From a virus: a DNA stretch of 64,000 nt. The position numbers and the translations under genes were made by a program. The notes beneath the pieces are model-generated. The model was not told where the DNA came from, searched no databases, and was given only the letters and a program-made list of their open reading frames with translations. Every line of letters begins with the position of its first letter. The first letter of the stretch is position 1. Positions 1-64,000 of the stretch are shown here, piece after piece. The DNA lies in IMG/VR virus record IMGVR_UViG_3300026118_000001, positions 25,727 to 89,726 of that record, one strand, 5' to 3'.

Positions 1-1196
1 AAGCTTTACATGATTTAGGTTATTTACCTATTGAAATTAAAGCTTTAGAAGAAGGAACTATCATACAAGCAGGTATTCCATTATTTACAATTAAAAATAC
101 ATTACCAGAGTTTTTCTGGGTAACAAATTATTTGGAAACTTTAATTTCTACTTTAATTTGGAAACCAGTTCATTCAGCAAGTTTAGCTTATGGTTATAAA
201 AAACTATTAACTAAATATGCTTTAGAAACTGATAAAGATAATATAGGGTTTGTTGATTTTCAAGGTCATGATTTTAGCTTTAGAGGAATGCAATCTCCTG
301 AATCAGCAATTAGTTCAGCAATGGGCTTTTTAACTAGTTTTAAAGGTACAGATACAGTTCCAGCATTACAAGCTTTAAGTTATTATTATAAAGAAAATAA
401 TACAGCTTTTAGTGTTCCAGCTAGTGAACATTCAGTAATGTGTTCTCATGGTAAAGAGGGAGAGATAAATACATTAGAATATTTAATGGATCAATATCCA
501 AAAGGTATTTTAAGTGTTGTTTCTGATACTTGGGATTTGTGGAAACTTTTAACTGAATATTTACCTAAATTGAAAGATAGAATTATGTCTAGAGATGGTA
601 AATTAGTAATTAGACCTGATTCTGGAGATCCTGTTGATATTATTTGTGGAATTAATACAAGAAAAGATCCTGATAATAGATATGGTAAATTAAAAGACAC
701 ACCTGAATATAAAGGTGTAATTGAATTACTTTGGGATATTTTTGGTGGAACTATAAATGAACAAAGATATAAAGTCTTAGATAGTCATATAGGAGCTATT
801 TATGGTGATTCAATTACTTTAGAGAGGGCTCAACAGATTTGTGAAAGACTTAAAGCTAAAGGATTTGCTAGTACTAACATTGTTTTAGGTATTGGTAGTT
901 ATTCAATGGGATATGCAACTAGAGATAATCAAGGAGGAGCTGTTAAGTCTACTTATGTAGAAGTTAATGGTGAAGCTAGAGAAATCTTTAAAGATCCAAT
1001 AACTGATGATGGGACTAAAAAGTCTGCTAAAGGCTTGTTGAGAGTAAATATGAACGGTGATTATTCTTTATATTTAAAAGATCAATGTTCTTGGAAAGAA
1101 GAAGTTGGTGGTGGATTAACTACTATTTATAAAGATGGAGTATTAATCAAAGAAGTTACTTTATCTGAAATAAGAGAAAGAATAATAAAAGGTTGA
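1..1196 (+). CDS. nadV: Nicotinamide phosphoribosyltransferase (NAMPT), 5'-truncated by window edge
   Basis: Frame is open from base 3 (ALHDLGYLPIEIKALEEG...). Motifs HDFSFRG, SVPASEHSVM, SVVSDTWD, VIRPDSGDP, IYGDSIT and KKSAKG are typical of NAMPT. Confidence 0.93.
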   Translation, partial: ALHDLGYLPIEIKALEEGTIIQAGIPLFTIKNTLPEFFWVTNYLETLISTLIWKPVHSASLAYGYKKLLTKYALETDKDNIGFVDFQGHDFSFRGMQSPESAISSAMGFLTSFKGTDTVPALQALSYYYKENNTAFSVPASEHSVMCSHGKEGEINTLEYLMDQYPKGILSVVSDTWDLWKLLTEYLPKLKDRIMSRDGKLVIRPDSGDPVDIICGINTRKDPDNRYGKLKDTPEYKGVIELLWDIFGGTINEQRYKVLDSHIGAIYGDSITLERAQQICERLKAKGFASTNIVLGIGSYSMGYATRDNQGGAVKSTYVEVNGEAREIFKDPITDDGTKKSAKGLLRVNMNGDYSLYLKDQCSWKEEVGGGLTTIYKDGVLIKEVTLSEIRERIIKG

Positions 1197-1214
1197 TAAA
1201 GTGAAGTTGAAATT

Positions 1215-1254
1215 AATACACTCTCTAGTTTATGGTGCTAGAGAGTGTATTTTT
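1215..1254. terminator. Probable bidirectional intrinsic terminator between convergent genes
   Basis: AATACACTCTCTAG / CTAGAGAGTGTATT inverted repeat followed by a T run, between NAMPT (+) and HNH (-). Confidence 0.8.
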
Positions 1255-1807
1255 ATTTGTTTAAATATTCTATTGCTTTTAATAATATGTTTTTATTTTC
1301 TCTTAATAATCCTATTCCAGTATTACAAGCCTGACATAATAATCCTCTTACTTTAAGAGTCTTATGACAATGATCTATTGATAATTCTTTTTCTTGGCTT
1401 TCTGGATTCTCACATATAGCACAACATCCTTTTTGAATGGAAAGAAATTTATTATATTGTTCTTCTGTTATTTTAAATTTTCTTAATTTATATTTAAGTC
1501 CTAAACATTTTCTACAGCGAGCTTTATATTTTTCTTTTTCTTTTGAAAACTCTTCTTTTGATTTAATCAAATTACAGTTTGTACATAGTTTAGTACCATT
1601 TTTATATTCAATTGATTTTAATTGATATGTTCCTTTTTTACCTTTATATGGAGTTCCATATTTTTTAATAGCTAAACAATTTTTACAAAATCCATCTAAC
1701 CCACATTTGTATAAAATATTTTTGCTGAATTCTGAAATTTCTTTATTTTCATTACATCTTATACAAAGTTTTTTGTTGTCTATTATTGATAATGATTTTC
1801 TTCCCAT
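1253..1807 (-). CDS. HNH (endonuclease VII-type) homing endonuclease with two N-terminal Cys4 zinc-finger repeats
   Basis: CCAIC...LSIDHCHKTLKVRGLLCQACNTGIG; repeats KLCIRC..K...EFSK..CKNC and KLCTNC..K...EFSK..CRKC. Confidence 0.85.
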   Translation of the reverse strand: MGRKSLSIIDNKKLCIRCNENKEISEFSKNILYKCGLDGFCKNCLAIKKYGTPYKGKKGTYQLKSIEYKNGTKLCTNCNLIKSKEEFSKEKEKYKARCRKCLGLKYKLRKFKITEEQYNKFLSIQKGCCAICENPESQEKELSIDHCHKTLKVRGLLCQACNTGIGLLRENKNILLKAIEYLNK

Positions 1808-4428
1808 TAATGTAATTCCTCCAATTGATTATCTGACAATACTCTTAACATATCATATATAGGTTTAACTAATGGAGTTACATCAGATAGTTCTTTTAAT
1901 ATTCTATTTTGACCTTTATGAGATCCTTTTTTAATTGTATAATCTCCTGTATATAATACTTTAGGAACTATTGTTGTAGCTTGAATAATATCTCCAATTG
2001 TTTTACTTAATGGAATTGCATTTTTAGCTAAATTATTAATTTGTGACGGAGAATAGAAGAATGTTAAATCTCCAGATGCTCTGTCTAATAAAGTTAATCC
2101 TACTTTAACTAATGGTAGTCTTCTAAACTTTTTATCTTCATCATCATCTCCACCATGTAAAGCTGCATAAAATAATATCATAGCAGAAGCTGTAATAATT
2201 TCAGCTACCATTCTACGCATATTATATATTTCAGTTTCAGTCATTTTACCTGATTCTAATAACTTCTTATAACCAAATAATGGTAATAGTAAATTTTCAA
2301 ATGCTTGTTGTGGATTTCTCCAATTTTTAATTACAAGTCTTCCGAATGTTAAATAAATACCTTCAACATCTGTTTGAAGTCTATTGTCCCATTGTGGTGT
2401 ACCTATTCTATTTTCAATTGCTGATGGAATCCATTTTCTAAATTGTGATACAAGTCTATAAACTACATTTTGTTGTGCAGCAGCAGCTTCTTTTTGTGTA
2501 TATCTACCATGAATTTTTTGATTAAGTCTTTGAATTTTATCAATTAACTGCTCTATTTCTTGTTCTGAGGCATTATTATATTTGTCTGTTAGCTCACCTT
2601 GTGAGGTCAAATATCCATCTTTAATCATAACTGCCATTCCAGTTCTTGATTGTAAGAATTTCTCACCAGCTTTTTGTAGAGAATACATATATTCTAATGC
2701 TTTCTCTGTTGAAAGTTTATTAGGTTTTCCAGTTTTAGATATTTTTTCAGCTATTTCATAATCATCTAATTCTTGTAGAAAGTTCATTCTAATAAGTAAT
2801 TTATTCATTACAGAATCTTTATCAAAGTTCTGTTTAAAGAATATATTACTAGCATCTTTTAAATTATTAACATTAAAATATCTTCCTCCAATACCTTCTA
2901 TTATATTACTTATATCACCAAATAACCAGTTAACTGTAGCACCAATTGGACTAAAACCTATTCTTAATAAAGAGTTATATCTTAACATTGTGTCAGCTAA
3001 ACCAACACCATCAATATATTTTTCAACTTTATTCCCATCTGCATCAAAAAAATCTTCAATTATATAATTTCCTTGGTCAGATTTCATTTTACCTTTAACC
3101 TGCATTTCAATTATATCATCAACAATTTTATAAATATTAGAATCTTCACCATTAATTGGTGTAGAAGGTTTAGAAGGATTGATGAATTTTCTTTTTTGAA
3201 TTTCTCCATCAACCATTTTAAACTTTAATTGCTCTTGTAGCACTCTAACTTGTGGAAGAATTTCAGACATTTGTCTATAATTTTCAGCAAATTTAGCAAA
3301 TTGAAATAATGATGTACCTAAATCATTTGATTTTTCAGATAGAGGAATTGGTTTATGATATTCCAATGGAACTATATCTAATAGATTTTCTTCTTCTATT
3401 GATCCTTTTAAAGTTCTAGTTTTAATTGGATTTAATCCTTTTAATTTAGATTTTAAATCAGATTTTCTAATATTAGGAACAAAATATTTACCTAATTTAA
3501 TAGGCATTCCATCTTCTGCTTCTTCAATAGTTTTCTGATAAAAATCATAAAATTCTTTTAACTCTTTTGTTTCTTGAATTTTAGTCCAATTTTTATTTTC
3601 TTCTCCATTTTGGAGATATTCTTTAGCTAATATTAATGTACCTTTATGTTCTTGAGTTAATATTGTATAAATATCATCAATAGTAGCCCCATTTTTTTTA
3701 GCATAATCATCTAATTTTGAAACTTGTTCTTGAATATTCTTTCCTAATTCCTTGGTTTTAGTTTCAACTTTATTTTGTGTCTTTCTAATAATAGAACCAA
3801 TTGTAGAACCAATATAATTTGGTAGATCACTTAATGATCCAGTCCATCTTTTAAATGTTCTAATATCTTCATCCTGTCTATTAATATCTTCTAATGTTGG
3901 AGCTATTTTAGTAGTAGAATGTTCTTTAACTTGTTCTACCATATTCTCATTATAAAAAGGAATAAGTCTATCAAATAAATCACTAGATTTGTCTCTTAAT
4001 CCTTTAAATTCTATCCAAGTACCAATAACTTCTAAAGCATGTTGAATATTCTTAGCTGTAGGTTCAAATTCTTTATTTTCTAAATCTTTAATAAAACTAT
4101 CTATTTTATCTAATGTATAATTACCTAATTCTAAATATACTTCTTTAGATTTATCTAATAGTTTAGCTTCTTGTGATTTAGAAGTTAAATATTCTAATTC
4201 TTCTAACTTAGCTGAATATTTAGGGTCTTTCTCTTTAAGTTGTTTTAATTCTCCTTCAAGTCTTTTAATTCTCCTGTCTACATATATTTTCTGTGTAGAA
4301 TATATTGGAGATTTGATTTCTTCTTGAGTTTGTTTATACCAAGCAGCATTAGCTAATACTTCACTTCCAAGTTCTTCTACAAGTTTTTTATAAGAAGGAT
4401 CTGATTTATTTGGGCACTGTAAAGCCAT
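1807..4428 (-). CDS. Large virion cargo/ejection protein (crAss-like)
   Basis: 873 aa, directly downstream of the virion RNAP; hydrophobic stretch near C-terminus (IITASAMILFYAAL); position typical of crAss-like ejected proteins. Confidence 0.6.
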   Translation of the reverse strand: MALQCPNKSDPSYKKLVEELGSEVLANAAWYKQTQEEIKSPIYSTQKIYVDRRIKRLEGELKQLKEKDPKYSAKLEELEYLTSKSQEAKLLDKSKEVYLELGNYTLDKIDSFIKDLENKEFEPTAKNIQHALEVIGTWIEFKGLRDKSSDLFDRLIPFYNENMVEQVKEHSTTKIAPTLEDINRQDEDIRTFKRWTGSLSDLPNYIGSTIGSIIRKTQNKVETKTKELGKNIQEQVSKLDDYAKKNGATIDDIYTILTQEHKGTLILAKEYLQNGEENKNWTKIQETKELKEFYDFYQKTIEEAEDGMPIKLGKYFVPNIRKSDLKSKLKGLNPIKTRTLKGSIEEENLLDIVPLEYHKPIPLSEKSNDLGTSLFQFAKFAENYRQMSEILPQVRVLQEQLKFKMVDGEIQKRKFINPSKPSTPINGEDSNIYKIVDDIIEMQVKGKMKSDQGNYIIEDFFDADGNKVEKYIDGVGLADTMLRYNSLLRIGFSPIGATVNWLFGDISNIIEGIGGRYFNVNNLKDASNIFFKQNFDKDSVMNKLLIRMNFLQELDDYEIAEKISKTGKPNKLSTEKALEYMYSLQKAGEKFLQSRTGMAVMIKDGYLTSQGELTDKYNNASEQEIEQLIDKIQRLNQKIHGRYTQKEAAAAQQNVVYRLVSQFRKWIPSAIENRIGTPQWDNRLQTDVEGIYLTFGRLVIKNWRNPQQAFENLLLPLFGYKKLLESGKMTETEIYNMRRMVAEIITASAMILFYAALHGGDDDEDKKFRRLPLVKVGLTLLDRASGDLTFFYSPSQINNLAKNAIPLSKTIGDIIQATTIVPKVLYTGDYTIKKGSHKGQNRILKELSDVTPLVKPIYDMLRVLSDNQLEELH

Positions 4429-4429
4429 A

Positions 4430-7400
4430 TTATTTACACTTTTTTTCTATTAATTTTCCTAAACTTTCATCATCATGAACTTCATTAAGTTCTTTTAAAA
4501 GTTCTTCTTTTAATTGTGGTTGAAATTCAAATAAAAATTCAATATCTGATTTTAGTTCATTGTATTGTTCTTTTGATAATTCAAATTTCTCTCCAATATT
4601 AGTTATTTTCTCTTGTATTGGCAACTTATTTTCTTCTTTATTTATTTCATTGGATAAATAGATATTTCTAGCTTCTTCATTCCAAATTCCATTAGTTTGA
4701 TTATAAGCATTAAACATTTTAATCATTTTAGATGATGTTAAAATAGCTACATTCTTATCATCTAATTTTTTAATAATATTCCATGCTTTTAATGCTCTTT
4801 CTCTAAATTGTTTAAATGACTCAGCTTTTGGATTTATTTTTTCTTCTTCATTAATTGGATTAGACCATAACTTTTCATCATATTCATTCTCTTTAACTTC
4901 ACCTTCCCAATTACCCATATTCATAGTTTTTAGATTTTCATCTGTATAATATGGAATATTTTGTTCTTTTTTAATAATTTCTGCTGTTTGAATCACTCTT
5001 TCAATTGGAGAAGTAATTAATGATGTAATTCCTTGTATTTTTAATTCTTTTCCTAAATTAGAAGCTTGTTCTTTTCCTTCTTTAGTGAGATTTGTATCAG
5101 ATTGTCCATTAATCACATCTTTAGATGAGGGAACATCTTCTCCATGTTCAAATACTATTAAATTACCAACTTTTACTGGTTCTACTTTTGGTGATATGTT
5201 TTCTATAGTTATTTTTAATGGAGTTGTAATAGGAATATATTTAACATTAAATCCTTTTGTAGCTTTATTTACATCATAGTCTTTACCATACATTCCATTA
5301 CCCAAAGCAGAAAGTTGTAGATTTTTAAATATAGTTGGTACAATTTTATTGTTATTTCTAATAAATAGTTCATTAAATTTTGGTAGTATTTCTGCCCCAT
5401 TTTTTTTATTAAATTCTTCAAATGAGTCTTTAACTAATTGATTATAATATTCAAATGGAATAATTCCTAAATAAGTTATAGGAGAATTATTAAGTCCTGA
5501 TTGTAATATTCCAACATGAATTAATTCATTTCCTAATGATAAATTAGAATTCTTTAGTTCTCTAAATGCTTCTGTTAATTGATTAGATGTAAATGTATCT
5601 AATTTTTTAGTAAATATTTTAACATTGTCATAATTTAAAGCTGCTTTATCAATTAATGGAAATAATTCTTTAATTAGAATATTATTTCTTAATTGCTTTT
5701 CATCTTCATTTAAATTTTCTTCTTTTTTATTCTTTAATTCTAATAGTTTCTTAGCAACTGAATTTTCTCCTTCAAATAATCTCTTTCTAATAGCATTAAT
5801 ATTCTTATATCCATAGTTTTGAATTACAAAATTAATAAAATCATTTTCAATTAGATTAATCATTTTTAATTTCTCTTTTCTTGATGATTTAAATGGATTT
5901 TCTAATTCATTGGCAAGACCTAATATATTATTGATTATTTCTTCTTTTTGTGTGTCATAGAACTGTTTATATGAAGATATAGCAAATTCATCTTGTTGAA
6001 ATGATTTAATAAATGTCTTATTAATAATTTCATTAACACCATTAATAAAATTGGTTTTTTGTACTTTATTTATTTCTTCTAATTTAAGTCTTGAACTATT
6101 AATATTTTGACCTAATCCAGCAGTATCAGAATTAGTAACTCTAACAGCATCATTAAATAAACTAGCTTGTTCTTTATATTTTAAGAAATCATTAAATACT
6201 TGTAATTGAAATAATTCAAATTCTTTAGTAGATTGATTCTCAATTAATTTAAAATCTTTTAATTCTTTTAAAGAAAGTATTTTATTTTCAATATCCTTTT
6301 CAGAAACTAAATTAGAATATTTTTTCTTTATTTGTTTAGTTATTTCTGTATTTCTTTGATTCTTTCCTGTAGATTTTAAAAATATAGATTTATTCTTATT
6401 AATTTCTTCTATATAATCTAAAATAATAGGTTGAGTCATGAAATTAGCAATGTGTTCAAACGGAACTCCTAATTTATTCAAATATAAATAAATAGGAAGT
6501 GTATCCATAGTCATGTTTAAATAACTTACCATTGGAATTTCATCTTTAGCAGCATCCACAATAATATTAATTAACTGATTGTTAATTTCAGATATATTAT
6601 GATTATTTTCTGCGTCTTTTAAAGCTCCTAAATTAAAAACATCTCTAATTTCATTGTGAATTAAATTAATATTCACTTTAATTTCTTCTCCAGCAGCATT
6701 AATATAAGATTTATTAGCTGTTAGTCCAGATAATTGAGAAAGTGGCCCATAAGCATTAGCAATAGCAGATAAACCTACTTCATCTTTAGCAAGCCATAAT
6801 TTATATCTAGCATTTATTTTATTTTGTAATTTTAATAAGGCTGTATAATTAATCTTTTTATCTTTTGAATTTTGAGCTTCAAAATATTCTTCTTTAGTTA
6901 ATATTTTTTTAGGTTCTCTTCCTTTAGAAATTAATTCATTATTAGCTTCTGTTTTATCATTTAAATAATCAATATATTTAATATCATCAACTATTGGTGA
7001 TATAATACTTGTTGAATTGGGTGTTATTAGTGATATAAAGTTATGAGGATTAGAAATAAAATCTTTGATTACTTGTATTGTTTTATTATCAATATTATCT
7101 TCAATATAATTACCATTTTCATCTAAATTTGGTCTATAAGTATATAATTTGTCATTGTCAAAGTCAGATCCAGCTTTAGCAACTATATCAGGATGAACTA
7201 TCATAGTAGTAGCTGCATCTTCTGGTAGAAACTCTTTAATAGTTAAATATTCATTGGAATTCATTCCTTGTCCTGGAATACGACATCCAACTAATTCTAA
7301 TACTTTATTAGGTATATCTCCATTTTTAATAGCTTCATTAACTGCTTTTAAACTACCAAATTTCTTTAATAATGGATAATAACTTTCAGATAGAGGAATC

Positions 7401-10400
7401 ATTACTTCTGCTGGTAATGTATTTCCAGATGTATCTTTTGTATATCCTCTTAGAGCATTATTAGATCCAATAGGTCTATTTCCAAGTTTCTCCATTCCAG
7501 CCACTGTACCTAATACATAAGCATCTCCATTATATTTTTGTTTAATGAGTCTGGCATCAATAATAGACATTAATACAGAATCTAGTTTGGTTTTATTAAC
7601 CATACTATCAATATTGTATTTTAATACCTTTTTACCTTCTTTTTCTTCAATATCTAATGAATTAATTATGTTATCTGTTAATTTCCTATTTTCAGAATAT
7701 TCTACTAACATATCAACCAATTTAGTAACATCTTCAGCTACATATGTATCAGGATTAATACCTAATTCTTTAATTAGCTTATCTTTTTCTATTTTAGTTT
7801 TTTCTTCAATTAAGTTAGAGAAAGTTGATAATAGTTTTTCTGCTCCTTCAAATGTTTCTTTACCATTTTCAAAAGCATTAATTAACATTGTTTTTCTAAA
7901 CTGTGTAGAAAATATATATTTATCTTTTGGTGGTGAAGGTTTAACTTGTAGTCCTAAATAATTATAAGATATTGATTGTATAACTAAATCTGCATTATTA
8001 ATTTCTCCATGATTATTATTTGTATAAAATGGATTTGCTTTACCATCTTTATTAAGAATAGTTCCAAATTTACTTGCTGATTTGAATAATGCAATACCTG
8101 ATTTATTAGATTTCATGTTCTCTAATAATTTAGATAGATTCTTTCCAGCTACCATTTGAGGAATCAAAGGCATTATAGTAAATTTATAACCTCCAGGAAC
8201 AAATAATTGCTGTGTACTTCCATGATTAATTGGTCCAGCATATTGTAGTTTAAGAGTTTGAAAATAAGTTAATTCATCTTTAGTTAATAATTTCCCCTCT
8301 ATTAAATTTCCTTCATTATCAAATTTTTGTTTTTGAATTATTTGATAAGCATTTTCCATTTTATTAGTCCAAGTACCAACTCTATTATGAAACTCTCTAA
8401 TAAAATCTAAAGATCCCCATCCTTGAGCATCTCCTTCATCTGCTTTACCATAAGCTGAAATCCCTTTAAATTCTTCAGATTCAGTTTTCTCATAACCTAA
8501 TATATTATATGCTGCTTCTTCTGAAACTCCAGATTTAATATAAGTATCAACTAATTCTTTAATATCTTTGGTTGTAGTTACATCATTATAAACTATTGAA
8601 TTTTCATTTCCATCAGCTAGTTTATTATCAGATCTAATAAAATTCTTATTTAAGAAATCATTAGTTTCTTCATCTACTCTAGGAATTAGTTTGGTTCCTG
8701 CAAACATCGCAGTTCTTTTATATAAATCCTTATAGAAAGCTAAATTTCCAATAAATAATTTAGTTTGTTCTATTGAATTTATAAAATCTGTAACAACTAT
8801 TGCTCTGATTAATTGTTCTTTTGGGTATTTATCTGTATATTCTTTTGGAATACCAAATTCATTTATATTATTTTCTTTTAATGAATTATTTAATTGTCTT
8901 GAATAAGATTCAAAGAAATCAATAACTAATTTATCTAAATCAGGTAATAGAGAATTTACTAATTCATCTAATTCTTCTTTAGATTCATTATATTTAACTT
9001 CCTTAAATTTTAAATCATCTAATTTAGATTTTAATATCTCTTTAATATTTACTTTACTAGATTTTAATAATATTTCATTAAATATAGTAAAATCACTACC
9101 ATTTTTAGAATATCCATCTACATTAGTGCCAATACCATCTAATTTGAATAAAGCAATTCCTTTAAATTCTGATTTAAAATAACCTCTAAATATTTCTTTT
9201 AATTTAATAGTATTAAATCCAGATTTTAATAATTCTATTGATACTGGAAGCTTATTACTAAGTCCTAATACAAATTCTTGTGATTTATCTGCTGATACAA
9301 TATAATTAGATTTGCCATTTAATATAGAAGCTATATTTTGAGTGAATAAATCTCCTTTAGTACCTTTTCTTGTAGATATTTTACTAACATCTTCTGATTC
9401 TTTAGAAGAAGCTACACCATCATGTAATTCTAAATTAAGTTTAATATTTTTATTTCTAAGTCCTGTTTTTGGATTGAATAATTCATTTAACCAAAATGAG
9501 TTTTCTGCTCCAACAGTATTTAAATGTGGAAGTTTTAAAAATAATTCTTCAATAGAATTAACATTATTAATTATATTTGTAGTGATTGATAAAGCATTAT
9601 TATCACTAACAGAATAAACTGTCTTACCTTCTGTAGACATATAACTTAGTTCATTAACTAAACTAGTATTATTAGCTTCTAAAGTTAATAGATAATTAAT
9701 TCTACCTGCTATACCATCTTCTTCTTTTCCAGAATTATATAAATTAGTAACATCCCCATTTTTTTTATCAATATATATCTTTATAGCAGCAACACTATCA
9801 TTTAGATCATTTAGATTAAAATCTTTATCATTAATAATCTTTTGTGTGTTTTTATCAAATATAATACCTAATTTATCTAAAAAAACAAATGGATCTTTTT
9901 CATTAATTACATCTTTATTTATAATTAATTTTCCTTTCTCATCTTGTTTAGTGTGTAATAATAAATTAGCTTCCCAAATAGTTTTTACTTTTTCAGCTTC
10001 ATTTTGTCTATTAGTATCAACAGGAATTATATTACCATTTGGTTCATATATAGTTACAATAGCATTATATCTATTTTTGTTAAAATCTTGTGTAAATTGA
10101 GTTTGAAATCTAAATTGTTCCACACTAATATCACTAGATGGTGCTCCAAGTCTATCAATTAATTCTTGAAATTCAGGTTTAAATTCAATTAAAGACTCTA
10201 TTTTATTATAAATATCAGAATAATTGTTTCCTGTTCCAGCTAAATTCTTCAATAAATAATTATATGTAGAAGTGAAATCAACTGGAATAGAAAATCCTAG
10301 ATCATTAGTGATATTAACTTGTTTTAAACTTCTAATTAATAGTCTTACGGGACTACTAATAGATTCTAGTGTAGAAGTTAAATTCCCTTCAGAATAATCT

Positions 10401-13400
10401 CCCTTACTAGAATGTTCATCTAATTGTTCATCTTTTGATAATTCTTCATCCTCATTTTTAATTTCTTCAATATTATTTTCTATTTTAGTAACTATCTCAA
10501 CACCATTGATGTTAATTCTAGTTTTCCACATATTAATAATATCATCCCAATTTTCTAATATGTATTCATAATCTTTTATTTGTTTCTCATCAACAGAATT
10601 TTGATATTTATCATCTATAATATCATGTATTTTATCTGTTATTTTATTTACATGACTATTTGCAATAACAGGAGTTCTCCCATTATCAAATATATAATCA
10701 AAAAATAAAATATCTATTCCATCTAAAACATCTTTAACAAATTTAGTGCCTTTTTCATTAGTTATTCTTTTTGTGTTCTCATCCCTGTTAAGTGATGAGA
10801 ATTCTTTTGTATTAACTAATTTCTTATTTGTATAATAGCCTTTATCAAGTCTTTCATATACTTGTTGAATATTTGTACTGCTAATACCTAATAAGTCTTT
10901 TAAAAAGCTTAAAATACGTCTAAAAATAGTATTTCTTTGTGGAGAGTTATTTAATACTTTACCTCCTAGTTTATAACTAACAAAATCTTCTGCTAATATT
11001 TCTTCTAATTCTTTTCTAGATTTATTTGAATATTTTTTAGAAGCCTCATTATATAGTTTATCTATTTCTTCTTTAGTAAGATATAATTGTGTTATAACAT
11101 GGAATGCTTCATGATGAAGAGTTCCAATAGTAGCTTCATCTGATAATAATACTTCACCAGATGATAGAAATTGACCTAAAGATTTTTGTTCAATTAATCC
11201 TTGAATAAAATTAATAGGAATATTAGGAAATCTCTCTTTAAACCAATTAATTTCTTCTTGAGATAATTTGTTTCTATCTTGATTTCTTTTTTTAAGTCTA
11301 TCTAATACTTTGTCACCACTTCTTTTTTTAAACTCTTTTTTAATTGGTTTAATTTCTTCTGTAATAATTGGAGATGTATTATCTTCTATTCTTTCAGAAG
11401 TTTCTAAATCAACTTTTTCTTTTAATTTATTTTCAATTAATTTATTATCATAAATAAAATAAGATTGAATAAATCTTCTATTTGGTCTTCCATTTAAATC
11501 AACTATTGGTTTTAAATCAGTTCCAAACATAGGAACTTCTCCTGATAATAAATATTCATTATAGTGCACATTTTCACCTCTACCATTAATATCTGGTTTA
11601 GTGAAGGATTCTCCCTTAATATATTTATTATTAACATTAACCTTTTTAGTTAATAAGAAATCAATAATTTTAGATCTATTTGATTCTATTTCTTCTTTAG
11701 TTAGTTCGTTATTATCAAATACAAGTCTTCCATCAGAATTGATATAAATATCTGAAGGTTTATTAGACTTAAAGAATGTAGTTATTTTCTTAATTTCATC
11801 TATTGGATCAAAATCTAAATCTTTTTCTTTAGTATTTAGTTTCTTATTAATTAAATCAATAATTAAACTAGCCTCATCTACATTAAGATTTCTTGGAATT
11901 AAATCAAATATTCTTCTATTACCATCTTTAGTATATAACTTTCCAGGCAACACTTTAATATTATTAAATATTAAATTAAATGTTGGAAGTGTTAATGGGA
12001 TTTCATCATATTTTATATTCTTGTCAAATATTCTTCCTAATAAATTATTAGATTGTCTTTCACCATTAATTTTATCTTCAAAAGCAGAATGAATAATGTT
12101 AGCATTTTCATCTGTTTCAATCATAAGTCCATTAGATTTACCTATAATTGGAAGATATTTAACATCATTATTTTTTAATAATAAGATTTCATCTCTTAAA
12201 GAATTTAAATCTTTAATTGCTTTCTCTTTAGCTTTTGATTTATCTTCTTTAGAAAGTCCTCTACCAATATCAATTTTATTATCAGAAATACGTTGAGCAG
12301 TTTCTAATGTAGATTGAATAAATTTATCCTCTTCTAATACTGGATTATTCTCTTTGTCAACTAATATAGTCCAAACTCCTTTAAAATCAGGATGTTTTTT
12401 CTCATATTCTTTAGCTGTAGGATCATTATCTAATATTTGAGAATATAATTCAGGATTTGTAGCTTTTGTTACTACTAATAATTTATGTTCATCTAAAACT
12501 ATTGTTTCTGTAGTTTTAAAATATCTATCTTCTGATGGTTTCTGTCCATTATCAATTCCTCCATTTGTTTTAAATGGTGTATTAGCTTTTCTACCAACAT
12601 CATTACTATCATCTAATATAAATTCTTTATTAATAAATAAAGGATCTTCATTAATAGTTGTAGGAGATTCTACATTAGAAATAATTGGTTCATTATCTAC
12701 TTTTGTTGATTGAGGAGTAGTTTGAAATTTTAATTCTTTTTCAATTTCTGCTTTATTATTCTCATAAAATTGTAAATCTTTTGGATCTGTAAGACTTTCA
12801 GTGTCCATTATTTTTTGAACAAAATCTTGAATTTCTTTAGAAGCTTTTGATTTAGAAATTAAGGGTTCATCAGTAACTTTTGGAAGTGGAATTTCTTCTA
12901 CAATATTTGATTCTTTAGATTCTTCTTCAGAAGTGTCAATAATATCATTAAGAGTTTTCTTTTGTGTTTTTGGATCTGCTAATAAGTTATAAGACTCAAT
13001 TAATTTGTCTTTATATAATTTAGCTAAATGTAAATCTTTATTTGCTTGATTAACTTGTTGAGCAACCATTGGATTACCATCAACAGTAAATGGAGATTCT
13101 GGTGTTCCTAATCCAGTGATTGTAGCATCATTTTCAGCAGCTATTTTATAAATATCACTATGAATTTGTTTAACTCTTTTATCAATATTACTTATTGATG
13201 TAGAATAATGCCATAAATTTGTTGTTAATGTATTATATTTTTCTGGAGATTCATAAACCTCTTGTTTATAAGGAAATAACTCATGAATAGAATTATTAGT
13301 TTTATCTAGAGTTTTAACTAATGAAATAGCATCATTAATTATTTGTTCTTTAGAATGCGGAAGAGGTTTTTCTATTGGATAACCAGCTACTTTTTTAAAT

Positions 13401-14932
13401 TCTTCTTCTGATAGTCCTTTTAAATCTTCATATTGAGAAATTAATAATTCTGTAGCATTATTATCAATGAATTGTTTAGCAATTGATTTATTTTGATTGA
13501 ATTCAGCATTCAAATAATCAAATTTACTATTATTAATTAATGCTTCAGTTTTTTCTTTCTCATAATTTGTTGCTCTAACAAAATTAGAAAATGTATTTAT
13601 AGTTTTTTTAACTTCAGGATTATTTAATAATTCTGCTGCTTTTTGTGTAGCTTGATTCTGTGCACTTATCTCTCCTTTAGCTTGGATAACACTAGTAGGC
13701 CCCCCCATTAATGCACCTAAGAAGAAATTTTCAAGTCCTTCTTCAGTTCCTAATGTTTGTTTAAATCCTTCAACTAAGGATTCAATCATTCCATGTTGAT
13801 CTTTTTTATCTTTAAATCCTTGAGAATAATAATCTGTTAATGTTTTTTGTGTTAATAATTGACCAAGTTCTTGAGATCCTTCTTCTAGTGAACCTTTAAG
13901 TCCTTCTGTAGAAACTTCTCTTAATATTCCTTTAGTTTCTGGAATATATTTTCCATTAACTAATTCAATATCATTTAGTTTTAATTTGTTAGCTTTAAAT
14001 CCTTGAGAAAGTAGTTTTGGAAATAATAAAGCATTTGTAGTTCCTGTAATAGCTAAATTAGAAGCATAACCCCAATTACCAGCAGCCTTAGAAGCATCAT
14101 CTATTTGTTTAAGTACTTCATCATTTGGCTCTTCACCATTATGTTTATCTTTATAATCTAATATTAATTGATCTTTTGTATCATTATAGATTTGTCTAGA
14201 TTCAATAGCAGATTCACCATGTGACATTAATGCAGCATTCTTACTAAAATCAACAGCATTAGCTATTTTAATTCCTCTTGAAGCATCATCTAGTGCTACT
14301 AGTCCTTCAGTTGCTAATGTAGTTTCATTTATTAATTTTCCAGATTTAGCTAATTTAGCTAAACTTGCATATTTATTTAATCCCCAACCAGTAGCAATTG
14401 CAGCACCCATATAAGCTGCTCCAGATAATGCTTGTTCAGACCAGAAATTAGCTGTTCCAAGTTTTTGAGCTAAATTATAATCTTCTTCTGCTTTAGTATG
14501 ATAATTAGGCATAGCTTTAGCTATGTAATCATTCATTTCATCTAAAGAATCAGTAAAATCATTTTTATATAATCTATTAATATCTTCATTATGAATAGCA
14601 GAACCAATACCATATAATAACCCTCCAGTATTTTCTAATATAGAACTTCCAGCAATTCCTGCTGCTTTAGTTATACCATTAGCCCATTTATCTGTTAATG
14701 GTTGTCTTTGTGCTCTAATTTCACCTAACTGACTTACATTTTCAGGTGTTACACCTTCATCATATTTAGATTCTCCAACACCATATTGACCTAATTGAAT
14801 ATCTCTACTTTGAGGAGTTTTTTGTAATTCCTCATTTATTAAACTATGTAAAGATAAATTTGATGTTTGTGTTAGTTGTTCTGTAGCTTTCTTATTTTCT
14901 TGTATTAATTTTCTTAAATCAAGTCTTCCCAT
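4430..14932 (-). CDS. Virion-packaged RNA polymerase polyprotein (N-terminal cargo region, zincin HExxH, crAss-type RNAP, C-terminal histidine-phosphatase-like domain)
   Basis: 3500 aa; GSDFDNDKL catalytic DxDxD loop (7151-7165), RIPGQG, DAQGW, STQFRK; TLHHEAFH zincin (11099-11116); C-terminal FEHGE...LTKEGKEQA...SPIERVIQTA...GNWEG...ESF. Confidence 0.85.
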   Translation of the reverse strand: MGRLDLRKLIQENKKATEQLTQTSNLSLHSLINEELQKTPQSRDIQLGQYGVGESKYDEGVTPENVSQLGEIRAQRQPLTDKWANGITKAAGIAGSSILENTGGLLYGIGSAIHNEDINRLYKNDFTDSLDEMNDYIAKAMPNYHTKAEEDYNLAQKLGTANFWSEQALSGAAYMGAAIATGWGLNKYASLAKLAKSGKLINETTLATEGLVALDDASRGIKIANAVDFSKNAALMSHGESAIESRQIYNDTKDQLILDYKDKHNGEEPNDEVLKQIDDASKAAGNWGYASNLAITGTTNALLFPKLLSQGFKANKLKLNDIELVNGKYIPETKGILREVSTEGLKGSLEEGSQELGQLLTQKTLTDYYSQGFKDKKDQHGMIESLVEGFKQTLGTEEGLENFFLGALMGGPTSVIQAKGEISAQNQATQKAAELLNNPEVKKTINTFSNFVRATNYEKEKTEALINNSKFDYLNAEFNQNKSIAKQFIDNNATELLISQYEDLKGLSEEEFKKVAGYPIEKPLPHSKEQIINDAISLVKTLDKTNNSIHELFPYKQEVYESPEKYNTLTTNLWHYSTSISNIDKRVKQIHSDIYKIAAENDATITGLGTPESPFTVDGNPMVAQQVNQANKDLHLAKLYKDKLIESYNLLADPKTQKKTLNDIIDTSEEESKESNIVEEIPLPKVTDEPLISKSKASKEIQDFVQKIMDTESLTDPKDLQFYENNKAEIEKELKFQTTPQSTKVDNEPIISNVESPTTINEDPLFINKEFILDDSNDVGRKANTPFKTNGGIDNGQKPSEDRYFKTTETIVLDEHKLLVVTKATNPELYSQILDNDPTAKEYEKKHPDFKGVWTILVDKENNPVLEEDKFIQSTLETAQRISDNKIDIGRGLSKEDKSKAKEKAIKDLNSLRDEILLLKNNDVKYLPIIGKSNGLMIETDENANIIHSAFEDKINGERQSNNLLGRIFDKNIKYDEIPLTLPTFNLIFNNIKVLPGKLYTKDGNRRIFDLIPRNLNVDEASLIIDLINKKLNTKEKDLDFDPIDEIKKITTFFKSNKPSDIYINSDGRLVFDNNELTKEEIESNRSKIIDFLLTKKVNVNNKYIKGESFTKPDINGRGENVHYNEYLLSGEVPMFGTDLKPIVDLNGRPNRRFIQSYFIYDNKLIENKLKEKVDLETSERIEDNTSPIITEEIKPIKKEFKKRSGDKVLDRLKKRNQDRNKLSQEEINWFKERFPNIPINFIQGLIEQKSLGQFLSSGEVLLSDEATIGTLHHEAFHVITQLYLTKEEIDKLYNEASKKYSNKSRKELEEILAEDFVSYKLGGKVLNNSPQRNTIFRRILSFLKDLLGISSTNIQQVYERLDKGYYTNKKLVNTKEFSSLNRDENTKRITNEKGTKFVKDVLDGIDILFFDYIFDNGRTPVIANSHVNKITDKIHDIIDDKYQNSVDEKQIKDYEYILENWDDIINMWKTRININGVEIVTKIENNIEEIKNEDEELSKDEQLDEHSSKGDYSEGNLTSTLESISSPVRLLIRSLKQVNITNDLGFSIPVDFTSTYNYLLKNLAGTGNNYSDIYNKIESLIEFKPEFQELIDRLGAPSSDISVEQFRFQTQFTQDFNKNRYNAIVTIYEPNGNIIPVDTNRQNEAEKVKTIWEANLLLHTKQDEKGKLIINKDVINEKDPFVFLDKLGIIFDKNTQKIINDKDFNLNDLNDSVAAIKIYIDKKNGDVTNLYNSGKEEDGIAGRINYLLTLEANNTSLVNELSYMSTEGKTVYSVSDNNALSITTNIINNVNSIEELFLKLPHLNTVGAENSFWLNELFNPKTGLRNKNIKLNLELHDGVASSKESEDVSKISTRKGTKGDLFTQNIASILNGKSNYIVSADKSQEFVLGLSNKLPVSIELLKSGFNTIKLKEIFRGYFKSEFKGIALFKLDGIGTNVDGYSKNGSDFTIFNEILLKSSKVNIKEILKSKLDDLKFKEVKYNESKEELDELVNSLLPDLDKLVIDFFESYSRQLNNSLKENNINEFGIPKEYTDKYPKEQLIRAIVVTDFINSIEQTKLFIGNLAFYKDLYKRTAMFAGTKLIPRVDEETNDFLNKNFIRSDNKLADGNENSIVYNDVTTTKDIKELVDTYIKSGVSEEAAYNILGYEKTESEEFKGISAYGKADEGDAQGWGSLDFIREFHNRVGTWTNKMENAYQIIQKQKFDNEGNLIEGKLLTKDELTYFQTLKLQYAGPINHGSTQQLFVPGGYKFTIMPLIPQMVAGKNLSKLLENMKSNKSGIALFKSASKFGTILNKDGKANPFYTNNNHGEINNADLVIQSISYNYLGLQVKPSPPKDKYIFSTQFRKTMLINAFENGKETFEGAEKLLSTFSNLIEEKTKIEKDKLIKELGINPDTYVAEDVTKLVDMLVEYSENRKLTDNIINSLDIEEKEGKKVLKYNIDSMVNKTKLDSVLMSIIDARLIKQKYNGDAYVLGTVAGMEKLGNRPIGSNNALRGYTKDTSGNTLPAEVMIPLSESYYPLLKKFGSLKAVNEAIKNGDIPNKVLELVGCRIPGQGMNSNEYLTIKEFLPEDAATTMIVHPDIVAKAGSDFDNDKLYTYRPNLDENGNYIEDNIDNKTIQVIKDFISNPHNFISLITPNSTSIISPIVDDIKYIDYLNDKTEANNELISKGREPKKILTKEEYFEAQNSKDKKINYTALLKLQNKINARYKLWLAKDEVGLSAIANAYGPLSQLSGLTANKSYINAAGEEIKVNINLIHNEIRDVFNLGALKDAENNHNISEINNQLINIIVDAAKDEIPMVSYLNMTMDTLPIYLYLNKLGVPFEHIANFMTQPIILDYIEEINKNKSIFLKSTGKNQRNTEITKQIKKKYSNLVSEKDIENKILSLKELKDFKLIENQSTKEFELFQLQVFNDFLKYKEQASLFNDAVRVTNSDTAGLGQNINSSRLKLEEINKVQKTNFINGVNEIINKTFIKSFQQDEFAISSYKQFYDTQKEEIINNILGLANELENPFKSSRKEKLKMINLIENDFINFVIQNYGYKNINAIRKRLFEGENSVAKKLLELKNKKEENLNEDEKQLRNNILIKELFPLIDKAALNYDNVKIFTKKLDTFTSNQLTEAFRELKNSNLSLGNELIHVGILQSGLNNSPITYLGIIPFEYYNQLVKDSFEEFNKKNGAEILPKFNELFIRNNNKIVPTIFKNLQLSALGNGMYGKDYDVNKATKGFNVKYIPITTPLKITIENISPKVEPVKVGNLIVFEHGEDVPSSKDVINGQSDTNLTKEGKEQASNLGKELKIQGITSLITSPIERVIQTAEIIKKEQNIPYYTDENLKTMNMGNWEGEVKENEYDEKLWSNPINEEEKINPKAESFKQFRERALKAWNIIKKLDDKNVAILTSSKMIKMFNAYNQTNGIWNEEARNIYLSNEINKEENKLPIQEKITNIGEKFELSKEQYNELKSDIEFLFEFQPQLKEELLKELNEVHDDESLGKLIEKKCK

Positions 14933-14933
14933 T

Positions 14934-16721
14934 CTATTGAGTTGTATGTGGTTTTAACACTGTTGTTTCACTACCTAAATAACCAGAATTTTTATAAACT
15001 TCTCTTTCTGCTTTTCTAATCTCATCTAAAGTTGTTTCTTCTGATTGTATAGGTTCTCCATTTTCATCTGCTATATATTTAACATATCTAGTGGATACTT
15101 TACCATCTTTTTTAATTTGTGGAATAACTGCAATCTTAACATCTGGTCTTGATTCAAATGGAGTTATTGTTGTAGGAGTAAATGATTTTCTAGCTTCATT
15201 GATTGCTTGAGAAGTTCTAAAAATTGTTTTAGCTTCTTCATCTGGAGAAATCATAACTCTTCTTGTTTCTCCATCACTATTTTTTACTTCAATATAATAA
15301 CTTCCAGCAACTGGTCCAGCTTGTGTATATCCACTTATTCCTTTTTCTAACTGTTTATCAAATTCTTCTTCTGGTATATCTAATTCTTCTAATACAGTTT
15401 TGAAAGTACCATCTAAAGTTTTACCTTTATCATCATATAAATAGAAGTTTCTTTGTAACTTATTATTTACAAGGGCTTCTCCTATATTCTTTTTAGCAAC
15501 ATTTGACATACTAATTAAAGGTATTGATTCTTCTGATTGAGATTTAATTGCTTTTCTATAAGCTTCAACTTTCTCTTTAGGTTTTAAATCTCTTAATTCT
15601 GGATGATTTTCATCTAAACTTTTAATGAAGTTTTCATTTTCTATTGTTTTATTAATATCAATTTTAGATTCTCCTTTTGGTGTAACTCTTACTCCAGGAC
15701 TCATTCCAGGAATTGAAGATCCATATGGAGTGGCTTCACTTGTATATGCAGTTGTTTTTACAGGTTTTAAATTACCTTTTTCATCAAATTGTATATCTTT
15801 AGATTTATCTTCAATAAGATCTCCAGTTAAAGCTTCAGATTGTGTTGATGTACCTAATATTTCAGCTTCAGATTTTTTATTTCCAATATATTCTGGAGCA
15901 TATTGAAAATCTTTTGCAGATTTAGTATTAGCAAATATTTGATTTTCTCCTTCTCTTTTTAAATTATCAAAAGCAGCCAAACTTAAATCTTGTTGTGTTG
16001 CATTTGGATGTGATGCTAAAAATTTATCTTTGAAATATTGAGAATCTTGATGCTGTAAAAATAATGGTACTTTAGCAGCAGCCACTCTATCTACATCTTG
16101 TCTTGCTACTTGTTCCCAACCAGCTTTTTTGCCAATAACATTACCACTTTCATCAATATCATACCATTCTTTACTAGTACCAGAAGGTTTTATTCCCTTC
16201 ATCATATCTTGAATAACAGGATAATGCTTTTGTACACCTTTCATTCCAGTATAACTAAAAGGTGTTACTCTATCTTCTTTTGGTTGAATATATTTATAAG
16301 GATCATATTCTTTAGAAAGAGGATCATATTCTCCTTTAGAATATCTTTCTTCTTTATCTTTCTGGTATTGTAAATAATTTTGATAATTTGATTCTAATTG
16401 TAATCTATTAGGATCATTAGCAAATTGTCTTTTTAAATTATGTACTTTATATTTTGTTTCAGGACTTCCTCCAGTTTTAATATATTCATCAGCTAATTGA
16501 CTAATTTGATTATTGTAATCTTGAATTAATTTATTTCTATGAGGAGTATGTAATGGATCAGCATTCACTTTTATTAGTGATTGTGCATCTTGTATATCTT
16601 CAATACCTTTATCATATTCATGTTGTTGTCTTCTATAGTTATTTTCTATATTTTCCAATGGTAATGGAACATAAGAACTTACTATAGGTCTTTCGTAGAC
16701 TCTAGACCAGCGATCAGCCAT
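14934..16721 (-). CDS. Virion cargo/ejection protein
   Basis: 595 aa, lies between the GG-repeat cargo protein and the RNAP; N-terminal SSYVPLP; assigned by synteny only. Confidence 0.5.
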   Translation of the reverse strand: MADRWSRVYERPIVSSYVPLPLENIENNYRRQQHEYDKGIEDIQDAQSLIKVNADPLHTPHRNKLIQDYNNQISQLADEYIKTGGSPETKYKVHNLKRQFANDPNRLQLESNYQNYLQYQKDKEERYSKGEYDPLSKEYDPYKYIQPKEDRVTPFSYTGMKGVQKHYPVIQDMMKGIKPSGTSKEWYDIDESGNVIGKKAGWEQVARQDVDRVAAAKVPLFLQHQDSQYFKDKFLASHPNATQQDLSLAAFDNLKREGENQIFANTKSAKDFQYAPEYIGNKKSEAEILGTSTQSEALTGDLIEDKSKDIQFDEKGNLKPVKTTAYTSEATPYGSSIPGMSPGVRVTPKGESKIDINKTIENENFIKSLDENHPELRDLKPKEKVEAYRKAIKSQSEESIPLISMSNVAKKNIGEALVNNKLQRNFYLYDDKGKTLDGTFKTVLEELDIPEEEFDKQLEKGISGYTQAGPVAGSYYIEVKNSDGETRRVMISPDEEAKTIFRTSQAINEARKSFTPTTITPFESRPDVKIAVIPQIKKDGKVSTRYVKYIADENGEPIQSEETTLDEIRKAEREVYKNSGYLGSETTVLKPHTTQ

Positions 16722-16727
16722 ATTTAA

Positions 16728-18560
16728 TTATCTATTAGATGATGTATTATATTTATTTCTTAATACTGGATATTGTTGATTTAACCAATTTAAATAATCC
16801 ATATCTTGTTGTGTTGCTTTATTACCTAAAGCTCCTTGAGCAACAACAGTACCAATTTGTCCAACATTACCTGTTTTAAAATCTCTATTTGCTGTAACAT
16901 CATGCTGTCTATCAATATTTCTTTGAGTTTGCATTTGAGCAATTGGTAATTGTGCTTGATTATAAGTGGAGGTATTCATTTGGTCATATTGTTGTTGAAT
17001 ACCTGCTTTATTTCTAGTTAAATTTGATTGTAATCCAGCTAATGAACTCAAATAAGCACTAGAATTTCCACCAGAATTAACTCTTGCTTGTTCTCTCAAC
17101 ATTCTATTCTCCTGATCTGCTATTTGTAAAGCATTTGATGGATTATATTGTTTAAATTCAGGTTTAGCTATATCATAAGTTTCAGGTGCTTTATTAGTAG
17201 CTAAAGCATATGTAGGGCCTAATAAGTTTCCAGCCATTATAGCTGCATCTTGCCAACTTGGTTTTGCTCTCATACTTGGTTGTTGACTTGGTAATTTACT
17301 ATATTCTCTATCAAATCCTGATTGAATAATATCAGATGTTGTATCCACTTCATCTAATGGATAATCATCTATTATACCACCAGATGGATATTTCATTCCA
17401 CCATAAGCATATTGTATTTCTTCTGGATGATCTTCTGGTCTTTGATAATGAGAACCACTATCTTCATTATTAATATTTAGTTTAGATATATCAACTCCAA
17501 GTTTTTTTGCATATTCATTTACTTTTGATTTTTTTAATAATTCTTGTTTATTAAATATTTCACTAAGTTTTTGTTGTTTTAATTGCATATTTAATTCTGC
17601 TGTTGATCTTGCTAATGAAGAAGATTTTTTATTATCTAAAACTTTTTCTTCTTTATTCACTTTATATTTTTCTGCCAATTTAGCAAAAGTTTTCTTTGAT
17701 TCTGGATCTTTAAGTCTATCAGAATAAATTTGTGTACCATTTGGAATATTAACAGGAATACCTCCTTGTGCATGAGAATTTCCATCCACTTGCATTGTAG
17801 AACCATTTGGTGATCTCATTAATTCTTCATTTTCAATTTCAGCATTAGGATTTTCATTATCTATTGACATTCCTCCATTAGCATAAACTCCTTTTGGAAT
17901 ATGATAACCACCATAATTATATTTTTTAGAAGTTGGAGCTATTATTTGTTTCTTTATTGGAGGATAAAAATTATTTAAATTAGCTAATGGAGTTACATAT
18001 TTTTGTTTAGTTCCACCATTAGGAAAATAATCACTTGGAGTTAATGTAAATCCTTGAACTCCTCCATTATTATAATTATATACTTCAGCATCATTTAAAA
18101 AATCTTGATGTATTCCACCATCTTCATGTTTCCATTTAGCCGCATTCCTAGCAAAATTAGCCATTTGTCTTACATGAGGATTTTTAGAATGTAGTGCCTC
18201 TTCTGTAGTTTTACCTGTTCTTTGTTTATAAGCAGTAAATCTACCTTTATGTGAAGGTTTAATATGAATTCCACCATTTTTATAAGCTGCTTGTGGAGCA
18301 CCTTCAACTAATGGAGAATTTCTCATATTATTTATTTGTGTGCTATTTATTTTATTTAAATTTTGTTGATTTAAATAATCTTTATCCTGCTGGTTTTGTT
18401 TTTGTTCTTGTAAATAACCTAAACCAGCACCAATTCCAGCACCTGCTAATGCTCCCCAAGGTCCAAATTCCATTCCAATTCCAGCACCAGAGATTGCACC
18501 ATTTAATGCTCCTCCATATGGATAAATTTCTGTTTTTGCTTTTAACTTTGGTTTCTTCAT
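16728..18560 (-). CDS. Virion cargo protein with repeated [YFH]xxGG motifs and Gly-rich hydrophobic N-terminus
   Basis: GAISGAGIGMEFGPWGALAGAGIGAGLG; IHIKPSHKGRFT..ANFARNAAKW and E.ENEE..G.SHAQGG modules resembling crAss-like cargo proteins; follows muzzle gene. Confidence 0.6.
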   Translation of the reverse strand: MKKPKLKAKTEIYPYGGALNGAISGAGIGMEFGPWGALAGAGIGAGLGYLQEQKQNQQDKDYLNQQNLNKINSTQINNMRNSPLVEGAPQAAYKNGGIHIKPSHKGRFTAYKQRTGKTTEEALHSKNPHVRQMANFARNAAKWKHEDGGIHQDFLNDAEVYNYNNGGVQGFTLTPSDYFPNGGTKQKYVTPLANLNNFYPPIKKQIIAPTSKKYNYGGYHIPKGVYANGGMSIDNENPNAEIENEELMRSPNGSTMQVDGNSHAQGGIPVNIPNGTQIYSDRLKDPESKKTFAKLAEKYKVNKEEKVLDNKKSSSLARSTAELNMQLKQQKLSEIFNKQELLKKSKVNEYAKKLGVDISKLNINNEDSGSHYQRPEDHPEEIQYAYGGMKYPSGGIIDDYPLDEVDTTSDIIQSGFDREYSKLPSQQPSMRAKPSWQDAAIMAGNLLGPTYALATNKAPETYDIAKPEFKQYNPSNALQIADQENRMLREQARVNSGGNSSAYLSSLAGLQSNLTRNKAGIQQQYDQMNTSTYNQAQLPIAQMQTQRNIDRQHDVTANRDFKTGNVGQIGTVVAQGALGNKATQQDMDYLNWLNQQYPVLRNKYNTSSNR

Positions 18561-18604
18561 AATTTTAATTGTTATATGTTTTCTTTACATATATCTATCT
18601 ATTA

Positions 18605-18640
18605 TAAATATACGTTTAATTTTTGAATTTTGCAACTTAA
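18605..18640 (-). promoter_or_regulatory. Bacteroidota sigma70-type promoter for cargo/RNAP operon
   Basis: Minus strand TTAAGTTG-N20-TATATTTA; same motif and spacing at 7 other sites. Confidence 0.7.
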
Positions 18641-18696
18641 TTACATTATAAATTGTTATAATATAATTTATTTAATTATAAGTATAATTTTATTTA

Positions 18697-21600
18697 TTAT
18701 CTAGGAGATTGTCTAAATTCTGTTGTTATAAGACTTGTTTTTAATAAATTACTATTTGGATTATTATATTGTAATTCAATATTAATGTATTTATCTCTCA
18801 TTCTTTCACCAAATAATTTTCTTGTTGCTGATATATCTATCATAATATCAGGACTATTAGAAGTTGTATATAATACCCTATTTCTAGGAATATCTAACTT
18901 CCATATTCTTTCTGGTCTTCTAATATTATTATCTACTATTAAATCTATCCAATCAGTATTCTGATAGTCATTTGTAACTCTTATTTTCTTCCAAGTATCA
19001 TCATTATTGTTAATATTTGGATTATTTTCATTAACCGATTGTGTAATTATTTCAAGATTATCAAATACTTTAGTTTCATTTGGAGAATCATTAACTATAT
19101 ATTTTATAGTTGATGGTTGTTTTACTCCATAAAATTCATTATAATTTCCTTTCTCATTTACATAAATAGTTTGAATGTCATCAAATGTAAATACATTTGT
19201 ATAATCTGATATATATAGTTTTGGAACAAATGATTTGAAAGAAACAAATGTACCAGTTAAATTACTATAAGTAATAGTAAATGAACTTTGAATTCCATTT
19301 ACTAATCCATTATGTACTGTATAATAAATTTTATCTCTAAGTACATCATAAATTGCTGATATACCACTTAATCCATTAGGATTGACATCCCAACAAGCTT
19401 TATCTATTAAATCATGTTTAAAGTTCTTGATTAAATAAGCATATAATCCTTTAACATCTGATATAGGAGCCATTGAAGATCCATCTTTAGTATTTTGGAA
19501 ATTCATTAGTTTCTTTAGATTTGTATCCATCCAGAATAATCCAGATTTAGTATTTAAAATACTTCCTTGATGTCTAGTTCCACTAGTATTAGAAATATAA
19601 TCATGTCTTTGTAACTTATTACCAAATCCTAATTGAATTTGAGAGTCCACATCAGGATTATTTAAATCTCCAATGAACACTCTAGGATTAACTTGTAATA
19701 TACCAAATGCTCTATCTTGCCAGAAAAACATTTTACTATCATGATTTATAATTCCATTTATTTCTCCATATTGACCATCAGCATCCCATACATCTCCAAT
19801 AGGAAAAACACTCCAATTATCAACTAATTCTCCATTAATCTTGACATTTGAAGCAGCAAATCTATTAATCCATTTATCCACTTGAAAGAAAGTTGATGGG
19901 GGAGGAAAATAACTTCTAAGGTTATCTTCTGCTGAATATACAGTAAAATAATTTCCTGATTCTATAATATCAGCTTCATTGTTATTAGCATCTAATGTAT
20001 AAGTATTATTGGCTCTATCACCAGGTAATAAATCAATATTTATATCAGTTTCTAATGGTACTGTATGTATAATTCCTCTTATATATCCTGTTGAATTTCC
20101 CCAATTTTTTCTATAAGTGAGAGAATCATATAAACAAACAAATATATCTCCTCCAAATACTTCTGGAGTTTCTATTGGATCAGCAATTATACCTAATGGA
20201 ATTGGTCTAAAATGCCCACATGATATATATGTATTTTCAGATCTATCTGAATATGTTCTTCCTCCATATTGTCCAGGATTATCAATAACAATATTAGATA
20301 TTATAATTGAACTATTTCCAACACTTGCTAAACTATTTTGAGTTTCTATAAAATAAGCATATTGACCAAAATTATCTTGGGCAACATTTGGATCAGAATA
20401 ATTAATTGTTCTATTATTTATAGATAGACCACTTGATGTGTTTATTTCTGAATTTGGATAACTTTCTTGTCCTGATAAAAGAGTTGATTGAATTATTGGA
20501 TTTGCTATATTATAACTTGGTGGTGAAGATATACCATAATATTTAAATGTATATTGGTCACTACTACTTGGACCAGTATAATGTACAGAATTAGTTAAAC
20601 TTAATTGTTGTACAGTTTTTAATTTCATTGATGTATCAATAGTTTTTCCACTTCTTCCAACTCTTGGATAATGTATAAAAAATTTATTTATTGGAGAACC
20701 TGCTAAATTTTGTATATTTATTCCCAAATCAGCAACTAAACTGTTTGATCTTTGTATAGCAGAATTAATAAAACCTTGATTAATAATTGTTCTATCAGCA
20801 TATTTTCTCTGTACCCTTACTATTGAATATCCTCCAATACTATCAGAAATTTGATCTAGTCCTGATATAGAAAATAATATACCTAGTGTTCTTGTTTGTG
20901 CTTGTAATGCTCCAGTGCTACTTGTAGTTAATGTTAATGTTCTAAAATCTCCTGAAGGACTTGTTGGATTTGATTGAAAATGATCTGGAAATTTAATATC
21001 ACCTATCCATTTAACAAATAAAGGTTGCATAGATTTTGTAAAAAATTGAATACCAAATCTGTAAACTTCTCCTCTCATATATCCTTTTAATAATCCAGAA
21101 TATTGAGGATTTTTATAAGTACTATAAAATGTAGAACCATTACCATTTGAATAACGTTGATAATCTATTGGACTTTTTACTAATAAATTTTGAGAAACAT
21201 TTTCTGGATAGGCTATAAACCAAGGAGCAAATGCTGCTGAATTAGTTACACCTCCATCAACATTTATTTGTTCTGTTATAAATGTATATGATACATTTGG
21301 TCCAGCTCCTCCTAATACATTAGTGTTGGGTTTATAATAGCAAGCATTACCACTTGTATAATCATTAATACAATCAGAAGTTTGTGGTAATGCAGAAGCA
21401 GCAGCTAGTGTGTATGATGAATTTATATTATTATTTGTAAGTCTTATATCTTGAGAATTTGGAGAAAAAGATCTGAATGCTCTAGCATCAAAATTATCTA
21501 ATGTATTAACTAATTCATTCTTTAAGTTTGCAGCAATTAATAAATTATCTTTTTCAGCAATTGTCTTACAATGTGTAAATCCATTATATTGTTGTACAGA

Positions 21601-22824
21601 GGCTTGTGAATCTGTTATTATTATACCATTTACAATAGCTGATTGATCTACAGAAAAAGTGATTGAAGATTGATTATTTATGGACTTAGTATCTACTCTA
21701 ACAGATCTTCTATTTACACCAAAATCATCTGTTTCTCTTATAACAACATAAAATTCTATGTTATCAAAATTAATATCAATATTATCAACTTGCCATGTTA
21801 TTATTTTTGGTGTACTACTTGTATCTCCTACATAACCTTGAAAACTGGATGACATTGCTGTAGCTCCAACACTAACTAAATTACTTATTTCAGAATTAAC
21901 ACTATCTTTAGAAAGATTTTTAGTTAATTTATAATAAGATTGATATACACCACTATGTAAAGCATTTGTTCCACCATCTAATAAACTAACAAATATAGGT
22001 TTATAAATTAATACATTTGGAGAAATAGAAAGTATTTCTGGATTTTGTGTCATCACATTAGGATCAGCAACATTAATTGATCTTAAAGGATTATAAAAGT
22101 CAGTAAACCATATTTTTCTTATAGCATCAGTTTCATATCTTGTTACTATACCTGTTTGTGGAAAATTCCAATATGTTGACCAATTTAAATTAGCAGCATA
22201 TATTAATTGAAAAGATGCTGATAATGGATCAAAAGATTCAGTATCATATGAAAATCTCCATATAAATCCATAACCATTTCCTGTAGTTTTAGGATCAATA
22301 TCATCACATGATGTTGTAAATATATATATTTCTCTATTTATTATACCATAACCAATTGGTTTTTGTATGGTGGTTAATGGAATCTCTAAATTAGAATTTA
22401 TTCTTAATCCTGTACCACTTACAGTAGTTAATAATAATGCAGATTTTTCAACTATAACCACTCTATTATCATCATAAAAAACAGAAATTAAATTACTGGT
22501 AATTAATGAAGCATAATTAGTGATAATAAAAGTATATAGATCAAAATTAGTTGATCCAGTTGTACTAGGAAATATTGTAGATACATTATTTATAGTAATA
22601 GTGTTATTTGCATTTATCTTTATAACACTCCAATTATGAATTGGAAATGATGTAGGAATAGTTGATTGTAACTTATTTCCTTTAGAATTAGTTAATACAA
22701 TAGAACCATTAATTTCATCTAATATAATATCAACATTTAAAGCGTTAGTATATGTATTAGGTTTATTAACAAGTTGATTTCTATCAGCATCTAAACCTCC
22801 TAAAAAGTTTGTAGTAGATTTCAT
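18697..22824 (-). CDS. Tail muzzle / stabilisation protein (crAss-like)
   Basis: 1375 aa; GYMRGEVYRFGIQF..WIGDIKFP, YGGRTYS, FGGDIFV, GQYGEI, KVFDNL, RMRDKY motifs; synteny with ring proteins. Confidence 0.75.
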   Translation of the reverse strand: MKSTTNFLGGLDADRNQLVNKPNTYTNALNVDIILDEINGSIVLTNSKGNKLQSTIPTSFPIHNWSVIKINANNTITINNVSTIFPSTTGSTNFDLYTFIITNYASLITSNLISVFYDDNRVVIVEKSALLLTTVSGTGLRINSNLEIPLTTIQKPIGYGIINREIYIFTTSCDDIDPKTTGNGYGFIWRFSYDTESFDPLSASFQLIYAANLNWSTYWNFPQTGIVTRYETDAIRKIWFTDFYNPLRSINVADPNVMTQNPEILSISPNVLIYKPIFVSLLDGGTNALHSGVYQSYYKLTKNLSKDSVNSEISNLVSVGATAMSSSFQGYVGDTSSTPKIITWQVDNIDINFDNIEFYVVIRETDDFGVNRRSVRVDTKSINNQSSITFSVDQSAIVNGIIITDSQASVQQYNGFTHCKTIAEKDNLLIAANLKNELVNTLDNFDARAFRSFSPNSQDIRLTNNNINSSYTLAAASALPQTSDCINDYTSGNACYYKPNTNVLGGAGPNVSYTFITEQINVDGGVTNSAAFAPWFIAYPENVSQNLLVKSPIDYQRYSNGNGSTFYSTYKNPQYSGLLKGYMRGEVYRFGIQFFTKSMQPLFVKWIGDIKFPDHFQSNPTSPSGDFRTLTLTTSSTGALQAQTRTLGILFSISGLDQISDSIGGYSIVRVQRKYADRTIINQGFINSAIQRSNSLVADLGINIQNLAGSPINKFFIHYPRVGRSGKTIDTSMKLKTVQQLSLTNSVHYTGPSSSDQYTFKYYGISSPPSYNIANPIIQSTLLSGQESYPNSEINTSSGLSINNRTINYSDPNVAQDNFGQYAYFIETQNSLASVGNSSIIISNIVIDNPGQYGGRTYSDRSENTYISCGHFRPIPLGIIADPIETPEVFGGDIFVCLYDSLTYRKNWGNSTGYIRGIIHTVPLETDINIDLLPGDRANNTYTLDANNNEADIIESGNYFTVYSAEDNLRSYFPPPSTFFQVDKWINRFAASNVKINGELVDNWSVFPIGDVWDADGQYGEINGIINHDSKMFFWQDRAFGILQVNPRVFIGDLNNPDVDSQIQLGFGNKLQRHDYISNTSGTRHQGSILNTKSGLFWMDTNLKKLMNFQNTKDGSSMAPISDVKGLYAYLIKNFKHDLIDKACWDVNPNGLSGISAIYDVLRDKIYYTVHNGLVNGIQSSFTITYSNLTGTFVSFKSFVPKLYISDYTNVFTFDDIQTIYVNEKGNYNEFYGVKQPSTIKYIVNDSPNETKVFDNLEIITQSVNENNPNINNNDDTWKKIRVTNDYQNTDWIDLIVDNNIRRPERIWKLDIPRNRVLYTTSNSPDIMIDISATRKLFGERMRDKYINIELQYNNPNSNLLKTSLITTEFRQSPR

Positions 22825-22825
22825 A

Positions 22826-23560
22826 TTAAATATTTAAATTTTCTCTTCTTGGCATATTTCTAAAATTTTTAGAATATTCCCTACGCATAGGCATTAACCT
22901 AGTCATAATACTTGTAAGATTTTCTAATTGTGCTGTATTAGGCATATTACCACTACCTCTAGCACTATTAACATAAAATAACCAATTTGCTTCTGAAGCA
23001 TCTTTAACTTTATCTGTTATTTTTCCTTTTCTCCATTCTCTATAATCAATCATATGAATTATAAAAGATTCAATTGCTTTCTGATAATATATATCATCTG
23101 GGATCATTGGAAATCCATCTTCATCTAAATGTATTCCTAAATAATTAATACAAACACTTTTATCTTCATCTGGTAGATTACTATCAATTCCATTATTAAT
23201 ATTTGTTATTAAATAACTATCATTTAAATAAAATGTATTACCACAATTATCTCCTTTACAAATAGGAACTTGACATGAATGACAAGCATAATTATTTGCT
23301 GCACTTTGACTAGCCCAATATAAAGGTTGTTGTTTATAATTAATATCAATTAGTTTATGAAAACCACATGGTAATTTAGCTTTTCCATTAGCTAATGTAA
23401 TACAATCAGTTATTTCATCATATTGGCCATATACTCCAATTAACTCTAATGCTTCTGCTGCAAACTCAACCATATCATTAACAGGTATTTCATAGTTTAT
23501 ATCTAAACTGCGATATACTTTAGCTATTATTCTATTGATACTAATATATCCACTTATCAT
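22826..23560 (-). CDS. Tail ring / tubular protein
   Basis: AKLPCGF, YLGIHLDEDGFPMIPD; immediately upstream of muzzle. Confidence 0.65.
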   Translation of the reverse strand: MISGYISINRIIAKVYRSLDINYEIPVNDMVEFAAEALELIGVYGQYDEITDCITLANGKAKLPCGFHKLIDINYKQQPLYWASQSAANNYACHSCQVPICKGDNCGNTFYLNDSYLITNINNGIDSNLPDEDKSVCINYLGIHLDEDGFPMIPDDIYYQKAIESFIIHMIDYREWRKGKITDKVKDASEANWLFYVNSARGSGNMPNTAQLENLTSIMTRLMPMRREYSKNFRNMPRRENLNI

Positions 23561-23561
23561 T

Positions 23562-24011
23562 TTATTTAAGTTTAAAAAAATCTACTTTTTTAATATTTAT
23601 TGCTGGAGCAATTGTTCTTTTAGCTTTTCTACAAGGAATAAATTTATATCTTGTTTTGCCTATTATAATTGCATTCCTCTTATTCCAATACCATTGATAT
23701 GTATATTTCTGGTCAAAATATATTACAAATCCATTTTCTTTTGTTCTTTTATAATCAACAGCCCAATATTTCTTTTGTTTATTATAAGACATTTCATTTT
23801 TAATTATTTGTAACATTCCCAATCTATAAGGAATTTCAAATTCATTAGAATTATTAACTACTTGATCTAATATTTCTAAATTACATTCTTTAATTATTTT
23901 GGAATATTCTTTATAAGAAATTGGTTTTTCTTTATGTTTAGCTTTATAATAATTGTAAAAATCTCTTAAATTAATATCACTTGGCTTTTTTCCTTTTGTT
24001 CTCTTTCTCAT
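23562..24011 (-). CDS. IHF/HU-like DNA-binding protein (crAss-type)
   Basis: Basic; FEIPYRLGMLQI, VDYKRTKE, YKFIPCRKAKR; located in tail module. Confidence 0.6.
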   Translation of the reverse strand: MRKRTKGKKPSDINLRDFYNYYKAKHKEKPISYKEYSKIIKECNLEILDQVVNNSNEFEIPYRLGMLQIIKNEMSYNKQKKYWAVDYKRTKENGFVIYFDQKYTYQWYWNKRNAIIIGKTRYKFIPCRKAKRTIAPAINIKKVDFFKLK

Positions 24012-24715
24012 TAAGAATTAGCTTGTTTTTCCTCTGCTTTTTGCTTATTTGTAGATCCATCTAGATTATTAGTATTTTTCATGTCAAATGTCATAAATGG
24101 AGCAACTTTTGTCTTTAATATAATATCAGTTATTTGTGTAGCTAATGTTAATGAAACTGGATATGGACTGTCATCTGTAAAGCATAAATTACCAGAACAA
24201 TCTGCAAATCTTTTTAAATCTGAAGGAGTTTCAAATAATCCAGCAACTTCTACTACTTCTAAAAATTGGTCATTTGAAATATACAAATAATCATTTTTAA
24301 CATACCAGCCTCTTTTATTTCCTGTATATTTATTATATTGTTGATATTTAGATTTAATTGGATTTGATTTAGAAATCATATTTCCGTCAATTGTACTAAC
24401 AGAAACTAACCAATTATCTCTCCAAGAATCTATAGTTGAGGGAAGTCTCAGTTTAGATTTTAATAAATAACAACCACTATCTACCGTGCAACATTCTGAA
24501 GCATCTACTTGCTCTAATTCTACACATGGGATATAAGAAATCCAAGAATCATTAATATCATCATGTTTGTTTAAACTTTGAGATATTAATATTGATCTTG
24601 TTTGCTCAACCCAATAGGCAATTTGTTGAGTTGGTATTTTGAATTCAGAAGGTAATCCTCCAGAAGAAGCAATCTCCAAAATATCATATACCATATGATT
24701 TAATGTAATACTCAT
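24011..24715 (-). CDS. Tail ring protein
   Basis: CVELEQVD..CC..LKSK.RLP, YLYI, GLFETP, YP pattern; synteny. Confidence 0.55.
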   Translation of the reverse strand: MSITLNHMVYDILEIASSGGLPSEFKIPTQQIAYWVEQTRSILISQSLNKHDDINDSWISYIPCVELEQVDASECCTVDSGCYLLKSKLRLPSTIDSWRDNWLVSVSTIDGNMISKSNPIKSKYQQYNKYTGNKRGWYVKNDYLYISNDQFLEVVEVAGLFETPSDLKRFADCSGNLCFTDDSPYPVSLTLATQITDIILKTKVAPFMTFDMKNTNNLDGSTNKQKAEEKQANS

Positions 24716-24733
24716 TTTAGTTTAGTTTTAAAT

Positions 24734-24759
24734 AAAAAAAGGTCATAAATTTGACCTTT
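24734..24759 (-). terminator. Intrinsic terminator after lysis cassette
   Basis: Minus strand AAAGGTCA-loop-TGACCTTTTTTT. Confidence 0.65.
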
Positions 24760-24794
24760 AAATATACTCATTATTTTTGTAATTTACAACTTAT
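24759..24794 (-). promoter_or_regulatory. Promoter for ring/IHF/muzzle genes
   Basis: ATAAGTTG-N20-TATATTTA on minus strand. Confidence 0.7.
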
Positions 24795-24795
24795 T

Positions 24796-25209
24796 TTAAA
24801 TTATTATATTAAATAATATTATTCCTATAATAATAAATGTTTCTGTTATAATTAATTTTGTTTTTATTTTATTCTTCTTTTCTAAATTTCTTATTTCTCT
24901 TACATTTGATTTTAAAAATTCATCTTGATCCTTAATAAATACTGATTGAGAATCAATAATAATATTTTGATCTCTAATTATTAGGGTGTCATTGGATAGT
25001 TGCTTTTGACAAATATTATAATTAATAGTAATTAAAGAATCTTCAGTTTCAAAAAAATGTTCTTTTGTATCTTGTAATATGAAATATTGTATCTCATTAA
25101 GAGTTAATGAAATACTATTATTATCTAATACCTTTTGAGCGTAAGATGGAATCCACAATATAATTAGCAGATTTAATACTATTAATGTTCTTATCCTTTT
25201 TAAGTTCAT
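24796..25209 (-). CDS. Spanin-like membrane protein
   Basis: N-terminal signal/TM, coiled coil, C-terminal TM; overlaps upstream gene; in lysis cassette. Confidence 0.45.
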   Translation of the reverse strand: MNLKRIRTLIVLNLLIILWIPSYAQKVLDNNSISLTLNEIQYFILQDTKEHFFETEDSLITINYNICQKQLSNDTLIIRDQNIIIDSQSVFIKDQDEFLKSNVREIRNLEKKNKIKTKLIITETFIIIGIILFNIII

Positions 25210-25498
25210 TTTGATACTTATTATAATTTAATTTTATTTTTTTATTATTATCTACCATTTGTAGTGATAAAGAATCATTTAGTCTATTTAATTCAACTAT
25301 TTCCTGTTGTTTTAATCTAATACTATCATTCAATACTGATTCTCTTTTTTTAAATTCATTATATTGATTTTCAATACAATTTGATTTATCTGTAGAATCA
25401 GAAAATTCATTATACCACCCACAAGTGGTTATCCCTGTTATTATAACTAGTCCTATTATAGATAGTATAATATAATCATTAAATGTGAATCCTTTCAT
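25121..25498 (-). CDS. i-spanin-like protein (start at MKGFTF preferred)
   Basis: Single N-terminal TM followed by a coiled coil; downstream of endolysin. Confidence 0.5.
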   Translation of the reverse strand: MKGFTFNDYIILSIIGLVIITGITTCGWYNEFSDSTDKSNCIENQYNEFKKRESVLNDSIRLKQQEIVELNRLNDSLSLQMVDNNKKIKLNYNKYQNELKKDKNINSIKSANYIVDSILRSKGIR

Positions 25499-25727
25499 TT
25501 TTTCCTTTTTTAAATTTTCCATATTCATTAATACCAAAAAGAGTTGCAATAAAAGTATAATCTATAGTGAGTATCATTTCTAATTGAGAAAAATTTCCTA
25601 GAGATAACCATTTAATATGAATTGCAATTACACATAATATTATAGTAAATGCAGATAGTTTTTTAGAACTAAATCCAATAGATTTATTATCAAATGAATT
25701 AATTAATTTGGTAATAATTTGTTTCAT
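25479..25727 (-). CDS. Holin-like two-TM protein
   Basis: FSSKKLSAF followed by two hydrophobic helices and a basic tail; adjacent to endolysin. Confidence 0.5.
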   Translation of the reverse strand: MKQIITKLINSFDNKSIGFSSKKLSAFTIILCVIAIHIKWLSLGNFSQLEMILTIDYTFIATLFGINEYGKFKKGKNERIHI

Positions 25728-26182
25728 TATTTTTTGAAATATAAATCTGCTTCTTTTTGTCGTCTCAAAGTTAATCCATTTAATACTTTTCTACAACTTT
25801 TATTCCATTTTTTAAATTCTTCTTTAATAGAAATATCATTTGGATTTAAGTTTACCTTTTTTAGTAAAGTAGAGGATTTTAAATTTTGTATTCCAACATT
25901 ATATGCAAAACATACTAATGCTGAAAATTGATTTTCTGTGATATCATCTCTGGTTATAGAGTCAACTCCTAATTCAAAAGGAGTTAATGTATTTAAAAGT
26001 AATTCTGTAGCTCTTTCTTCTGTAATTATATCTCCTAATTTAAATTTATTACCTTTTTCATCATGTGTACTTCCAAATCCAATTGTTATTGGTAGATTTC
26101 CACTTCCAGGATCTACATAAGCTTTTAAACTTAATCCTTCAGAAGATTTAATCAATGTAAGTCCATCTTTATTTATCTTCAT
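25727..26182 (-). CDS. Endolysin, GH24 (T4/P21-type) lysozyme; start at MKINKDG preferred
   Basis: LIKSSEGL..KAYVD....TIGFG catalytic E/D/T; QFSALVCFAYNVG; STLLKK; GLTLRRQKEADLY. Confidence 0.92.
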   Translation of the reverse strand: MKINKDGLTLIKSSEGLSLKAYVDPGSGNLPITIGFGSTHDEKGNKFKLGDIITEERATELLLNTLTPFELGVDSITRDDITENQFSALVCFAYNVGIQNLKSSTLLKKVNLNPNDISIKEEFKKWNKSCRKVLNGLTLRRQKEADLYFKK

Positions 26183-26435
26183 TATCTTCTTTAAATTTAG
26201 GTTTCCTTTTTTTAATCCATCCATTATCTTGTAGGAATTTAATAAATGTTATAAATCCTACTACCATAGCTGTTCCCCAAGCACCCCATTGAAATATAGT
26301 ACTAATAGCATCAACTTCATCTGAATGTGTTTTAAAAAAAGAAATCCATTCTCCTGTTAAAGCAAGTAAAATAGAAGTTGCCAAACATTTAGTGTTTGTT
26401 GTGTTTGGATCTGAACAAATTAATTCCATATTCAT
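26169..26435 (-). CDS. Holin-like membrane protein
   Basis: Two hydrophobic segments and a charged C-terminus; overlaps endolysin start. Confidence 0.45.
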   Translation of the reverse strand: MNMELICSDPNTTNTKCLATSILLALTGEWISFFKTHSDEVDAISTIFQWGAWGTAMVVGFITFIKFLQDNGWIKKRKPKFKEDNEDK

Positions 26436-26778
26436 CTTTAATTATAAAAAGTATAACAACTAGTGTTGCTATAGTTAATCCTGTTAATTTAAATAATTCT
26501 ATATACCTATTATATTCTATTAAATTCATTTTTATTATTATATTTACTATACAACAAAACATTAATCCAAAAACACTAGCAAAATAATATGTACATCTTC
26601 TTTTTAAATAGCCTTCAAATAGCCAATATAAACATACAAAAATACTATAACCAAATAATTGATCTATTATATTATAGGTTATAGTATATAATCTGTTATA
26701 TGCCAATAATGATAAAAGTGATATTAAAAATAATAAGAAAGGACATCCATATTTGTATAGAAGTCTTAATTTTCTCAT
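26389..26778 (-). CDS. Four-TM membrane protein
   Basis: Four hydrophobic segments in 129 aa. Confidence 0.55.
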   Translation of the reverse strand: MRKLRLLYKYGCPFLLFLISLLSLLAYNRLYTITYNIIDQLFGYSIFVCLYWLFEGYLKRRCTYYFASVFGLMFCCIVNIIIKMNLIEYNRYIELFKLTGLTIATLVVILFIIKDEYGINLFRSKHNKH

Positions 26779-26903
26779 TTATTTTTTCTTGGAGAATCAA
26801 CTTTTATTTTTGTTTTTGATGGAGGAACTGGAATTCCCCCATCAAATGGTTTAGTTGGATTTAAAAATTCTTGTAAAAATAATTGATATTGTTTTTCGTT
26901 CAT
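26775..26903 (-). CDS. Small hypothetical protein (42 aa, not in ORF track)
   Basis: MNEKQYQLFLQEFLNPTKPFDGGIPVPPSKTKIKVDSPRKNK; stop overlaps the next ATG (ATGA coupling). Confidence 0.5.
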   Translation of the reverse strand: MNEKQYQLFLQEFLNPTKPFDGGIPVPPSKTKIKVDSPRKNK

Positions 26904-26930
26904 TTATTAAATTAAGTATTAAAGAAATAA

Positions 26931-27281
26931 TTATAGTAAATTCTCATAAACTTTAATATGAACCCAAAATCTATGTTCATCAGTTAAAACATTATAATAA
27001 TCTGCGAAGATAAAATAAATTTTATCAGGCATTTCATCAATAAAAGCATTAGTCTTTATAATTCCAGCATTTGCTCCTTCAGATTGATAAGCAGATTCAA
27101 ATCTGATTATTGTATTATCAATAGAAAAAGCTCCAGTACATTGGATAGAATAATTACCAGCAGCAGAATATGCCCATACTGGTGAAAATGGTAATGTATT
27201 TTTTACTAATAATTTTTCTACTGGTGCTCCTGTTCCTGTTTGTTCTAAATAAGCTTCATATTCATACTTTAGTGTTGCCAT
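26931..27281 (-). CDS. Fibre-tip / receptor-binding-like beta protein (paralog A)
   Basis: Y.A.L.QTGT.AP....NTL.F.PVW....AGNY shared with the neighbouring gene. Confidence 0.5.
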   Translation of the reverse strand: MATLKYEYEAYLEQTGTGAPVEKLLVKNTLPFSPVWAYSAAGNYSIQCTGAFSIDNTIIRFESAYQSEGANAGIIKTNAFIDEMPDKIYFIFADYYNVLTDEHRFWVHIKVYENLL

Positions 27282-27322
27282 GTTGTTTGATTTTTATATT
27301 TGTTTTTAGTTATTATTAATTA

Positions 27323-27727
27323 TTAAGGATAAACTCTTATATTCATCCACCATGTATTATCATCTATTGCAGTTCCACTGCCAATAAAATTTGATGTTAA
27401 AATAGTTACTTTATCAGGTAGATGTGGGTGATATATTAAAGAATATACTCCACCAAATGTATTATTATAAGCCATATTAATAAATACTGCTGTTTTTCCA
27501 ACTGGAAATCCTCCAGTTTGTCTTAATTCATAATTTCCTGCTGAAGCTCTAAACCATACTGGAGTAAATCCTAAAGTATTCTGAAAAATTGTAGAAACTG
27601 GAGCATTTGTTCCTGTTTGTGTTACAATTGCATCATAGACAGTATAAGGAGTAGATCCTCCTCCACCCCCACCTCCTGTTGAAGATGTAGGAATTTCATA
27701 TATTTTTTTTCTAACTATAACACTCAT
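27323..27727 (-). CDS. Fibre-tip / receptor-binding-like beta protein (paralog B)
   Basis: Poly-Gly linker followed by the same domain as 26931-27281. Confidence 0.5.
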   Translation of the reverse strand: MSVIVRKKIYEIPTSSTGGGGGGGSTPYTVYDAIVTQTGTNAPVSTIFQNTLGFTPVWFRASAGNYELRQTGGFPVGKTAVFINMAYNNTFGGVYSLIYHPHLPDKVTILTSNFIGSGTAIDDNTWWMNIRVYP

Positions 27728-27738
27728 ATTTATGTATA

Positions 27739-28080
27739 TTATTTATAATAAGTTATATTTAATTGAGTAGTTCCACTGGTCCCTTGAATCACTTTAAAAT
27801 TTCTTAAATTTTCACTTGTTGTTATTTCAAATACTGCTGTACTTCCTTGAAACCAACCTACACTTGATGTTGGAATACTTCCATCTTCCCAATATCTAAT
27901 GGCATAATCTGTCACTGTTGATTCTACTTGAATTAAAGCTGATTTTGCTTCTGATGGAATAGTGAGTCCTTGAGCAGCAGTTGTAACTGTTAAAGTTTGT
28001 TTACTAATAGCATTTTTTTCATTTGTTAATGCTTGTAATATTTTGGTTAAATAACCAACTTCCGTTTGTATAATTGACAT
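27739..28080 (-). CDS. Putative virion structural protein
   Basis: Beta-rich, IRYWEDGSIPTSSVG; in fibre module. Confidence 0.4.
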   Translation of the reverse strand: MSIIQTEVGYLTKILQALTNEKNAISKQTLTVTTAAQGLTIPSEAKSALIQVESTVTDYAIRYWEDGSIPTSSVGWFQGSTAVFEITTSENLRNFKVIQGTSGTTQLNITYYK

Positions 28081-28103
28081 TTTATTATATTTTAATTAGT
28101 TTA

Positions 28104-28637
28104 TTATCCTGTAACATCAATTTCTAAAATTGCTGTAGTATTTCCTGTTCCAACTTTTGTATATACTATATCAAATGAACTACTTGTAAAATTATTAGTA
28201 ATAATTGTCCAACCATTACCACTACTATCAGTTCCAGCAGCACACATTAAATTTGATGAAAAAGGTTCAAATACAGTACTGAAAATATTTCTGTAACAAG
28301 AATGATGTGTTCCATCCGATCTTCCAAATGAACCAGCACTATAAACCGGAATTCCAGAAAATACTAATGTTATGTGAAGTAATTTTGGGGCAAATGTTGT
28401 ACTTACAGTAACTGTTCCACTTCCTGCTACTGTTGTTCTTGTTGCTTGTATGTGTTGATGATTAAATCCACTTAGAATACTAGGATTAACTGTAGCAACA
28501 TTATTTAAATCAATTGTTACATCACCAGTAATTAAATTATTACTTGTACTATCAATTAAATCTGCAAATTGAGATTGTGTTGGGTAATCACCAGTTTCAA
28601 AAAATGTTTTTAATGTTGTTGCATTTCTTATTGCCAT
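28104..28637 (-). CDS. Putative tail fibre protein
   Basis: N-terminal LKTFFETGDYPTQSQFADLIDS attachment-like motif; TGDVTI fibre repeat; Thr/Ser-rich. Confidence 0.55.
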   Translation of the reverse strand: MAIRNATTLKTFFETGDYPTQSQFADLIDSTSNNLITGDVTIDLNNVATVNPSILSGFNHQHIQATRTTVAGSGTVTVSTTFAPKLLHITLVFSGIPVYSAGSFGRSDGTHHSCYRNIFSTVFEPFSSNLMCAAGTDSSGNGWTIITNNFTSSSFDIVYTKVGTGNTTAILEIDVTG

Positions 28638-28658
28638 TTTATTATATTATTAATGTTA

Positions 28659-29024
28659 TTAGGATACAATAAAATTACATCCTATTTGCATACTTCCTAT
28701 TCCTTGTGAATTTTCACTTCCTATATATTTATATCCATAAGGTTGAAAACATATTCCTGTTAATTTTGATAATTTATCAAACACTGATTCTATTTCTGTT
28801 TCAGTGAGACAATTATTTGTATTACTATAAGTAGTTGGATCACATTGATAAATCTTATAATCTAACATCATATCAATATAAACACTTAATATAAATAGTT
28901 TATTTTGTATTTCAATTGTGGTTTTTTTACCATATCTTAGAGCATTAATATAATCATTTAACCATTCTGAATATTTTTGTCCAGATAATTGAAGTCTTAC
29001 GTTTAAATCTAATTGTGAAAACAT
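28659..29024 (-). CDS. Putative tail hub/adaptor protein
   Basis: NCLTE.E helix; C-terminal GIGSMQIGCNFIV; synteny. Confidence 0.4.
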   Translation of the reverse strand: MFSQLDLNVRLQLSGQKYSEWLNDYINALRYGKKTTIEIQNKLFILSVYIDMMLDYKIYQCDPTTYSNTNNCLTETEIESVFDKLSKLTGICFQPYGYKYIGSENSQGIGSMQIGCNFIVS

Positions 29025-29035
29025 TTTTCTTAATT

Positions 29036-30055
29036 TTATGTTCTTACTATTCTTAATGTTACTAGAACTTTTCCTCCTGCTGTTGTTTTAGCAGTATTTA
29101 TTGTTATTGTTTCAAAAACTGCAAATGAATTATTAGCAGTTACTGCACTTGCATAAACTGTTCCAAAAATATCAGAAGGAGCAAAAACAATTGGTGTTGT
29201 TACAGTCATAGTAGTTCCTGATCCATCTTTTAATATAATTGTTCCACTATCTGTAGCAGCAATAGGTTTTATAGCTGATGTATATATCTCTATTATAGTT
29301 CCTGGGTAAGGCATTCTTATTTTATAAGGCCCTTGTTCATTTGCTTCAAATGATACTGGAACTACTAATAATTCGGTTTGTAGAATAGTTGATAATTTAT
29401 CTGTAGTTACATTATTATTAGCAATCATTGTAGTTAATACTTTATTTGCTCCAATTGTTGTAACTCCACTTCCATTTATTGTAATATCTCCAGACATTGC
29501 TGTAGAATTTATCGTAGTTCCATTTCCAAGTAATAAATTACCAGAAGTCTTTGCACTAAATTCTTCTATATTATTAGAAGCATCACTTCTAAGCATATAC
29601 CCTTGACTAGTAAGTTGTTCTATTTTAGGAAGAGTAATTTCATTATCTCCTATTTTTGATGTACTAATTGAACCGCCCAATAAAGATGCTGGTATAATTA
29701 AATTTGTTTGTTGTTCAGAAAAATCTGGTCTAACAGATACATTCCATGTTCCAGCAGCAGTATAATATGCTGTTATATCACATCTTGAATTAGCTTGAGC
29801 ATCTGTTAAATCTACACCAAAGAATGATACTGTTATTCCTCCACTATAATTAGAAACTATATTTCCTATATATTCTATGTAAAAAGTACAACCTTGATTT
29901 GGTGTTCCTGTATGGATAAATTCTTGATCTGCTAATAACACAACAGAAGTTGTAGAACCAATTACATATTTACTATATGGTGCTCTTACATCCAAAGAAA
30001 CTGTTCCTCCAGCAGCAAGAATTGAATAATTATATATTGAGTTTTGTACTGGCAT
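29036..30055 (-). CDS. Putative tail fibre protein
   Basis: ST.KI.D..IT..KI / VT..K[IL] fibre repeats; MSGDITI.GSGVTTI. Confidence 0.6.
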   Translation of the reverse strand: MPVQNSIYNYSILAAGGTVSLDVRAPYSKYVIGSTTSVVLLADQEFIHTGTPNQGCTFYIEYIGNIVSNYSGGITVSFFGVDLTDAQANSRCDITAYYTAAGTWNVSVRPDFSEQQTNLIIPASLLGGSISTSKIGDNEITLPKIEQLTSQGYMLRSDASNNIEEFSAKTSGNLLLGNGTTINSTAMSGDITINGSGVTTIGANKVLTTMIANNNVTTDKLSTILQTELLVVPVSFEANEQGPYKIRMPYPGTIIEIYTSAIKPIAATDSGTIILKDGSGTTMTVTTPIVFAPSDIFGTVYASAVTANNSFAVFETITINTAKTTAGGKVLVTLRIVRT

Positions 30056-30056
30056 T

Positions 30057-30989
30057 TTATTTATTTAAAAATATTACACTTAATTGTTTTGATGTTGCTG
30101 TTCCAGATCCACTTACTCTTTGCATTTTAATGTCAATTGGAATTGCATTTGCAAATGTTAATGCTCCAGAACCATAAGTATTTCCTGATGCTCCCCAAGT
30201 AAAAAATCCACCAGAAGTTGCATCAAATGATGTCATTATTGATTCAAAGAAATAAGTTGTTGCGCTTTCTCTTGTTATTGTTGCTCTAAGTCTTGCACAT
30301 TTAGTTCCATTTGGTAATGTATATGTTCCAAATATCACACTATTTATTACTAGTGTTAATGTAAATTCATCTGTTATTACAGATTTTTCAAGCCAAGATG
30401 TTATTAATAAAGCATCTTGATTTGTATTACATTGTCCAGCAGTTACTGTATATGATAATAATGTTGTAAGAGTTGTTCCACTAGTTGTAGCACTTCCTGT
30501 TGTAACATTATTTAATACAGATACTCCATCAGTACCATTAGTTCCATTTAATCCATTAGCACTAAAAGTTAGAACTAAATTATCAGAAGCTGTATAAATA
30601 TTTGTAGGTATTGTAGCATTTGAAGCAACAGTATATGTTACTGTTAATGTATGATAGGTTCCACTATCAGTGACACCTGTTATAAGACCAGTCCAAAATT
30701 TAGTACTATCAAATTCTTTATATATAGTTATTGATCCATAACTTCCAGAATTTGAAAAACTATCTAGTAATAAGTCATAATCTATACTATTTAATCCAGT
30801 ATCAGATACATAGATTGATGTTACTAAACTTGAAGATGTATTATTAAATCTTATTTCTCCAGAACTTGGGGAAATCACTGTTGATGTAGAAAAACTCCAT
30901 CTTCCATTAATTCCTCCATGATTTCCATTTGATCCTGGAAGTCCATTATTTCCTGCCGGTATTGCTGTACTATTGTTGTTGCAACTCAT
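30057..30989 (-). CDS. Putative fibre protein with short collagen-like G-X-Y runs
   Basis: GNNGLPGSNGNHG and GLNGTNGTDG; Thr/Ser-rich. Confidence 0.55.
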   Translation of the reverse strand: MSCNNNSTAIPAGNNGLPGSNGNHGGINGRWSFSTSTVISPSSGEIRFNNTSSSLVTSIYVSDTGLNSIDYDLLLDSFSNSGSYGSITIYKEFDSTKFWTGLITGVTDSGTYHTLTVTYTVASNATIPTNIYTASDNLVLTFSANGLNGTNGTDGVSVLNNVTTGSATTSGTTLTTLLSYTVTAGQCNTNQDALLITSWLEKSVITDEFTLTLVINSVIFGTYTLPNGTKCARLRATITRESATTYFFESIMTSFDATSGGFFTWGASGNTYGSGALTFANAIPIDIKMQRVSGSGTATSKQLSVIFLNK

Positions 30990-30998
30990 TTTATTTTA

Positions 30999-31565
30999 TT
31001 ATCTACAAGTGGTACATTCTTGATTTCTACACAACTTATTCAATTGTGTTAATGTATTGTTAAAAGTTGTGGTGTCATTACAGTTTAATGTGTATTCCAG
31101 TCCTTTTAACATTAAATATGCTTTTATAGAATTACTTTCTATAGATTTTATACAATCAGAGCATTCAGTATCAATATCTAAAAACATTGATTTTACACAA
31201 CAAGCTACATTACAATAAAGTCCTTGTGTTATTGTCTGTGTTATTATTGTTCCTAATGTTGTTGTAACAGTGTATATAAATGTGTATAATCCATCAGTGA
31301 TAGTTCCACTTGAATATCCTATATCTTCTCCAAGAATTGTAAATTCTAATGTTTTATCTGTTGTTGGAAATCCTGTTAATGTAATAACTGTTTCAACATC
31401 AGTGGGTGATGTTATTGTTAATGTAGCAGTGGCATTTGTTATACTTTCATTTGGTGAATTATAACCATTTAAATTATCTAATGAATAAGCTCCTGTGTTA
31501 TCATTGAATATCAATGAAGAACATCCGTTTACTTGACAGATAGAGAATTGTGTAGTAATTGCCAT
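30999..31565 (-). CDS. Tail hub protein (start at MAITTQF preferred)
   Basis: D.TG.Y...N..GY, DGLY.F.Y, Cys-rich C-terminus (CC, CSDC, C...CTTC); crAss-like synteny. Confidence 0.5.
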   Translation of the reverse strand: MAITTQFSICQVNGCSSLIFNDNTGAYSLDNLNGYNSPNESITNATATLTITSPTDVETVITLTGFPTTDKTLEFTILGEDIGYSSGTITDGLYTFIYTVTTTLGTIITQTITQGLYCNVACCVKSMFLDIDTECSDCIKSIESNSIKAYLMLKGLEYTLNCNDTTTFNNTLTQLNKLCRNQECTTCR

Positions 31566-31585
31566 TGTATTTATATATTTTAAAC

Positions 31586-31648
31586 TAAAAAAGACACTTA
31601 ACCCCCTAGACAAGAGAAAGGAAGAAAACTAGATCTAGGGGGTGTGTC
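31586..31648 (-). terminator. Hairpin/terminator after auxiliary capsid gene
   Basis: GACAC..CCCCTAGA / TCTAGGGG..GTGTC inverted repeat followed by a T run on the minus strand. Confidence 0.6.
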
Positions 31649-31687
31649 AATAATAATAGTGTCTTCCTTCACTATTCAATCAATTTA

Positions 31688-33007
31688 TTAAATAGCTATA
31701 TCTGCTGGTGATAGAGGTGTTGTAACCATCCAACCATTCAATATATCCATCCAATCTTGACTTTCTGCTGATGCAGTAGTCATTGCTGAGTTACCTGTTT
31801 GACCAGATATAATAGCTGGGGATGCTATGACAATGTTTTTTCTTGAAAGTTGACCTACACCAGAACCATCTTGTAATGTTACATCTTGTACAGTGATATT
31901 AATTATATCATACCAAGCTTTAACTAAAACAACTCCTGTTGCATTTGTAGTGGTGGCTACTGCTGTTAAAATTGCTACAGTTGTAGATGCCATATATTTT
32001 ACTTCATAGAATACACCATCAAGTGATACAATTGATCCTGGTTGTATTTGAGGGCCTGTTGCTACAGAAGCACTAAATGTTACTGAATCAACTCCAATAG
32101 TTGTTGCTGATGTAATTGTGTATGCTCCAGTTGTATAACCTGCTGAACTAGCCAAAAATGATTGTGTTGGAATAGGCCAAGTTGTTCTGTTAAGCAATCC
32201 ATAGTATTTATTTTCTAAGTTATAAACTTGATTATAAGTACCAGTACCATATTTCATTGTTTGAATTTGTGAACAAGTTGTTGCACCAAATCCACTTGAA
32301 TCATCTACATGACAAGAGAAATTAACTAATTCTTCTTGATATTGTGTATTTTGAAATTGATTAATTGTTAATCCAGTTACTTCAACACCATGATTAGTAG
32401 CTCCAGTTAATCCATAAGCTCCAGTACCATCACCAACTACTACTGCAATGATTTCTTTTACCCCAGAAACAGATGAACCAAATGCTGAACTATTAATAGC
32501 AGCAGCTAATTGAGTTGCAATACTTAATTGAGTTGCACTTGCAGAAGATGTAAATGAAATTGAAAGTCTTTCTGGTCTAACTGAATAGAAAGATTTATCA
32601 TTTTTAAATATAATACTTGCAGTGTATTCAGTAGAAGCATTTACTTCAATTGAACCAGTGGCAGCAGTTGCTGTTGAACTTGATGTATCAGGATTTGTTA
32701 AATGTGCTCTAGTATAACCAAATCCCCAAACACAACGTCTTGAAGGTTGATAACTTTCACCTTTAAATCCTACAACAGAGGTTCCTCTTATTGGATTACT
32801 TTTTTTGAAATCACCATTAGCTAGTTTATTAACTATTTGTATATAAGGTTGTGTCCTTATTGTATCATTACCTGCTGGATCTAATGTCAGCATATCTGAA
32901 CCAACAACACCTGTTTGAACAGCAATTGCATTTAGTGCTGTATTATTTGCACTTAGAGCAGCACCTGCACCTATAAAAATTTCTGTTACATTTCTTTGAA
33001 TACTCAT
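31688..33007 (-). CDS. Putative auxiliary capsid / structural protein
   Basis: 439 aa, Ala/Thr/Ser-rich, GTGTYNQV..LE; downstream of capsid genes. Confidence 0.5.
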   Translation of the reverse strand: MSIQRNVTEIFIGAGAALSANNTALNAIAVQTGVVGSDMLTLDPAGNDTIRTQPYIQIVNKLANGDFKKSNPIRGTSVVGFKGESYQPSRRCVWGFGYTRAHLTNPDTSSSTATAATGSIEVNASTEYTASIIFKNDKSFYSVRPERLSISFTSSASATQLSIATQLAAAINSSAFGSSVSGVKEIIAVVVGDGTGAYGLTGATNHGVEVTGLTINQFQNTQYQEELVNFSCHVDDSSGFGATTCSQIQTMKYGTGTYNQVYNLENKYYGLLNRTTWPIPTQSFLASSAGYTTGAYTITSATTIGVDSVTFSASVATGPQIQPGSIVSLDGVFYEVKYMASTTVAILTAVATTTNATGVVLVKAWYDIINITVQDVTLQDGSGVGQLSRKNIVIASPAIISGQTGNSAMTTASAESQDWMDILNGWMVTTPLSPADIAI

Positions 33008-33064
33008 TTTAATTTTTTATTAATTTGAAATTATTATTTATTTTGTTTTGTTTATTGTTTATTA

Positions 33065-33730
33065 TTATCCTGCAAATGGTGTTGCTACACTACCTGTTGC
33101 TGTTTGTGTTCCATTTACTAACCAAGCATTTAATCCTGTACAAACTACAGTGTATTGATCTCCAATTATTCCACCTGTTGTACTTCCATTTCCGCTCACT
33201 TTATAATTACTAGAACCATTTGGTGCATATTTTGCAAATGCTGGTGTAGCTGTAACTTGTTGCATAATTGAACTTCCAGCTATAAATAAGTCAGAAGATG
33301 AAGCTCCTTGAATAATTGCAGCATTACTTGTAACTGTTGCAGTTTGAATAAATTTAAATGTTACACCTACATTAGCAGCAGTTGCAGCAGGTAATGTAAA
33401 TACATTTCCAGCAGCAGCATTCAATAAACATATTGCTCCTGATTGACTAGCAGTTAAAACTGTAGGAGAAGCATATGCAGTTCCAGCTATTACTGGAGAT
33501 TGAATTGAAGTTCCACTACCAGCAGTTCCTGGAGAAATTATAGGAGTTGTTAGAGAGGTTGTTGCAGTTAATGTTGCTGCTGATGCTGAAGTGAATGATA
33601 ATACACCAGAAGCTGATGAAATTGAGTTCAATCTATCAATAATAGATTTTATAACAGCATATTGTGCTCTTGGAAATTGTTGAATTATAGCACCTGTTGA
33701 TGGCTGTAATGGTAATGATATTAGTGTCAT
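33065..33730 (-). CDS. Putative capsid decoration / head fibre protein
   Basis: LTASQSG...TLPAAT..NVG..F.F and GG..GD pattern; Ala/Thr-rich. Confidence 0.45.
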   Translation of the reverse strand: MTLISLPLQPSTGAIIQQFPRAQYAVIKSIIDRLNSISSASGVLSFTSASAATLTATTSLTTPIISPGTAGSGTSIQSPVIAGTAYASPTVLTASQSGAICLLNAAAGNVFTLPAATAANVGVTFKFIQTATVTSNAAIIQGASSSDLFIAGSSIMQQVTATPAFAKYAPNGSSNYKVSGNGSTTGGIIGDQYTVVCTGLNAWLVNGTQTATGSVATPFAG

Positions 33731-33750
33731 TTAATTAATATTAAATTTGT

Positions 33751-34440
33751 TTATTCTGTTTTATTTAGTACTATTTGTGAATAAGTATTAATTCTATTAG
33801 TTTCAATATTTTCAAGAGCAATCATAATAGCTGTATTTACTATTTCCTGATGTGTGTGTTCAGATAATTCACAATCTACATTTGGTAAATTACTACTATC
33901 TATTCTAACTGGTCTTTTTATATATCTTATTTTATAAGAATTGATTGTTGATGTTGGACTATGTAGTAATTCTACACCTTCTTTTGTCATTAATCTTAAT
34001 ACTTTTTCATCAGTGGGTTTAGCAAATGGATTACTGATTATTTTACTATAATCATTATGTTGTATTCCAAGAGTGAAGACATCTTCTGTTTTACTTACTC
34101 CACAATCAGTAAATGTAAGATTTGTTAATTCTTGTATTGTTATCCAATGATCTGCTGGTAATGTTATAAAGTTTGCATTAGAGTTAATATTATCACTTGT
34201 ATTTGCTAAAGGTGTAATATTTTGTGTAACTATTAATGCTTTTAAATCTTCTGTTCTTTTTTGAGTTTCTTCAAAAGATTCTTTCTTTATATTATTATAT
34301 CCATATCTCTGCTTAACAAAAGCATCTTGAGCTTGATTTAATACTAAATCTATTTCCTCTGGTTCAAGATTTGGATAATTTTTGCTATCAAATTTATCTA
34401 ATCCTTGTTTAAAGGATATGACCATTTCTGAAGCTGTCAT
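33751..34440 (-). CDS. Tail ring / head-tail adaptor protein
   Basis: EID..LNQAQ, FEETQKR.EDL..L, Y.IRYIKRP, CELSEHTHQEIV..A. Confidence 0.65.
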   Translation of the reverse strand: MTASEMVISFKQGLDKFDSKNYPNLEPEEIDLVLNQAQDAFVKQRYGYNNIKKESFEETQKRTEDLKALIVTQNITPLANTSDNINSNANFITLPADHWITIQELTNLTFTDCGVSKTEDVFTLGIQHNDYSKIISNPFAKPTDEKVLRLMTKEGVELLHSPTSTINSYKIRYIKRPVRIDSSNLPNVDCELSEHTHQEIVNTAIMIALENIETNRINTYSQIVLNKTE

Positions 34441-35234
34441 TATTTTTTAGTTTTAGTTGCTGCTGTAGCTGCTAGTTTAACTGATTGATTTCTTAAATCT
34501 TTAAAATAAGCAATTACTGATTCTACAGAACTTCCAATAGTTTCATTTTGAAATGTGTAATAATTACCTTTTTTAATTAAAACACCACCTTCAAGCATTT
34601 CTTCAATTTCAATTCTTAATTTAATATCAGGATTCTCATAAAGTTCTAAGAATTTCTTTGGATTAGCATCTACTTCTTTAAATAAAGAGGTATTTACAAA
34701 AGCTTCACTCACTGTATCTAATCCACGTTTACCATATAGCTTCAAATAACCTTTTTTCTCTTCTAAAGAAAGTGTTCTTAGAGCATCTAAGGCATTCATC
34801 TTATAATTGATAATAACTTCTTCAACTTTAGCTTTAGCCTCTTTATCATCAATAAAAAACTCTGCAAATGGTTTATTTTTTATATCAGTTTCATTAATTG
34901 CAATATTACTACGTTGCATTAATACACCAAGTTTTATTTCATCTAATAGAGTTTCAACACTAAAAATAAATGGTTTATCTGTTGGTAGTCTTAAATTCAA
35001 CAATGGTCCCCAATATTCTGCATTATTTCTTGATAAAGTTCCTTTTGGAAGACCTAATTCTTCACAATAAAGAGTTTCTTGTTCTTTTGTTAAACCAGTT
35101 TTATATAAACCAGTTTTCATTTCCAATTGAGCACCCTCAATTGCTATCCCTGTTCCTGAATAATTAGATATTCCAGAAAATTTACTTCTTGGAATTGCTT
35201 TAATTACTACTTTCTTTGGTGTTATTTCTATCAT
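34440..35234 (-). CDS. Conserved crAss-like protein downstream of major capsid gene
   Basis: 264 aa; synteny between major capsid and ring genes. Confidence 0.5.
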   Translation of the reverse strand: MIEITPKKVVIKAIPRSKFSGISNYSGTGIAIEGAQLEMKTGLYKTGLTKEQETLYCEELGLPKGTLSRNNAEYWGPLLNLRLPTDKPFIFSVETLLDEIKLGVLMQRSNIAINETDIKNKPFAEFFIDDKEAKAKVEEVIINYKMNALDALRTLSLEEKKGYLKLYGKRGLDTVSEAFVNTSLFKEVDANPKKFLELYENPDIKLRIEIEEMLEGGVLIKKGNYYTFQNETIGSSVESVIAYFKDLRNQSVKLAATAATKTKK

Positions 35235-35276
35235 TTTAATTTTTCCTTTATTAATTTTCTGTAATGTTCTCTATTT

Positions 35277-35312
35277 TAAATATAGTTAAAATAAATGATA
35301 TTATCAACTTAT
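35277..35312 (-). promoter_or_regulatory. Promoter
   Basis: ATAAGTTG-N20-TATATTTA on minus strand. Confidence 0.7.
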
Positions 35313-35332
35313 TATTTAACTATTTATAATTT

Positions 35333-35375
35333 AATAAGAGATGATAAAAGTTTTTAGTTTCTACCATCTCTTATT
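35333..35375 (-). terminator. Hairpin/terminator after major capsid gene
   Basis: AATAAGAGATG / CATCTCTTATT inverted repeat. Confidence 0.6.
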
Positions 35376-35385
35376 TAATCTTATA

Positions 35386-36840
35386 TTAACTAATATTATC
35401 AATATCCAAAATTAATTGGGCTGCATCAGTTGGATTTCTCAACATGATTCCCTGTTCAGACATTGCAATGAAATCATATCCATCTTTACCTGTTGCAGAA
35501 CTACCATTCCTTTTAGGACCAGTTGGGCCATATAAACCTTCAACATAAGTAGTAACCATTTCCCTACCTTTTGTATAAACCTTTTGAATATTAGGTTCTC
35601 CACCTGAATATGATTTAAAGTTTAAGAAAGTTGCTTTATATGATTCTGCTGGTCTTCCTGTTTGAGGATGTAAAGCTCTATTTCTCCAAGTGTTATTATA
35701 TGGAGCATATTGTTTCAATGTAATTTTATCTCCATTTAAACCAACATATGTTTTAAATTGATTTCCAAATTTCAAATCTTGATCTCCACCTTGAATAAAA
35801 TGACTATCAACAAGTGTATAATTGGAAGCAGAACGTTTCATTGCTTGGTCAAATAGATCCATGAAATTTCTACCACATAATGCAATATATTCACGTTCAC
35901 CATCTTCAGTACCATTGAATGCTAAATCATTCATGAAATTCCTAATAGTATTTTCTGTTAGTGAAGTGTAATAACGTTTGTTAGATGGAGCAATTTGTTG
36001 TTCTAAACCTGCTGACAAATAAACTGGATGACCACTAGCACCTTTCATATCAGTGGTACCATCTGCTTTAATATTTGATTTACCATACATTAAAAGTAAT
36101 TCAATTTCATCCATCCATTGACACCAGAATTCCCATTCTGCATATTTAACCCATGTAGAAGCTAATTCAGTTCCATCAGGATTCATCAATTTCATTTCTA
36201 ACACTTTATCATGTACAGCACCTGTAATAGAATATTTCTTTCTAACAGTTGACATATAATTTTGCATTAACACTGGTGTAGTAAAATGAGTTTCACCTGA
36301 AGTTTCAGAAGCATCATTTTCAACAGCATTAAAATCTTTAGATAATTCTTTACCTACAGCAAGTAATGATGCTGGAATATAATCTGCTTGGTTATTTGAT
36401 ACTAGTTGTAATGTTAAGATCATATCAGTACCATCATCATATGGACTTCCCATTACTCTCATTGAATAACGTCCATCATCTGGAATTAAAATATCACCTT
36501 CTGCAAACCAACGTTCTCCAACACCTACTTTAAATGTGGTTGAAGCAATACCAGGAGTTGCTGTTACAGCATCAAATACACCCCTTGTAATAGGAATAGC
36601 TTTTCTACTATCACCCATAATAGACCAACGATAAATAATATCATTCATCTCTTTAGCTTTACCCATACCACTGGTTAAATAGGATAGAGCATTTTTATAG
36701 TTATTTTGTTTATTGTAAACTCGTGTAACAATCAAACTAGCCATTTCTGGTTTAGTTAAAAAGAATGTACGCAAGTGGTTGGCATCAGTTAAACCTGCGT
36801 GCCAGTTCTGTTTGCTAATCTGTAAATCGCTTATTTGCAT
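35386..36840 (-). CDS. Major capsid protein (crAss-like, HK97 fold)
   Basis: 484 aa; GLTDANHL, RKKYSITG, W...E..LMYGKSN, GLEQQI, DGY motifs; position downstream of portal and scaffold; biased codon use (CGT). Confidence 0.85.
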   Translation of the reverse strand: MQISDLQISKQNWHAGLTDANHLRTFFLTKPEMASLIVTRVYNKQNNYKNALSYLTSGMGKAKEMNDIIYRWSIMGDSRKAIPITRGVFDAVTATPGIASTTFKVGVGERWFAEGDILIPDDGRYSMRVMGSPYDDGTDMILTLQLVSNNQADYIPASLLAVGKELSKDFNAVENDASETSGETHFTTPVLMQNYMSTVRKKYSITGAVHDKVLEMKLMNPDGTELASTWVKYAEWEFWCQWMDEIELLLMYGKSNIKADGTTDMKGASGHPVYLSAGLEQQIAPSNKRYYTSLTENTIRNFMNDLAFNGTEDGEREYIALCGRNFMDLFDQAMKRSASNYTLVDSHFIQGGDQDLKFGNQFKTYVGLNGDKITLKQYAPYNNTWRNRALHPQTGRPAESYKATFLNFKSYSGGEPNIQKVYTKGREMVTTYVEGLYGPTGPKRNGSSATGKDGYDFIAMSEQGIMLRNPTDAAQLILDIDNIS

Positions 36841-36866
36841 TTTTATTGTTGTTTATTGTTTAATCT

Positions 36867-38006
36867 TTATATTTTTAGTTTAGCAAATCCAGCAAATGGA
36901 TCTGAATCTATATCATCTTTTGTAATTTTGCTTTGAGGAGATTTTTGTTTTTGTCTTGTATCTGTAAAATTACCAAGTTTACCTCTTAGTTCACTTACTT
37001 TTTTTGTTTCAAGTGATTTTTCAAGACTACTAACATCCCATTTATTTTTAAGAAGGTATGCAAAAATATATCTGGAGTCTTCATTTTCTTTCATATCTTT
37101 TTGATATGCTGTCTCTTGAGATTTTTTATCAACAACTTTAGTCATATAATCCCAAAGATCATTTTTTGTTTTGGGAGTCATTGGAAAACTACCAATTTTT
37201 TCCTTATCAAAAAGTCCTTTTTTAAAACTATCCCATTCAGCTTGTCTTTTTTCTTCCTCTTGTTTAGCATATTGCTTTTGAGATTCAAGAAAAATATTCT
37301 TTTGTTCTTTTTCTACTTTTTGTAGTTTCTTTAAATGTGTAGCAGCTTTAGTTGCTAGTTTCTCTGTATCTTTATATAGATTTATTTGATCTTCGATTTC
37401 AGCTTCATCATAATCTTCAAGTTTTAAAGCCTCTCTAATTACATATTCCTGATTTTCCTCATTATCTATATTGAATTCTTCAAAACTACCATCTTCATAA
37501 TAATACTTATGAAAATCTGCTGGTTTACCACCTTGTTCAATGAACTCTAAGAACTTTTTACCATCTTCTGGTATAGTTTCTTTATATTTAGTAATACCTT
37601 TTTTAATTGTATTATCTGTAACTCTTAATAGATCCTTTTCAGATTCTATTTTTTCACCTTCTTCTAAATCAATAACACCTTCTTCTTCTAAGAATTTAGC
37701 AAATCCTAAGAATGGATTTGAATCTTCTGTTTCTTTCTGTTCAATAGAAGTTTCTTTAATATCATCCTCAACAACCTTTTTTGTTGTTTTTCCTTTATCA
37801 GGTTTAGATGCAGCTTCAAGAGCAGCCAACTCATCTTCAGATAAGTCATCATCTTCTACTTCTTTTAGAATTGGTTCTTTCTCTTTAGGTTCCTCTTTCT
37901 TAGAAACTTTAAGTTTTGGTGCTGGGTTATTTAAATTTTGATTTAAAATATCAAATCCACCAAATGGATCAATAACTTCTTCTGGTACTTCTTTAATTTT
38001 TGTCAT
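36867..38006 (-). CDS. Acidic scaffold-like protein
   Basis: Highly acidic, coiled-coil; DPFGGF / NPFLGF / DPFAGF repeats; directly upstream of major capsid gene. Confidence 0.55.
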   Translation of the reverse strand: MTKIKEVPEEVIDPFGGFDILNQNLNNPAPKLKVSKKEEPKEKEPILKEVEDDDLSEDELAALEAASKPDKGKTTKKVVEDDIKETSIEQKETEDSNPFLGFAKFLEEEGVIDLEEGEKIESEKDLLRVTDNTIKKGITKYKETIPEDGKKFLEFIEQGGKPADFHKYYYEDGSFEEFNIDNEENQEYVIREALKLEDYDEAEIEDQINLYKDTEKLATKAATHLKKLQKVEKEQKNIFLESQKQYAKQEEEKRQAEWDSFKKGLFDKEKIGSFPMTPKTKNDLWDYMTKVVDKKSQETAYQKDMKENEDSRYIFAYLLKNKWDVSSLEKSLETKKVSELRGKLGNFTDTRQKQKSPQSKITKDDIDSDPFAGFAKLKI

Positions 38007-38036
38007 TTTATAATTTCCTTTATTATATCCTTTAAT

Positions 38037-38072
38037 TGAATATACATTTTTTTAACTAATTATGCAACTTAT
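38037..38072 (-). promoter_or_regulatory. Promoter for scaffold/capsid genes
   Basis: ATAAGTTG-N20-TATATTCA on minus strand. Confidence 0.65.
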
Positions 38073-38090
38073 TTGTTAATTATTTTTATA

Positions 38091-38480
38091 TTATTTTAAA
38101 TTTTCTAGTTTATATATTGTTGAATAAACTAATTTGGTTATTTCATCAATTTGATTTTGCATATAAGTTTCTTTAAATTTTGAATAAATATCTCCATCAT
38201 CTATTGATTTAACAAATGCTTTTAATACCGTTAATTCATTAGTTGAAGAATTTGAACTTGGTATTATAATAGATTGTATTCCGTATTTTCCTTGATAACT
38301 TTCAATTAATCCATCAATTAAATCTAATAATTCATCATAGAATGAACCTAGTGCCATATGTATAGCATATGATTTAGCTGCTAAATGACATAAATGTGTT
38401 TGATCTCTTAATTGAAATAGTTTACCAAAGAAATTTGGAATTGATATTGTATTACTTGTTGTAAACTTTAACTCTTTCAT
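38091..38480 (-). CDS. Ferritin/Dps-like four-helix protein (DUF5856-like)
   Basis: THLCHL..KSYAIHMALGSFYD.L.DLID.LIESYQGKYG...NQIDEI..L..STIYKL. Confidence 0.7.
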   Translation of the reverse strand: MKELKFTTSNTISIPNFFGKLFQLRDQTHLCHLAAKSYAIHMALGSFYDELLDLIDGLIESYQGKYGIQSIIIPSSNSSTNELTVLKAFVKSIDDGDIYSKFKETYMQNQIDEITKLVYSTIYKLENLK

Positions 38481-41062
38481 TATTTCTTTTTAATTGTTGG
38501 TTTATTTCTAGCAGCTATTTTTTTAACTGCTATTTCTTTTTCTTTTAATTTAAGTTGTTTGTCTTGCATTTTTTCTTGAGATTTATTTTGAACTTCTGTT
38601 TGTTTTATTTTTAGTTTCTCAACCATTTCTCTAGATTTAAGTTTATCTTTTTCAAGTGATACTTTATCATTGTGTTGTTTCTCTTTATTTTTTTCAACTA
38701 AAGTTTTATGAAATACATCACTTTCATGTTTTTGTCTTTCTAGAGCTACTTTATTTAATTCAAGAACATCTGGTATTTGATTTTGATTAACATCTGTTTC
38801 TTTAGCAAAACCTAATGCGGATATTGTGGCTGTTTCTATTTTAGTATTATTAGTTGTATCGGCTATATAAATATCTTTATCTCTATCTTTTTGTTTTTCA
38901 TCAGAATTGTAGTTTTGTAAATCTTGTTCATGTTGTTGTTGATACATTAATACTTGTTTCTCATGATCTTGCTGTTGTTTAGAAGTATCTTGTTGTCTTT
39001 GATAGAATTCCGCTTCTGCTCTTTTTAATATATTAACTATATCTTTAGGACTATCATTTAATACTGTGTCTATAATTTGTGATAAATCAACTTTTTGTTG
39101 TTCCATTGCTACTTGAGCTAATTGATCTAGTTTTGATTTTATTAATTTATCCTTATCTAAGTTAGATACAAATACAGCAAATTCAGAATTTTCAAATTCA
39201 AATTCTTCTAGGTGTAACATTTCTAATGTTAAGTCATCATTAACATATTGTGTAACCATTCCATTTCTATAACATATTTTTGCTATTTCAATTAATGATT
39301 CATATATTCTTCTTCTAACTTCCTGATGACTATCAAATAGATATTGTGTAATTGTTTCAGATTGATTAATAGTTTGTTGTACATTTCCAACAGCTTCATC
39401 CTGATGTATTTTACCCATTCTTTGTTGTGATACTCCAGATACAGTATAAATCTGTTGTTCTAGAAATGATAAATAATTCATGTATTGTTGAACAGAGTTT
39501 GTTAAACTCATATCCAATGTAGTAAATTGGTTAAAATGATTACCTGCTAATTTACCTAATGCTTGACCTTTTTTACCTTCTTCAAATGAATTTATGAATG
39601 CTATTTTATTTTCTTTTAAATAATACATCCAATCATCTAAACTAATTCCTTCACTTTTAGGAATTTGAGCTAAATCCATTAGCATGATTTTACCTAAATC
39701 ACTAGCAAATACTAATTGTAATTTCCAAGAAATAATATCATATAAATATTGATAACTCTTTAATCTGTCAATTAAACTCACTGATTTAGAATTAGTTGCC
39801 TCATATAAAAATCCTGTATATCCTAATTTAGTGTAATAGGGATTATCCATTCTCACTCTTTGATTTGGTTTACTTCTAATACCAATATATATATCTGCTC
39901 CAATTCTTACACCTTCCCAAGCATCATTTTTCCAAAACCAATCTACATTGGCATCTGGATATACTTCTTTAAATTCTTTAAATAGTTTTTTAAATGATTC
40001 ATCTACTAGTTTTTTAACTACTTCTCCTGTTTCAGTGTCTGTATATTCTAATGTTCCAACTAGTTTCATACCCATCCATTCTACTCTATCAACTCTCAAT
40101 GAGAAATTACTTGAGTTATTATTAGTTGAACTACTAGAAGGTGTTACTCCTCCTAGTACATTTGTTCCTTGTACTACTTCAAATACAGGTGTAAATCCTC
40201 CAGTAGAGTTAAATGTTCCAAATATACCATTAGAATATGATTGAAGTTTATCTAGATCATCTTTGGATAATTCATCACCATATTCATCTATAATTGATGG
40301 AATTGTTAAAAGTCTTTCTTCAATTACAGCTATAGCATCATCAATGAACATATCACTATCATCTAGTATAACTGTCATATTTAGTGGATTACATCTTCTT
40401 AATGCTGGTTCTCCATTTAATATACCTGTCCAATAGATCTCTTCTCCTGCTATTAAAGCATCTTTAAATCCTTGATTTATTAATAACTTTGTTTGAAGTT
40501 TCTTTTTTAATATTTTTAATAACTTATTAGATTTAGATTCTAATAAATCTGATGGACTGGCTCTTTCTATTTTAAGAATTTCTTCTGGTGTTGGAGGAGG
40601 ATTATTAGGATCAATTGTTGATGGGTCTATTTCTCCTAATAATGATCTTTGTAAACTTTCAGTTATTCTTTCTTTTAATTTGGTAGTTTTTCTAGATATA
40701 TCTTGTGATGATTCTGAATAAACTAAAGCATTATCTGGTTTAACAGATTCTTCTCCTAATAGTTCATGTATAATTGGAGATATTTTATCATGATGAATAA
40801 ATGAATCTGCAAATGTTCCTGATTCATTCATTGGATCACATATTTTTCTAATATCTGTTATATCAACTCTACCATTAGCTAAATCATAATTAGTTATTTT
40901 CTTAGCTCTATCTGTTCTTAGATTAGTACCATTAGTATAACGAAAGTTAATATAATAATTAACTGATGCCTTCTTCCATTCTTCTGTTCTTTCTCTTTCT
41001 GTTACTCTTTGATTTGGTAGAGCAGAAGAACCACCAAGATTTTGTTCATTTGTAGAAGCCAT
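38480..41062 (-). CDS. Portal protein
   Basis: 860 aa downstream of terminase; F.DALIAGEEIY, SLIDRLKSYQYLY, SGVSQQRMG; long C-terminal coiled coil. Confidence 0.85.
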   Translation of the reverse strand: MASTNEQNLGGSSALPNQRVTERERTEEWKKASVNYYINFRYTNGTNLRTDRAKKITNYDLANGRVDITDIRKICDPMNESGTFADSFIHHDKISPIIHELLGEESVKPDNALVYSESSQDISRKTTKLKERITESLQRSLLGEIDPSTIDPNNPPPTPEEILKIERASPSDLLESKSNKLLKILKKKLQTKLLINQGFKDALIAGEEIYWTGILNGEPALRRCNPLNMTVILDDSDMFIDDAIAVIEERLLTIPSIIDEYGDELSKDDLDKLQSYSNGIFGTFNSTGGFTPVFEVVQGTNVLGGVTPSSSSTNNNSSNFSLRVDRVEWMGMKLVGTLEYTDTETGEVVKKLVDESFKKLFKEFKEVYPDANVDWFWKNDAWEGVRIGADIYIGIRSKPNQRVRMDNPYYTKLGYTGFLYEATNSKSVSLIDRLKSYQYLYDIISWKLQLVFASDLGKIMLMDLAQIPKSEGISLDDWMYYLKENKIAFINSFEEGKKGQALGKLAGNHFNQFTTLDMSLTNSVQQYMNYLSFLEQQIYTVSGVSQQRMGKIHQDEAVGNVQQTINQSETITQYLFDSHQEVRRRIYESLIEIAKICYRNGMVTQYVNDDLTLEMLHLEEFEFENSEFAVFVSNLDKDKLIKSKLDQLAQVAMEQQKVDLSQIIDTVLNDSPKDIVNILKRAEAEFYQRQQDTSKQQQDHEKQVLMYQQQHEQDLQNYNSDEKQKDRDKDIYIADTTNNTKIETATISALGFAKETDVNQNQIPDVLELNKVALERQKHESDVFHKTLVEKNKEKQHNDKVSLEKDKLKSREMVEKLKIKQTEVQNKSQEKMQDKQLKLKEKEIAVKKIAARNKPTIKKK

Positions 41063-41063
41063 T

Positions 41064-43145
41064 TTATGTATTATATGTTATGTTTAAATTCTTAAATTTA
41101 CTATTTGTAATTTGTCTTTTATCTAAATACTTTTTTAAATAAGGATCTTGTCCCCAAGTTGAAGCATTTTGTGTCATATTATCTACATGAATTTTATGTA
41201 GTTCTTTTGTTTGAAGAATACATAACATAAATGCAATAACTCTATCATAGTTACCTTCAACATCATAAGCTATTAATTCTTTTAATAGTCCTATAGACTT
41301 AATTGTATGAAAGTTAAATATCTTCTTTCCATCAATATCATCTCTTTCTGTATATAACCAATCTTTCAAATATAACTCACACATATCCTTAATTCCACTA
41401 CTTCCTCCATTTCCTCTATTCATATGACATCCATATCCCCTTTGTACTTTAGAGTCCTTAATAATGTCTTTAATCATATGATCTGGTTGTTCCCACATTA
41501 AGTATAATGAGTTTTTATTTGAAAAATAATTCTTCATTCCTTTTAATTGATTTTCATATAATACTTTAGCATTATAATAAATACAAAGTCTTCTACATTG
41601 TTCATAAAAATCATCTGCAAATTTAGGTCTACCTGTAAATTCAGCTACAATTATATCATGAGTTTTACCTTGTTGTATAAATCTCTTATAAACATAAAAA
41701 GAACCTAATGATCCACTTCCTGATTTATCCATATCATAAGGGTCACATCCAGCTATATATAAACTATAAGGAATATCTTTAGATTTAAATTCTGGTCTTT
41801 CCCAAATAGCAATGCAACCAGTATTATCTTCATCTGGTTTTAATGGGAATGATGTTATATAAGTTAAATCTGAATTTGGTTGAAATTCTAACTCTTCACC
41901 CTTCCAAACTAATTCTCCTTTTTCAACTTGATCTCTTAATGATGGTGTTGTTTCTAATTCTCCTAAATGTTCTAATAATTCTGGAGATGCAAATATAGCT
42001 CCTTTGTTTCTTAAAAATGCTTCTTGCCAAGTTAATGGAAATTGTGTAACTGCTCCATGTTGTGCTCTTGGATCAAGTCCACCTTTTGCTTTTTCTCTTT
42101 GATAAAGAATATCATCAATAGCTGCTTCTTCGTTTGAATTACCATCACTATCAATCATTGGTTGTCTATACCATTTAGATAGTTTATTCATACAAAGTCC
42201 TTCTCTGCCTCTAGCTGCTGTACTAAAATAAGCAATTCTTTTCATTGGATTTTCTGGATCTGGAAAATCTAACATATTATATTTTTCAGGAGTGACAAAC
42301 ATTTCATAAAAATATTTACTTCCTGTATCCATGTCTCCAGAAGATCCAAATATAATTGCTACACCTGAATACATTGAACCTGTTTTAATAAGAGGTTCTG
42401 TAAATGAATACATATCTGTAATATTAGGAAATACACCACCTTCATCTAATATTAATTTTCCAGCAGATTTACCTACTGCTGCTGTAGGATTATCTTTAAA
42501 ACTAATAGCCCTTACAGAACTATTATAACCTTTCCATACTTTAACTCCTCCAACATCTGATTGATACCTAGCTACTATATTATCTTTTAAATCAGGATTT
42601 CTTTGTTTTCTAAATTCTGTATTTATATTAATAAAGTTTAAATTATCAATAACCATTTGCATAGTTGTTAAAGCATAACTACTTAGAAAAGCTCCAATAA
42701 TAGAATTAGATTTTGGAAAAAATGTAAATTCCCAGGCACAAATTGCTGCTGCTTTATATGACCATCCTTGCCTTCTTCCTTTTACTGCTAATAGACATTT
42801 TTGATATTTCTCACAATATTCAATCATGTGGAAATAATCATAATCTAAATCCATAAACATTGGAAACATTTCTGTTTTTTTACCAATAGCATAATTATAT
42901 CCAGATATTCTACAGAAATTTAAATAGAAAAAATGATGTCCTGTAATTCTAATTCCTTTAGAATTGATGAAACCATATAAACATTTTTCTCTAACATCTT
43001 TCCAAAATTTTATATAATCATCAGTACCTTCTATAGAAAGAGTGTAGAATCCATATTTAATAAAATGGTCAGCAAGATAACTAAATTCTTTAGAATTTGT
43101 AAATAATTCAACTTGCGGAACATATGGATTACCAATACTACTCAT
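41064..43145 (-). CDS. terL: Terminase large subunit
   Basis: ITGHHFFYLNF, Walker A-like KGRRQGWS, Walker B LILDEGG, nuclease GCDPYD, YENQ, NYDRV. Confidence 0.92.
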   Translation of the reverse strand: MSSIGNPYVPQVELFTNSKEFSYLADHFIKYGFYTLSIEGTDDYIKFWKDVREKCLYGFINSKGIRITGHHFFYLNFCRISGYNYAIGKKTEMFPMFMDLDYDYFHMIEYCEKYQKCLLAVKGRRQGWSYKAAAICAWEFTFFPKSNSIIGAFLSSYALTTMQMVIDNLNFININTEFRKQRNPDLKDNIVARYQSDVGGVKVWKGYNSSVRAISFKDNPTAAVGKSAGKLILDEGGVFPNITDMYSFTEPLIKTGSMYSGVAIIFGSSGDMDTGSKYFYEMFVTPEKYNMLDFPDPENPMKRIAYFSTAARGREGLCMNKLSKWYRQPMIDSDGNSNEEAAIDDILYQREKAKGGLDPRAQHGAVTQFPLTWQEAFLRNKGAIFASPELLEHLGELETTPSLRDQVEKGELVWKGEELEFQPNSDLTYITSFPLKPDEDNTGCIAIWERPEFKSKDIPYSLYIAGCDPYDMDKSGSGSLGSFYVYKRFIQQGKTHDIIVAEFTGRPKFADDFYEQCRRLCIYYNAKVLYENQLKGMKNYFSNKNSLYLMWEQPDHMIKDIIKDSKVQRGYGCHMNRGNGGSSGIKDMCELYLKDWLYTERDDIDGKKIFNFHTIKSIGLLKELIAYDVEGNYDRVIAFMLCILQTKELHKIHVDNMTQNASTWGQDPYLKKYLDKRQITNSKFKNLNITYNT

Positions 43146-43444
43146 TAATTTTCCTCCTGTTCAAATAAACCTAATTTTGCACCACCTCTAACTTTTGTAT
43201 TTGATTGTTCTTCTTGTTGTACTTTTTTTTCTAGTATAGCAAGAGTTTCAAAAGCTTTTCCCATTTTTTCAATTACACTCATCATAGTAGTTGCTTTCTT
43301 TTCACTATTAGCATCATCATCTGTAAAATCTATATCATCTAAATAATCTTTTAATTTATATAATGCCTTTCTCACAGAAGTTAGTAAATCTTCACTTACT
43401 GTTTTATTTTTAGTCTTATTGGTATTTTCTTCCTTTTTAGCCAC
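43145..43444 (-). CDS. Hypothetical helical protein, candidate terminase small subunit
   Basis: Abuts terL; coiled coil with KVRGG tail. Confidence 0.35.
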   Translation of the reverse strand: MAKKEENTNKTKNKTVSEDLLTSVRKALYKLKDYLDDIDFTDDDANSEKKATTMMSVIEKMGKAFETLAILEKKVQQEEQSNTKVRGGAKLGLFEQEEN

Positions 43445-43713
43445 TATCCTCTTAATATAATTTTAGCTTGATCTTGAGAAACTACTTCAATTGTTTTCTT
43501 CCCTTCTAATTCACATACTCTTTTATCTAGTTCAATTGCAAATCCACCGTAATCACCCATACCTTCATAAAGATTCTTAATTTCATTTTGAGCAGATTTA
43601 ATTCTGCTGTATAATTCAATTATAGCACCAACAGCATCTATATAAGGTTTACCCTCATGTTGCTTTGTATATTTTTCAATAAATTCACTTGCTTTTTCTT
43701 GTTCCTTATTCAT
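43444..43713 (-). CDS. Hypothetical protein
   Basis: Coupled ORF in operon. Confidence 0.55.
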   Translation of the reverse strand: MNKEQEKASEFIEKYTKQHEGKPYIDAVGAIIELYSRIKSAQNEIKNLYEGMGDYGGFAIELDKRVCELEGKKTIEVVSQDQAKIILRG

Positions 43714-44002
43714 TTGTTGTTATAAATTGATGTATTAAATTACTAAAACTATTTACAAATTTTTCATCTTCACTCAACTCAGTATAACCTAGATGGTCTA
43801 AGCAGGCATGAGTAACCTCATGCAAAAATGTCTGATCTAATTGCTCTGTGGTTAGTTTATACTTTCTTGTAGATTGTTGTAATGTTATTTTATTTTTACT
43901 AAATTCCCATAAACCATATGCTTGTTTTTTATCTAGAAGTGTTCTAGAGTATTTAACTTTTATTGTTTGGTTAAATAATTTGAATTCCCTTGGTATTACC
44001 AT
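43706..44002 (-). CDS. Small zincin-like metallopeptidase
   Basis: TFLHEVTHA (HExxH) plus downstream E.FV. Confidence 0.65.
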   Translation of the reverse strand: MVIPREFKLFNQTIKVKYSRTLLDKKQAYGLWEFSKNKITLQQSTRKYKLTTEQLDQTFLHEVTHACLDHLGYTELSEDEKFVNSFSNLIHQFITTNE

Positions 44003-44274
44003 CTCTTCAGTCCTGTTATAAAGACAGGTTTTATTAGTTTCTCTATTTCCTCAAATTTATGATTTAATCTAAAATATCTATCATCGCCGTTAGGTTCCTT
44101 TACTATACACCATTTTTTACTAGGAACTCCTTTAGCATTTAAATAATGTTCTACTAATAATCCATTAGTTTCAAACATCTTTTTATATTCTACATTCCTT
44201 TTTATTAACTTTTGTATTCCTTTTTTGTCTGTTTTATAAACATCTGTTAAAACTTTAAACACTTGTATTGGCAT
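43996..44274 (-). CDS. Hypothetical protein (start at MPIQ preferred)
   Basis: ORF coupled to neighbours. Confidence 0.5.
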   Translation of the reverse strand: MPIQVFKVLTDVYKTDKKGIQKLIKRNVEYKKMFETNGLLVEHYLNAKGVPSKKWCIVKEPNGDDRYFRLNHKFEEIEKLIKPVFITGLKRW

Positions 44275-44539
44275 AATTTGAATTATTATATTCTGAAGTT
44301 TTAATATACATAACTGATACTGGATCAATAAGACTTTCAAATGATTCTACTTTTACATATTCATATTTATCATCTATTCTCTTTATTAGAGATTTAGCAA
44401 TATTAAAAATTTCTATTGCTAATGAAGGATTAAACTTTAAAAAGTTTGAAAACGTATAATCATAATTAACTTCTAGTTTTGATACTCCAGTTACTCTTAA
44501 TTTAGTTTCCATATATGTTACCATTTTTTTAAAGGACAT
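44255..44539 (-). CDS. Hypothetical protein
   Basis: ORF in operon. Confidence 0.5.
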   Translation of the reverse strand: MSFKKMVTYMETKLRVTGVSKLEVNYDYTFSNFLKFNPSLAIEIFNIAKSLIKRIDDKYEYVKVESFESLIDPVSVMYIKTSEYNNSNYANTSV

Positions 44540-44751
44540 TCAGATCCTGATCTTGCTTTTAATTTAAGAGCACATCCACAACCCTTAATTCCATTATGTT
44601 CTTTCTTTTTACTACAAACTCCTTCATCTCTTAAAGGACAATTAAAACATTTATTAAGTCTTTCTTTTGCTTTAATTTCTATTTGTTCATCTTTAAATAT
44701 AAAATTAACAAATCCTTCAAAGATTTCCTGTGACTGTTTTATTAGACTCAT
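44518..44751 (-). CDS. Cys-rich small protein (probable Zn binding)
   Basis: R...CFNC...C...GCGC.L..K.R...CP..KW. Confidence 0.6.
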   Translation of the reverse strand: MSLIKQSQEIFEGFVNFIFKDEQIEIKAKERLNKCFNCPLRDEGVCSKKKEHNGIKGCGCALKLKARSGSECPLKKW

Positions 44752-44971
44752 TTAACATCTTCCTTTTAATTTCATATTCAGCTTTTGTTGGTGGTTTCTT
44801 CTTTCTAGCAAACTTACCTAAATATATAATTTTTATTGTTTTATTACTATAATCTTGTAATTCATCTTTTATTAGGTTCCATTGTGATCTTGAAACTTCT
44901 TCTATTATATTTTTATCTATTCCTAACTTATTTGAAACTGTTTTAGATATATCATCTATTTTAACTTTCAT
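44717..44971 (-). CDS. HU/IHF-like DNA-binding protein
   Basis: VSNKLGIDK..IEEV helices followed by IKIIYLGKF. Confidence 0.55.
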   Translation of the reverse strand: MKVKIDDISKTVSNKLGIDKNIIEEVSRSQWNLIKDELQDYSNKTIKIIYLGKFARKKKPPTKAEYEIKRKMLNESNKTVTGNL

Positions 44972-45190
44972 TTAATTTTTCTGTTCCTTTAAATTTAAAG
45001 TTTTAACTTTTAATTCTTTCATTTCCACATCTTTAACTATTTTATAACTAAACTCTGGGTGAATCTCTGATAGTCTATTTAGATTAAAATTTAATTCTTC
45101 TTCTAATAGATCTAAATCTTCTAGGTCATTTAATACTATAATTGATTCTCTTAAACTAATTGACATTAAATTTAAAGTGTAATTCACCAT
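44972..45190 (-). CDS. Hypothetical protein
   Basis: ORF in operon. Confidence 0.45.
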   Translation of the reverse strand: MVNYTLNLMSISLRESIIVLNDLEDLDLLEEELNFNLNRLSEIHPEFSYKIVKDVEMKELKVKTLNLKEQKN

Positions 45191-45482
45191 CTTCTACCAC
45201 TTTTAATATTTGATTATTAATAGTGAGTTCATTGTGAGAGTTAAGTATTAGTATATTTTTATCTTTTAACTTCTTAATATAGTTATTGGTGTTAGCTATT
45301 GACTTATCTCCAATTAAATCTCTAATTTGCTTTCTAGTTTCTTTTGTTATTGATTTTATATCATTATCTAACATTTTAACTATTATATCTAATTCAAAAT
45401 TAGACATCTTTAAAAAACAATTAACTACTTTCAATATACCTAAGTGATAATTTTCCTTTTTTGTATTTATATTATATTCCAT
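45156..45482 (-). CDS. Winged-HTH DNA-binding protein
   Basis: RKQIRDLIG..SIANTNNYIKKLKDKNIL...IN pattern. Confidence 0.55.
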   Translation of the reverse strand: MEYNINTKKENYHLGILKVVNCFLKMSNFELDIIVKMLDNDIKSITKETRKQIRDLIGDKSIANTNNYIKKLKDKNILILNSHNELTINNQILKVVEDGELHFKFNVN

Positions 45483-45666
45483 TTTCTTGTAATTCTTCTA
45501 AATTTATCCAAGAATCTAAATCTACTCCACCTATTTTTAATTTATATTGATCTAGAATTAATTCTTTATCTAATTCATTAAAGTTCATATTATTATATAT
45601 ATGATGTGGTGTACTTTCAACATATTTTTTAATAATCTCCAATTCCTTGTTCTTCATCTCTTTCAA
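45472..45666 (-). CDS. Hypothetical protein
   Basis: ORF in operon. Confidence 0.45.
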   Translation of the reverse strand: MKEMKNKELEIIKKYVESTPHHIYNNMNFNELDKELILDQYKLKIGGVDLDSWINLEELQENGI

Positions 45667-45871
45667 TTCCTAGTTTCTTTCTTATTTTTTCTAATCTTTT
45701 AACATTTAAATCATCATAGTTGATATATGATTCTTCTAAGAATGGATCTATATCTAATTTATATTTAAGTCTTTTAACTCCTTCTTTTAATATAATATCA
45801 CCATTAGTATGAATAGCTTCTATTTCATCGTTAAAATAATGTTTACTTAATGTTTTTAATCTTTCTTGCAT
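45629..45871 (-). CDS. Hypothetical protein
   Basis: ORF in operon. Confidence 0.45.
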   Translation of the reverse strand: MQERLKTLSKHYFNDEIEAIHTNGDIILKEGVKRLKYKLDIDPFLEESYINYDDLNVKRLEKIRKKLGIERDEEQGIGDY

Positions 45872-46053
45872 TCTTTTTTATTTTTAATTCTTTCTACTAT
45901 TGAGTTAGCAACTCTCCATTCTCTTTCATTCATCATATCATTCCAAAATTCAGGTCTTTCACTTGGATAATTCCATTTATTCTCAAAGTTTTCTCTTGAA
46001 TTAGATTCTCCTTCTAAGAATTCATTATTATTTTGTGCTGTGTCCATGTTCAA
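45856..46053 (-). CDS. Hypothetical protein
   Basis: ORF in operon. Confidence 0.45.
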   Translation of the reverse strand: MNMDTAQNNNEFLEGESNSRENFENKWNYPSERPEFWNDMMNEREWRVANSIVERIKNKKECKKD

Positions 46054-46069
46054 TTATACTTCCTGTTAC

Positions 46070-46189
46070 TTTATAACTCTTTCTCATAATGCTTAATTCA
46101 TTACTTAGTAATATCTGTGACTCATGAATTTTATTTGAATGATTTGCATATTTAGATATGAATCTTCCTTTTTTATCTCTTAATTTCAT
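46070..46189 (-). CDS. Small basic protein (39 aa), probably leaderless
   Basis: MKLRDKKGRFISKY...; ATG lies 4 nt after the -7 element of promoter 46194-46229. Confidence 0.5.
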
Positions 46190-46193
46190 GATA

Positions 46194-46229
46194 CAAATAT
46201 CTGAAGATTAATTTATTTCTACAACTTAT
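46194..46229 (-). promoter_or_regulatory. Promoter
   Basis: ATAAGTTG-N20-GATATTTG on minus strand. Confidence 0.65.
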
Positions 46230-46521
46230 TATTAATATATTATTAAAAGAAAGAAAATAAAAAGTTTAAGCTACAAGAAATATGTAACTCTTTAAGTTTT
46301 AAAAATGGTTATAATCGCTATTATGTTAGTTTACTGGTTATATTAGTTTCCATGTATTTTTAAATATTTAGGAAATCTAATAACATTCAACAGATGATCT
46401 TCGCCTTACACTCTGGTGTCATCTCTAAACTTATTTTAATAACTTCTTTGGAAATCCTACAACTTTCTAATTTCTTAGTTTTAAACTTGGGCCAAAGAAG
46501 GGTTAATCAAATTATAATATG

Positions 46522-46557
46522 TAAAGATACAAAATATATTTCACATTTACAACTTAT
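46522..46557 (-). promoter_or_regulatory. Promoter firing into a non-coding structured stretch
   Basis: ATAAGTTG-N20-TATCTTTA on minus strand. Confidence 0.6.
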
Positions 46558-46567
46558 ATTTGATTTA

Positions 46568-46768
46568 TTATATTCTTCCTTCTGTATCTACTTGAATATT
46601 AAAGTGTTTCCTCTTATCCAAACATACTATTATTTCTTCAAATTCTTTAAGAGTTATATTAATAAGTGACTTAGGTTTACAATATCTACCTTTAGAGTCT
46701 CTAAATTTATTAGATTCTCTAATGTGGTGCATTAAACCTTTTCCTAATTTTAGTTCATTATTTTCCAT
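46568..46768 (-). CDS. Hypothetical protein
   Basis: First gene of minus-strand block; RDSKGRY motif. Confidence 0.55.
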   Translation of the reverse strand: MENNELKLGKGLMHHIRESNKFRDSKGRYCKPKSLINITLKEFEEIIVCLDKRKHFNIQVDTEGRI

Positions 46769-46788
46769 TTTTATTATTTATTAGACTG

Positions 46789-46824
46789 TAAATATAATAT
46801 AAATTATTATAATATGAAACTTAT
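46789..46824 (-). promoter_or_regulatory. Promoter (variant)
   Basis: ATAAGTTT-N20-TATATTTA on minus strand. Confidence 0.55.
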
Positions 46825-47016
46825 TTTATAAAATTTTAAAAATTTTATAGATTTCTAAAACTTATTTTTTATAATTTTTTAAAAATCTTAGTGTAAGTAG
46901 GGACTTGAACCACCTCTAATCCAACCCCCCATTAGTTTTAGGAAGGAAAATGGTTTTCTTTCTATCTGAATAGTGATTGACTATTTCAAAGATATTTATT
47001 CTTAATCTTATAAATT

Positions 47017-47274
47017 ATGAAAACTTTTATTATAGCATCTTCTAATCCTAATTCTAAAGAAGGATTTGTTACTAAGCTACAGTGTGAAACAACCATTAAA
47101 ACTCCTTTTGGAGATAAGGTTAAGAAAGAAACATATTATGTGTCTGGTTCTAAACAAATGACTGTTGATTCATCTGTTGATGTTGATATGTCTATGTTTA
47201 CTATTGGAATGCATGAGATGGTTAATCCTTCTACATCTGAAGTATTTATGGCTAAGTGGTTACATTTAGCTTAA
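47017..47274 (+). CDS. Hypothetical early protein
   Basis: First ORF after strand switch; followed by hairpin. Confidence 0.65.
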   Translation: MKTFIIASSNPNSKEGFVTKLQCETTIKTPFGDKVKKETYYVSGSKQMTVDSSVDVDMSMFTIGMHEMVNPSTSEVFMAKWLHLA

Positions 47275-47280
47275 TTTATT

Positions 47281-47312
47281 GGACTAATCCTTAATTGGGT
47301 TAGTCCTTATTA
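47281..47312 (+). terminator. Hairpin/terminator
   Basis: GGACTAATCC-TTAATT-GGGTTAGTCC followed by TTATTA. Confidence 0.6.
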
Positions 47313-47331
47313 TTAATCTTAATTCTATTTA

Positions 47332-47475
47332 ATGACTAAAAAAGAGTTAATGCAATTAATTAGAGATAATCTTGATTTATTGCAATCAGTTGATAATCTA
47401 TCTGAAGTAAAAGATTATATTGATAATCATCCATCTAATGAAGGATATATTATTATTGTTCCACCAAAATCTTAA
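47332..47475 (+). CDS. Small hypothetical protein (47 aa)
   Basis: MTKKELMQLIRDNLDLL...IIIVPPKS. Confidence 0.5.
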   Translation: MTKKELMQLIRDNLDLLQSVDNLSEVKDYIDNHPSNEGYIIIVPPKS

Positions 47476-47576
47476 TATTATGAGATTCACAGATCAAACA
47501 GGACATTTAGTTGTTCTTATTTTAGCAGCCTTATTTATGGCATTAATCATTGTAATTTAATCCTTAATAACAAATA

Positions 47577-47885
47577 ATGAATAAACACAACAATAATACT
47601 TATGTTGATCCAAGATTAACAGGTAGAGTACAAAACAGTGAACCATCAATAGTTAAATTAATGGAATCTACTGGTTTAGGTAGAGATGAAATCTTAAACA
47701 AATTAGGACTTGTTCAACCACCTATAACACCATCAAATGAACCATTCAGAAGTTCTAGAGCATCTATTAAACAAATAAAGAGAATTACAACTATTGTTGA
47801 TGATAGTTTAATTCAAGCATTTGCCAATTGGTCTAATTATAAACCTAATTGGGGTGGATTTATATTTAATGGTGTTAAAATCTAA
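47577..47885 (+). CDS. Hypothetical protein
   Basis: ORF with A-rich leader. Confidence 0.55.
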   Translation: MNKHNNNTYVDPRLTGRVQNSEPSIVKLMESTGLGRDEILNKLGLVQPPITPSNEPFRSSRASIKQIKRITTIVDDSLIQAFANWSNYKPNWGGFIFNGVKI

Positions 47886-48000
47886 TGACTATCATCAAGA
47901 TAGTTCCATGTGATTACTATATTAGTAGCATTTGGAGGCACTGTGAAGTGCTTAGAAATATCAGAAATAACAATACATACACTATTCTGTCATTAAATTA

Positions 48001-48102
48001 ATGTTTGAGCAAGAGATATTGTCTTTACTAGAACTAGGTTTTACTAGAGAACAAGCAATTCAAGAGCTAAATCTTGAACTCAATGAATTAATTGAATGTT
48101 AA
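48001..48102 (+). CDS. 33-aa UBA/RuvA-C-like helical peptide
   Basis: MFEQEILSLLELGFTREQAIQELNLELNELIEC. Confidence 0.45.
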   Translation: MFEQEILSLLELGFTREQAIQELNLELNELIEC

Positions 48103-48214
48103 ACTTATTGAGAATATATTATTTAAAGATGGTTTTTGGGTTGTGATTGACTCTATATGTTTTCAACTTTATTTAATATATTCTCATTCTTATTCTCCAA
48201 CAAATCAATTTATT

Positions 48215-48499
48215 ATGAAAGAAATAACAAATGAACAGAAAATAGCTATTCTTCAAGCTGCTTTAGAATTGATTAAAAGTCATAACAAGTATAATCTCTG
48301 TGAAACAATTAGAATGTTAACAGAGAATAAAACTGGATTGATATATGATTCTACAGAAATTAGAGTTATATTCAATTTAAATGATTATAAACCAGTTGAT
48401 AGAGTTAGAATGGAAGAATGGTGGTCTTTAGATGCTGAAGGTCAGCAACAAAGAATTAATGTAATTGAATTATTAATCTTTAAACTTAAAAATCTATGA
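48215..48499 (+). CDS. Hypothetical protein (start at MKEITNE preferred)
   Basis: ATG follows a long hairpin. Confidence 0.55.
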   Translation: MKEITNEQKIAILQAALELIKSHNKYNLCETIRMLTENKTGLIYDSTEIRVIFNLNDYKPVDRVRMEEWWSLDAEGQQQRINVIELLIFKLKNL

Positions 48500-48813
48500 A
48501 AAAACTATGGATTATAATAGCAGGAATAGACTTAATTATCAGTTTGATAGTTTTAGCCTTTAGTGAGTTATATGTTTATAACCCTAAGAAATCTAATAAA
48601 TATATTCCATTAAAAGTTGAATATCATTTAATTAATCATGATGTTAATGATCCTAATACTGTTTCAGGTAGGCTTAATTTACATTATGGTATTAAAGTTA
48701 ATGATTTGTTAGAATTAAAATATATTAATGATACTTTATGTTTAAGTGGAATTAATCTATTTAAATCAGATTCTAATGCAACTATTTGTAAAGTAATAGA
48801 ATATAGAGAATAA
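48496..48813 (+). CDS. Membrane-anchored hypothetical protein
   Basis: N-terminal TM. Confidence 0.55.
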   Translation: MKKLWIIIAGIDLIISLIVLAFSELYVYNPKKSNKYIPLKVEYHLINHDVNDPNTVSGRLNLHYGIKVNDLLELKYINDTLCLSGINLFKSDSNATICKVIEYRE

Positions 48814-48918
48814 ATAATACTTGGTGTGGGGAGTGAACATTAGACTAGTAATGGAGGATTGAACGAGATTCTAACCATTATTAGTCTAATTAGTATTAAT
48901 CTATAAAAACTAAAACAT

Positions 48919-49113
48919 ATGAATGTAGAACAACTAATAATAGGTAAACATTATATCTATACAAATCATAATAATGAAGAAGTTCATGTTGAATATATTG
49001 GTGTAGTATCTGATGGATTAACATTCTATAAGTTTAGATGTTATGAAACTGATAGTATTACAACATATTCTCTATTTGATTTTGAAGTTGTAAATTGTAT
49101 TAAAGAATTATAA
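48919..49113 (+). CDS. Small beta-rich hypothetical protein
   Basis: MNVEQLIIGKHYIY; A-rich leader. Confidence 0.6.
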   Translation: MNVEQLIIGKHYIYTNHNNEEVHVEYIGVVSDGLTFYKFRCYETDSITTYSLFDFEVVNCIKEL

Positions 49114-49200
49114 TTAATTATGTTGTACTGTCACTTAAATGTGCTGTTCTCACAATAGCTACTTAAAGGCTATTATTTTATTAATCTAATATTTAAACAA

Positions 49201-49458
49201 ATGGCAACAAAACAAACAATAATTAATTCTTTAACACCAGTGATAGTTATATTATTTCTATTTACTAGTGTAGTTTTATTAATTAATAGTAAGGCTGATA
49301 AGCCTAAATTAAAGACATTATCATTACCAGAAGAATTTATGGAAATAACTAAAGGTGATACTTTAGGTGTTTATGAATCTAATGATACTGTTTATTTAGA
49401 GTTTTATAGAGGAGATATAAGATCTAATAGTAAATATAAACTTCTAATAGCTAATTAA
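49201..49458 (+). CDS. Membrane-anchored hypothetical protein
   Basis: N-terminal TM. Confidence 0.55.
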   Translation: MATKQTIINSLTPVIVILFLFTSVVLLINSKADKPKLKTLSLPEEFMEITKGDTLGVYESNDTVYLEFYRGDIRSNSKYKLLIAN

Positions 49459-49459
49459 T

Positions 49460-49864
49460 ATGTGCTTTTATATAAGAAATAACATAGAATCAGCTACATT
49501 ATGGGTAGCTAAACAAGATATAACTTGTTATAAAATATTAGATAGAGAATTAATTTCTCCTTATCAAAGATTTAAATATGAATATAATAAGTTATACAAA
49601 GTTAAAATAGGAAGATTAGTTCATATGTCTAGTGCAAATAATACTAAAAATGGAATAATATTACATCCTTTCTATGGTAGTAGCATGTCAATATTTTATA
49701 TTAATAAAGGATTACATTCTTATTCATCTAAAGATGAAGCCAAATCATATGAAAGTGATTTTGTATATAAAGCTATTATTCCTAAAGGATCAGAGTTTTA
49801 TTATGATAATTTTTGTAAGGAATATGTTTCTAATCAATTAATAATTAAAAAACTAATTAAATGA
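49460..49864 (+). CDS. Hypothetical phage protein
   Basis: A.QDI.CYK, SPYQ.F.Y, GLHSY, IIPKGS.FY, YVSNQL pattern. Confidence 0.6.
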   Translation: MCFYIRNNIESATLWVAKQDITCYKILDRELISPYQRFKYEYNKLYKVKIGRLVHMSSANNTKNGIILHPFYGSSMSIFYINKGLHSYSSKDEAKSYESDFVYKAIIPKGSEFYYDNFCKEYVSNQLIIKKLIK

Positions 49865-50103
49865 ACACATTTAAAATAATAACAGCTTCATTTATATTGA
49901 CATTATTTGATGTAATTAATTGGTTTAAAACTAATTGGTTTCTAATAGTGTTATGGACTATGTTTCTAATTATTGTTATATTTAATATTATTTACATTTA
50001 TATTAGAATATATGGTAATATTAGATAATATATTAGTAGACTTAGTTACAATTCTATTTGTATTATGTCTAATACATGAATTAATCTTTAAATTTTATAA
50101 CAA

Positions 50104-50367
50104 ATGAATGCAGATCAAATGATTAAAGGTGAATATTATTCATTAAACGATGGAGAATATATTTTTAGATTTAAATATATTAATGATAAATATGTTTTTA
50201 TTATGGATGATTATTTGTGGAGAAATAATTTACAAACAAATCAAACTTTAAATAATGAATTATGTTTATGTGATTTTAATAATAAAGATATTAGAAAAGC
50301 TACATTAGATGAAATTAAATTATTAAATTTTAATTATAGTATTAAAAGAGTTATTCAAATTTATTAA
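50104..50367 (+). CDS. Small protein with C-terminal QIY tag (1/8)
   Basis: Ends KRVIQIY*. Confidence 0.7.
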   Translation: MNADQMIKGEYYSLNDGEYIFRFKYINDKYVFIMDDYLWRNNLQTNQTLNNELCLCDFNNKDIRKATLDEIKLLNFNYSIKRVIQIY

Positions 50368-50772
50368 ATGATACCAAGTGTGTTGGTGAATGATTGATAA
50401 TCAAATAGTTATATGATTAAAGGAGGACATTAGTTGTTTTATTAAGTGACTTATAACCTGAGATGTTAATATATAATTGTTTGATTATTAAGTTAATTAG
50501 TTGATAATGAGTGATTTAATAAAGATTTTAACTTCTATTTTAGTCATAAGTTAAGTTATTCATTATCAATTAGTTATATTTTAATATAATTTTAGAGATT
50601 TGTCACAGAATTGTCATGTTCTTAGTTAGACTAGTGATGTAGGTCATATAATCTATTTTCTCTATTAGCGAAATTTTCTCTAAATTTATAATAATTATCC
50701 AAAACTATAGCTTTTTATTCATTACAATTATAATAATCCTTATTATATTATTAACTTAATATATAAACTAAC

Positions 50773-51171
50773 ATGTCAATTATATTAGAATTAACAGATA
50801 AAATACCATTTGGTAAATTTAAAGGTTTATCAATTGAAGCATTATTAGATGATAATGTATATTTTATATCATCTCAACATAAATATTTAAATTGGTTTAA
50901 TAAAACAGTTACAACTCATCAGTTTTCAGATGAAGTTAAACTATTATTAAAACTTAAATTAAAAGAAATAGCTGATGAAGCAATAGAAGCTGAAAGAGCT
51001 TGGAATCAAAGACAATGGGAATTATCTCAACCACCTTATTCTAATAAATCATCAAACAAAAGATCATCCTCATATACTAATGAAAATTCATGGCAATCTG
51101 GAATAAATGAAAGCTATCAAGAAGTTGGAATGAATTTGGGTGATATGGGTTATGATGGTGATGGGTGGTAA
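50773..51171 (+). CDS. Protein with PFGK.KG (DUF3820 / exonuclease X C-terminal-like) motif
   Basis: IPFGKFKGLSIEAL...YLNW. Confidence 0.6.
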   Translation: MSIILELTDKIPFGKFKGLSIEALLDDNVYFISSQHKYLNWFNKTVTTHQFSDEVKLLLKLKLKEIADEAIEAERAWNQRQWELSQPPYSNKSSNKRSSSYTNENSWQSGINESYQEVGMNLGDMGYDGDGW

Positions 51172-51221
51172 TTGAAGCTTCAGATGAATTAGTAATTAAT
51201 AATATTAATAATTAAAAATAA

Positions 51222-51518
51222 ATGAAGAAAATTATATTTATGTTCATGATTGCATTAGTTGTAACATCATGTCAAGAACCAACAATAATAAAACAAGATA
51301 AATTACCTATTTTAGTAGATAAAATAAAAGATGAAGCTAAATTTGATACAGTATTAACAATATCTGATAATAACAAAGTATATTTGTTTGAAACTAAACA
51401 AAATGAATATATTGGTGAATATTATAAAGAAACTGATGATATTGGTTTTGGTATATTTATTGGTATAGTAATAGGATTATTTATTGTATTACTATTATTT
51501 GCTGCATTTTATGATTAA
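51222..51518 (+). CDS. Lipoprotein with C-terminal TM
   Basis: MKKIIFMFMIALVVTSC lipobox; hydrophobic C-terminus. Confidence 0.6.
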   Translation: MKKIIFMFMIALVVTSCQEPTIIKQDKLPILVDKIKDEAKFDTVLTISDNNKVYLFETKQNEYIGEYYKETDDIGFGIFIGIVIGLFIVLLLFAAFYD

Positions 51519-51532
51519 ATAAACTAAAACAA

Positions 51533-51733
51533 ATGATAAAATCAATAATATCAACAATAATAACATTTTTGTTATTTCAATTTTCTCCGTTATATTGTAG
51601 ATGGATACAAAAAACTTTTAATTATGATAGAGATGAAATGTTTTTAATTTTTATATCTTTAGCAATAATAATTATAGGTTCTATAATAAATACAATAGTT
51701 TCATGGGCCTTTTATATAGATAAAAAATTATAA
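51533..51733 (+). CDS. Two-TM membrane protein
   Basis: Two hydrophobic segments. Confidence 0.55.
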   Translation: MIKSIISTIITFLLFQFSPLYCRWIQKTFNYDRDEMFLIFISLAIIIIGSIINTIVSWAFYIDKKL

Positions 51734-51889
51734 TATGAAAATCAAACAAACAATTTATCCAGATTTAATATTTACTTGTTTCAATGATTGGATGAGATAT
51801 ATTAGATTAACTAATAGAAAATAAAGAAATTAGACTATCTGCTGAAGATATTTTTGCAACCTTTTTGATGTTTTCTGCATCTTATATAT

Positions 51890-52558
51890 ATGAAAAAAAT
51901 ATACATTTATTGTTTAAAAGACCCAAATGGGTTAATTAGATATATTGGTAAAACAACCAATATAAAAAGAAGATTATATGGGCACATATATGAAGCAAAA
52001 AAATCAAAAGGAAAAAGATATGTTTTAAATTGGATAATCAATTTAATAAATTCTGGATTACTTCCAATTATAGAAGTTATAGAAATTTGTAATGAAAGTA
52101 ATTGGCAAGAAAAAGAAATTTATTGGATTGATTTTTACAGAAAAATTATTCCTAATCTTTGTAATAATTCTGATGGTGGATTAGGAGGAAGTGGAATAAA
52201 AAATTATTCTAAAGAAGAAATTATTAGAAGAAAATCATTAATGAGTAGGCAGTTTTCTAAATTTTCAAATGAAGAAAAGTTAAATATTTGGAAATTAATA
52301 AAAGAAAATAAATCCACTGAAGATATTAAATTATTCTATCCAACCTATAGTAGACAAATTCATTTTGGTGTTAAAAATGGAAGACAATGGAATGAAATAA
52401 CTAATTTGATTAAAGTTAAAGGGAAATCAAAAAGAAAGGGTTATACTTATAATAAAGGATTGTTTATAATTAGAAAAAAGACAAATGGAAAAAGTAATGT
52501 TTTATTTTCTTCAAAAGTTGAAGAAGAAGTATTAAAATACTTAGAAATGGACAGATAG
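51890..52558 (+). CDS. GIY-YIG homing endonuclease
   Basis: IYIYCL...IRYIGKT..I.RR..GH, E.YWI, LCN..DGG. Confidence 0.85.
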   Translation: MKKIYIYCLKDPNGLIRYIGKTTNIKRRLYGHIYEAKKSKGKRYVLNWIINLINSGLLPIIEVIEICNESNWQEKEIYWIDFYRKIIPNLCNNSDGGLGGSGIKNYSKEEIIRRKSLMSRQFSKFSNEEKLNIWKLIKENKSTEDIKLFYPTYSRQIHFGVKNGRQWNEITNLIKVKGKSKRKGYTYNKGLFIIRKKTNGKSNVLFSSKVEEEVLKYLEMDR

Positions 52559-52995
52559 TCTATACTTACATACCAAGGCTCATAACACTTTAAGGTGGTA
52601 ACTCTGGAGTAATAGATATACGCTTAAAAATACTAGTTTGGATAAGTGTACATTATTACGAGATAGAGAAAAATAAACTTTACAACTTTGAGCCGCGGTG
52701 CCATATTACAGGCTAAACATTGATCCTGATGTAAATTAATCTGGGACAATCAGATAGAGGTGCTAGAATAATTTCTCTTAATTGAGGCTTATAAAAGCTT
52801 AAAACTGCCAGTAGTGATACTGAATAAAGAATTGATTATATATCAATAGAATAACTCTAATTTACATAAAGATACTAATAGAAATATTAGATGTGTTGTT
52901 CCCTTGAGAAAGGGATTATTAACCCAAGAGAGAGAAGGTTATGCTCTACAACACAAATGAGCTCACTACTTACCTGTAAGGTGGAGTAGTTTTTA
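52552..52995 (+). ncRNA. Candidate structured non-coding RNA
   Basis: About 440 nt without a credible ORF, GC-enriched; several stems, GNRA tetraloops (GTGA, GAAA, GAGA) and crossing pairings. Confidence 0.5.
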
Positions 52996-53011
52996 TTTAA
53001 AAAAGTAAAAA

Positions 53012-53419
53012 ATGGAACAATGGAAAGATGTCCCAAACTATGAAAACTTATATCAAATAAGCAATTTTGGCAATGCAAGAAGTTTAGACAGATGTTCTAA
53101 AAACAAGGTTTTATTAAAAGGCAAACCAATTAAATTAAACGCAGATAAATTTGGATATTTTAGATTTACAGTAACTAAAGGAAATTCAAGTAAAACATTA
53201 AGAATACATAGGTTAGTTGGAGAATTATTCATACCTAACCCTTTTAATTTGCCTCAATTAAATCATAAAAATGGGAATAAAGAAGATAATTGTAAAGATA
53301 ATTTAGAATGGTGTTCTGATTCAGATAACAAGAAACATGCTTATAGTATTGGTTTAATGAAATCAGGTAATCAATATAGTAAAAATAAAACTAGAGCTAA
53401 TTTGCCTAGATATTGTTAA
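53012..53419 (+). CDS. NUMOD4-HNH homing endonuclease
   Basis: EQWKDVPNYENLYQISNFGN.RS (NUMOD4); IHRLVGELFIPNP...NHKNGNKEDN...NLEW...N. Confidence 0.9.
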   Translation: MEQWKDVPNYENLYQISNFGNARSLDRCSKNKVLLKGKPIKLNADKFGYFRFTVTKGNSSKTLRIHRLVGELFIPNPFNLPQLNHKNGNKEDNCKDNLEWCSDSDNKKHAYSIGLMKSGNQYSKNKTRANLPRYC

Positions 53420-53774
53420 TTATTTCTAGCTTTTCAAAGAAGCAGCTTATAATTAATCTGAAAAGCTACAACTATTAAAGTTAAGTATTTATACTAAACA
53501 ATGTGATTTAGAGGAAAATAGTAGCATTATAAGTAGATTTGATGACACTGGTAGTTAAGTTAGAACAAAATATACAGTGAAGTTGAAAGTCTTGTTCTAC
53601 ACCAGTGTAAAAACCATAGAAATGATAAACAAATGAAAACAATTAAAAACTTATTAAATTGTATATTTATATTATTATTTGTTATAATAGCTTCATTTTT
53701 AATTACTTCTGATATTAACAAAGAACAAGCTAAATCAAAAATAATAGAAATACCTTTTATAAAATGTTACAAAT

Positions 53775-54014
53775 ATGGATATAACTAAAATAAGATATTT
53801 AAAAGCAATAGAAAATTATAATGGTTATATTATGAAGAATGTTATATATCAATCTTATAATATTGGTATAGTAATTAATAATTCATTAGGTAATCTTAAT
53901 TATAGAATTAATCAGAATCTTTACTTTATCAATGAAAGGGAAGAAGAATATTTTATTGAAGTTACTGAAAAAGAATATAAAAATCAATTTAAGAAAATAA
54001 TACAAATCTATTAA
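53775..54014 (+). CDS. Small protein with C-terminal QIY tag (2/8)
   Basis: Ends KKIIQIY*. Confidence 0.7.
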   Translation: MDITKIRYLKAIENYNGYIMKNVIYQSYNIGIVINNSLGNLNYRINQNLYFINEREEEYFIEVTEKEYKNQFKKIIQIY

Positions 54015-54189
54015 AACTAAAAACTATGACACTAATCACATCAAAAAGACCTAGAATTATTGTTCAAAACAAGGTTCTATTAGCTTCTTCTACAGGATAT
54101 AGAGGAAATACAATTAATCAAAATAGAGCATTTAATAGAGCTAATAACTTAGCTATTGGAGTTATTAATGCTTTTAATAAGAAGTAAAA

Positions 54190-54489
54190 ATGAAAACAAA
54201 TAAATTATTAATTATAATAGCAATAGGTATATGGGCTTGGTTTATGCCATTCTTATTTAAAAATCTAGATTTAATAGACCAAATATTATTGTTTATTGGT
54301 GGGAGTTATATAATAGGATTAGGTTTATTTGGTTTAATATTAAATTATAAAAAACAAATAATAAAGTTTATTGGTGATATTATTTATATTAGATATTATC
54401 AAGAAACTAATTTGGCCAATAAATTATTAGTAATTGGATTTCTAAGAGGTATATTTGGATTTAAACTATTTTATTATATAGATTTATGA
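54190..54489 (+). CDS. Membrane protein
   Basis: Three hydrophobic segments. Confidence 0.55.
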   Translation: MKTNKLLIIIAIGIWAWFMPFLFKNLDLIDQILLFIGGSYIIGLGLFGLILNYKKQIIKFIGDIIYIRYYQETNLANKLLVIGFLRGIFGFKLFYYIDL

Positions 54490-54719
54490 AGTTATATGCT
54501 AAATGTATAAACAAAGATAATAAAGATTTAACTATTGGTAAAACATATGAATATTTTATTAAAGAAAATAATAATTATAGTTGGATAGAAAACGATGGAA
54601 TAGAAAATGGGTATTCAAATAGTGGTAATAGTTTGGGTTTTTCTAAGATGAAATTTTTAGAATTTTTTAAACCAATTAAATCAATTAAACCAATTAAAAG
54701 AGTAATACAAATTTATTAA
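54486..54719 (+). CDS. Small protein with C-terminal QIY tag (3/8)
   Basis: AKCINK...LTIGKTYE; ends KRVIQIY*. Confidence 0.7.
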   Translation: MKLYAKCINKDNKDLTIGKTYEYFIKENNNYSWIENDGIENGYSNSGNSLGFSKMKFLEFFKPIKSIKPIKRVIQIY

Positions 54720-54762
54720 GAATTTTAAATTAAATAATAACAATTAAAAACAAAAAACAATT

Positions 54763-55251
54763 ATGGCAAAAACAGTAAAAGCAACAAATGAAGTAGCATT
54801 ATCAGGACAATTTAATATTACTGAAGAAGGAATTCCAGCAATGTTAAAACAAATTACTGAAAGAATTTCTCAATTAACAGGCAGTAAAGAGAAAAAATCA
54901 AGACTTAGTGGTCAATTAATGGGAGAAACTCTTTCAGAAGTTAAAGATGTTAATAAACTTCAAGAATTATATGCTTATATTACAAAAAAAGGTGCAGCAA
55001 TTGAAGAAAATAGAGATAAATTTCTTGCTGTATCTCCAATACAATTGAAAGAGTATATAGAAGAAGGTGGAACTGTTGCTGAATGGCAAGAAGCTATTTT
55101 AGAACAATATGCTAATGTAACTCATGAAGAAGAATTACAGAAATTAAAGAAAACTAAAATAGCTTTAGAAGAATGTCTTTCTGAAGAAGCTAAAAAGAAA
55201 GCAAGATTAGAAAGTATTGGTGTTACATTAAAAGAAATTTTAAATAAATAG
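54763..55251 (+). CDS. Helical/coiled-coil hypothetical protein
   Basis: 162 aa, strong A-rich leader, followed by a terminator. Confidence 0.65.
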   Translation: MAKTVKATNEVALSGQFNITEEGIPAMLKQITERISQLTGSKEKKSRLSGQLMGETLSEVKDVNKLQELYAYITKKGAAIEENRDKFLAVSPIQLKEYIEEGGTVAEWQEAILEQYANVTHEEELQKLKKTKIALEECLSEEAKKKARLESIGVTLKEILNK

Positions 55252-55260
55252 TTACTAATT

Positions 55261-55300
55261 AATATAAGAGAATGTAGAAATATGTTCTCTTATATTTTAT
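55261..55300 (+). terminator. Intrinsic terminator
   Basis: AATATAAGAGAATGTA-GAAA-TATGTTCTCTTATATT followed by TT. Confidence 0.65.
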
Positions 55301-55309
55301 ATTATTATA

Positions 55310-55540
55310 ATGACAAATGAAAAATTATTAATTAAAGCTAGAAGAGATTATCCTATTGGTATTAAATTTATTAGTCCTGAAAATAATAGAACTTATATTA
55401 TAAAAAATGATAGATATTGGATTGGTACTAGTGAATCTATTTTAGCTTCAATTAATGGACATTCTGGAGAATATATTTATTATAATGATAAATGGGCTAA
55501 AATAGTATCAAAACCAAAGAAAATAATTCAGATTTACTAA
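55310..55540 (+). CDS. Small protein with C-terminal QIY tag (4/8)
   Basis: A.RDYPIGIKF...WAKIV; ends KKIIQIY*. Confidence 0.7.
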   Translation: MTNEKLLIKARRDYPIGIKFISPENNRTYIIKNDRYWIGTSESILASINGHSGEYIYYNDKWAKIVSKPKKIIQIY

Positions 55541-55688
55541 TTTAAACGTCTTGTGCTCAACTTAAATGTTGTGTTCTCAAAATCAATAGGTAAAGTTGAT
55601 TTATATACAATAACCTTAATAATATTACAATTTAATTTGATATATTGTTTTGGTTATTGTATTTTTATTAATATTTAATAATTAATTA

Positions 55689-55982
55689 ATGAAATATAAA
55701 ATAGGAGATATTGTTAAATTTATCAATTTAGATGTAGATTATCGTATAGGAGGTGAATGGGAACATGTTTTTAAAAGAAATAATAAAGAATTAACTATTG
55801 GAGGAAGTTTAATAATAAATAAAGAATATTATAATAAATATTTTGCTAAAATAATTGATATACAAAAAGATGATTATTTAGTAGAATATAAAGATAATTC
55901 TAATAAATTTGTTAGACTTTCATTTAAAGAAAATAGATTTACTTTAGTTAAGCAATATAAACAAATAATTCAAATATATTAA
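55689..55982 (+). CDS. Small protein with C-terminal QIY tag (5/8)
   Basis: MKYKIGDIVKF; ends KQIIQIY*. Confidence 0.7.
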   Translation: MKYKIGDIVKFINLDVDYRIGGEWEHVFKRNNKELTIGGSLIINKEYYNKYFAKIIDIQKDDYLVEYKDNSNKFVRLSFKENRFTLVKQYKQIIQIY

Positions 55983-55984
55983 CT

Positions 55985-56347
55985 ATGAGTGAAGAAATAA
56001 TAACATTGAATGGTGTCAATTTCAAAATTGATGAAAATAGTAATTTAATAGCTTTCAAAGAATCTAAGAAATCAAAATTATTAAAAAGAAGACAAGAATT
56101 ATATTCTTGGAATTGGTTTTATATGAATTCTAAAGAAAGTTTATATGCTACTAGGTATCATCAAATAGAAGTTATGAAAGATGGAGAAAAATTCATTGAT
56201 GGTGTGTATATAAATGATAATTTAAATTCTCATTATGGTAAAGCTATTTATTATTCTCAAAGATATAAAGATGATAGAGATAAAATAGCAAAAGTAAATT
56301 TAGAAATAGAGAAAAATTGGAATGAATCTAAACCTGTAGAAAAATGA
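55985..56347 (+). CDS. Hypothetical protein
   Basis: ORF in operon. Confidence 0.55.
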   Translation: MSEEIITLNGVNFKIDENSNLIAFKESKKSKLLKRRQELYSWNWFYMNSKESLYATRYHQIEVMKDGEKFIDGVYINDNLNSHYGKAIYYSQRYKDDRDKIAKVNLEIEKNWNESKPVEK

Positions 56348-56553
56348 AAACAAAAATATTAGTGGTATTATTAGCAATATTTTTATGTTCTTGTGAAAGT
56401 TTTATGTTAAGTCCATTGGTGATTACAGGAATTGAGACTAATAATAAAACTAATAATTCTGTTTATAGTGGCTATAGATACATAGTTCATTTAGAAGGAG
56501 GATTAAATTACTTCACAAACAAAAAATATTATATAGGAGATACAATTAAATGA
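56344..56553 (+). CDS. Small lipoprotein
   Basis: MKTKILVVLLAIFLCSC lipobox. Confidence 0.6.
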   Translation: MKTKILVVLLAIFLCSCESFMLSPLVITGIETNNKTNNSVYSGYRYIVHLEGGLNYFTNKKYYIGDTIK

Positions 56554-56838
56554 CAAATGAAGTAATTATAGAAATAGTAGAAACATTTTGTTTAACAATA
56601 GTCTGTATTGCATTTTTTTGGTTTTTAACCAAATTATAAAAGTATTAAATAATATATAAATTCTCTATATAGATGGGACAAACCACAGAGATAGTTGTAA
56701 TTGTATATTATTAATAGATATTAGTCTATATCTTTAAAATAAGGACAAATGTGAAACTTATGGCATTATAAATATAAGTGTAAATGATAATAAATTATCA
56801 TAAAAAATAATAAAATATAACAAAAAAACAAAAACATT

Positions 56839-57252
56839 ATGGAAACAGTAAAACCAATTAGAATGTCTGAAATTAAAACAGAAAAAAGAATTAAAGACAC
56901 AAAGAAAAACCGTCAATTTTATACACTTTATTTTATGGATCCAAATAATCCTTTAGCTGAAATGCGTCAAAGGAATGTGTTTCAATCTCATGTAAATGAT
57001 GCTGGAACAGATTGTATTTGGAAATCAGGGGATCCTTCAATAATGAAACAATTTATTGCTGAAAACAGGGAAATTCCTGGTCAATTTTTAAATGTAAAAG
57101 TAGTTCCTTATCAAGTTGGAGAGAGAATGGTAGATAGTTATTCTCTAATATTACTTAGAGGAGAGAAACTAGAAACTATTCTTAAACAACAAGGTCATGT
57201 ATTGGCTACAACTGTTGTTAAAAAACAAGAAGAAGTTCTTAGTTTAAACTAA
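56839..57252 (+). CDS. Hypothetical protein, possibly OB-fold / ssDNA-binding
   Basis: Strong A-rich leader; beta-rich with aromatic and basic residues; function is a guess. Confidence 0.4.
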   Translation: METVKPIRMSEIKTEKRIKDTKKNRQFYTLYFMDPNNPLAEMRQRNVFQSHVNDAGTDCIWKSGDPSIMKQFIAENREIPGQFLNVKVVPYQVGERMVDSYSLILLRGEKLETILKQQGHVLATTVVKKQEEVLSLN

Positions 57253-57263
57253 TATAAAATGGT

Positions 57264-57332
57264 CTGTCTAGTAGCTAGCTGGAAAAAGCACGTAGGAATA
57301 TAGATGTATTGGTTCGAGTCCAATCTAGACAG
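57264..57332 (+). ncRNA. tRNA-like element lacking a canonical anticodon arm
   Basis: Acceptor TGTCTAG/CTAGACA, TA-GCT..TGG..AGC D arm, ATTGG-TTCGAGT-CCAAT T arm; only 17 nt between D arm +1 and T stem (about 22 expected); no encoded CCA. Confidence 0.7.
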
Positions 57333-57365
57333 CTTAATTAAATTATTAATTTAAAAATTATAATA

Positions 57366-57530
57366 ATGTTTAAAAAGAATTATAATATAAAACATAGATT
57401 TGATAAAATATATGGTAAATGTTCTTGTGGTAATACTTGGATATTAAGAAAGAATAACAATACAAATATAGATTTTCTTGGATGTTCTAATTATCCTAAA
57501 TGTAAAAATACTAAAAATATAAGTAAATGA
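57366..57530 (+). CDS. Stand-alone topoisomerase-type C4 zinc ribbon (54 aa, not in ORF track)
   Basis: KCSCG..WILR......FLGCSNYPKC. Confidence 0.7.
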   Translation: MFKKNYNIKHRFDKIYGKCSCGNTWILRKNNNTNIDFLGCSNYPKCKNTKNISK

Positions 57531-57838
57531 TAGTTAAATGTATAAATGATAAATTTGATGAAGAGAATAAAATTTTAAAAGCTATTAAATTAGTTGGAGA
57601 TGATTACTTAATTCCTAAATTAGATCAAGAATATGAAGTAATTGGTTATGGAGATTTTAAAAAGAGAAAAGGATATTTATTAAAAGAAATTGATACATCA
57701 ATATATGGTGCGCGATTATTTTTTAATGAAGATAATTTTATGATTATAGATGACAGTTTTATGCCTAATATTATATTAGAAGATGGTCATTTAGCAAGAG
57801 AAGTATTATTATATATGGAAATTAATATTAATAAATAA
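57527..57838 (+). CDS. Hypothetical protein
   Basis: MIVKCINDK...EYEV...GYLLKE. Confidence 0.6.
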   Translation: MIVKCINDKFDEENKILKAIKLVGDDYLIPKLDQEYEVIGYGDFKKRKGYLLKEIDTSIYGARLFFNEDNFMIIDDSFMPNIILEDGHLAREVLLYMEININK

Positions 57839-58015
57839 AAACTAAAATTATGTTAGAAATAGACTATAAACAAGTAAAAGCTAAAGATTTAAAGAAGTAT
57901 GGAAAATTTATTAAAAAAGAATTGTATTTAAAAGAAGGAATTCATTGTTTACCTAGATTTGAAATTAATTCAGATAAAGTTTTTGTAGTTAATAATAATC
58001 AAACATTAAAAGAAA

Positions 58016-58219
58016 ATGAATGATATAATTAAAGAAGGTTCTATTATTTTAATAGATAAAGATAAATATTTATATGATCCTGATAAAAAGTTTAAAACTA
58101 CTAAATATAAAATTTTTAGTGGTTGGAATCAACAAGCAATTCAAAGGAATATTAATAATGGAAGCTGGATATATAAAGGAAATTTAAATGAATCTAATAA
58201 AATAATACAAATTTATTAA
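58016..58219 (+). CDS. Small protein with C-terminal QIY tag (6/8)
   Basis: Ends NKIIQIY*. Confidence 0.7.
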   Translation: MNDIIKEGSIILIDKDKYLYDPDKKFKTTKYKIFSGWNQQAIQRNINNGSWIYKGNLNESNKIIQIY

Positions 58220-58512
58220 TGAATAAAATAAAAGAAAATGATTTTATAGTTAGAACTTGGCCTAGTGGTAAAAAGACTATGGGAAAAGCTATATCCTTAC
58301 ATGGTAAGTTTAGTACTCCTGTGTTATATTTTGAATCATTAGAAACTTATTTTTCTGAAGGTGGTGTTTTAATTAATAATACTTATGGAGAGGTTAAAAA
58401 TAATTATTGTGGAATACCACAAAGACTTGCTGCAAAAAAAGAAATTAATTGGTTTAATAAATATAAAACATTAACTAATTATAAAGAAAAAGAGATAATA
58501 CAGATATATTAA
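58219..58512 (+). CDS. Small protein with C-terminal QIY tag (7/8)
   Basis: Ends KEIIQIY*. Confidence 0.7.
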   Translation: MNKIKENDFIVRTWPSGKKTMGKAISLHGKFSTPVLYFESLETYFSEGGVLINNTYGEVKNNYCGIPQRLAAKKEINWFNKYKTLTNYKEKEIIQIY

Positions 58513-58781
58513 TGAATGAAAATTTAATAAAAAATCATTATGAAATAGCATTAAATTTAATTAATTTAAAAGAAATTAAGAAAGCTAAACTTGAATTATA
58601 TAATAAAATGCCAATTGAATTATATGATGAAAGTTTAGATATTCTTAATAATAGAAATTTAAAGTTTAAGAATAGAAAGCTTAAACAATTAATTGAAAAT
58701 GTACACAGTTTAATTAATGATTATAATGAACAAGAGAAAGAATCAAATATTAACGATAATAATATAAACTTTTTAATATGA
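58512..58781 (+). CDS. Hypothetical helical protein
   Basis: Coupled ORF. Confidence 0.55.
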   Translation: MNENLIKNHYEIALNLINLKEIKKAKLELYNKMPIELYDESLDILNNRNLKFKNRKLKQLIENVHSLINDYNEQEKESNINDNNINFLI

Positions 58782-59008
58782 TGGAAGTATTAGTTAAGCA
58801 TCCATCTGGTAATCAAATGAAAGCTTGTGATGAGTGTAAATATAGAACTTTAAATTGTAATGGTCCTCATAGGAAGATAAATATTATGACTTGTCCTGCA
58901 AATAATGGAGAATATTATGAACCAGATAATATAAAACAAAATCCAAAAGAAGTTAATAATGATTATACATATTTAATTAAAATATTAAAAAAATATAATA
59001 TAAAATGA
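58778..59008 (+). CDS. Small Cys-containing protein
   Basis: CDEC...C...CP. Confidence 0.55.
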   Translation: MMEVLVKHPSGNQMKACDECKYRTLNCNGPHRKINIMTCPANNGEYYEPDNIKQNPKEVNNDYTYLIKILKKYNIK

Positions 59009-59196
59009 AATATATAACAAGAATAATAGTATTACCATTTGTATTTGCAATAATATTTACAGCTTATGTAGTTCATGCTTTTAATAATACTAGATTATTT
59101 CTATTATATGGTGGAGAATGGAATACATATACTAAAGATGATAAGGTTACAATGCAAAAGATTTATTTAAAATTAAAAGAAAATGAACAAATTTAA
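59005..59196 (+). CDS. Small membrane protein
   Basis: N-terminal TM, YGGEW. Confidence 0.55.
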   Translation: MKYITRIIVLPFVFAIIFTAYVVHAFNNTRLFLLYGGEWNTYTKDDKVTMQKIYLKLKENEQI

Positions 59197-59434
59197 AATT
59201 GGTGATATAGTAGTTATTGATAAGTCTTTATTTGATAAATCATTTTATAAAGAAGTAAAAATGTATTCTTCTCCTTTCTTAGAAGAACATTGGAAATATA
59301 CTATATCTGACATAAATAGTAATGGAAATGGGATGAAAAATGGATTTGTAAGATTAGAAGAAGATAATAGTTGTAATAATCATCCTTATGATATATTTAA
59401 ATTAGTTAAACCAAGAATATGTCAAATATATTAA
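59183..59434 (+). CDS. Small protein with C-terminal QIY tag (8/8)
   Basis: MNKFKIGDIVVI; ends PRICQIY*, overlapping the polymerase start. Confidence 0.7.
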   Translation: MNKFKIGDIVVIDKSLFDKSFYKEVKMYSSPFLEEHWKYTISDINSNGNGMKNGFVRLEEDNSCNNHPYDIFKLVKPRICQIY

Positions 59435-61416
59435 ATAGAAATTGTTGGGTATATGATATTGAAACTCTCAAAAATTGTTTCACATATTCTGCTTTAAGTA
59501 TTGATACTAAAGAGATAGTTCAATTTGTAATACATAAGTCAAGAAATGATATTAAAGATCTTAAAACTCATTTAAATAGTATTAAAGGGCATATTGGATA
59601 TAATAATATTAATTTTGATGGACAGGTTATTCAATGGATGTTAGAAAATTCTATTTTTTTAACAAAATTAGTATTTGGTGATAGAATATCAGAAGAAATT
59701 TATAATTATGCTCAAAAAGTAATTGATAATTCTAATAAAGGTGGTTGGGGAGATTATCCTGAATGGAAAATGAATATTAAAGAATTAGATTTATTTAAAA
59801 TTTGGCATTTTGATAATAAAGCTAAAATGACCAGTTTAAAATGGGTTGAATATTCTATGAATTTTCATAATATAGAAGAAATGCCAATTCATCATGAAGA
59901 TGAAATAGAAGAACATCAAATTCAATCTATTTTAGATTATAATTTAAATGATGTATATGCTACATATGAATTTTATAAAATAACTATTGGTGAAACAGAT
60001 CATCCTTTATATAAAGGAATTGATAAAATTCAATTAAGAAAAGATATTATAAAAGAATTTGGTATTAAATGTATTAATTTTAATGATGTTAAAATAGGTG
60101 ATGAAATTAATAAATTTAAATATTGTAGATTATCTGGTGTAGATAAAAGAAAATTACCTAAACCAAATAAAATTATACAACCTTTTAAATTTAAAGATTG
60201 TTTTCCAGAATATATGGAATTCAAAACCAGTGAGTTTAAAAACTTTGTTAATGCTTTTGCAAATATAGAGGTGAGATTAAAAAAAGAGACAGATAATTCT
60301 AAACAAGAATTTAAATTTACTTTTAATGAAACAACTTATGTGATAGCAAGAGGAGGAATTCATTCTGAAGATAAACCTAGACTAGTTAAACCTCTTGATA
60401 ATGAAATCCTTAGAGATGCAGACATTGGTTCACAATATCCTAATAGTATTAGAAAGAGGGAATTATTTCCTCAACATTTAGGAAAGGAATGGTTGGTTGG
60501 TTATACATCTATTATTCAAGATAGAATATCTGCTAAAAAGAAATATAAAGAAACTAAAGAAGGAAAATATCAAGCTATTCAAGAAGCTTATAAATTGGCT
60601 TTAAATGGTGGTGGATATGGTAAGTTAGGAGAAGAAAATTCTTGGCAATATTCACCATTTTCAGTTATGTGTGTAACAATTGGAAATCAAATAGAGATTT
60701 TAATGTTAATAGAATCTCTTGAAATTAATGATATTCATGTAATATCAGCTAATACAGATGGTATTGTTAGTTTATTTGATAAATCTAAAGAAGAATTATA
60801 TTATAAAATATGTAAAGAGTGGGAAATTAAAATTGGTAATAATATTTTAGGTCAATTAGAATATCAAGATTATAAATTATTAGCTCAAACCAGTGTTAAT
60901 TCTTATTTAGCTATTAAAACTAATGGTGAAGTTAAAACTAAATCTGAGTTTACTACAGATTTTGAAATTCATAAAAATAGATCTGCTAGAATTATACCAT
61001 TGGCTTTACAAGAATATTTTGTTAATAAAACTCCAGTGAAAGAGACAATTGAAAATCATAAAAATATATATGATTTTTGTTTAGGAACTAAATCTATAGG
61101 AACTAATAGATTAATTCATTTAGAACCTATTAAAGGGAATGAAATTAAGCTTCAAAAGATAAATAGATATTATATATCAAATAATGGTTGGCATCTTATA
61201 AAACGCTTAAAACCTCTTGAAAATAAGAAAATTTCTAGACAATTAGATATATTTGGAAATGAAAATGATGGAACTAGAGAATCTGAAATTGAAGCTGGGT
61301 GGTTATCAACAATATTTAATAAATATATTGAAAAAGATATTAATGATTATAATATATGTTATAAATATTATATTGATAGAGCTATGAAGATTATTAATAA
61401 AATAGAAAATGAGTAA
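59419..61416 (+). CDS. polB: DNA polymerase family B with 3'-5' exonuclease
   Basis: ExoI YDIET, ExoII GYNNINFD, ExoIII YNLNDV; polymerase motifs DIGSQYP, KLALNGGGYGK, NTDG. Confidence 0.9.
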   Translation: MSNILNRNCWVYDIETLKNCFTYSALSIDTKEIVQFVIHKSRNDIKDLKTHLNSIKGHIGYNNINFDGQVIQWMLENSIFLTKLVFGDRISEEIYNYAQKVIDNSNKGGWGDYPEWKMNIKELDLFKIWHFDNKAKMTSLKWVEYSMNFHNIEEMPIHHEDEIEEHQIQSILDYNLNDVYATYEFYKITIGETDHPLYKGIDKIQLRKDIIKEFGIKCINFNDVKIGDEINKFKYCRLSGVDKRKLPKPNKIIQPFKFKDCFPEYMEFKTSEFKNFVNAFANIEVRLKKETDNSKQEFKFTFNETTYVIARGGIHSEDKPRLVKPLDNEILRDADIGSQYPNSIRKRELFPQHLGKEWLVGYTSIIQDRISAKKKYKETKEGKYQAIQEAYKLALNGGGYGKLGEENSWQYSPFSVMCVTIGNQIEILMLIESLEINDIHVISANTDGIVSLFDKSKEELYYKICKEWEIKIGNNILGQLEYQDYKLLAQTSVNSYLAIKTNGEVKTKSEFTTDFEIHKNRSARIIPLALQEYFVNKTPVKETIENHKNIYDFCLGTKSIGTNRLIHLEPIKGNEIKLQKINRYYISNNGWHLIKRLKPLENKKISRQLDIFGNENDGTRESEIEAGWLSTIFNKYIEKDINDYNICYKYYIDRAMKIINKIENE

Positions 61417-61768
61417 AAAGAAAGAATATAATAATATATTTGCTAAAATAGCAAATATACATAACGATGATATTGTTCCTTTATTAAAAAATCTTGATTT
61501 AATGTCTTTTAAAATAAGGAATAGAAGAATACTTAAATTAAGAATGACATTAGAAAGTTCTGAAGATGTTTTAATATCTAGTGATTTATTAAGTGAATAT
61601 ATTATTATAAATAGTTTTGTTTTAAACTTTATAAATAAAAATGAACTTAATAATTGCTATGATTTATTAAAAACTAAAGACAAAGATAACTTTTTAATTG
61701 GAACTCATATGATTTATAGTTTAATAGAAGAAAAGAAATTAAAATTAATAGAATGCAACAAGATTTAA
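61409..61768 (+). CDS. Hypothetical protein
   Basis: Coupled ORF. Confidence 0.55.
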   Translation: MSKKKEYNNIFAKIANIHNDDIVPLLKNLDLMSFKIRNRRILKLRMTLESSEDVLISSDLLSEYIIINSFVLNFINKNELNNCYDLLKTKDKDNFLIGTHMIYSLIEEKKLKLIECNKI

Positions 61769-61967
61769 TACAAGATATTAGTAAAATATCTAAAAAACTT
61801 TTAATAAATGATATTTTCTATGGATTATTCATGAGTACCATTGAAAAAAAAGAATGTAAGGATATTCCTGTAGCTGCTGTAGCTATTAATAAGAGTACAA
61901 TGGACTTTAGTTTATTAATTAATCCAGAAGAATGGTTTAAATTTAGTGATGAAGTGAAGTTTGGGGT
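61753..61967 (+). CDS. Metallopeptidase-VWA (DUF2201-like) protein, exon 1
   Basis: FYG.F...IPVAAV...LLINPEEW...KFGV; joins exon 2 in frame to give FGVLSHEAKH. Confidence 0.8.
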
Positions 61968-62160
61968 TGACTAGAGAGCTCCAATATATAGTAATATATA
62001 TTTAAAATGTGTTAAATTGACTGGAAACTCCTTAGAGTTTTATCTACTAACTATATATAGAAATATAATATAGGGCTGAATTAATTACTCAGGTATAGTA
62101 AAAAAGATAAAAATTGGACAATCAGCAGCGAAAGTGGTAAATATAAAATAAATTTTAGTA

Positions 62161-62196
62161 ATAAGTTGTAAATGTTATAAATAAATGGTATATTAA
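62161..62196 (+). promoter_or_regulatory. Intron-internal promoter for the LAGLIDADG gene
   Basis: ATAAGTTG-N20-TATATTAA, same motif as the late-block promoters. Confidence 0.65.
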
Positions 62197-62230
62197 GTTA
62201 TGATTATATACACCTAATAACTATTACATT

Positions 62231-63067
62231 ATGAAATTTAAGAATATTACAAATTTAGAAGAATTTAAACGGGATTATGATAATTTGACTATTAATCAAA
62301 TTACAAGTAAATATAAATTAAATAATAAGACAATATGGTCTTATGCCAAAAAATTAAATATAAGTAGAAAAGTTGGAGAAAAAAAGATTTATAAAGTAAA
62401 TGATAATTACTTTTCTAAATCAAATGACTCTTCAAATAAATATTATATTTTAGGTTTAATTTATACAGATGGAAATTTACCAACTAAAGATAAAAGATCT
62501 TTTATAATTTCTAATATTGATTTACAAATATTAGAAGATATTAAAAAGGAGTTTAATTTTACTGGTATAATTAATAAAGAACATCATAAAAAATATAATA
62601 AATATATTTATAAATTAAAAATAAGTTCTCATCAAATGAGAAAAGATTTAGAATCTTTTGGATTAACTCCTAATAAAACCATGAATTTAAAATTTCCAAT
62701 TATTCCAAAAGAATATATTGGGGATTTTTGTAGAGGTTTATGGGATGGTGATGGTAGTGTATCTAATCCTTTAAGTAGACAAAAAACAAGAACTTTGTTA
62801 GGTTCAACTTTTGTATGTGCTAATAAAGAATTTATAAAACAATTATTAATATTTTTACCTGTAAAATTAAAATCTTTTCATGAAGTAACAAAAAATAGAA
62901 AAAATCCATTATATACAATTAATTTTAGAGGTTTCGACTCTATTAGATTAAGGGATTTTTTCTATTATGATAATTGTTTATGTATGGAAAGAAAGAAAAT
63001 TAAATTTTTTAATTATATACCAAGACGTTCAGAGACTATAATACACAATCCTACAAATGAGGATTAA
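62231..63067 (+). CDS. Double-motif LAGLIDADG homing endonuclease with N-terminal HTH
   Basis: YILGLIYTDGN and FCRGLWDGDGSV; 3' end overlaps intron core (R, P8). Confidence 0.88.
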   Translation: MKFKNITNLEEFKRDYDNLTINQITSKYKLNNKTIWSYAKKLNISRKVGEKKIYKVNDNYFSKSNDSSNKYYILGLIYTDGNLPTKDKRSFIISNIDLQILEDIKKEFNFTGIINKEHHKKYNKYIYKLKISSHQMRKDLESFGLTPNKTMNLKFPIIPKEYIGDFCRGLWDGDGSVSNPLSRQKTRTLLGSTFVCANKEFIKQLLIFLPVKLKSFHEVTKNRKNPLYTINFRGFDSIRLRDFFYYDNCLCMERKKIKFFNYIPRRSETIIHNPTNED

Positions 63068-63109
63068 GGGATAGTCCGATCTTATATGAGAATATAAGTT
63101 AACAAAATG

Positions 63110-64000
63110 CCTCAGTCATGAAGCAAAGCATCTTTGTTTGTTTCATTTAATTACAATGGATATGTATTCTAATTCTAAAATGGATAATATAGCTTGTGAT
63201 TTAGAGATTAATCAAACAATTAATAAGAGTCAATTACCAAGTTGGGGAATATTTATAGATGATTTTAAAACTAAATATCCAGATTTAGATTGGAAAGCAA
63301 ATGCTGGAAGAGATCATTATTATAAAGAATTAGGTAAACTTTCAGATGAACAAAAGGAAGAAATAGGAATTGATGAAAAAGCTGAACATCATTGGATAGT
63401 AGTTGATGGAGAAGGAAATATATCAAATGATCCATTATCAGATAGTCAAAAGGATGCTATAAGAGTTCAGGTTGAACATACAATTGAAAGTATAGTAGAA
63501 GAGATAGAAAAATCTCAAGGACATATTCCTGCTGAAATAAGTAGTTTAATTAAAGGCTTTAAAAAGCCTAAACCAAAATTTAATTATAAGAAGTACATAA
63601 GAAATTTTGTTGGTAATTCAACGCAATATTTTATTAAAACAACTAAATTAAGAGAAAATCAAAGATTTCCTGGATCTCCCAAGATAGTTTTAAGACCTAA
63701 AAATAAAGTGCTAGTTCTTATTGATGAGTCTGGTTCTGTTAGTGAACCTGAATTATTGGACTTTCTGAATGAGATTGCGCATTTAAGTAAAACAACCGAT
63801 TTAGAGATTAGAGCATTTGATACAGAAGTAGGACCAATAGTTAAATATAAAGCTAATTCAAATATTTTTATAAGAAGTAGATGTGGAGGAACTTATTTTA
63901 CTCCTTGTATTGAATTTTATAATAAACAAAAACAATATGAAACTTGTTTAATATTTACTGATGGTCATGCAGAAGTTCCTGAAATTAAAACAAATAAAAC
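63110..64000 (+). CDS. Metallopeptidase-VWA (DUF2201-like) protein, exon 2, 3'-truncated
   Basis: LSHEAKH (HExxH), NIACDLEIN, MIDAS VLIDESGS, GGT, IFTDG. Confidence 0.85.

Follow-up and report, generated by a model that had tools for sequence, protein, structure and literature searches.

That one short peptide can be shared by diverse proteins is a principle already known. The C-terminal tip of SSB consists of an acidic run and then a hydrophobic-Pro-aromatic end, which docks in a hub, and in E. coli apolar or basic-then-apolar C-termini can act as degradation signals. The capsid targeting sequence (CTS) of T4-type phages is N-terminal, targets the prohead scaffolding core and is cleaved off by the prohead protease. 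As outlined in PMC3012670, the T-even internal proteins are diverse, fast-changing and small, and have this one short conserved peptide and one destination in common. For the sliding clamp, the relevant passage of PMC11139829 gives the canonical binding motif as Q-aliphatic-x-[L/M]-[F/L] or a six-residue form, in which the first Gln matters for affinity.

Eight ORFs with one C-terminal peptide

The virus record from which the analysed window of 64,000 nucleotides is taken (bases 25727–89726) is 89,726 bp long and has terminal repeats of 99 bp. The source phage is crAss-like and comes from soil/rhizosphere samples. The sequence [IV][IC]QIY-TAA formed the end of eight plus-strand ORFs of 67–97 aa each, and the positions and endings given in a preliminary description of this DNA were confirmed for all eight, with TAA directly after each tag. 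T1 (50104–50367, 87 aa) ends in KRVIQIY, the tail codons lying at 50350–50364, and T2 (53775–54014, 79 aa) in KKIIQIY. T3 (54486–54719, 77 aa) ends in KRVIQIY, has a Pro-/Lys-rich linker just before the tail and a terminal stretch reading KPIKSIKPIKRVIQIY-TAA. It is followed by T4 (55310–55540, 76 aa; PKKIIQIY), T5 (55689–55982, 97 aa; KQYKQIIQIY), T6 (58016–58219, 67 aa; NESNKIIQIY), the stop of which overlaps the start of T7 (TAATG), and T7 itself (58219–58512, 97 aa; KEKEIIQIY). In T8 (59183–59434, 83 aa; KPRICQIY), the TGT (Cys) codon supplies the ATG of the DNA polymerase ORF starting at 59419. Since TAA is the stop of 84 of the 113 ORFs here, its constancy after the tags carries no evidential weight.

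The tagged genes occupy the beginning of the replication-side arm, and the structural block is on the opposite strand. None of the structural-block ORFs on that opposite strand has a QIY end, so the late block is indeed free of the tag as had been claimed, and the tagged ORFs showed no membrane segment, with a maximum 19-residue hydropathy of 0.64. The tail is not of the SSB-tip type, which was ruled out because K or R rather than an acidic run precedes the tails and no Pro is found in the last five residues. The phage has an SSB-type tail of its own, an ORF of the genome outside the window ending in DDLPW.

Selection on the tail and exchange of the tagged genes

Six-frame translation of the window contains QIY 40 times, in 11 cases directly before a stop; eight of these 11 are the tagged ORFs, and the other three sit 1–6 codons past a preceding stop. 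In the whole 89.7-kb genome, a QIY end was found in 8 of 243 ORFs (at least 40 aa) as compared with 0.041 expected from composition, and the next most frequent end 3-mer is found in three ORFs. The top shared end 3-mer did not exceed five in any of 2000 composition-preserving draws. The pattern ATHCARATHTAYTAA gave seven forward matches, every one at the end of a tagged ORF, and none in the reverse direction or in the reversed-pattern control.

Codon usage was compared in 18 unique genes from four contigs. The results showed no variation at positions 1 and 2 of the codons for Q, I and Y, changes being confined to the wobble positions (Q, A/G 12:6; I, T/C/A 8:2:8; Y, T/C 15:3); T6 and its ortholog in the sister phage G002, for instance, have the same tail with differing codons, CAG ATA vs. 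CAA ATT. As positions 1 and 2 are fixed and position 3 varies, the peptide is what is selected, in agreement with the earlier reading of the synonymous variation. The motif was flush with the stop in all 18 genes of the clade, again as described earlier, and Q, I and Y are invariant over about 11 body types. The tail is apolar, with K or R ahead of it. Thus, the tail is under selection as a peptide.

The DNA of G002 is 90–98% identical to that of the present phage (G000) across most of the shared region. Six of the eight tagged genes were below 90% identity or absent in G002, compared with 6 of the 22 untagged plus-strand ORFs of at least 60 aa at 46–59.4 kb (one-sided hypergeometric p ~0.03), showing that between near-identical phages the tagged genes are those most often exchanged. 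T1 is 100% identical in G002, and T2 is 100% identical in the contigs L008, L010 and L121. T3 and T5 are missing from G002. A different QIY-ending ORF (L010 5222–5482) lies there between the T2 and T4 orthologs, at the place taken by T3 in G000, and the T6 ortholog has 80.6% identity. T7 is missing as well, and the inter-phage DNA homology restarts at 58495, which is the first base of its tail codons; contigs of run X3 showed the same T7 junction, but with short flanks. At the position of T8, G002 has another body between an identical 5' end and an identical tail. In T4, T7 and T8, it is the body that differs, with both the 5' end and the tail preserved.

Diverse, quickly exchanged small proteins with only a short peptide in common could also be explained by a localisation or packaging signal, with the tail sending diverse anti-host proteins to a single place (e.g. 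virion, membrane or site of replication), much as the CTS directs the diverse T4 internal proteins into the prohead. We regard this as quite unlikely, since the genes are located in the replication-side arm on the strand opposite to the structural block, and the tail is C-terminal with no evident cleavage site. The tag does not match a capsid targeting sequence of the T4 type, as the shared peptide is C-terminal and the N-termini share Met1 alone.

Bodies, lineage-specific tails and fused relatives

The bodies had been described as dissimilar. At the sequence level this held, as BLAST, Pfam, PHROGs and HMM searches gave no single family, but it needs to be qualified by weak links among some bodies. 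All-against-all BLASTP of the tail-less sequences gave a best E of 0.005 (8-sequence database), the only invariant alignment columns among the eight were M1 and QIY, and the N-termini had no invariant residue besides Met1. An HMM of the T4 domain built without the tail matched T4 (E 4.7e-30) and no other of this genome's ORFs, i.e. one of the eight tagged ones, and three family HMMs searched against the genome returned their own members only. The T4 body is a widespread repeat domain: at E<=1e-3 it has 1125 relatives, which in many cases are repeated in tandem within larger proteins, where the domain end reads ..WAEI[IV]S.P.; in L025 the domain occurs within a 234-aa protein without such a tail. 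The T1 body showed a weak link to L010 8531–8812 (blastp E 0.001, 17-sequence database), and no family match was found for T2. The bodies may have a very distant common ancestry, since the links among those other than the T4 type are weak and all of the bodies are perhaps small beta barrels.

In the AlphaFold model of T4 (mean pLDDT 88), residues 1–67 form an N-terminal helix followed by a small beta domain of six strands. The last strand stops at residue 67, residues 68–76 are coil, and the last block has a pLDDT of 61; in this confident model, the T4 tail is thus predicted to lie outside the fold rather than to be packed as a core strand. The T5 model (pLDDT 42.6) was too poor for use, and with a usable model for one body only, some of the other seven might have the tail packed as a strand. 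From the T4 model and a reading of the sequences, all bodies appear small and beta-rich.

These results bear on the possibility that the tagged proteins have no common partner, the tail being an inherited or recombination-homogenised 3' end of an old, fast-diverging paralog family, a core strand, or a DNA or RNA signal, for instance a site of recombination or part of the start region of the following gene. Such an explanation would agree with the small, beta-rich bodies, with the overlap of the T8 tail and the polymerase start, and with the breaks in sister-phage homology, which fall at or near the tail and within the first 7–32 nt of several genes. It is nevertheless highly improbable. The variation is in wobble positions only, the pattern is found in frame at ORF ends only, and the distance from the tail to the next start varies from overlap up to ~400 nt. 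Simple scans of all tails showed no terminators, promoter-like sites were at background level (106 vs. 99.5 +/- 9.9), the tail-less HMM matches T4 alone in the genome, and the tail is unpacked in the T4 model. The preliminary description had named as its own refutation that the proteins align end to end as paralogs of one family and that the tail is a core strand. BLASTP, alignment and HMM searches found no such family, and the tail was unpacked in the T4 model.

Four related phage lineages have tails of their own: IIQIY, YEIY, ..A[LR]xIIYED and NYxYLIKLLKRLNIK. With the tail-less HMM, the domain was detected in five sets of contigs, with E values between 2e-9 and 7e-32 (2.1e-09 for the weakest hit counted); the proteins end in PKKIIQIY in G000/G002, in ..NQYEIYG in L149, in ..DNYEIY in L184, in ..NYNYLIKLLKRLNIK in L183 and in ..DLDKARxIIYED in L194. 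Every lineage also has its tail on ORFs that the domain HMM does not match: seven in this window, L149 590–877, L184 10493–10771, L183 9720–9995, and the L194 ORFs at 9131, 9417, 9703, 13962 and 14959, L194 having 11 tag-carrying ORFs in total. One peptide is thus found on unrelated bodies, and one body is found with other tags or none, which shows, as judged by sequence comparison, that the tail goes with the lineage and not with the body. Among the contigs searched, exact IIQIY on several ORFs of one contig was confined to one narrow clade; P0103 and P0109, more distant stand-alone domain proteins, have the IIQIY end too. Position and co-occurrence, rather than tail homology, suggest that the tails of the other lineages belong to the same system, although they differ in length and character.

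The lineage-specific tails are also relevant to two other explanations. According to the first, the pentapeptide is a degron or timing signal which either marks early proteins for a host AAA+ protease, and so for later loss, or occupies the protease. A tail that is apolar, preceded by K or R, exposed in the T4 model and directly before the stop in all 18 genes would suit such a role. It is unlikely, however, because degrons are usually degenerate while Q, I and Y are invariant here, and because in relatives the tails of this domain end in acidic residues (IIYED) or are long and helix-like. Such differences are easier to reconcile with a specific partner that co-evolves with the tail than with a host protease that is conserved.

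The second explanation, a special case of docking to a hub, is that the tail is a binding motif for the host sliding clamp and docks in the beta-clamp pocket. Consistent with this, the DNA polymerases of two related phages fit the canonical motif (QLQLF in L012/L156 and QLKLF in L025), the phage's own polymerase ends in KIENE, a search of the phage genome for the clamp family PF00712 gave no match, NYDLF or DYSIF ends occur in some stand-alone domain proteins, and L149 has QYEIYG. However, [IV][IC]QIY conforms to the motif as given in the passage of PMC11139829 cited above at positions 2 and 3 only, having I/V at position 1, I at position 4 and Y at position 5, and IIYED and the helix-like tails of the other lineages do not fit it at all. 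The mismatches at positions 1, 4 and 5 exclude the tail from the beta-clamp binding motif as that passage defines it, and the explanation is very unlikely to hold.

Body types were also found fused in other phages. Among the best 149 domain hits, 133 were proteins of 150–1363 aa with up to seven domain copies, and three body types occur fused inside large multi-domain proteins. The T5 body matches residues 982–1057 of P0100, a multi-domain protein of 1109 aa (phmmer E 3e-5), the T8 body part of P0052, a protein of 749 aa (phmmer E 8.8e-5), and the T1 body-type HMM four multi-domain proteins (E 6e-5 to 1.4e-4); the body of L010 8531 matched fused proteins at E 2.5e-7 and 4e-6. The 14 real queries gave eight hits at E<1e-3, and 280 shuffled queries gave two, the best at 3.4e-4; for T2 and the J type, the matches with fused proteins (~3e-4) were no better than this. 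In L192, the gene of a 541-aa fused protein lies upstream of those for dNMP kinase, DNA polymerase and helicase; relative to the polymerase, it is thus on the side where the cluster is found here. Cellulophaga phage Calle gp054 was the only such multi-domain protein in cultured phages. The ends of the large proteins are rich in basic and hydrophobic residues, to which no weight was given; this enrichment was discounted because K/I/N-rich C-termini are common in these AT-rich genomes.

A proposed docking tag and its relation to described systems

We favour the reading that the tail is a modular docking or assembly tag, to which we give a probability of about one half. Each tagged protein would be a small, soluble, single-domain protein made up of a body taken from a pool of different small modules rich in beta structure, a brief linker that is polar or basic and often includes proline, and the invariant C-terminal [IV][IC]QIY. 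The tag would recruit all tagged modules to one partner, perhaps a hub encoded by the phage, a protein of the host or the tags themselves, or gather them in one assembly, and the bodies could be swapped between phages with the connection preserved. Tagging would then achieve without covalent bonds what other phages do by fusing these module types in one long chain. A narrower version, possible but doubtful, is a plug-in system of environmental crAss-like phages, in which a lineage-specific tag joins fast-turning target-binding modules to a co-evolving phage hub. If so, the captured host target could change while the handling of the captured target stays constant, and the modules would be free-standing in some phages and fused in others.

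The preliminary description had proposed a free-carboxylate tag that plugs interchangeable small domains into a common hub, probably by beta-strand addition. Wobble-confined variation, the T4 model, the occurrence of the domain with other tails or none, and the sharing of one tail among body types within each of the four lineages support the body-independent peptide module; the common hub is putative. Beyond this clade, a requirement for a free carboxylate is doubtful, given YEIYG, IIYED and the 15-residue helix-like tail; one T5 homolog ends in ICQYTR. Beta-strand addition is a conceivable docking mode.

Most early genes of crAss-like phages are unexplained, and the tag sorts 8 of ~30 early-block ORFs here, and 11 in one relative, into one functional set. 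The tail is an experimental handle, as bait or by deletion, toward a common partner, the lineage-specific variants on one domain form a data set for a partner search by co-variation, and the tag illustrates a way for phages to exchange modules without functional loss. Full-text literature searches found no report of this C-terminal tag, its lineage variants or the link to fused multi-domain proteins, which suggests that the tag is undescribed; the lineage-specific tails, the fusion of body types and the swapping of tagged genes are new here.

With ssrA-like or basic-then-apolar ClpX tags, the tail shares an exposed apolar C-terminal peptide following basic residues, whereas the QIY core here shows no variation at all and the counterparts in sister lineages look unrelated. 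Like the CTS, it is a short shared peptide on diverse small proteins, the tagged genes here being variable between near-identical phages; unlike the CTS, it is C-terminal, flush with the stop and without evident cleavage, in genes of the replication-side arm. Clamp-binding motifs, as described in the cited part of PMC11139829, are likewise short hydrophobic/aromatic peptides, often at the extreme C-terminus of unrelated proteins, that use one hub pocket, whereas the tags here, in contrast to clamp and SSB hub-docking motifs, vary between related phages. The large multi-domain proteins (P0008–P0156), which match no Pfam family and have no known function, share with this locus the T4-type domain, in one to seven copies, together with T1-, T5- and T8-like segments, and are likewise placed in the replication arm. 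They are single chains of 150–1363 aa, whereas the present locus has one gene per module and a common tail.

Tails of the window and their carriers

All eight plus-strand ORFs reported in the preliminary description (T1–T8, 67–97 aa, at 50104, 53775, 54486, 55310, 55689, 58016, 58219 and 59183) are present, and end, in this order, in KRVIQIY, KKIIQIY, KRVIQIY, KKIIQIY, KQIIQIY, NKIIQIY, KEIIQIY and PRICQIY, as had been claimed. Each tail is directly followed by TAA, to which we attach no weight since it is the usual stop (84 of 113 ORFs). Read in six frames, the window (bases 25727–89726 of the 89,726-bp virus record, which has 99-bp terminal repeats) contains QIY 40 times, 11 of them followed by a stop; eight of these 11 are T1–T8, and the remaining three sit 1–6 codons past an earlier stop. 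QIY ends 8 of the 243 ORFs of at least 40 aa in the whole genome, for which 0.041 are expected from composition, and every other terminal 3-mer occurs at most three times. The commonest terminal 3-mer did not exceed five in any of 2000 composition-preserving draws. No membrane segment was found in the T1–T8 proteins, whose pI ranges from 5.3 to 9.7.

Comparison of the tail codons in 18 unique genes from four contigs upheld the earlier proposal of selection on the peptide: the first two bases of the Q, I and Y codons are fixed, and the third is variable in all three. The target of selection is the tail peptide. Amino-acid changes in the tail among the 18 genes are limited to I/V at −5 and I/C at −4, and T6 orthologs in two phages have the same tail with different codons. 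The I-to-C change is confined to the gene directly upstream of the polymerase, where the Cys codon of T8, in ATA TGT, is the source of the ATG opening the DNA polymerase ORF at 59419 (overlap 59419–59434); the same variant was seen upstream of the polymerase in L010, a contig of the same clade. As a DNA pattern, the tail was found in frame at ORF ends only (7 forward, 0 reverse and 0 control), and the spacing from tail to next start extends from overlap up to approximately 400 nt. In simple scans none of the tails had a terminator, and sites resembling promoters stayed at background level.

Over the greater part of the region that they share, the sister phage (G002) and the present genome (G000) are 90–98% identical in DNA, apart from local replacements. 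Less than 90% identity, or absence from the sister, was found for 6/8 tagged genes and for 6/22 untagged plus-strand ORFs of at least 60 aa at 46–59.4 kb. In T4, T7 and T8, the first 7–32 nt and the tail are retained and the body is different. The junctions in contigs of run X3 agree with this comparison, the joint sides being only 22–35 letters long. In L008, a near-identical contig, the T8 ortholog (9559–9810) is interrupted in frame by a stop at codon 37 and retains the tail.

The polymerase of this phage has approximately 30% identity with crAss-like phage polymerases and with that of Maribacter phage Panino. Among the sequencing runs listed, this stretch is present in 13 DNA runs (12 rhizosphere and one soil) and in no RNA run. 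Among the 18 viral loci found via the polymerase, only L008 (seven QIY ORFs) and L010 (eight) carry the tail, and it was in none of 31 metagenome loci. Scanning the viral collection with the tail pattern gave at least 116 stretches; among the 115 new loci listed, more than one QIY ORF was found only in L121, which has five and is of the same type as L008. Searched with a profile of the 17 tagged proteins, a set of 5.8 billion proteins gave seven matches, all from this clade, one being a T5 homolog with the end ICQYTR. In the nearest relative without the tail, G001, whose polymerase is 63% identical, the small early ORFs are a different set.

Bodies of the tagged proteins and the T4 domain

The bodies had been described as dissimilar. 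This largely held, the best E being only 0.005 in an all-against-all BLASTP of the tail-less proteins (8-sequence database), but weak links appeared among some of the 17 unique tagged proteins, namely of T1 (E 0.001) and T7 to the L010 ORF at 8531 and of T6 to that at 8301. Significant similarity among the 17 was found within ortholog groups only, and the invariant columns of their MAFFT alignment are M1 and QIY only. Neither Pfam nor PHROGs gave an above-cut-off match for T1–T8, and a search with the J-like family, another tagged body, returned three proteins only. An ORF without the tail at 48919–49113 (+, 64 aa, ending CIKEL) has an N-terminus resembling by eye those of T1 and L010 8531–8812 (..IGKHYIY.. 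vs ..GEYY..) and was missed by the T1-family HMM.

AlphaFold predicted T4 (4-row alignment, mean pLDDT 88) to be an N-terminal helix and six strands, the last ending at residue 67, with PKKIIQIY as coil (pLDDT 61 in the last block). In T4, the tail thus appears to be an add-on to the body. The model of T5 (2-row alignment, mean pLDDT 42.6) was unusable. A Foldseek search of the PDB with the T4 model had no hit at E ≤ 0.001, its top rows being Hfq/Sm and SH3-like small barrels (TM approximately 0.4), and an ESM Atlas look-up of T4 gave nothing at ≥0.9 and nothing structural beyond TM 0.53.

The T4-family profile matched 1125 proteins at E ≤ 1e-3 among 1.84 billion representatives, the matches spanning profile positions 1 to approximately 73, that is, the body; no Pfam family covers these proteins. 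Among the best 149 of the 1125, most are proteins of 150–1363 aa, in which the domain is repeated in tandem up to seven times. Stand-alone members of approximately 80 aa have ..GKWAEI[IV]S.P., followed by a short linker and a tail, which is IIQIY in P0023, P0103 and P0109, IYEIY in P0154, YCEIY in P0097, VCEIW in P0067, DYSIF in P0123 and P0144, DYPIF in P0128, NYDLF in P0110 and NYLIL in P0145; two further stand-alone members have long helical extensions in place of the tail. In L025, a further relative, the domain lies within a 234-aa protein without such a tail. Scans of viral contigs with P0123, P0154, P0109 and P0103 gave no match, and the only cultured phage with the domain is Cellulophaga phage Calle (gp054, among non-structural genes). 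Cellular genomes scanned with two T4-family alignments contained no relative of the domain, and therefore no host is named.

Lineage-specific tails and fused modules

The main new result is that the tails are lineage-specific and span body types. Five contig sets contain the domain according to a tail-less HMM (E from 2e-9 to 7e-32; 2.1e-09 for the weakest hit counted), and every lineage has its own tail both on the domain and on ORFs unmatched by this HMM. In G000/G002, PKKIIQIY follows the domain, and the unmatched carriers are seven window ORFs, with more in L008 and L010. In L149 (polymerase 82% identical) the domain is followed by ..ENQYEIYG and the unmatched ORF 590–877 ends in NNYEIY; in L184 the corresponding ends are ..IIDNYEIY and, at 10493–10771, NNFEIY. 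The L183 domain tails are ..NYNYLIKLLKRLNIK and ..NYIINLFKKLKIK, with an unmatched carrier at 9720–9995; a helix-like tail type is common to three ORFs of this contig (8203, 9720 and 9992). In the 135-kb contig L194, ..[DE]L.[KE]A[LR].IIY[EKS][DE] follows the domain in six ORFs and is also carried by the unmatched ORFs at 9131, 9417, 9703, 13962 and 14959, making eleven tagged ORFs; L193 is of the same type. The window ORF 58778–59008 (+, 76 aa), absent from G002, ends in NNDYTYLIKILKKYNIK, a helix-like tail of the L183 type, so that the window has a second tag type. Tagged ORFs without the domain look alike by eye across lineages, with significant similarity within lineages only.

When 14 tagged proteins without the domain were compared by phmmer with 134 large proteins, eight hits had E < 1e-3: the L010 ORF at 8531 (2.5e-7 and 4e-6), T5 (3e-5 and 1.3e-4), T8 (8.8e-5), and T2 and the J-type (approximately 3e-4). 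Because 280 shuffled queries gave two such hits, the best at 3.4e-4, fusion is secure for the L010-8531, T5 and T8 body types only. Family HMMs were in agreement for the T1 and T5/T8 types; for the T6 type they were not. L192 encodes a multi-domain protein of 541 aa, with the genes for dNMP kinase, polymerase and helicase downstream. At the C-termini of the large proteins, K/R counts are 2.35, compared with 1.03 in windows inside the chain, and the final residue is hydrophobic in 57% vs 31%; the idea of a conserved terminal hairpin was dropped, as AT-rich 3′ ends may give the same composition.

Function of the tail and candidate partners

These observations fit a modular peptide tag, kept uniform per lineage across changing bodies. 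Such uniformity is the expected pattern if one partner has to accommodate all tagged proteins, or if these have to fit each other. That other phages carry these modules in fused form suggests that the tagged modules act together. Lineage uniformity and fusion elsewhere thus make a docking or assembly tag our preferred reading, with a probability of about one half. That the tail is a degron seems unlikely, and a localisation or packaging signal like the capsid targeting sequence of phage T4 (PMC3012670) slightly more so. A tail serving no common partner is very unlikely.

The tail, which we take to resemble short aggregation-prone peptides, also led us to consider an amyloid-like tail-to-tail zipper. 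Pfam and PHROGs searches of 30 neighbouring or distal plus-strand ORFs gave no candidate partner, the families found being MoxR-type AAA+, DNA ligase, DnaB-like helicase, AAA_24, Toprim and homing endonucleases. By its position between T3 and T4, the 162-aa ORF 54763–55251 was considered as a hub and rejected, as its likeness to L149 897–1346 failed (BLASTP E 43); in PHROGs it matched only phrog_2574, a family of unknown function.

Prediction of T4 in complex with the E. coli beta clamp (DPO3B_ECOLI) scored 0.04 and 0.10 (mark 0.32) in a control-free run, a result that speaks neither for nor against binding. The tail departs from the clamp-binding consensus (PMC11139829), and the genome has no PF00712 (clamp) match. 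Polymerases of two related phages end in the canonical clamp-binding motif (QLQLF in L012/L156 45–2312, QLKLF in L025 64–795); that of this phage ends in KIENE.

Other ends and sites were also noted. The 132-aa ORF directly after T1 (50773–51171, +) has a tail that is acidic and rich in glycine and ends with Trp (..DMGYDGDGW). Outside the window, a 184-aa ORF (genome 11153–11707) ends in ..AGDDLPW, resembling an SSB-type C-terminal tip, and the L149 ORF at the matching position, directly upstream of a primase-like Toprim ORF, ends in ..KSDLPF. The polymerase gene of L149 (8498–11593) is split into 8498–8902 and 10031–11593 by a 301-aa ORF resembling the GIY-YIG endonuclease of the present genome, which suggests an intron-like insertion. 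In the window, 62231–63067 (+) has Pfam matches to LAGLIDADG homing-endonuclease families, 51890–52558 shows BLAST similarity to the GIY-YIG ORF, and 53012–53419 has an HNH-like motif by eye. At 56799–56987, contig depth jumps to 600–5600 in 4/4 runs with A runs at the loose ends; this is probably a low-complexity A-rich stretch drawing unrelated contigs.

Full-text literature searches, confined to main texts, turned up no account of the tail strings or domain motifs, nor of a system of this kind. The principle, one short peptide common to diverse proteins, is known.
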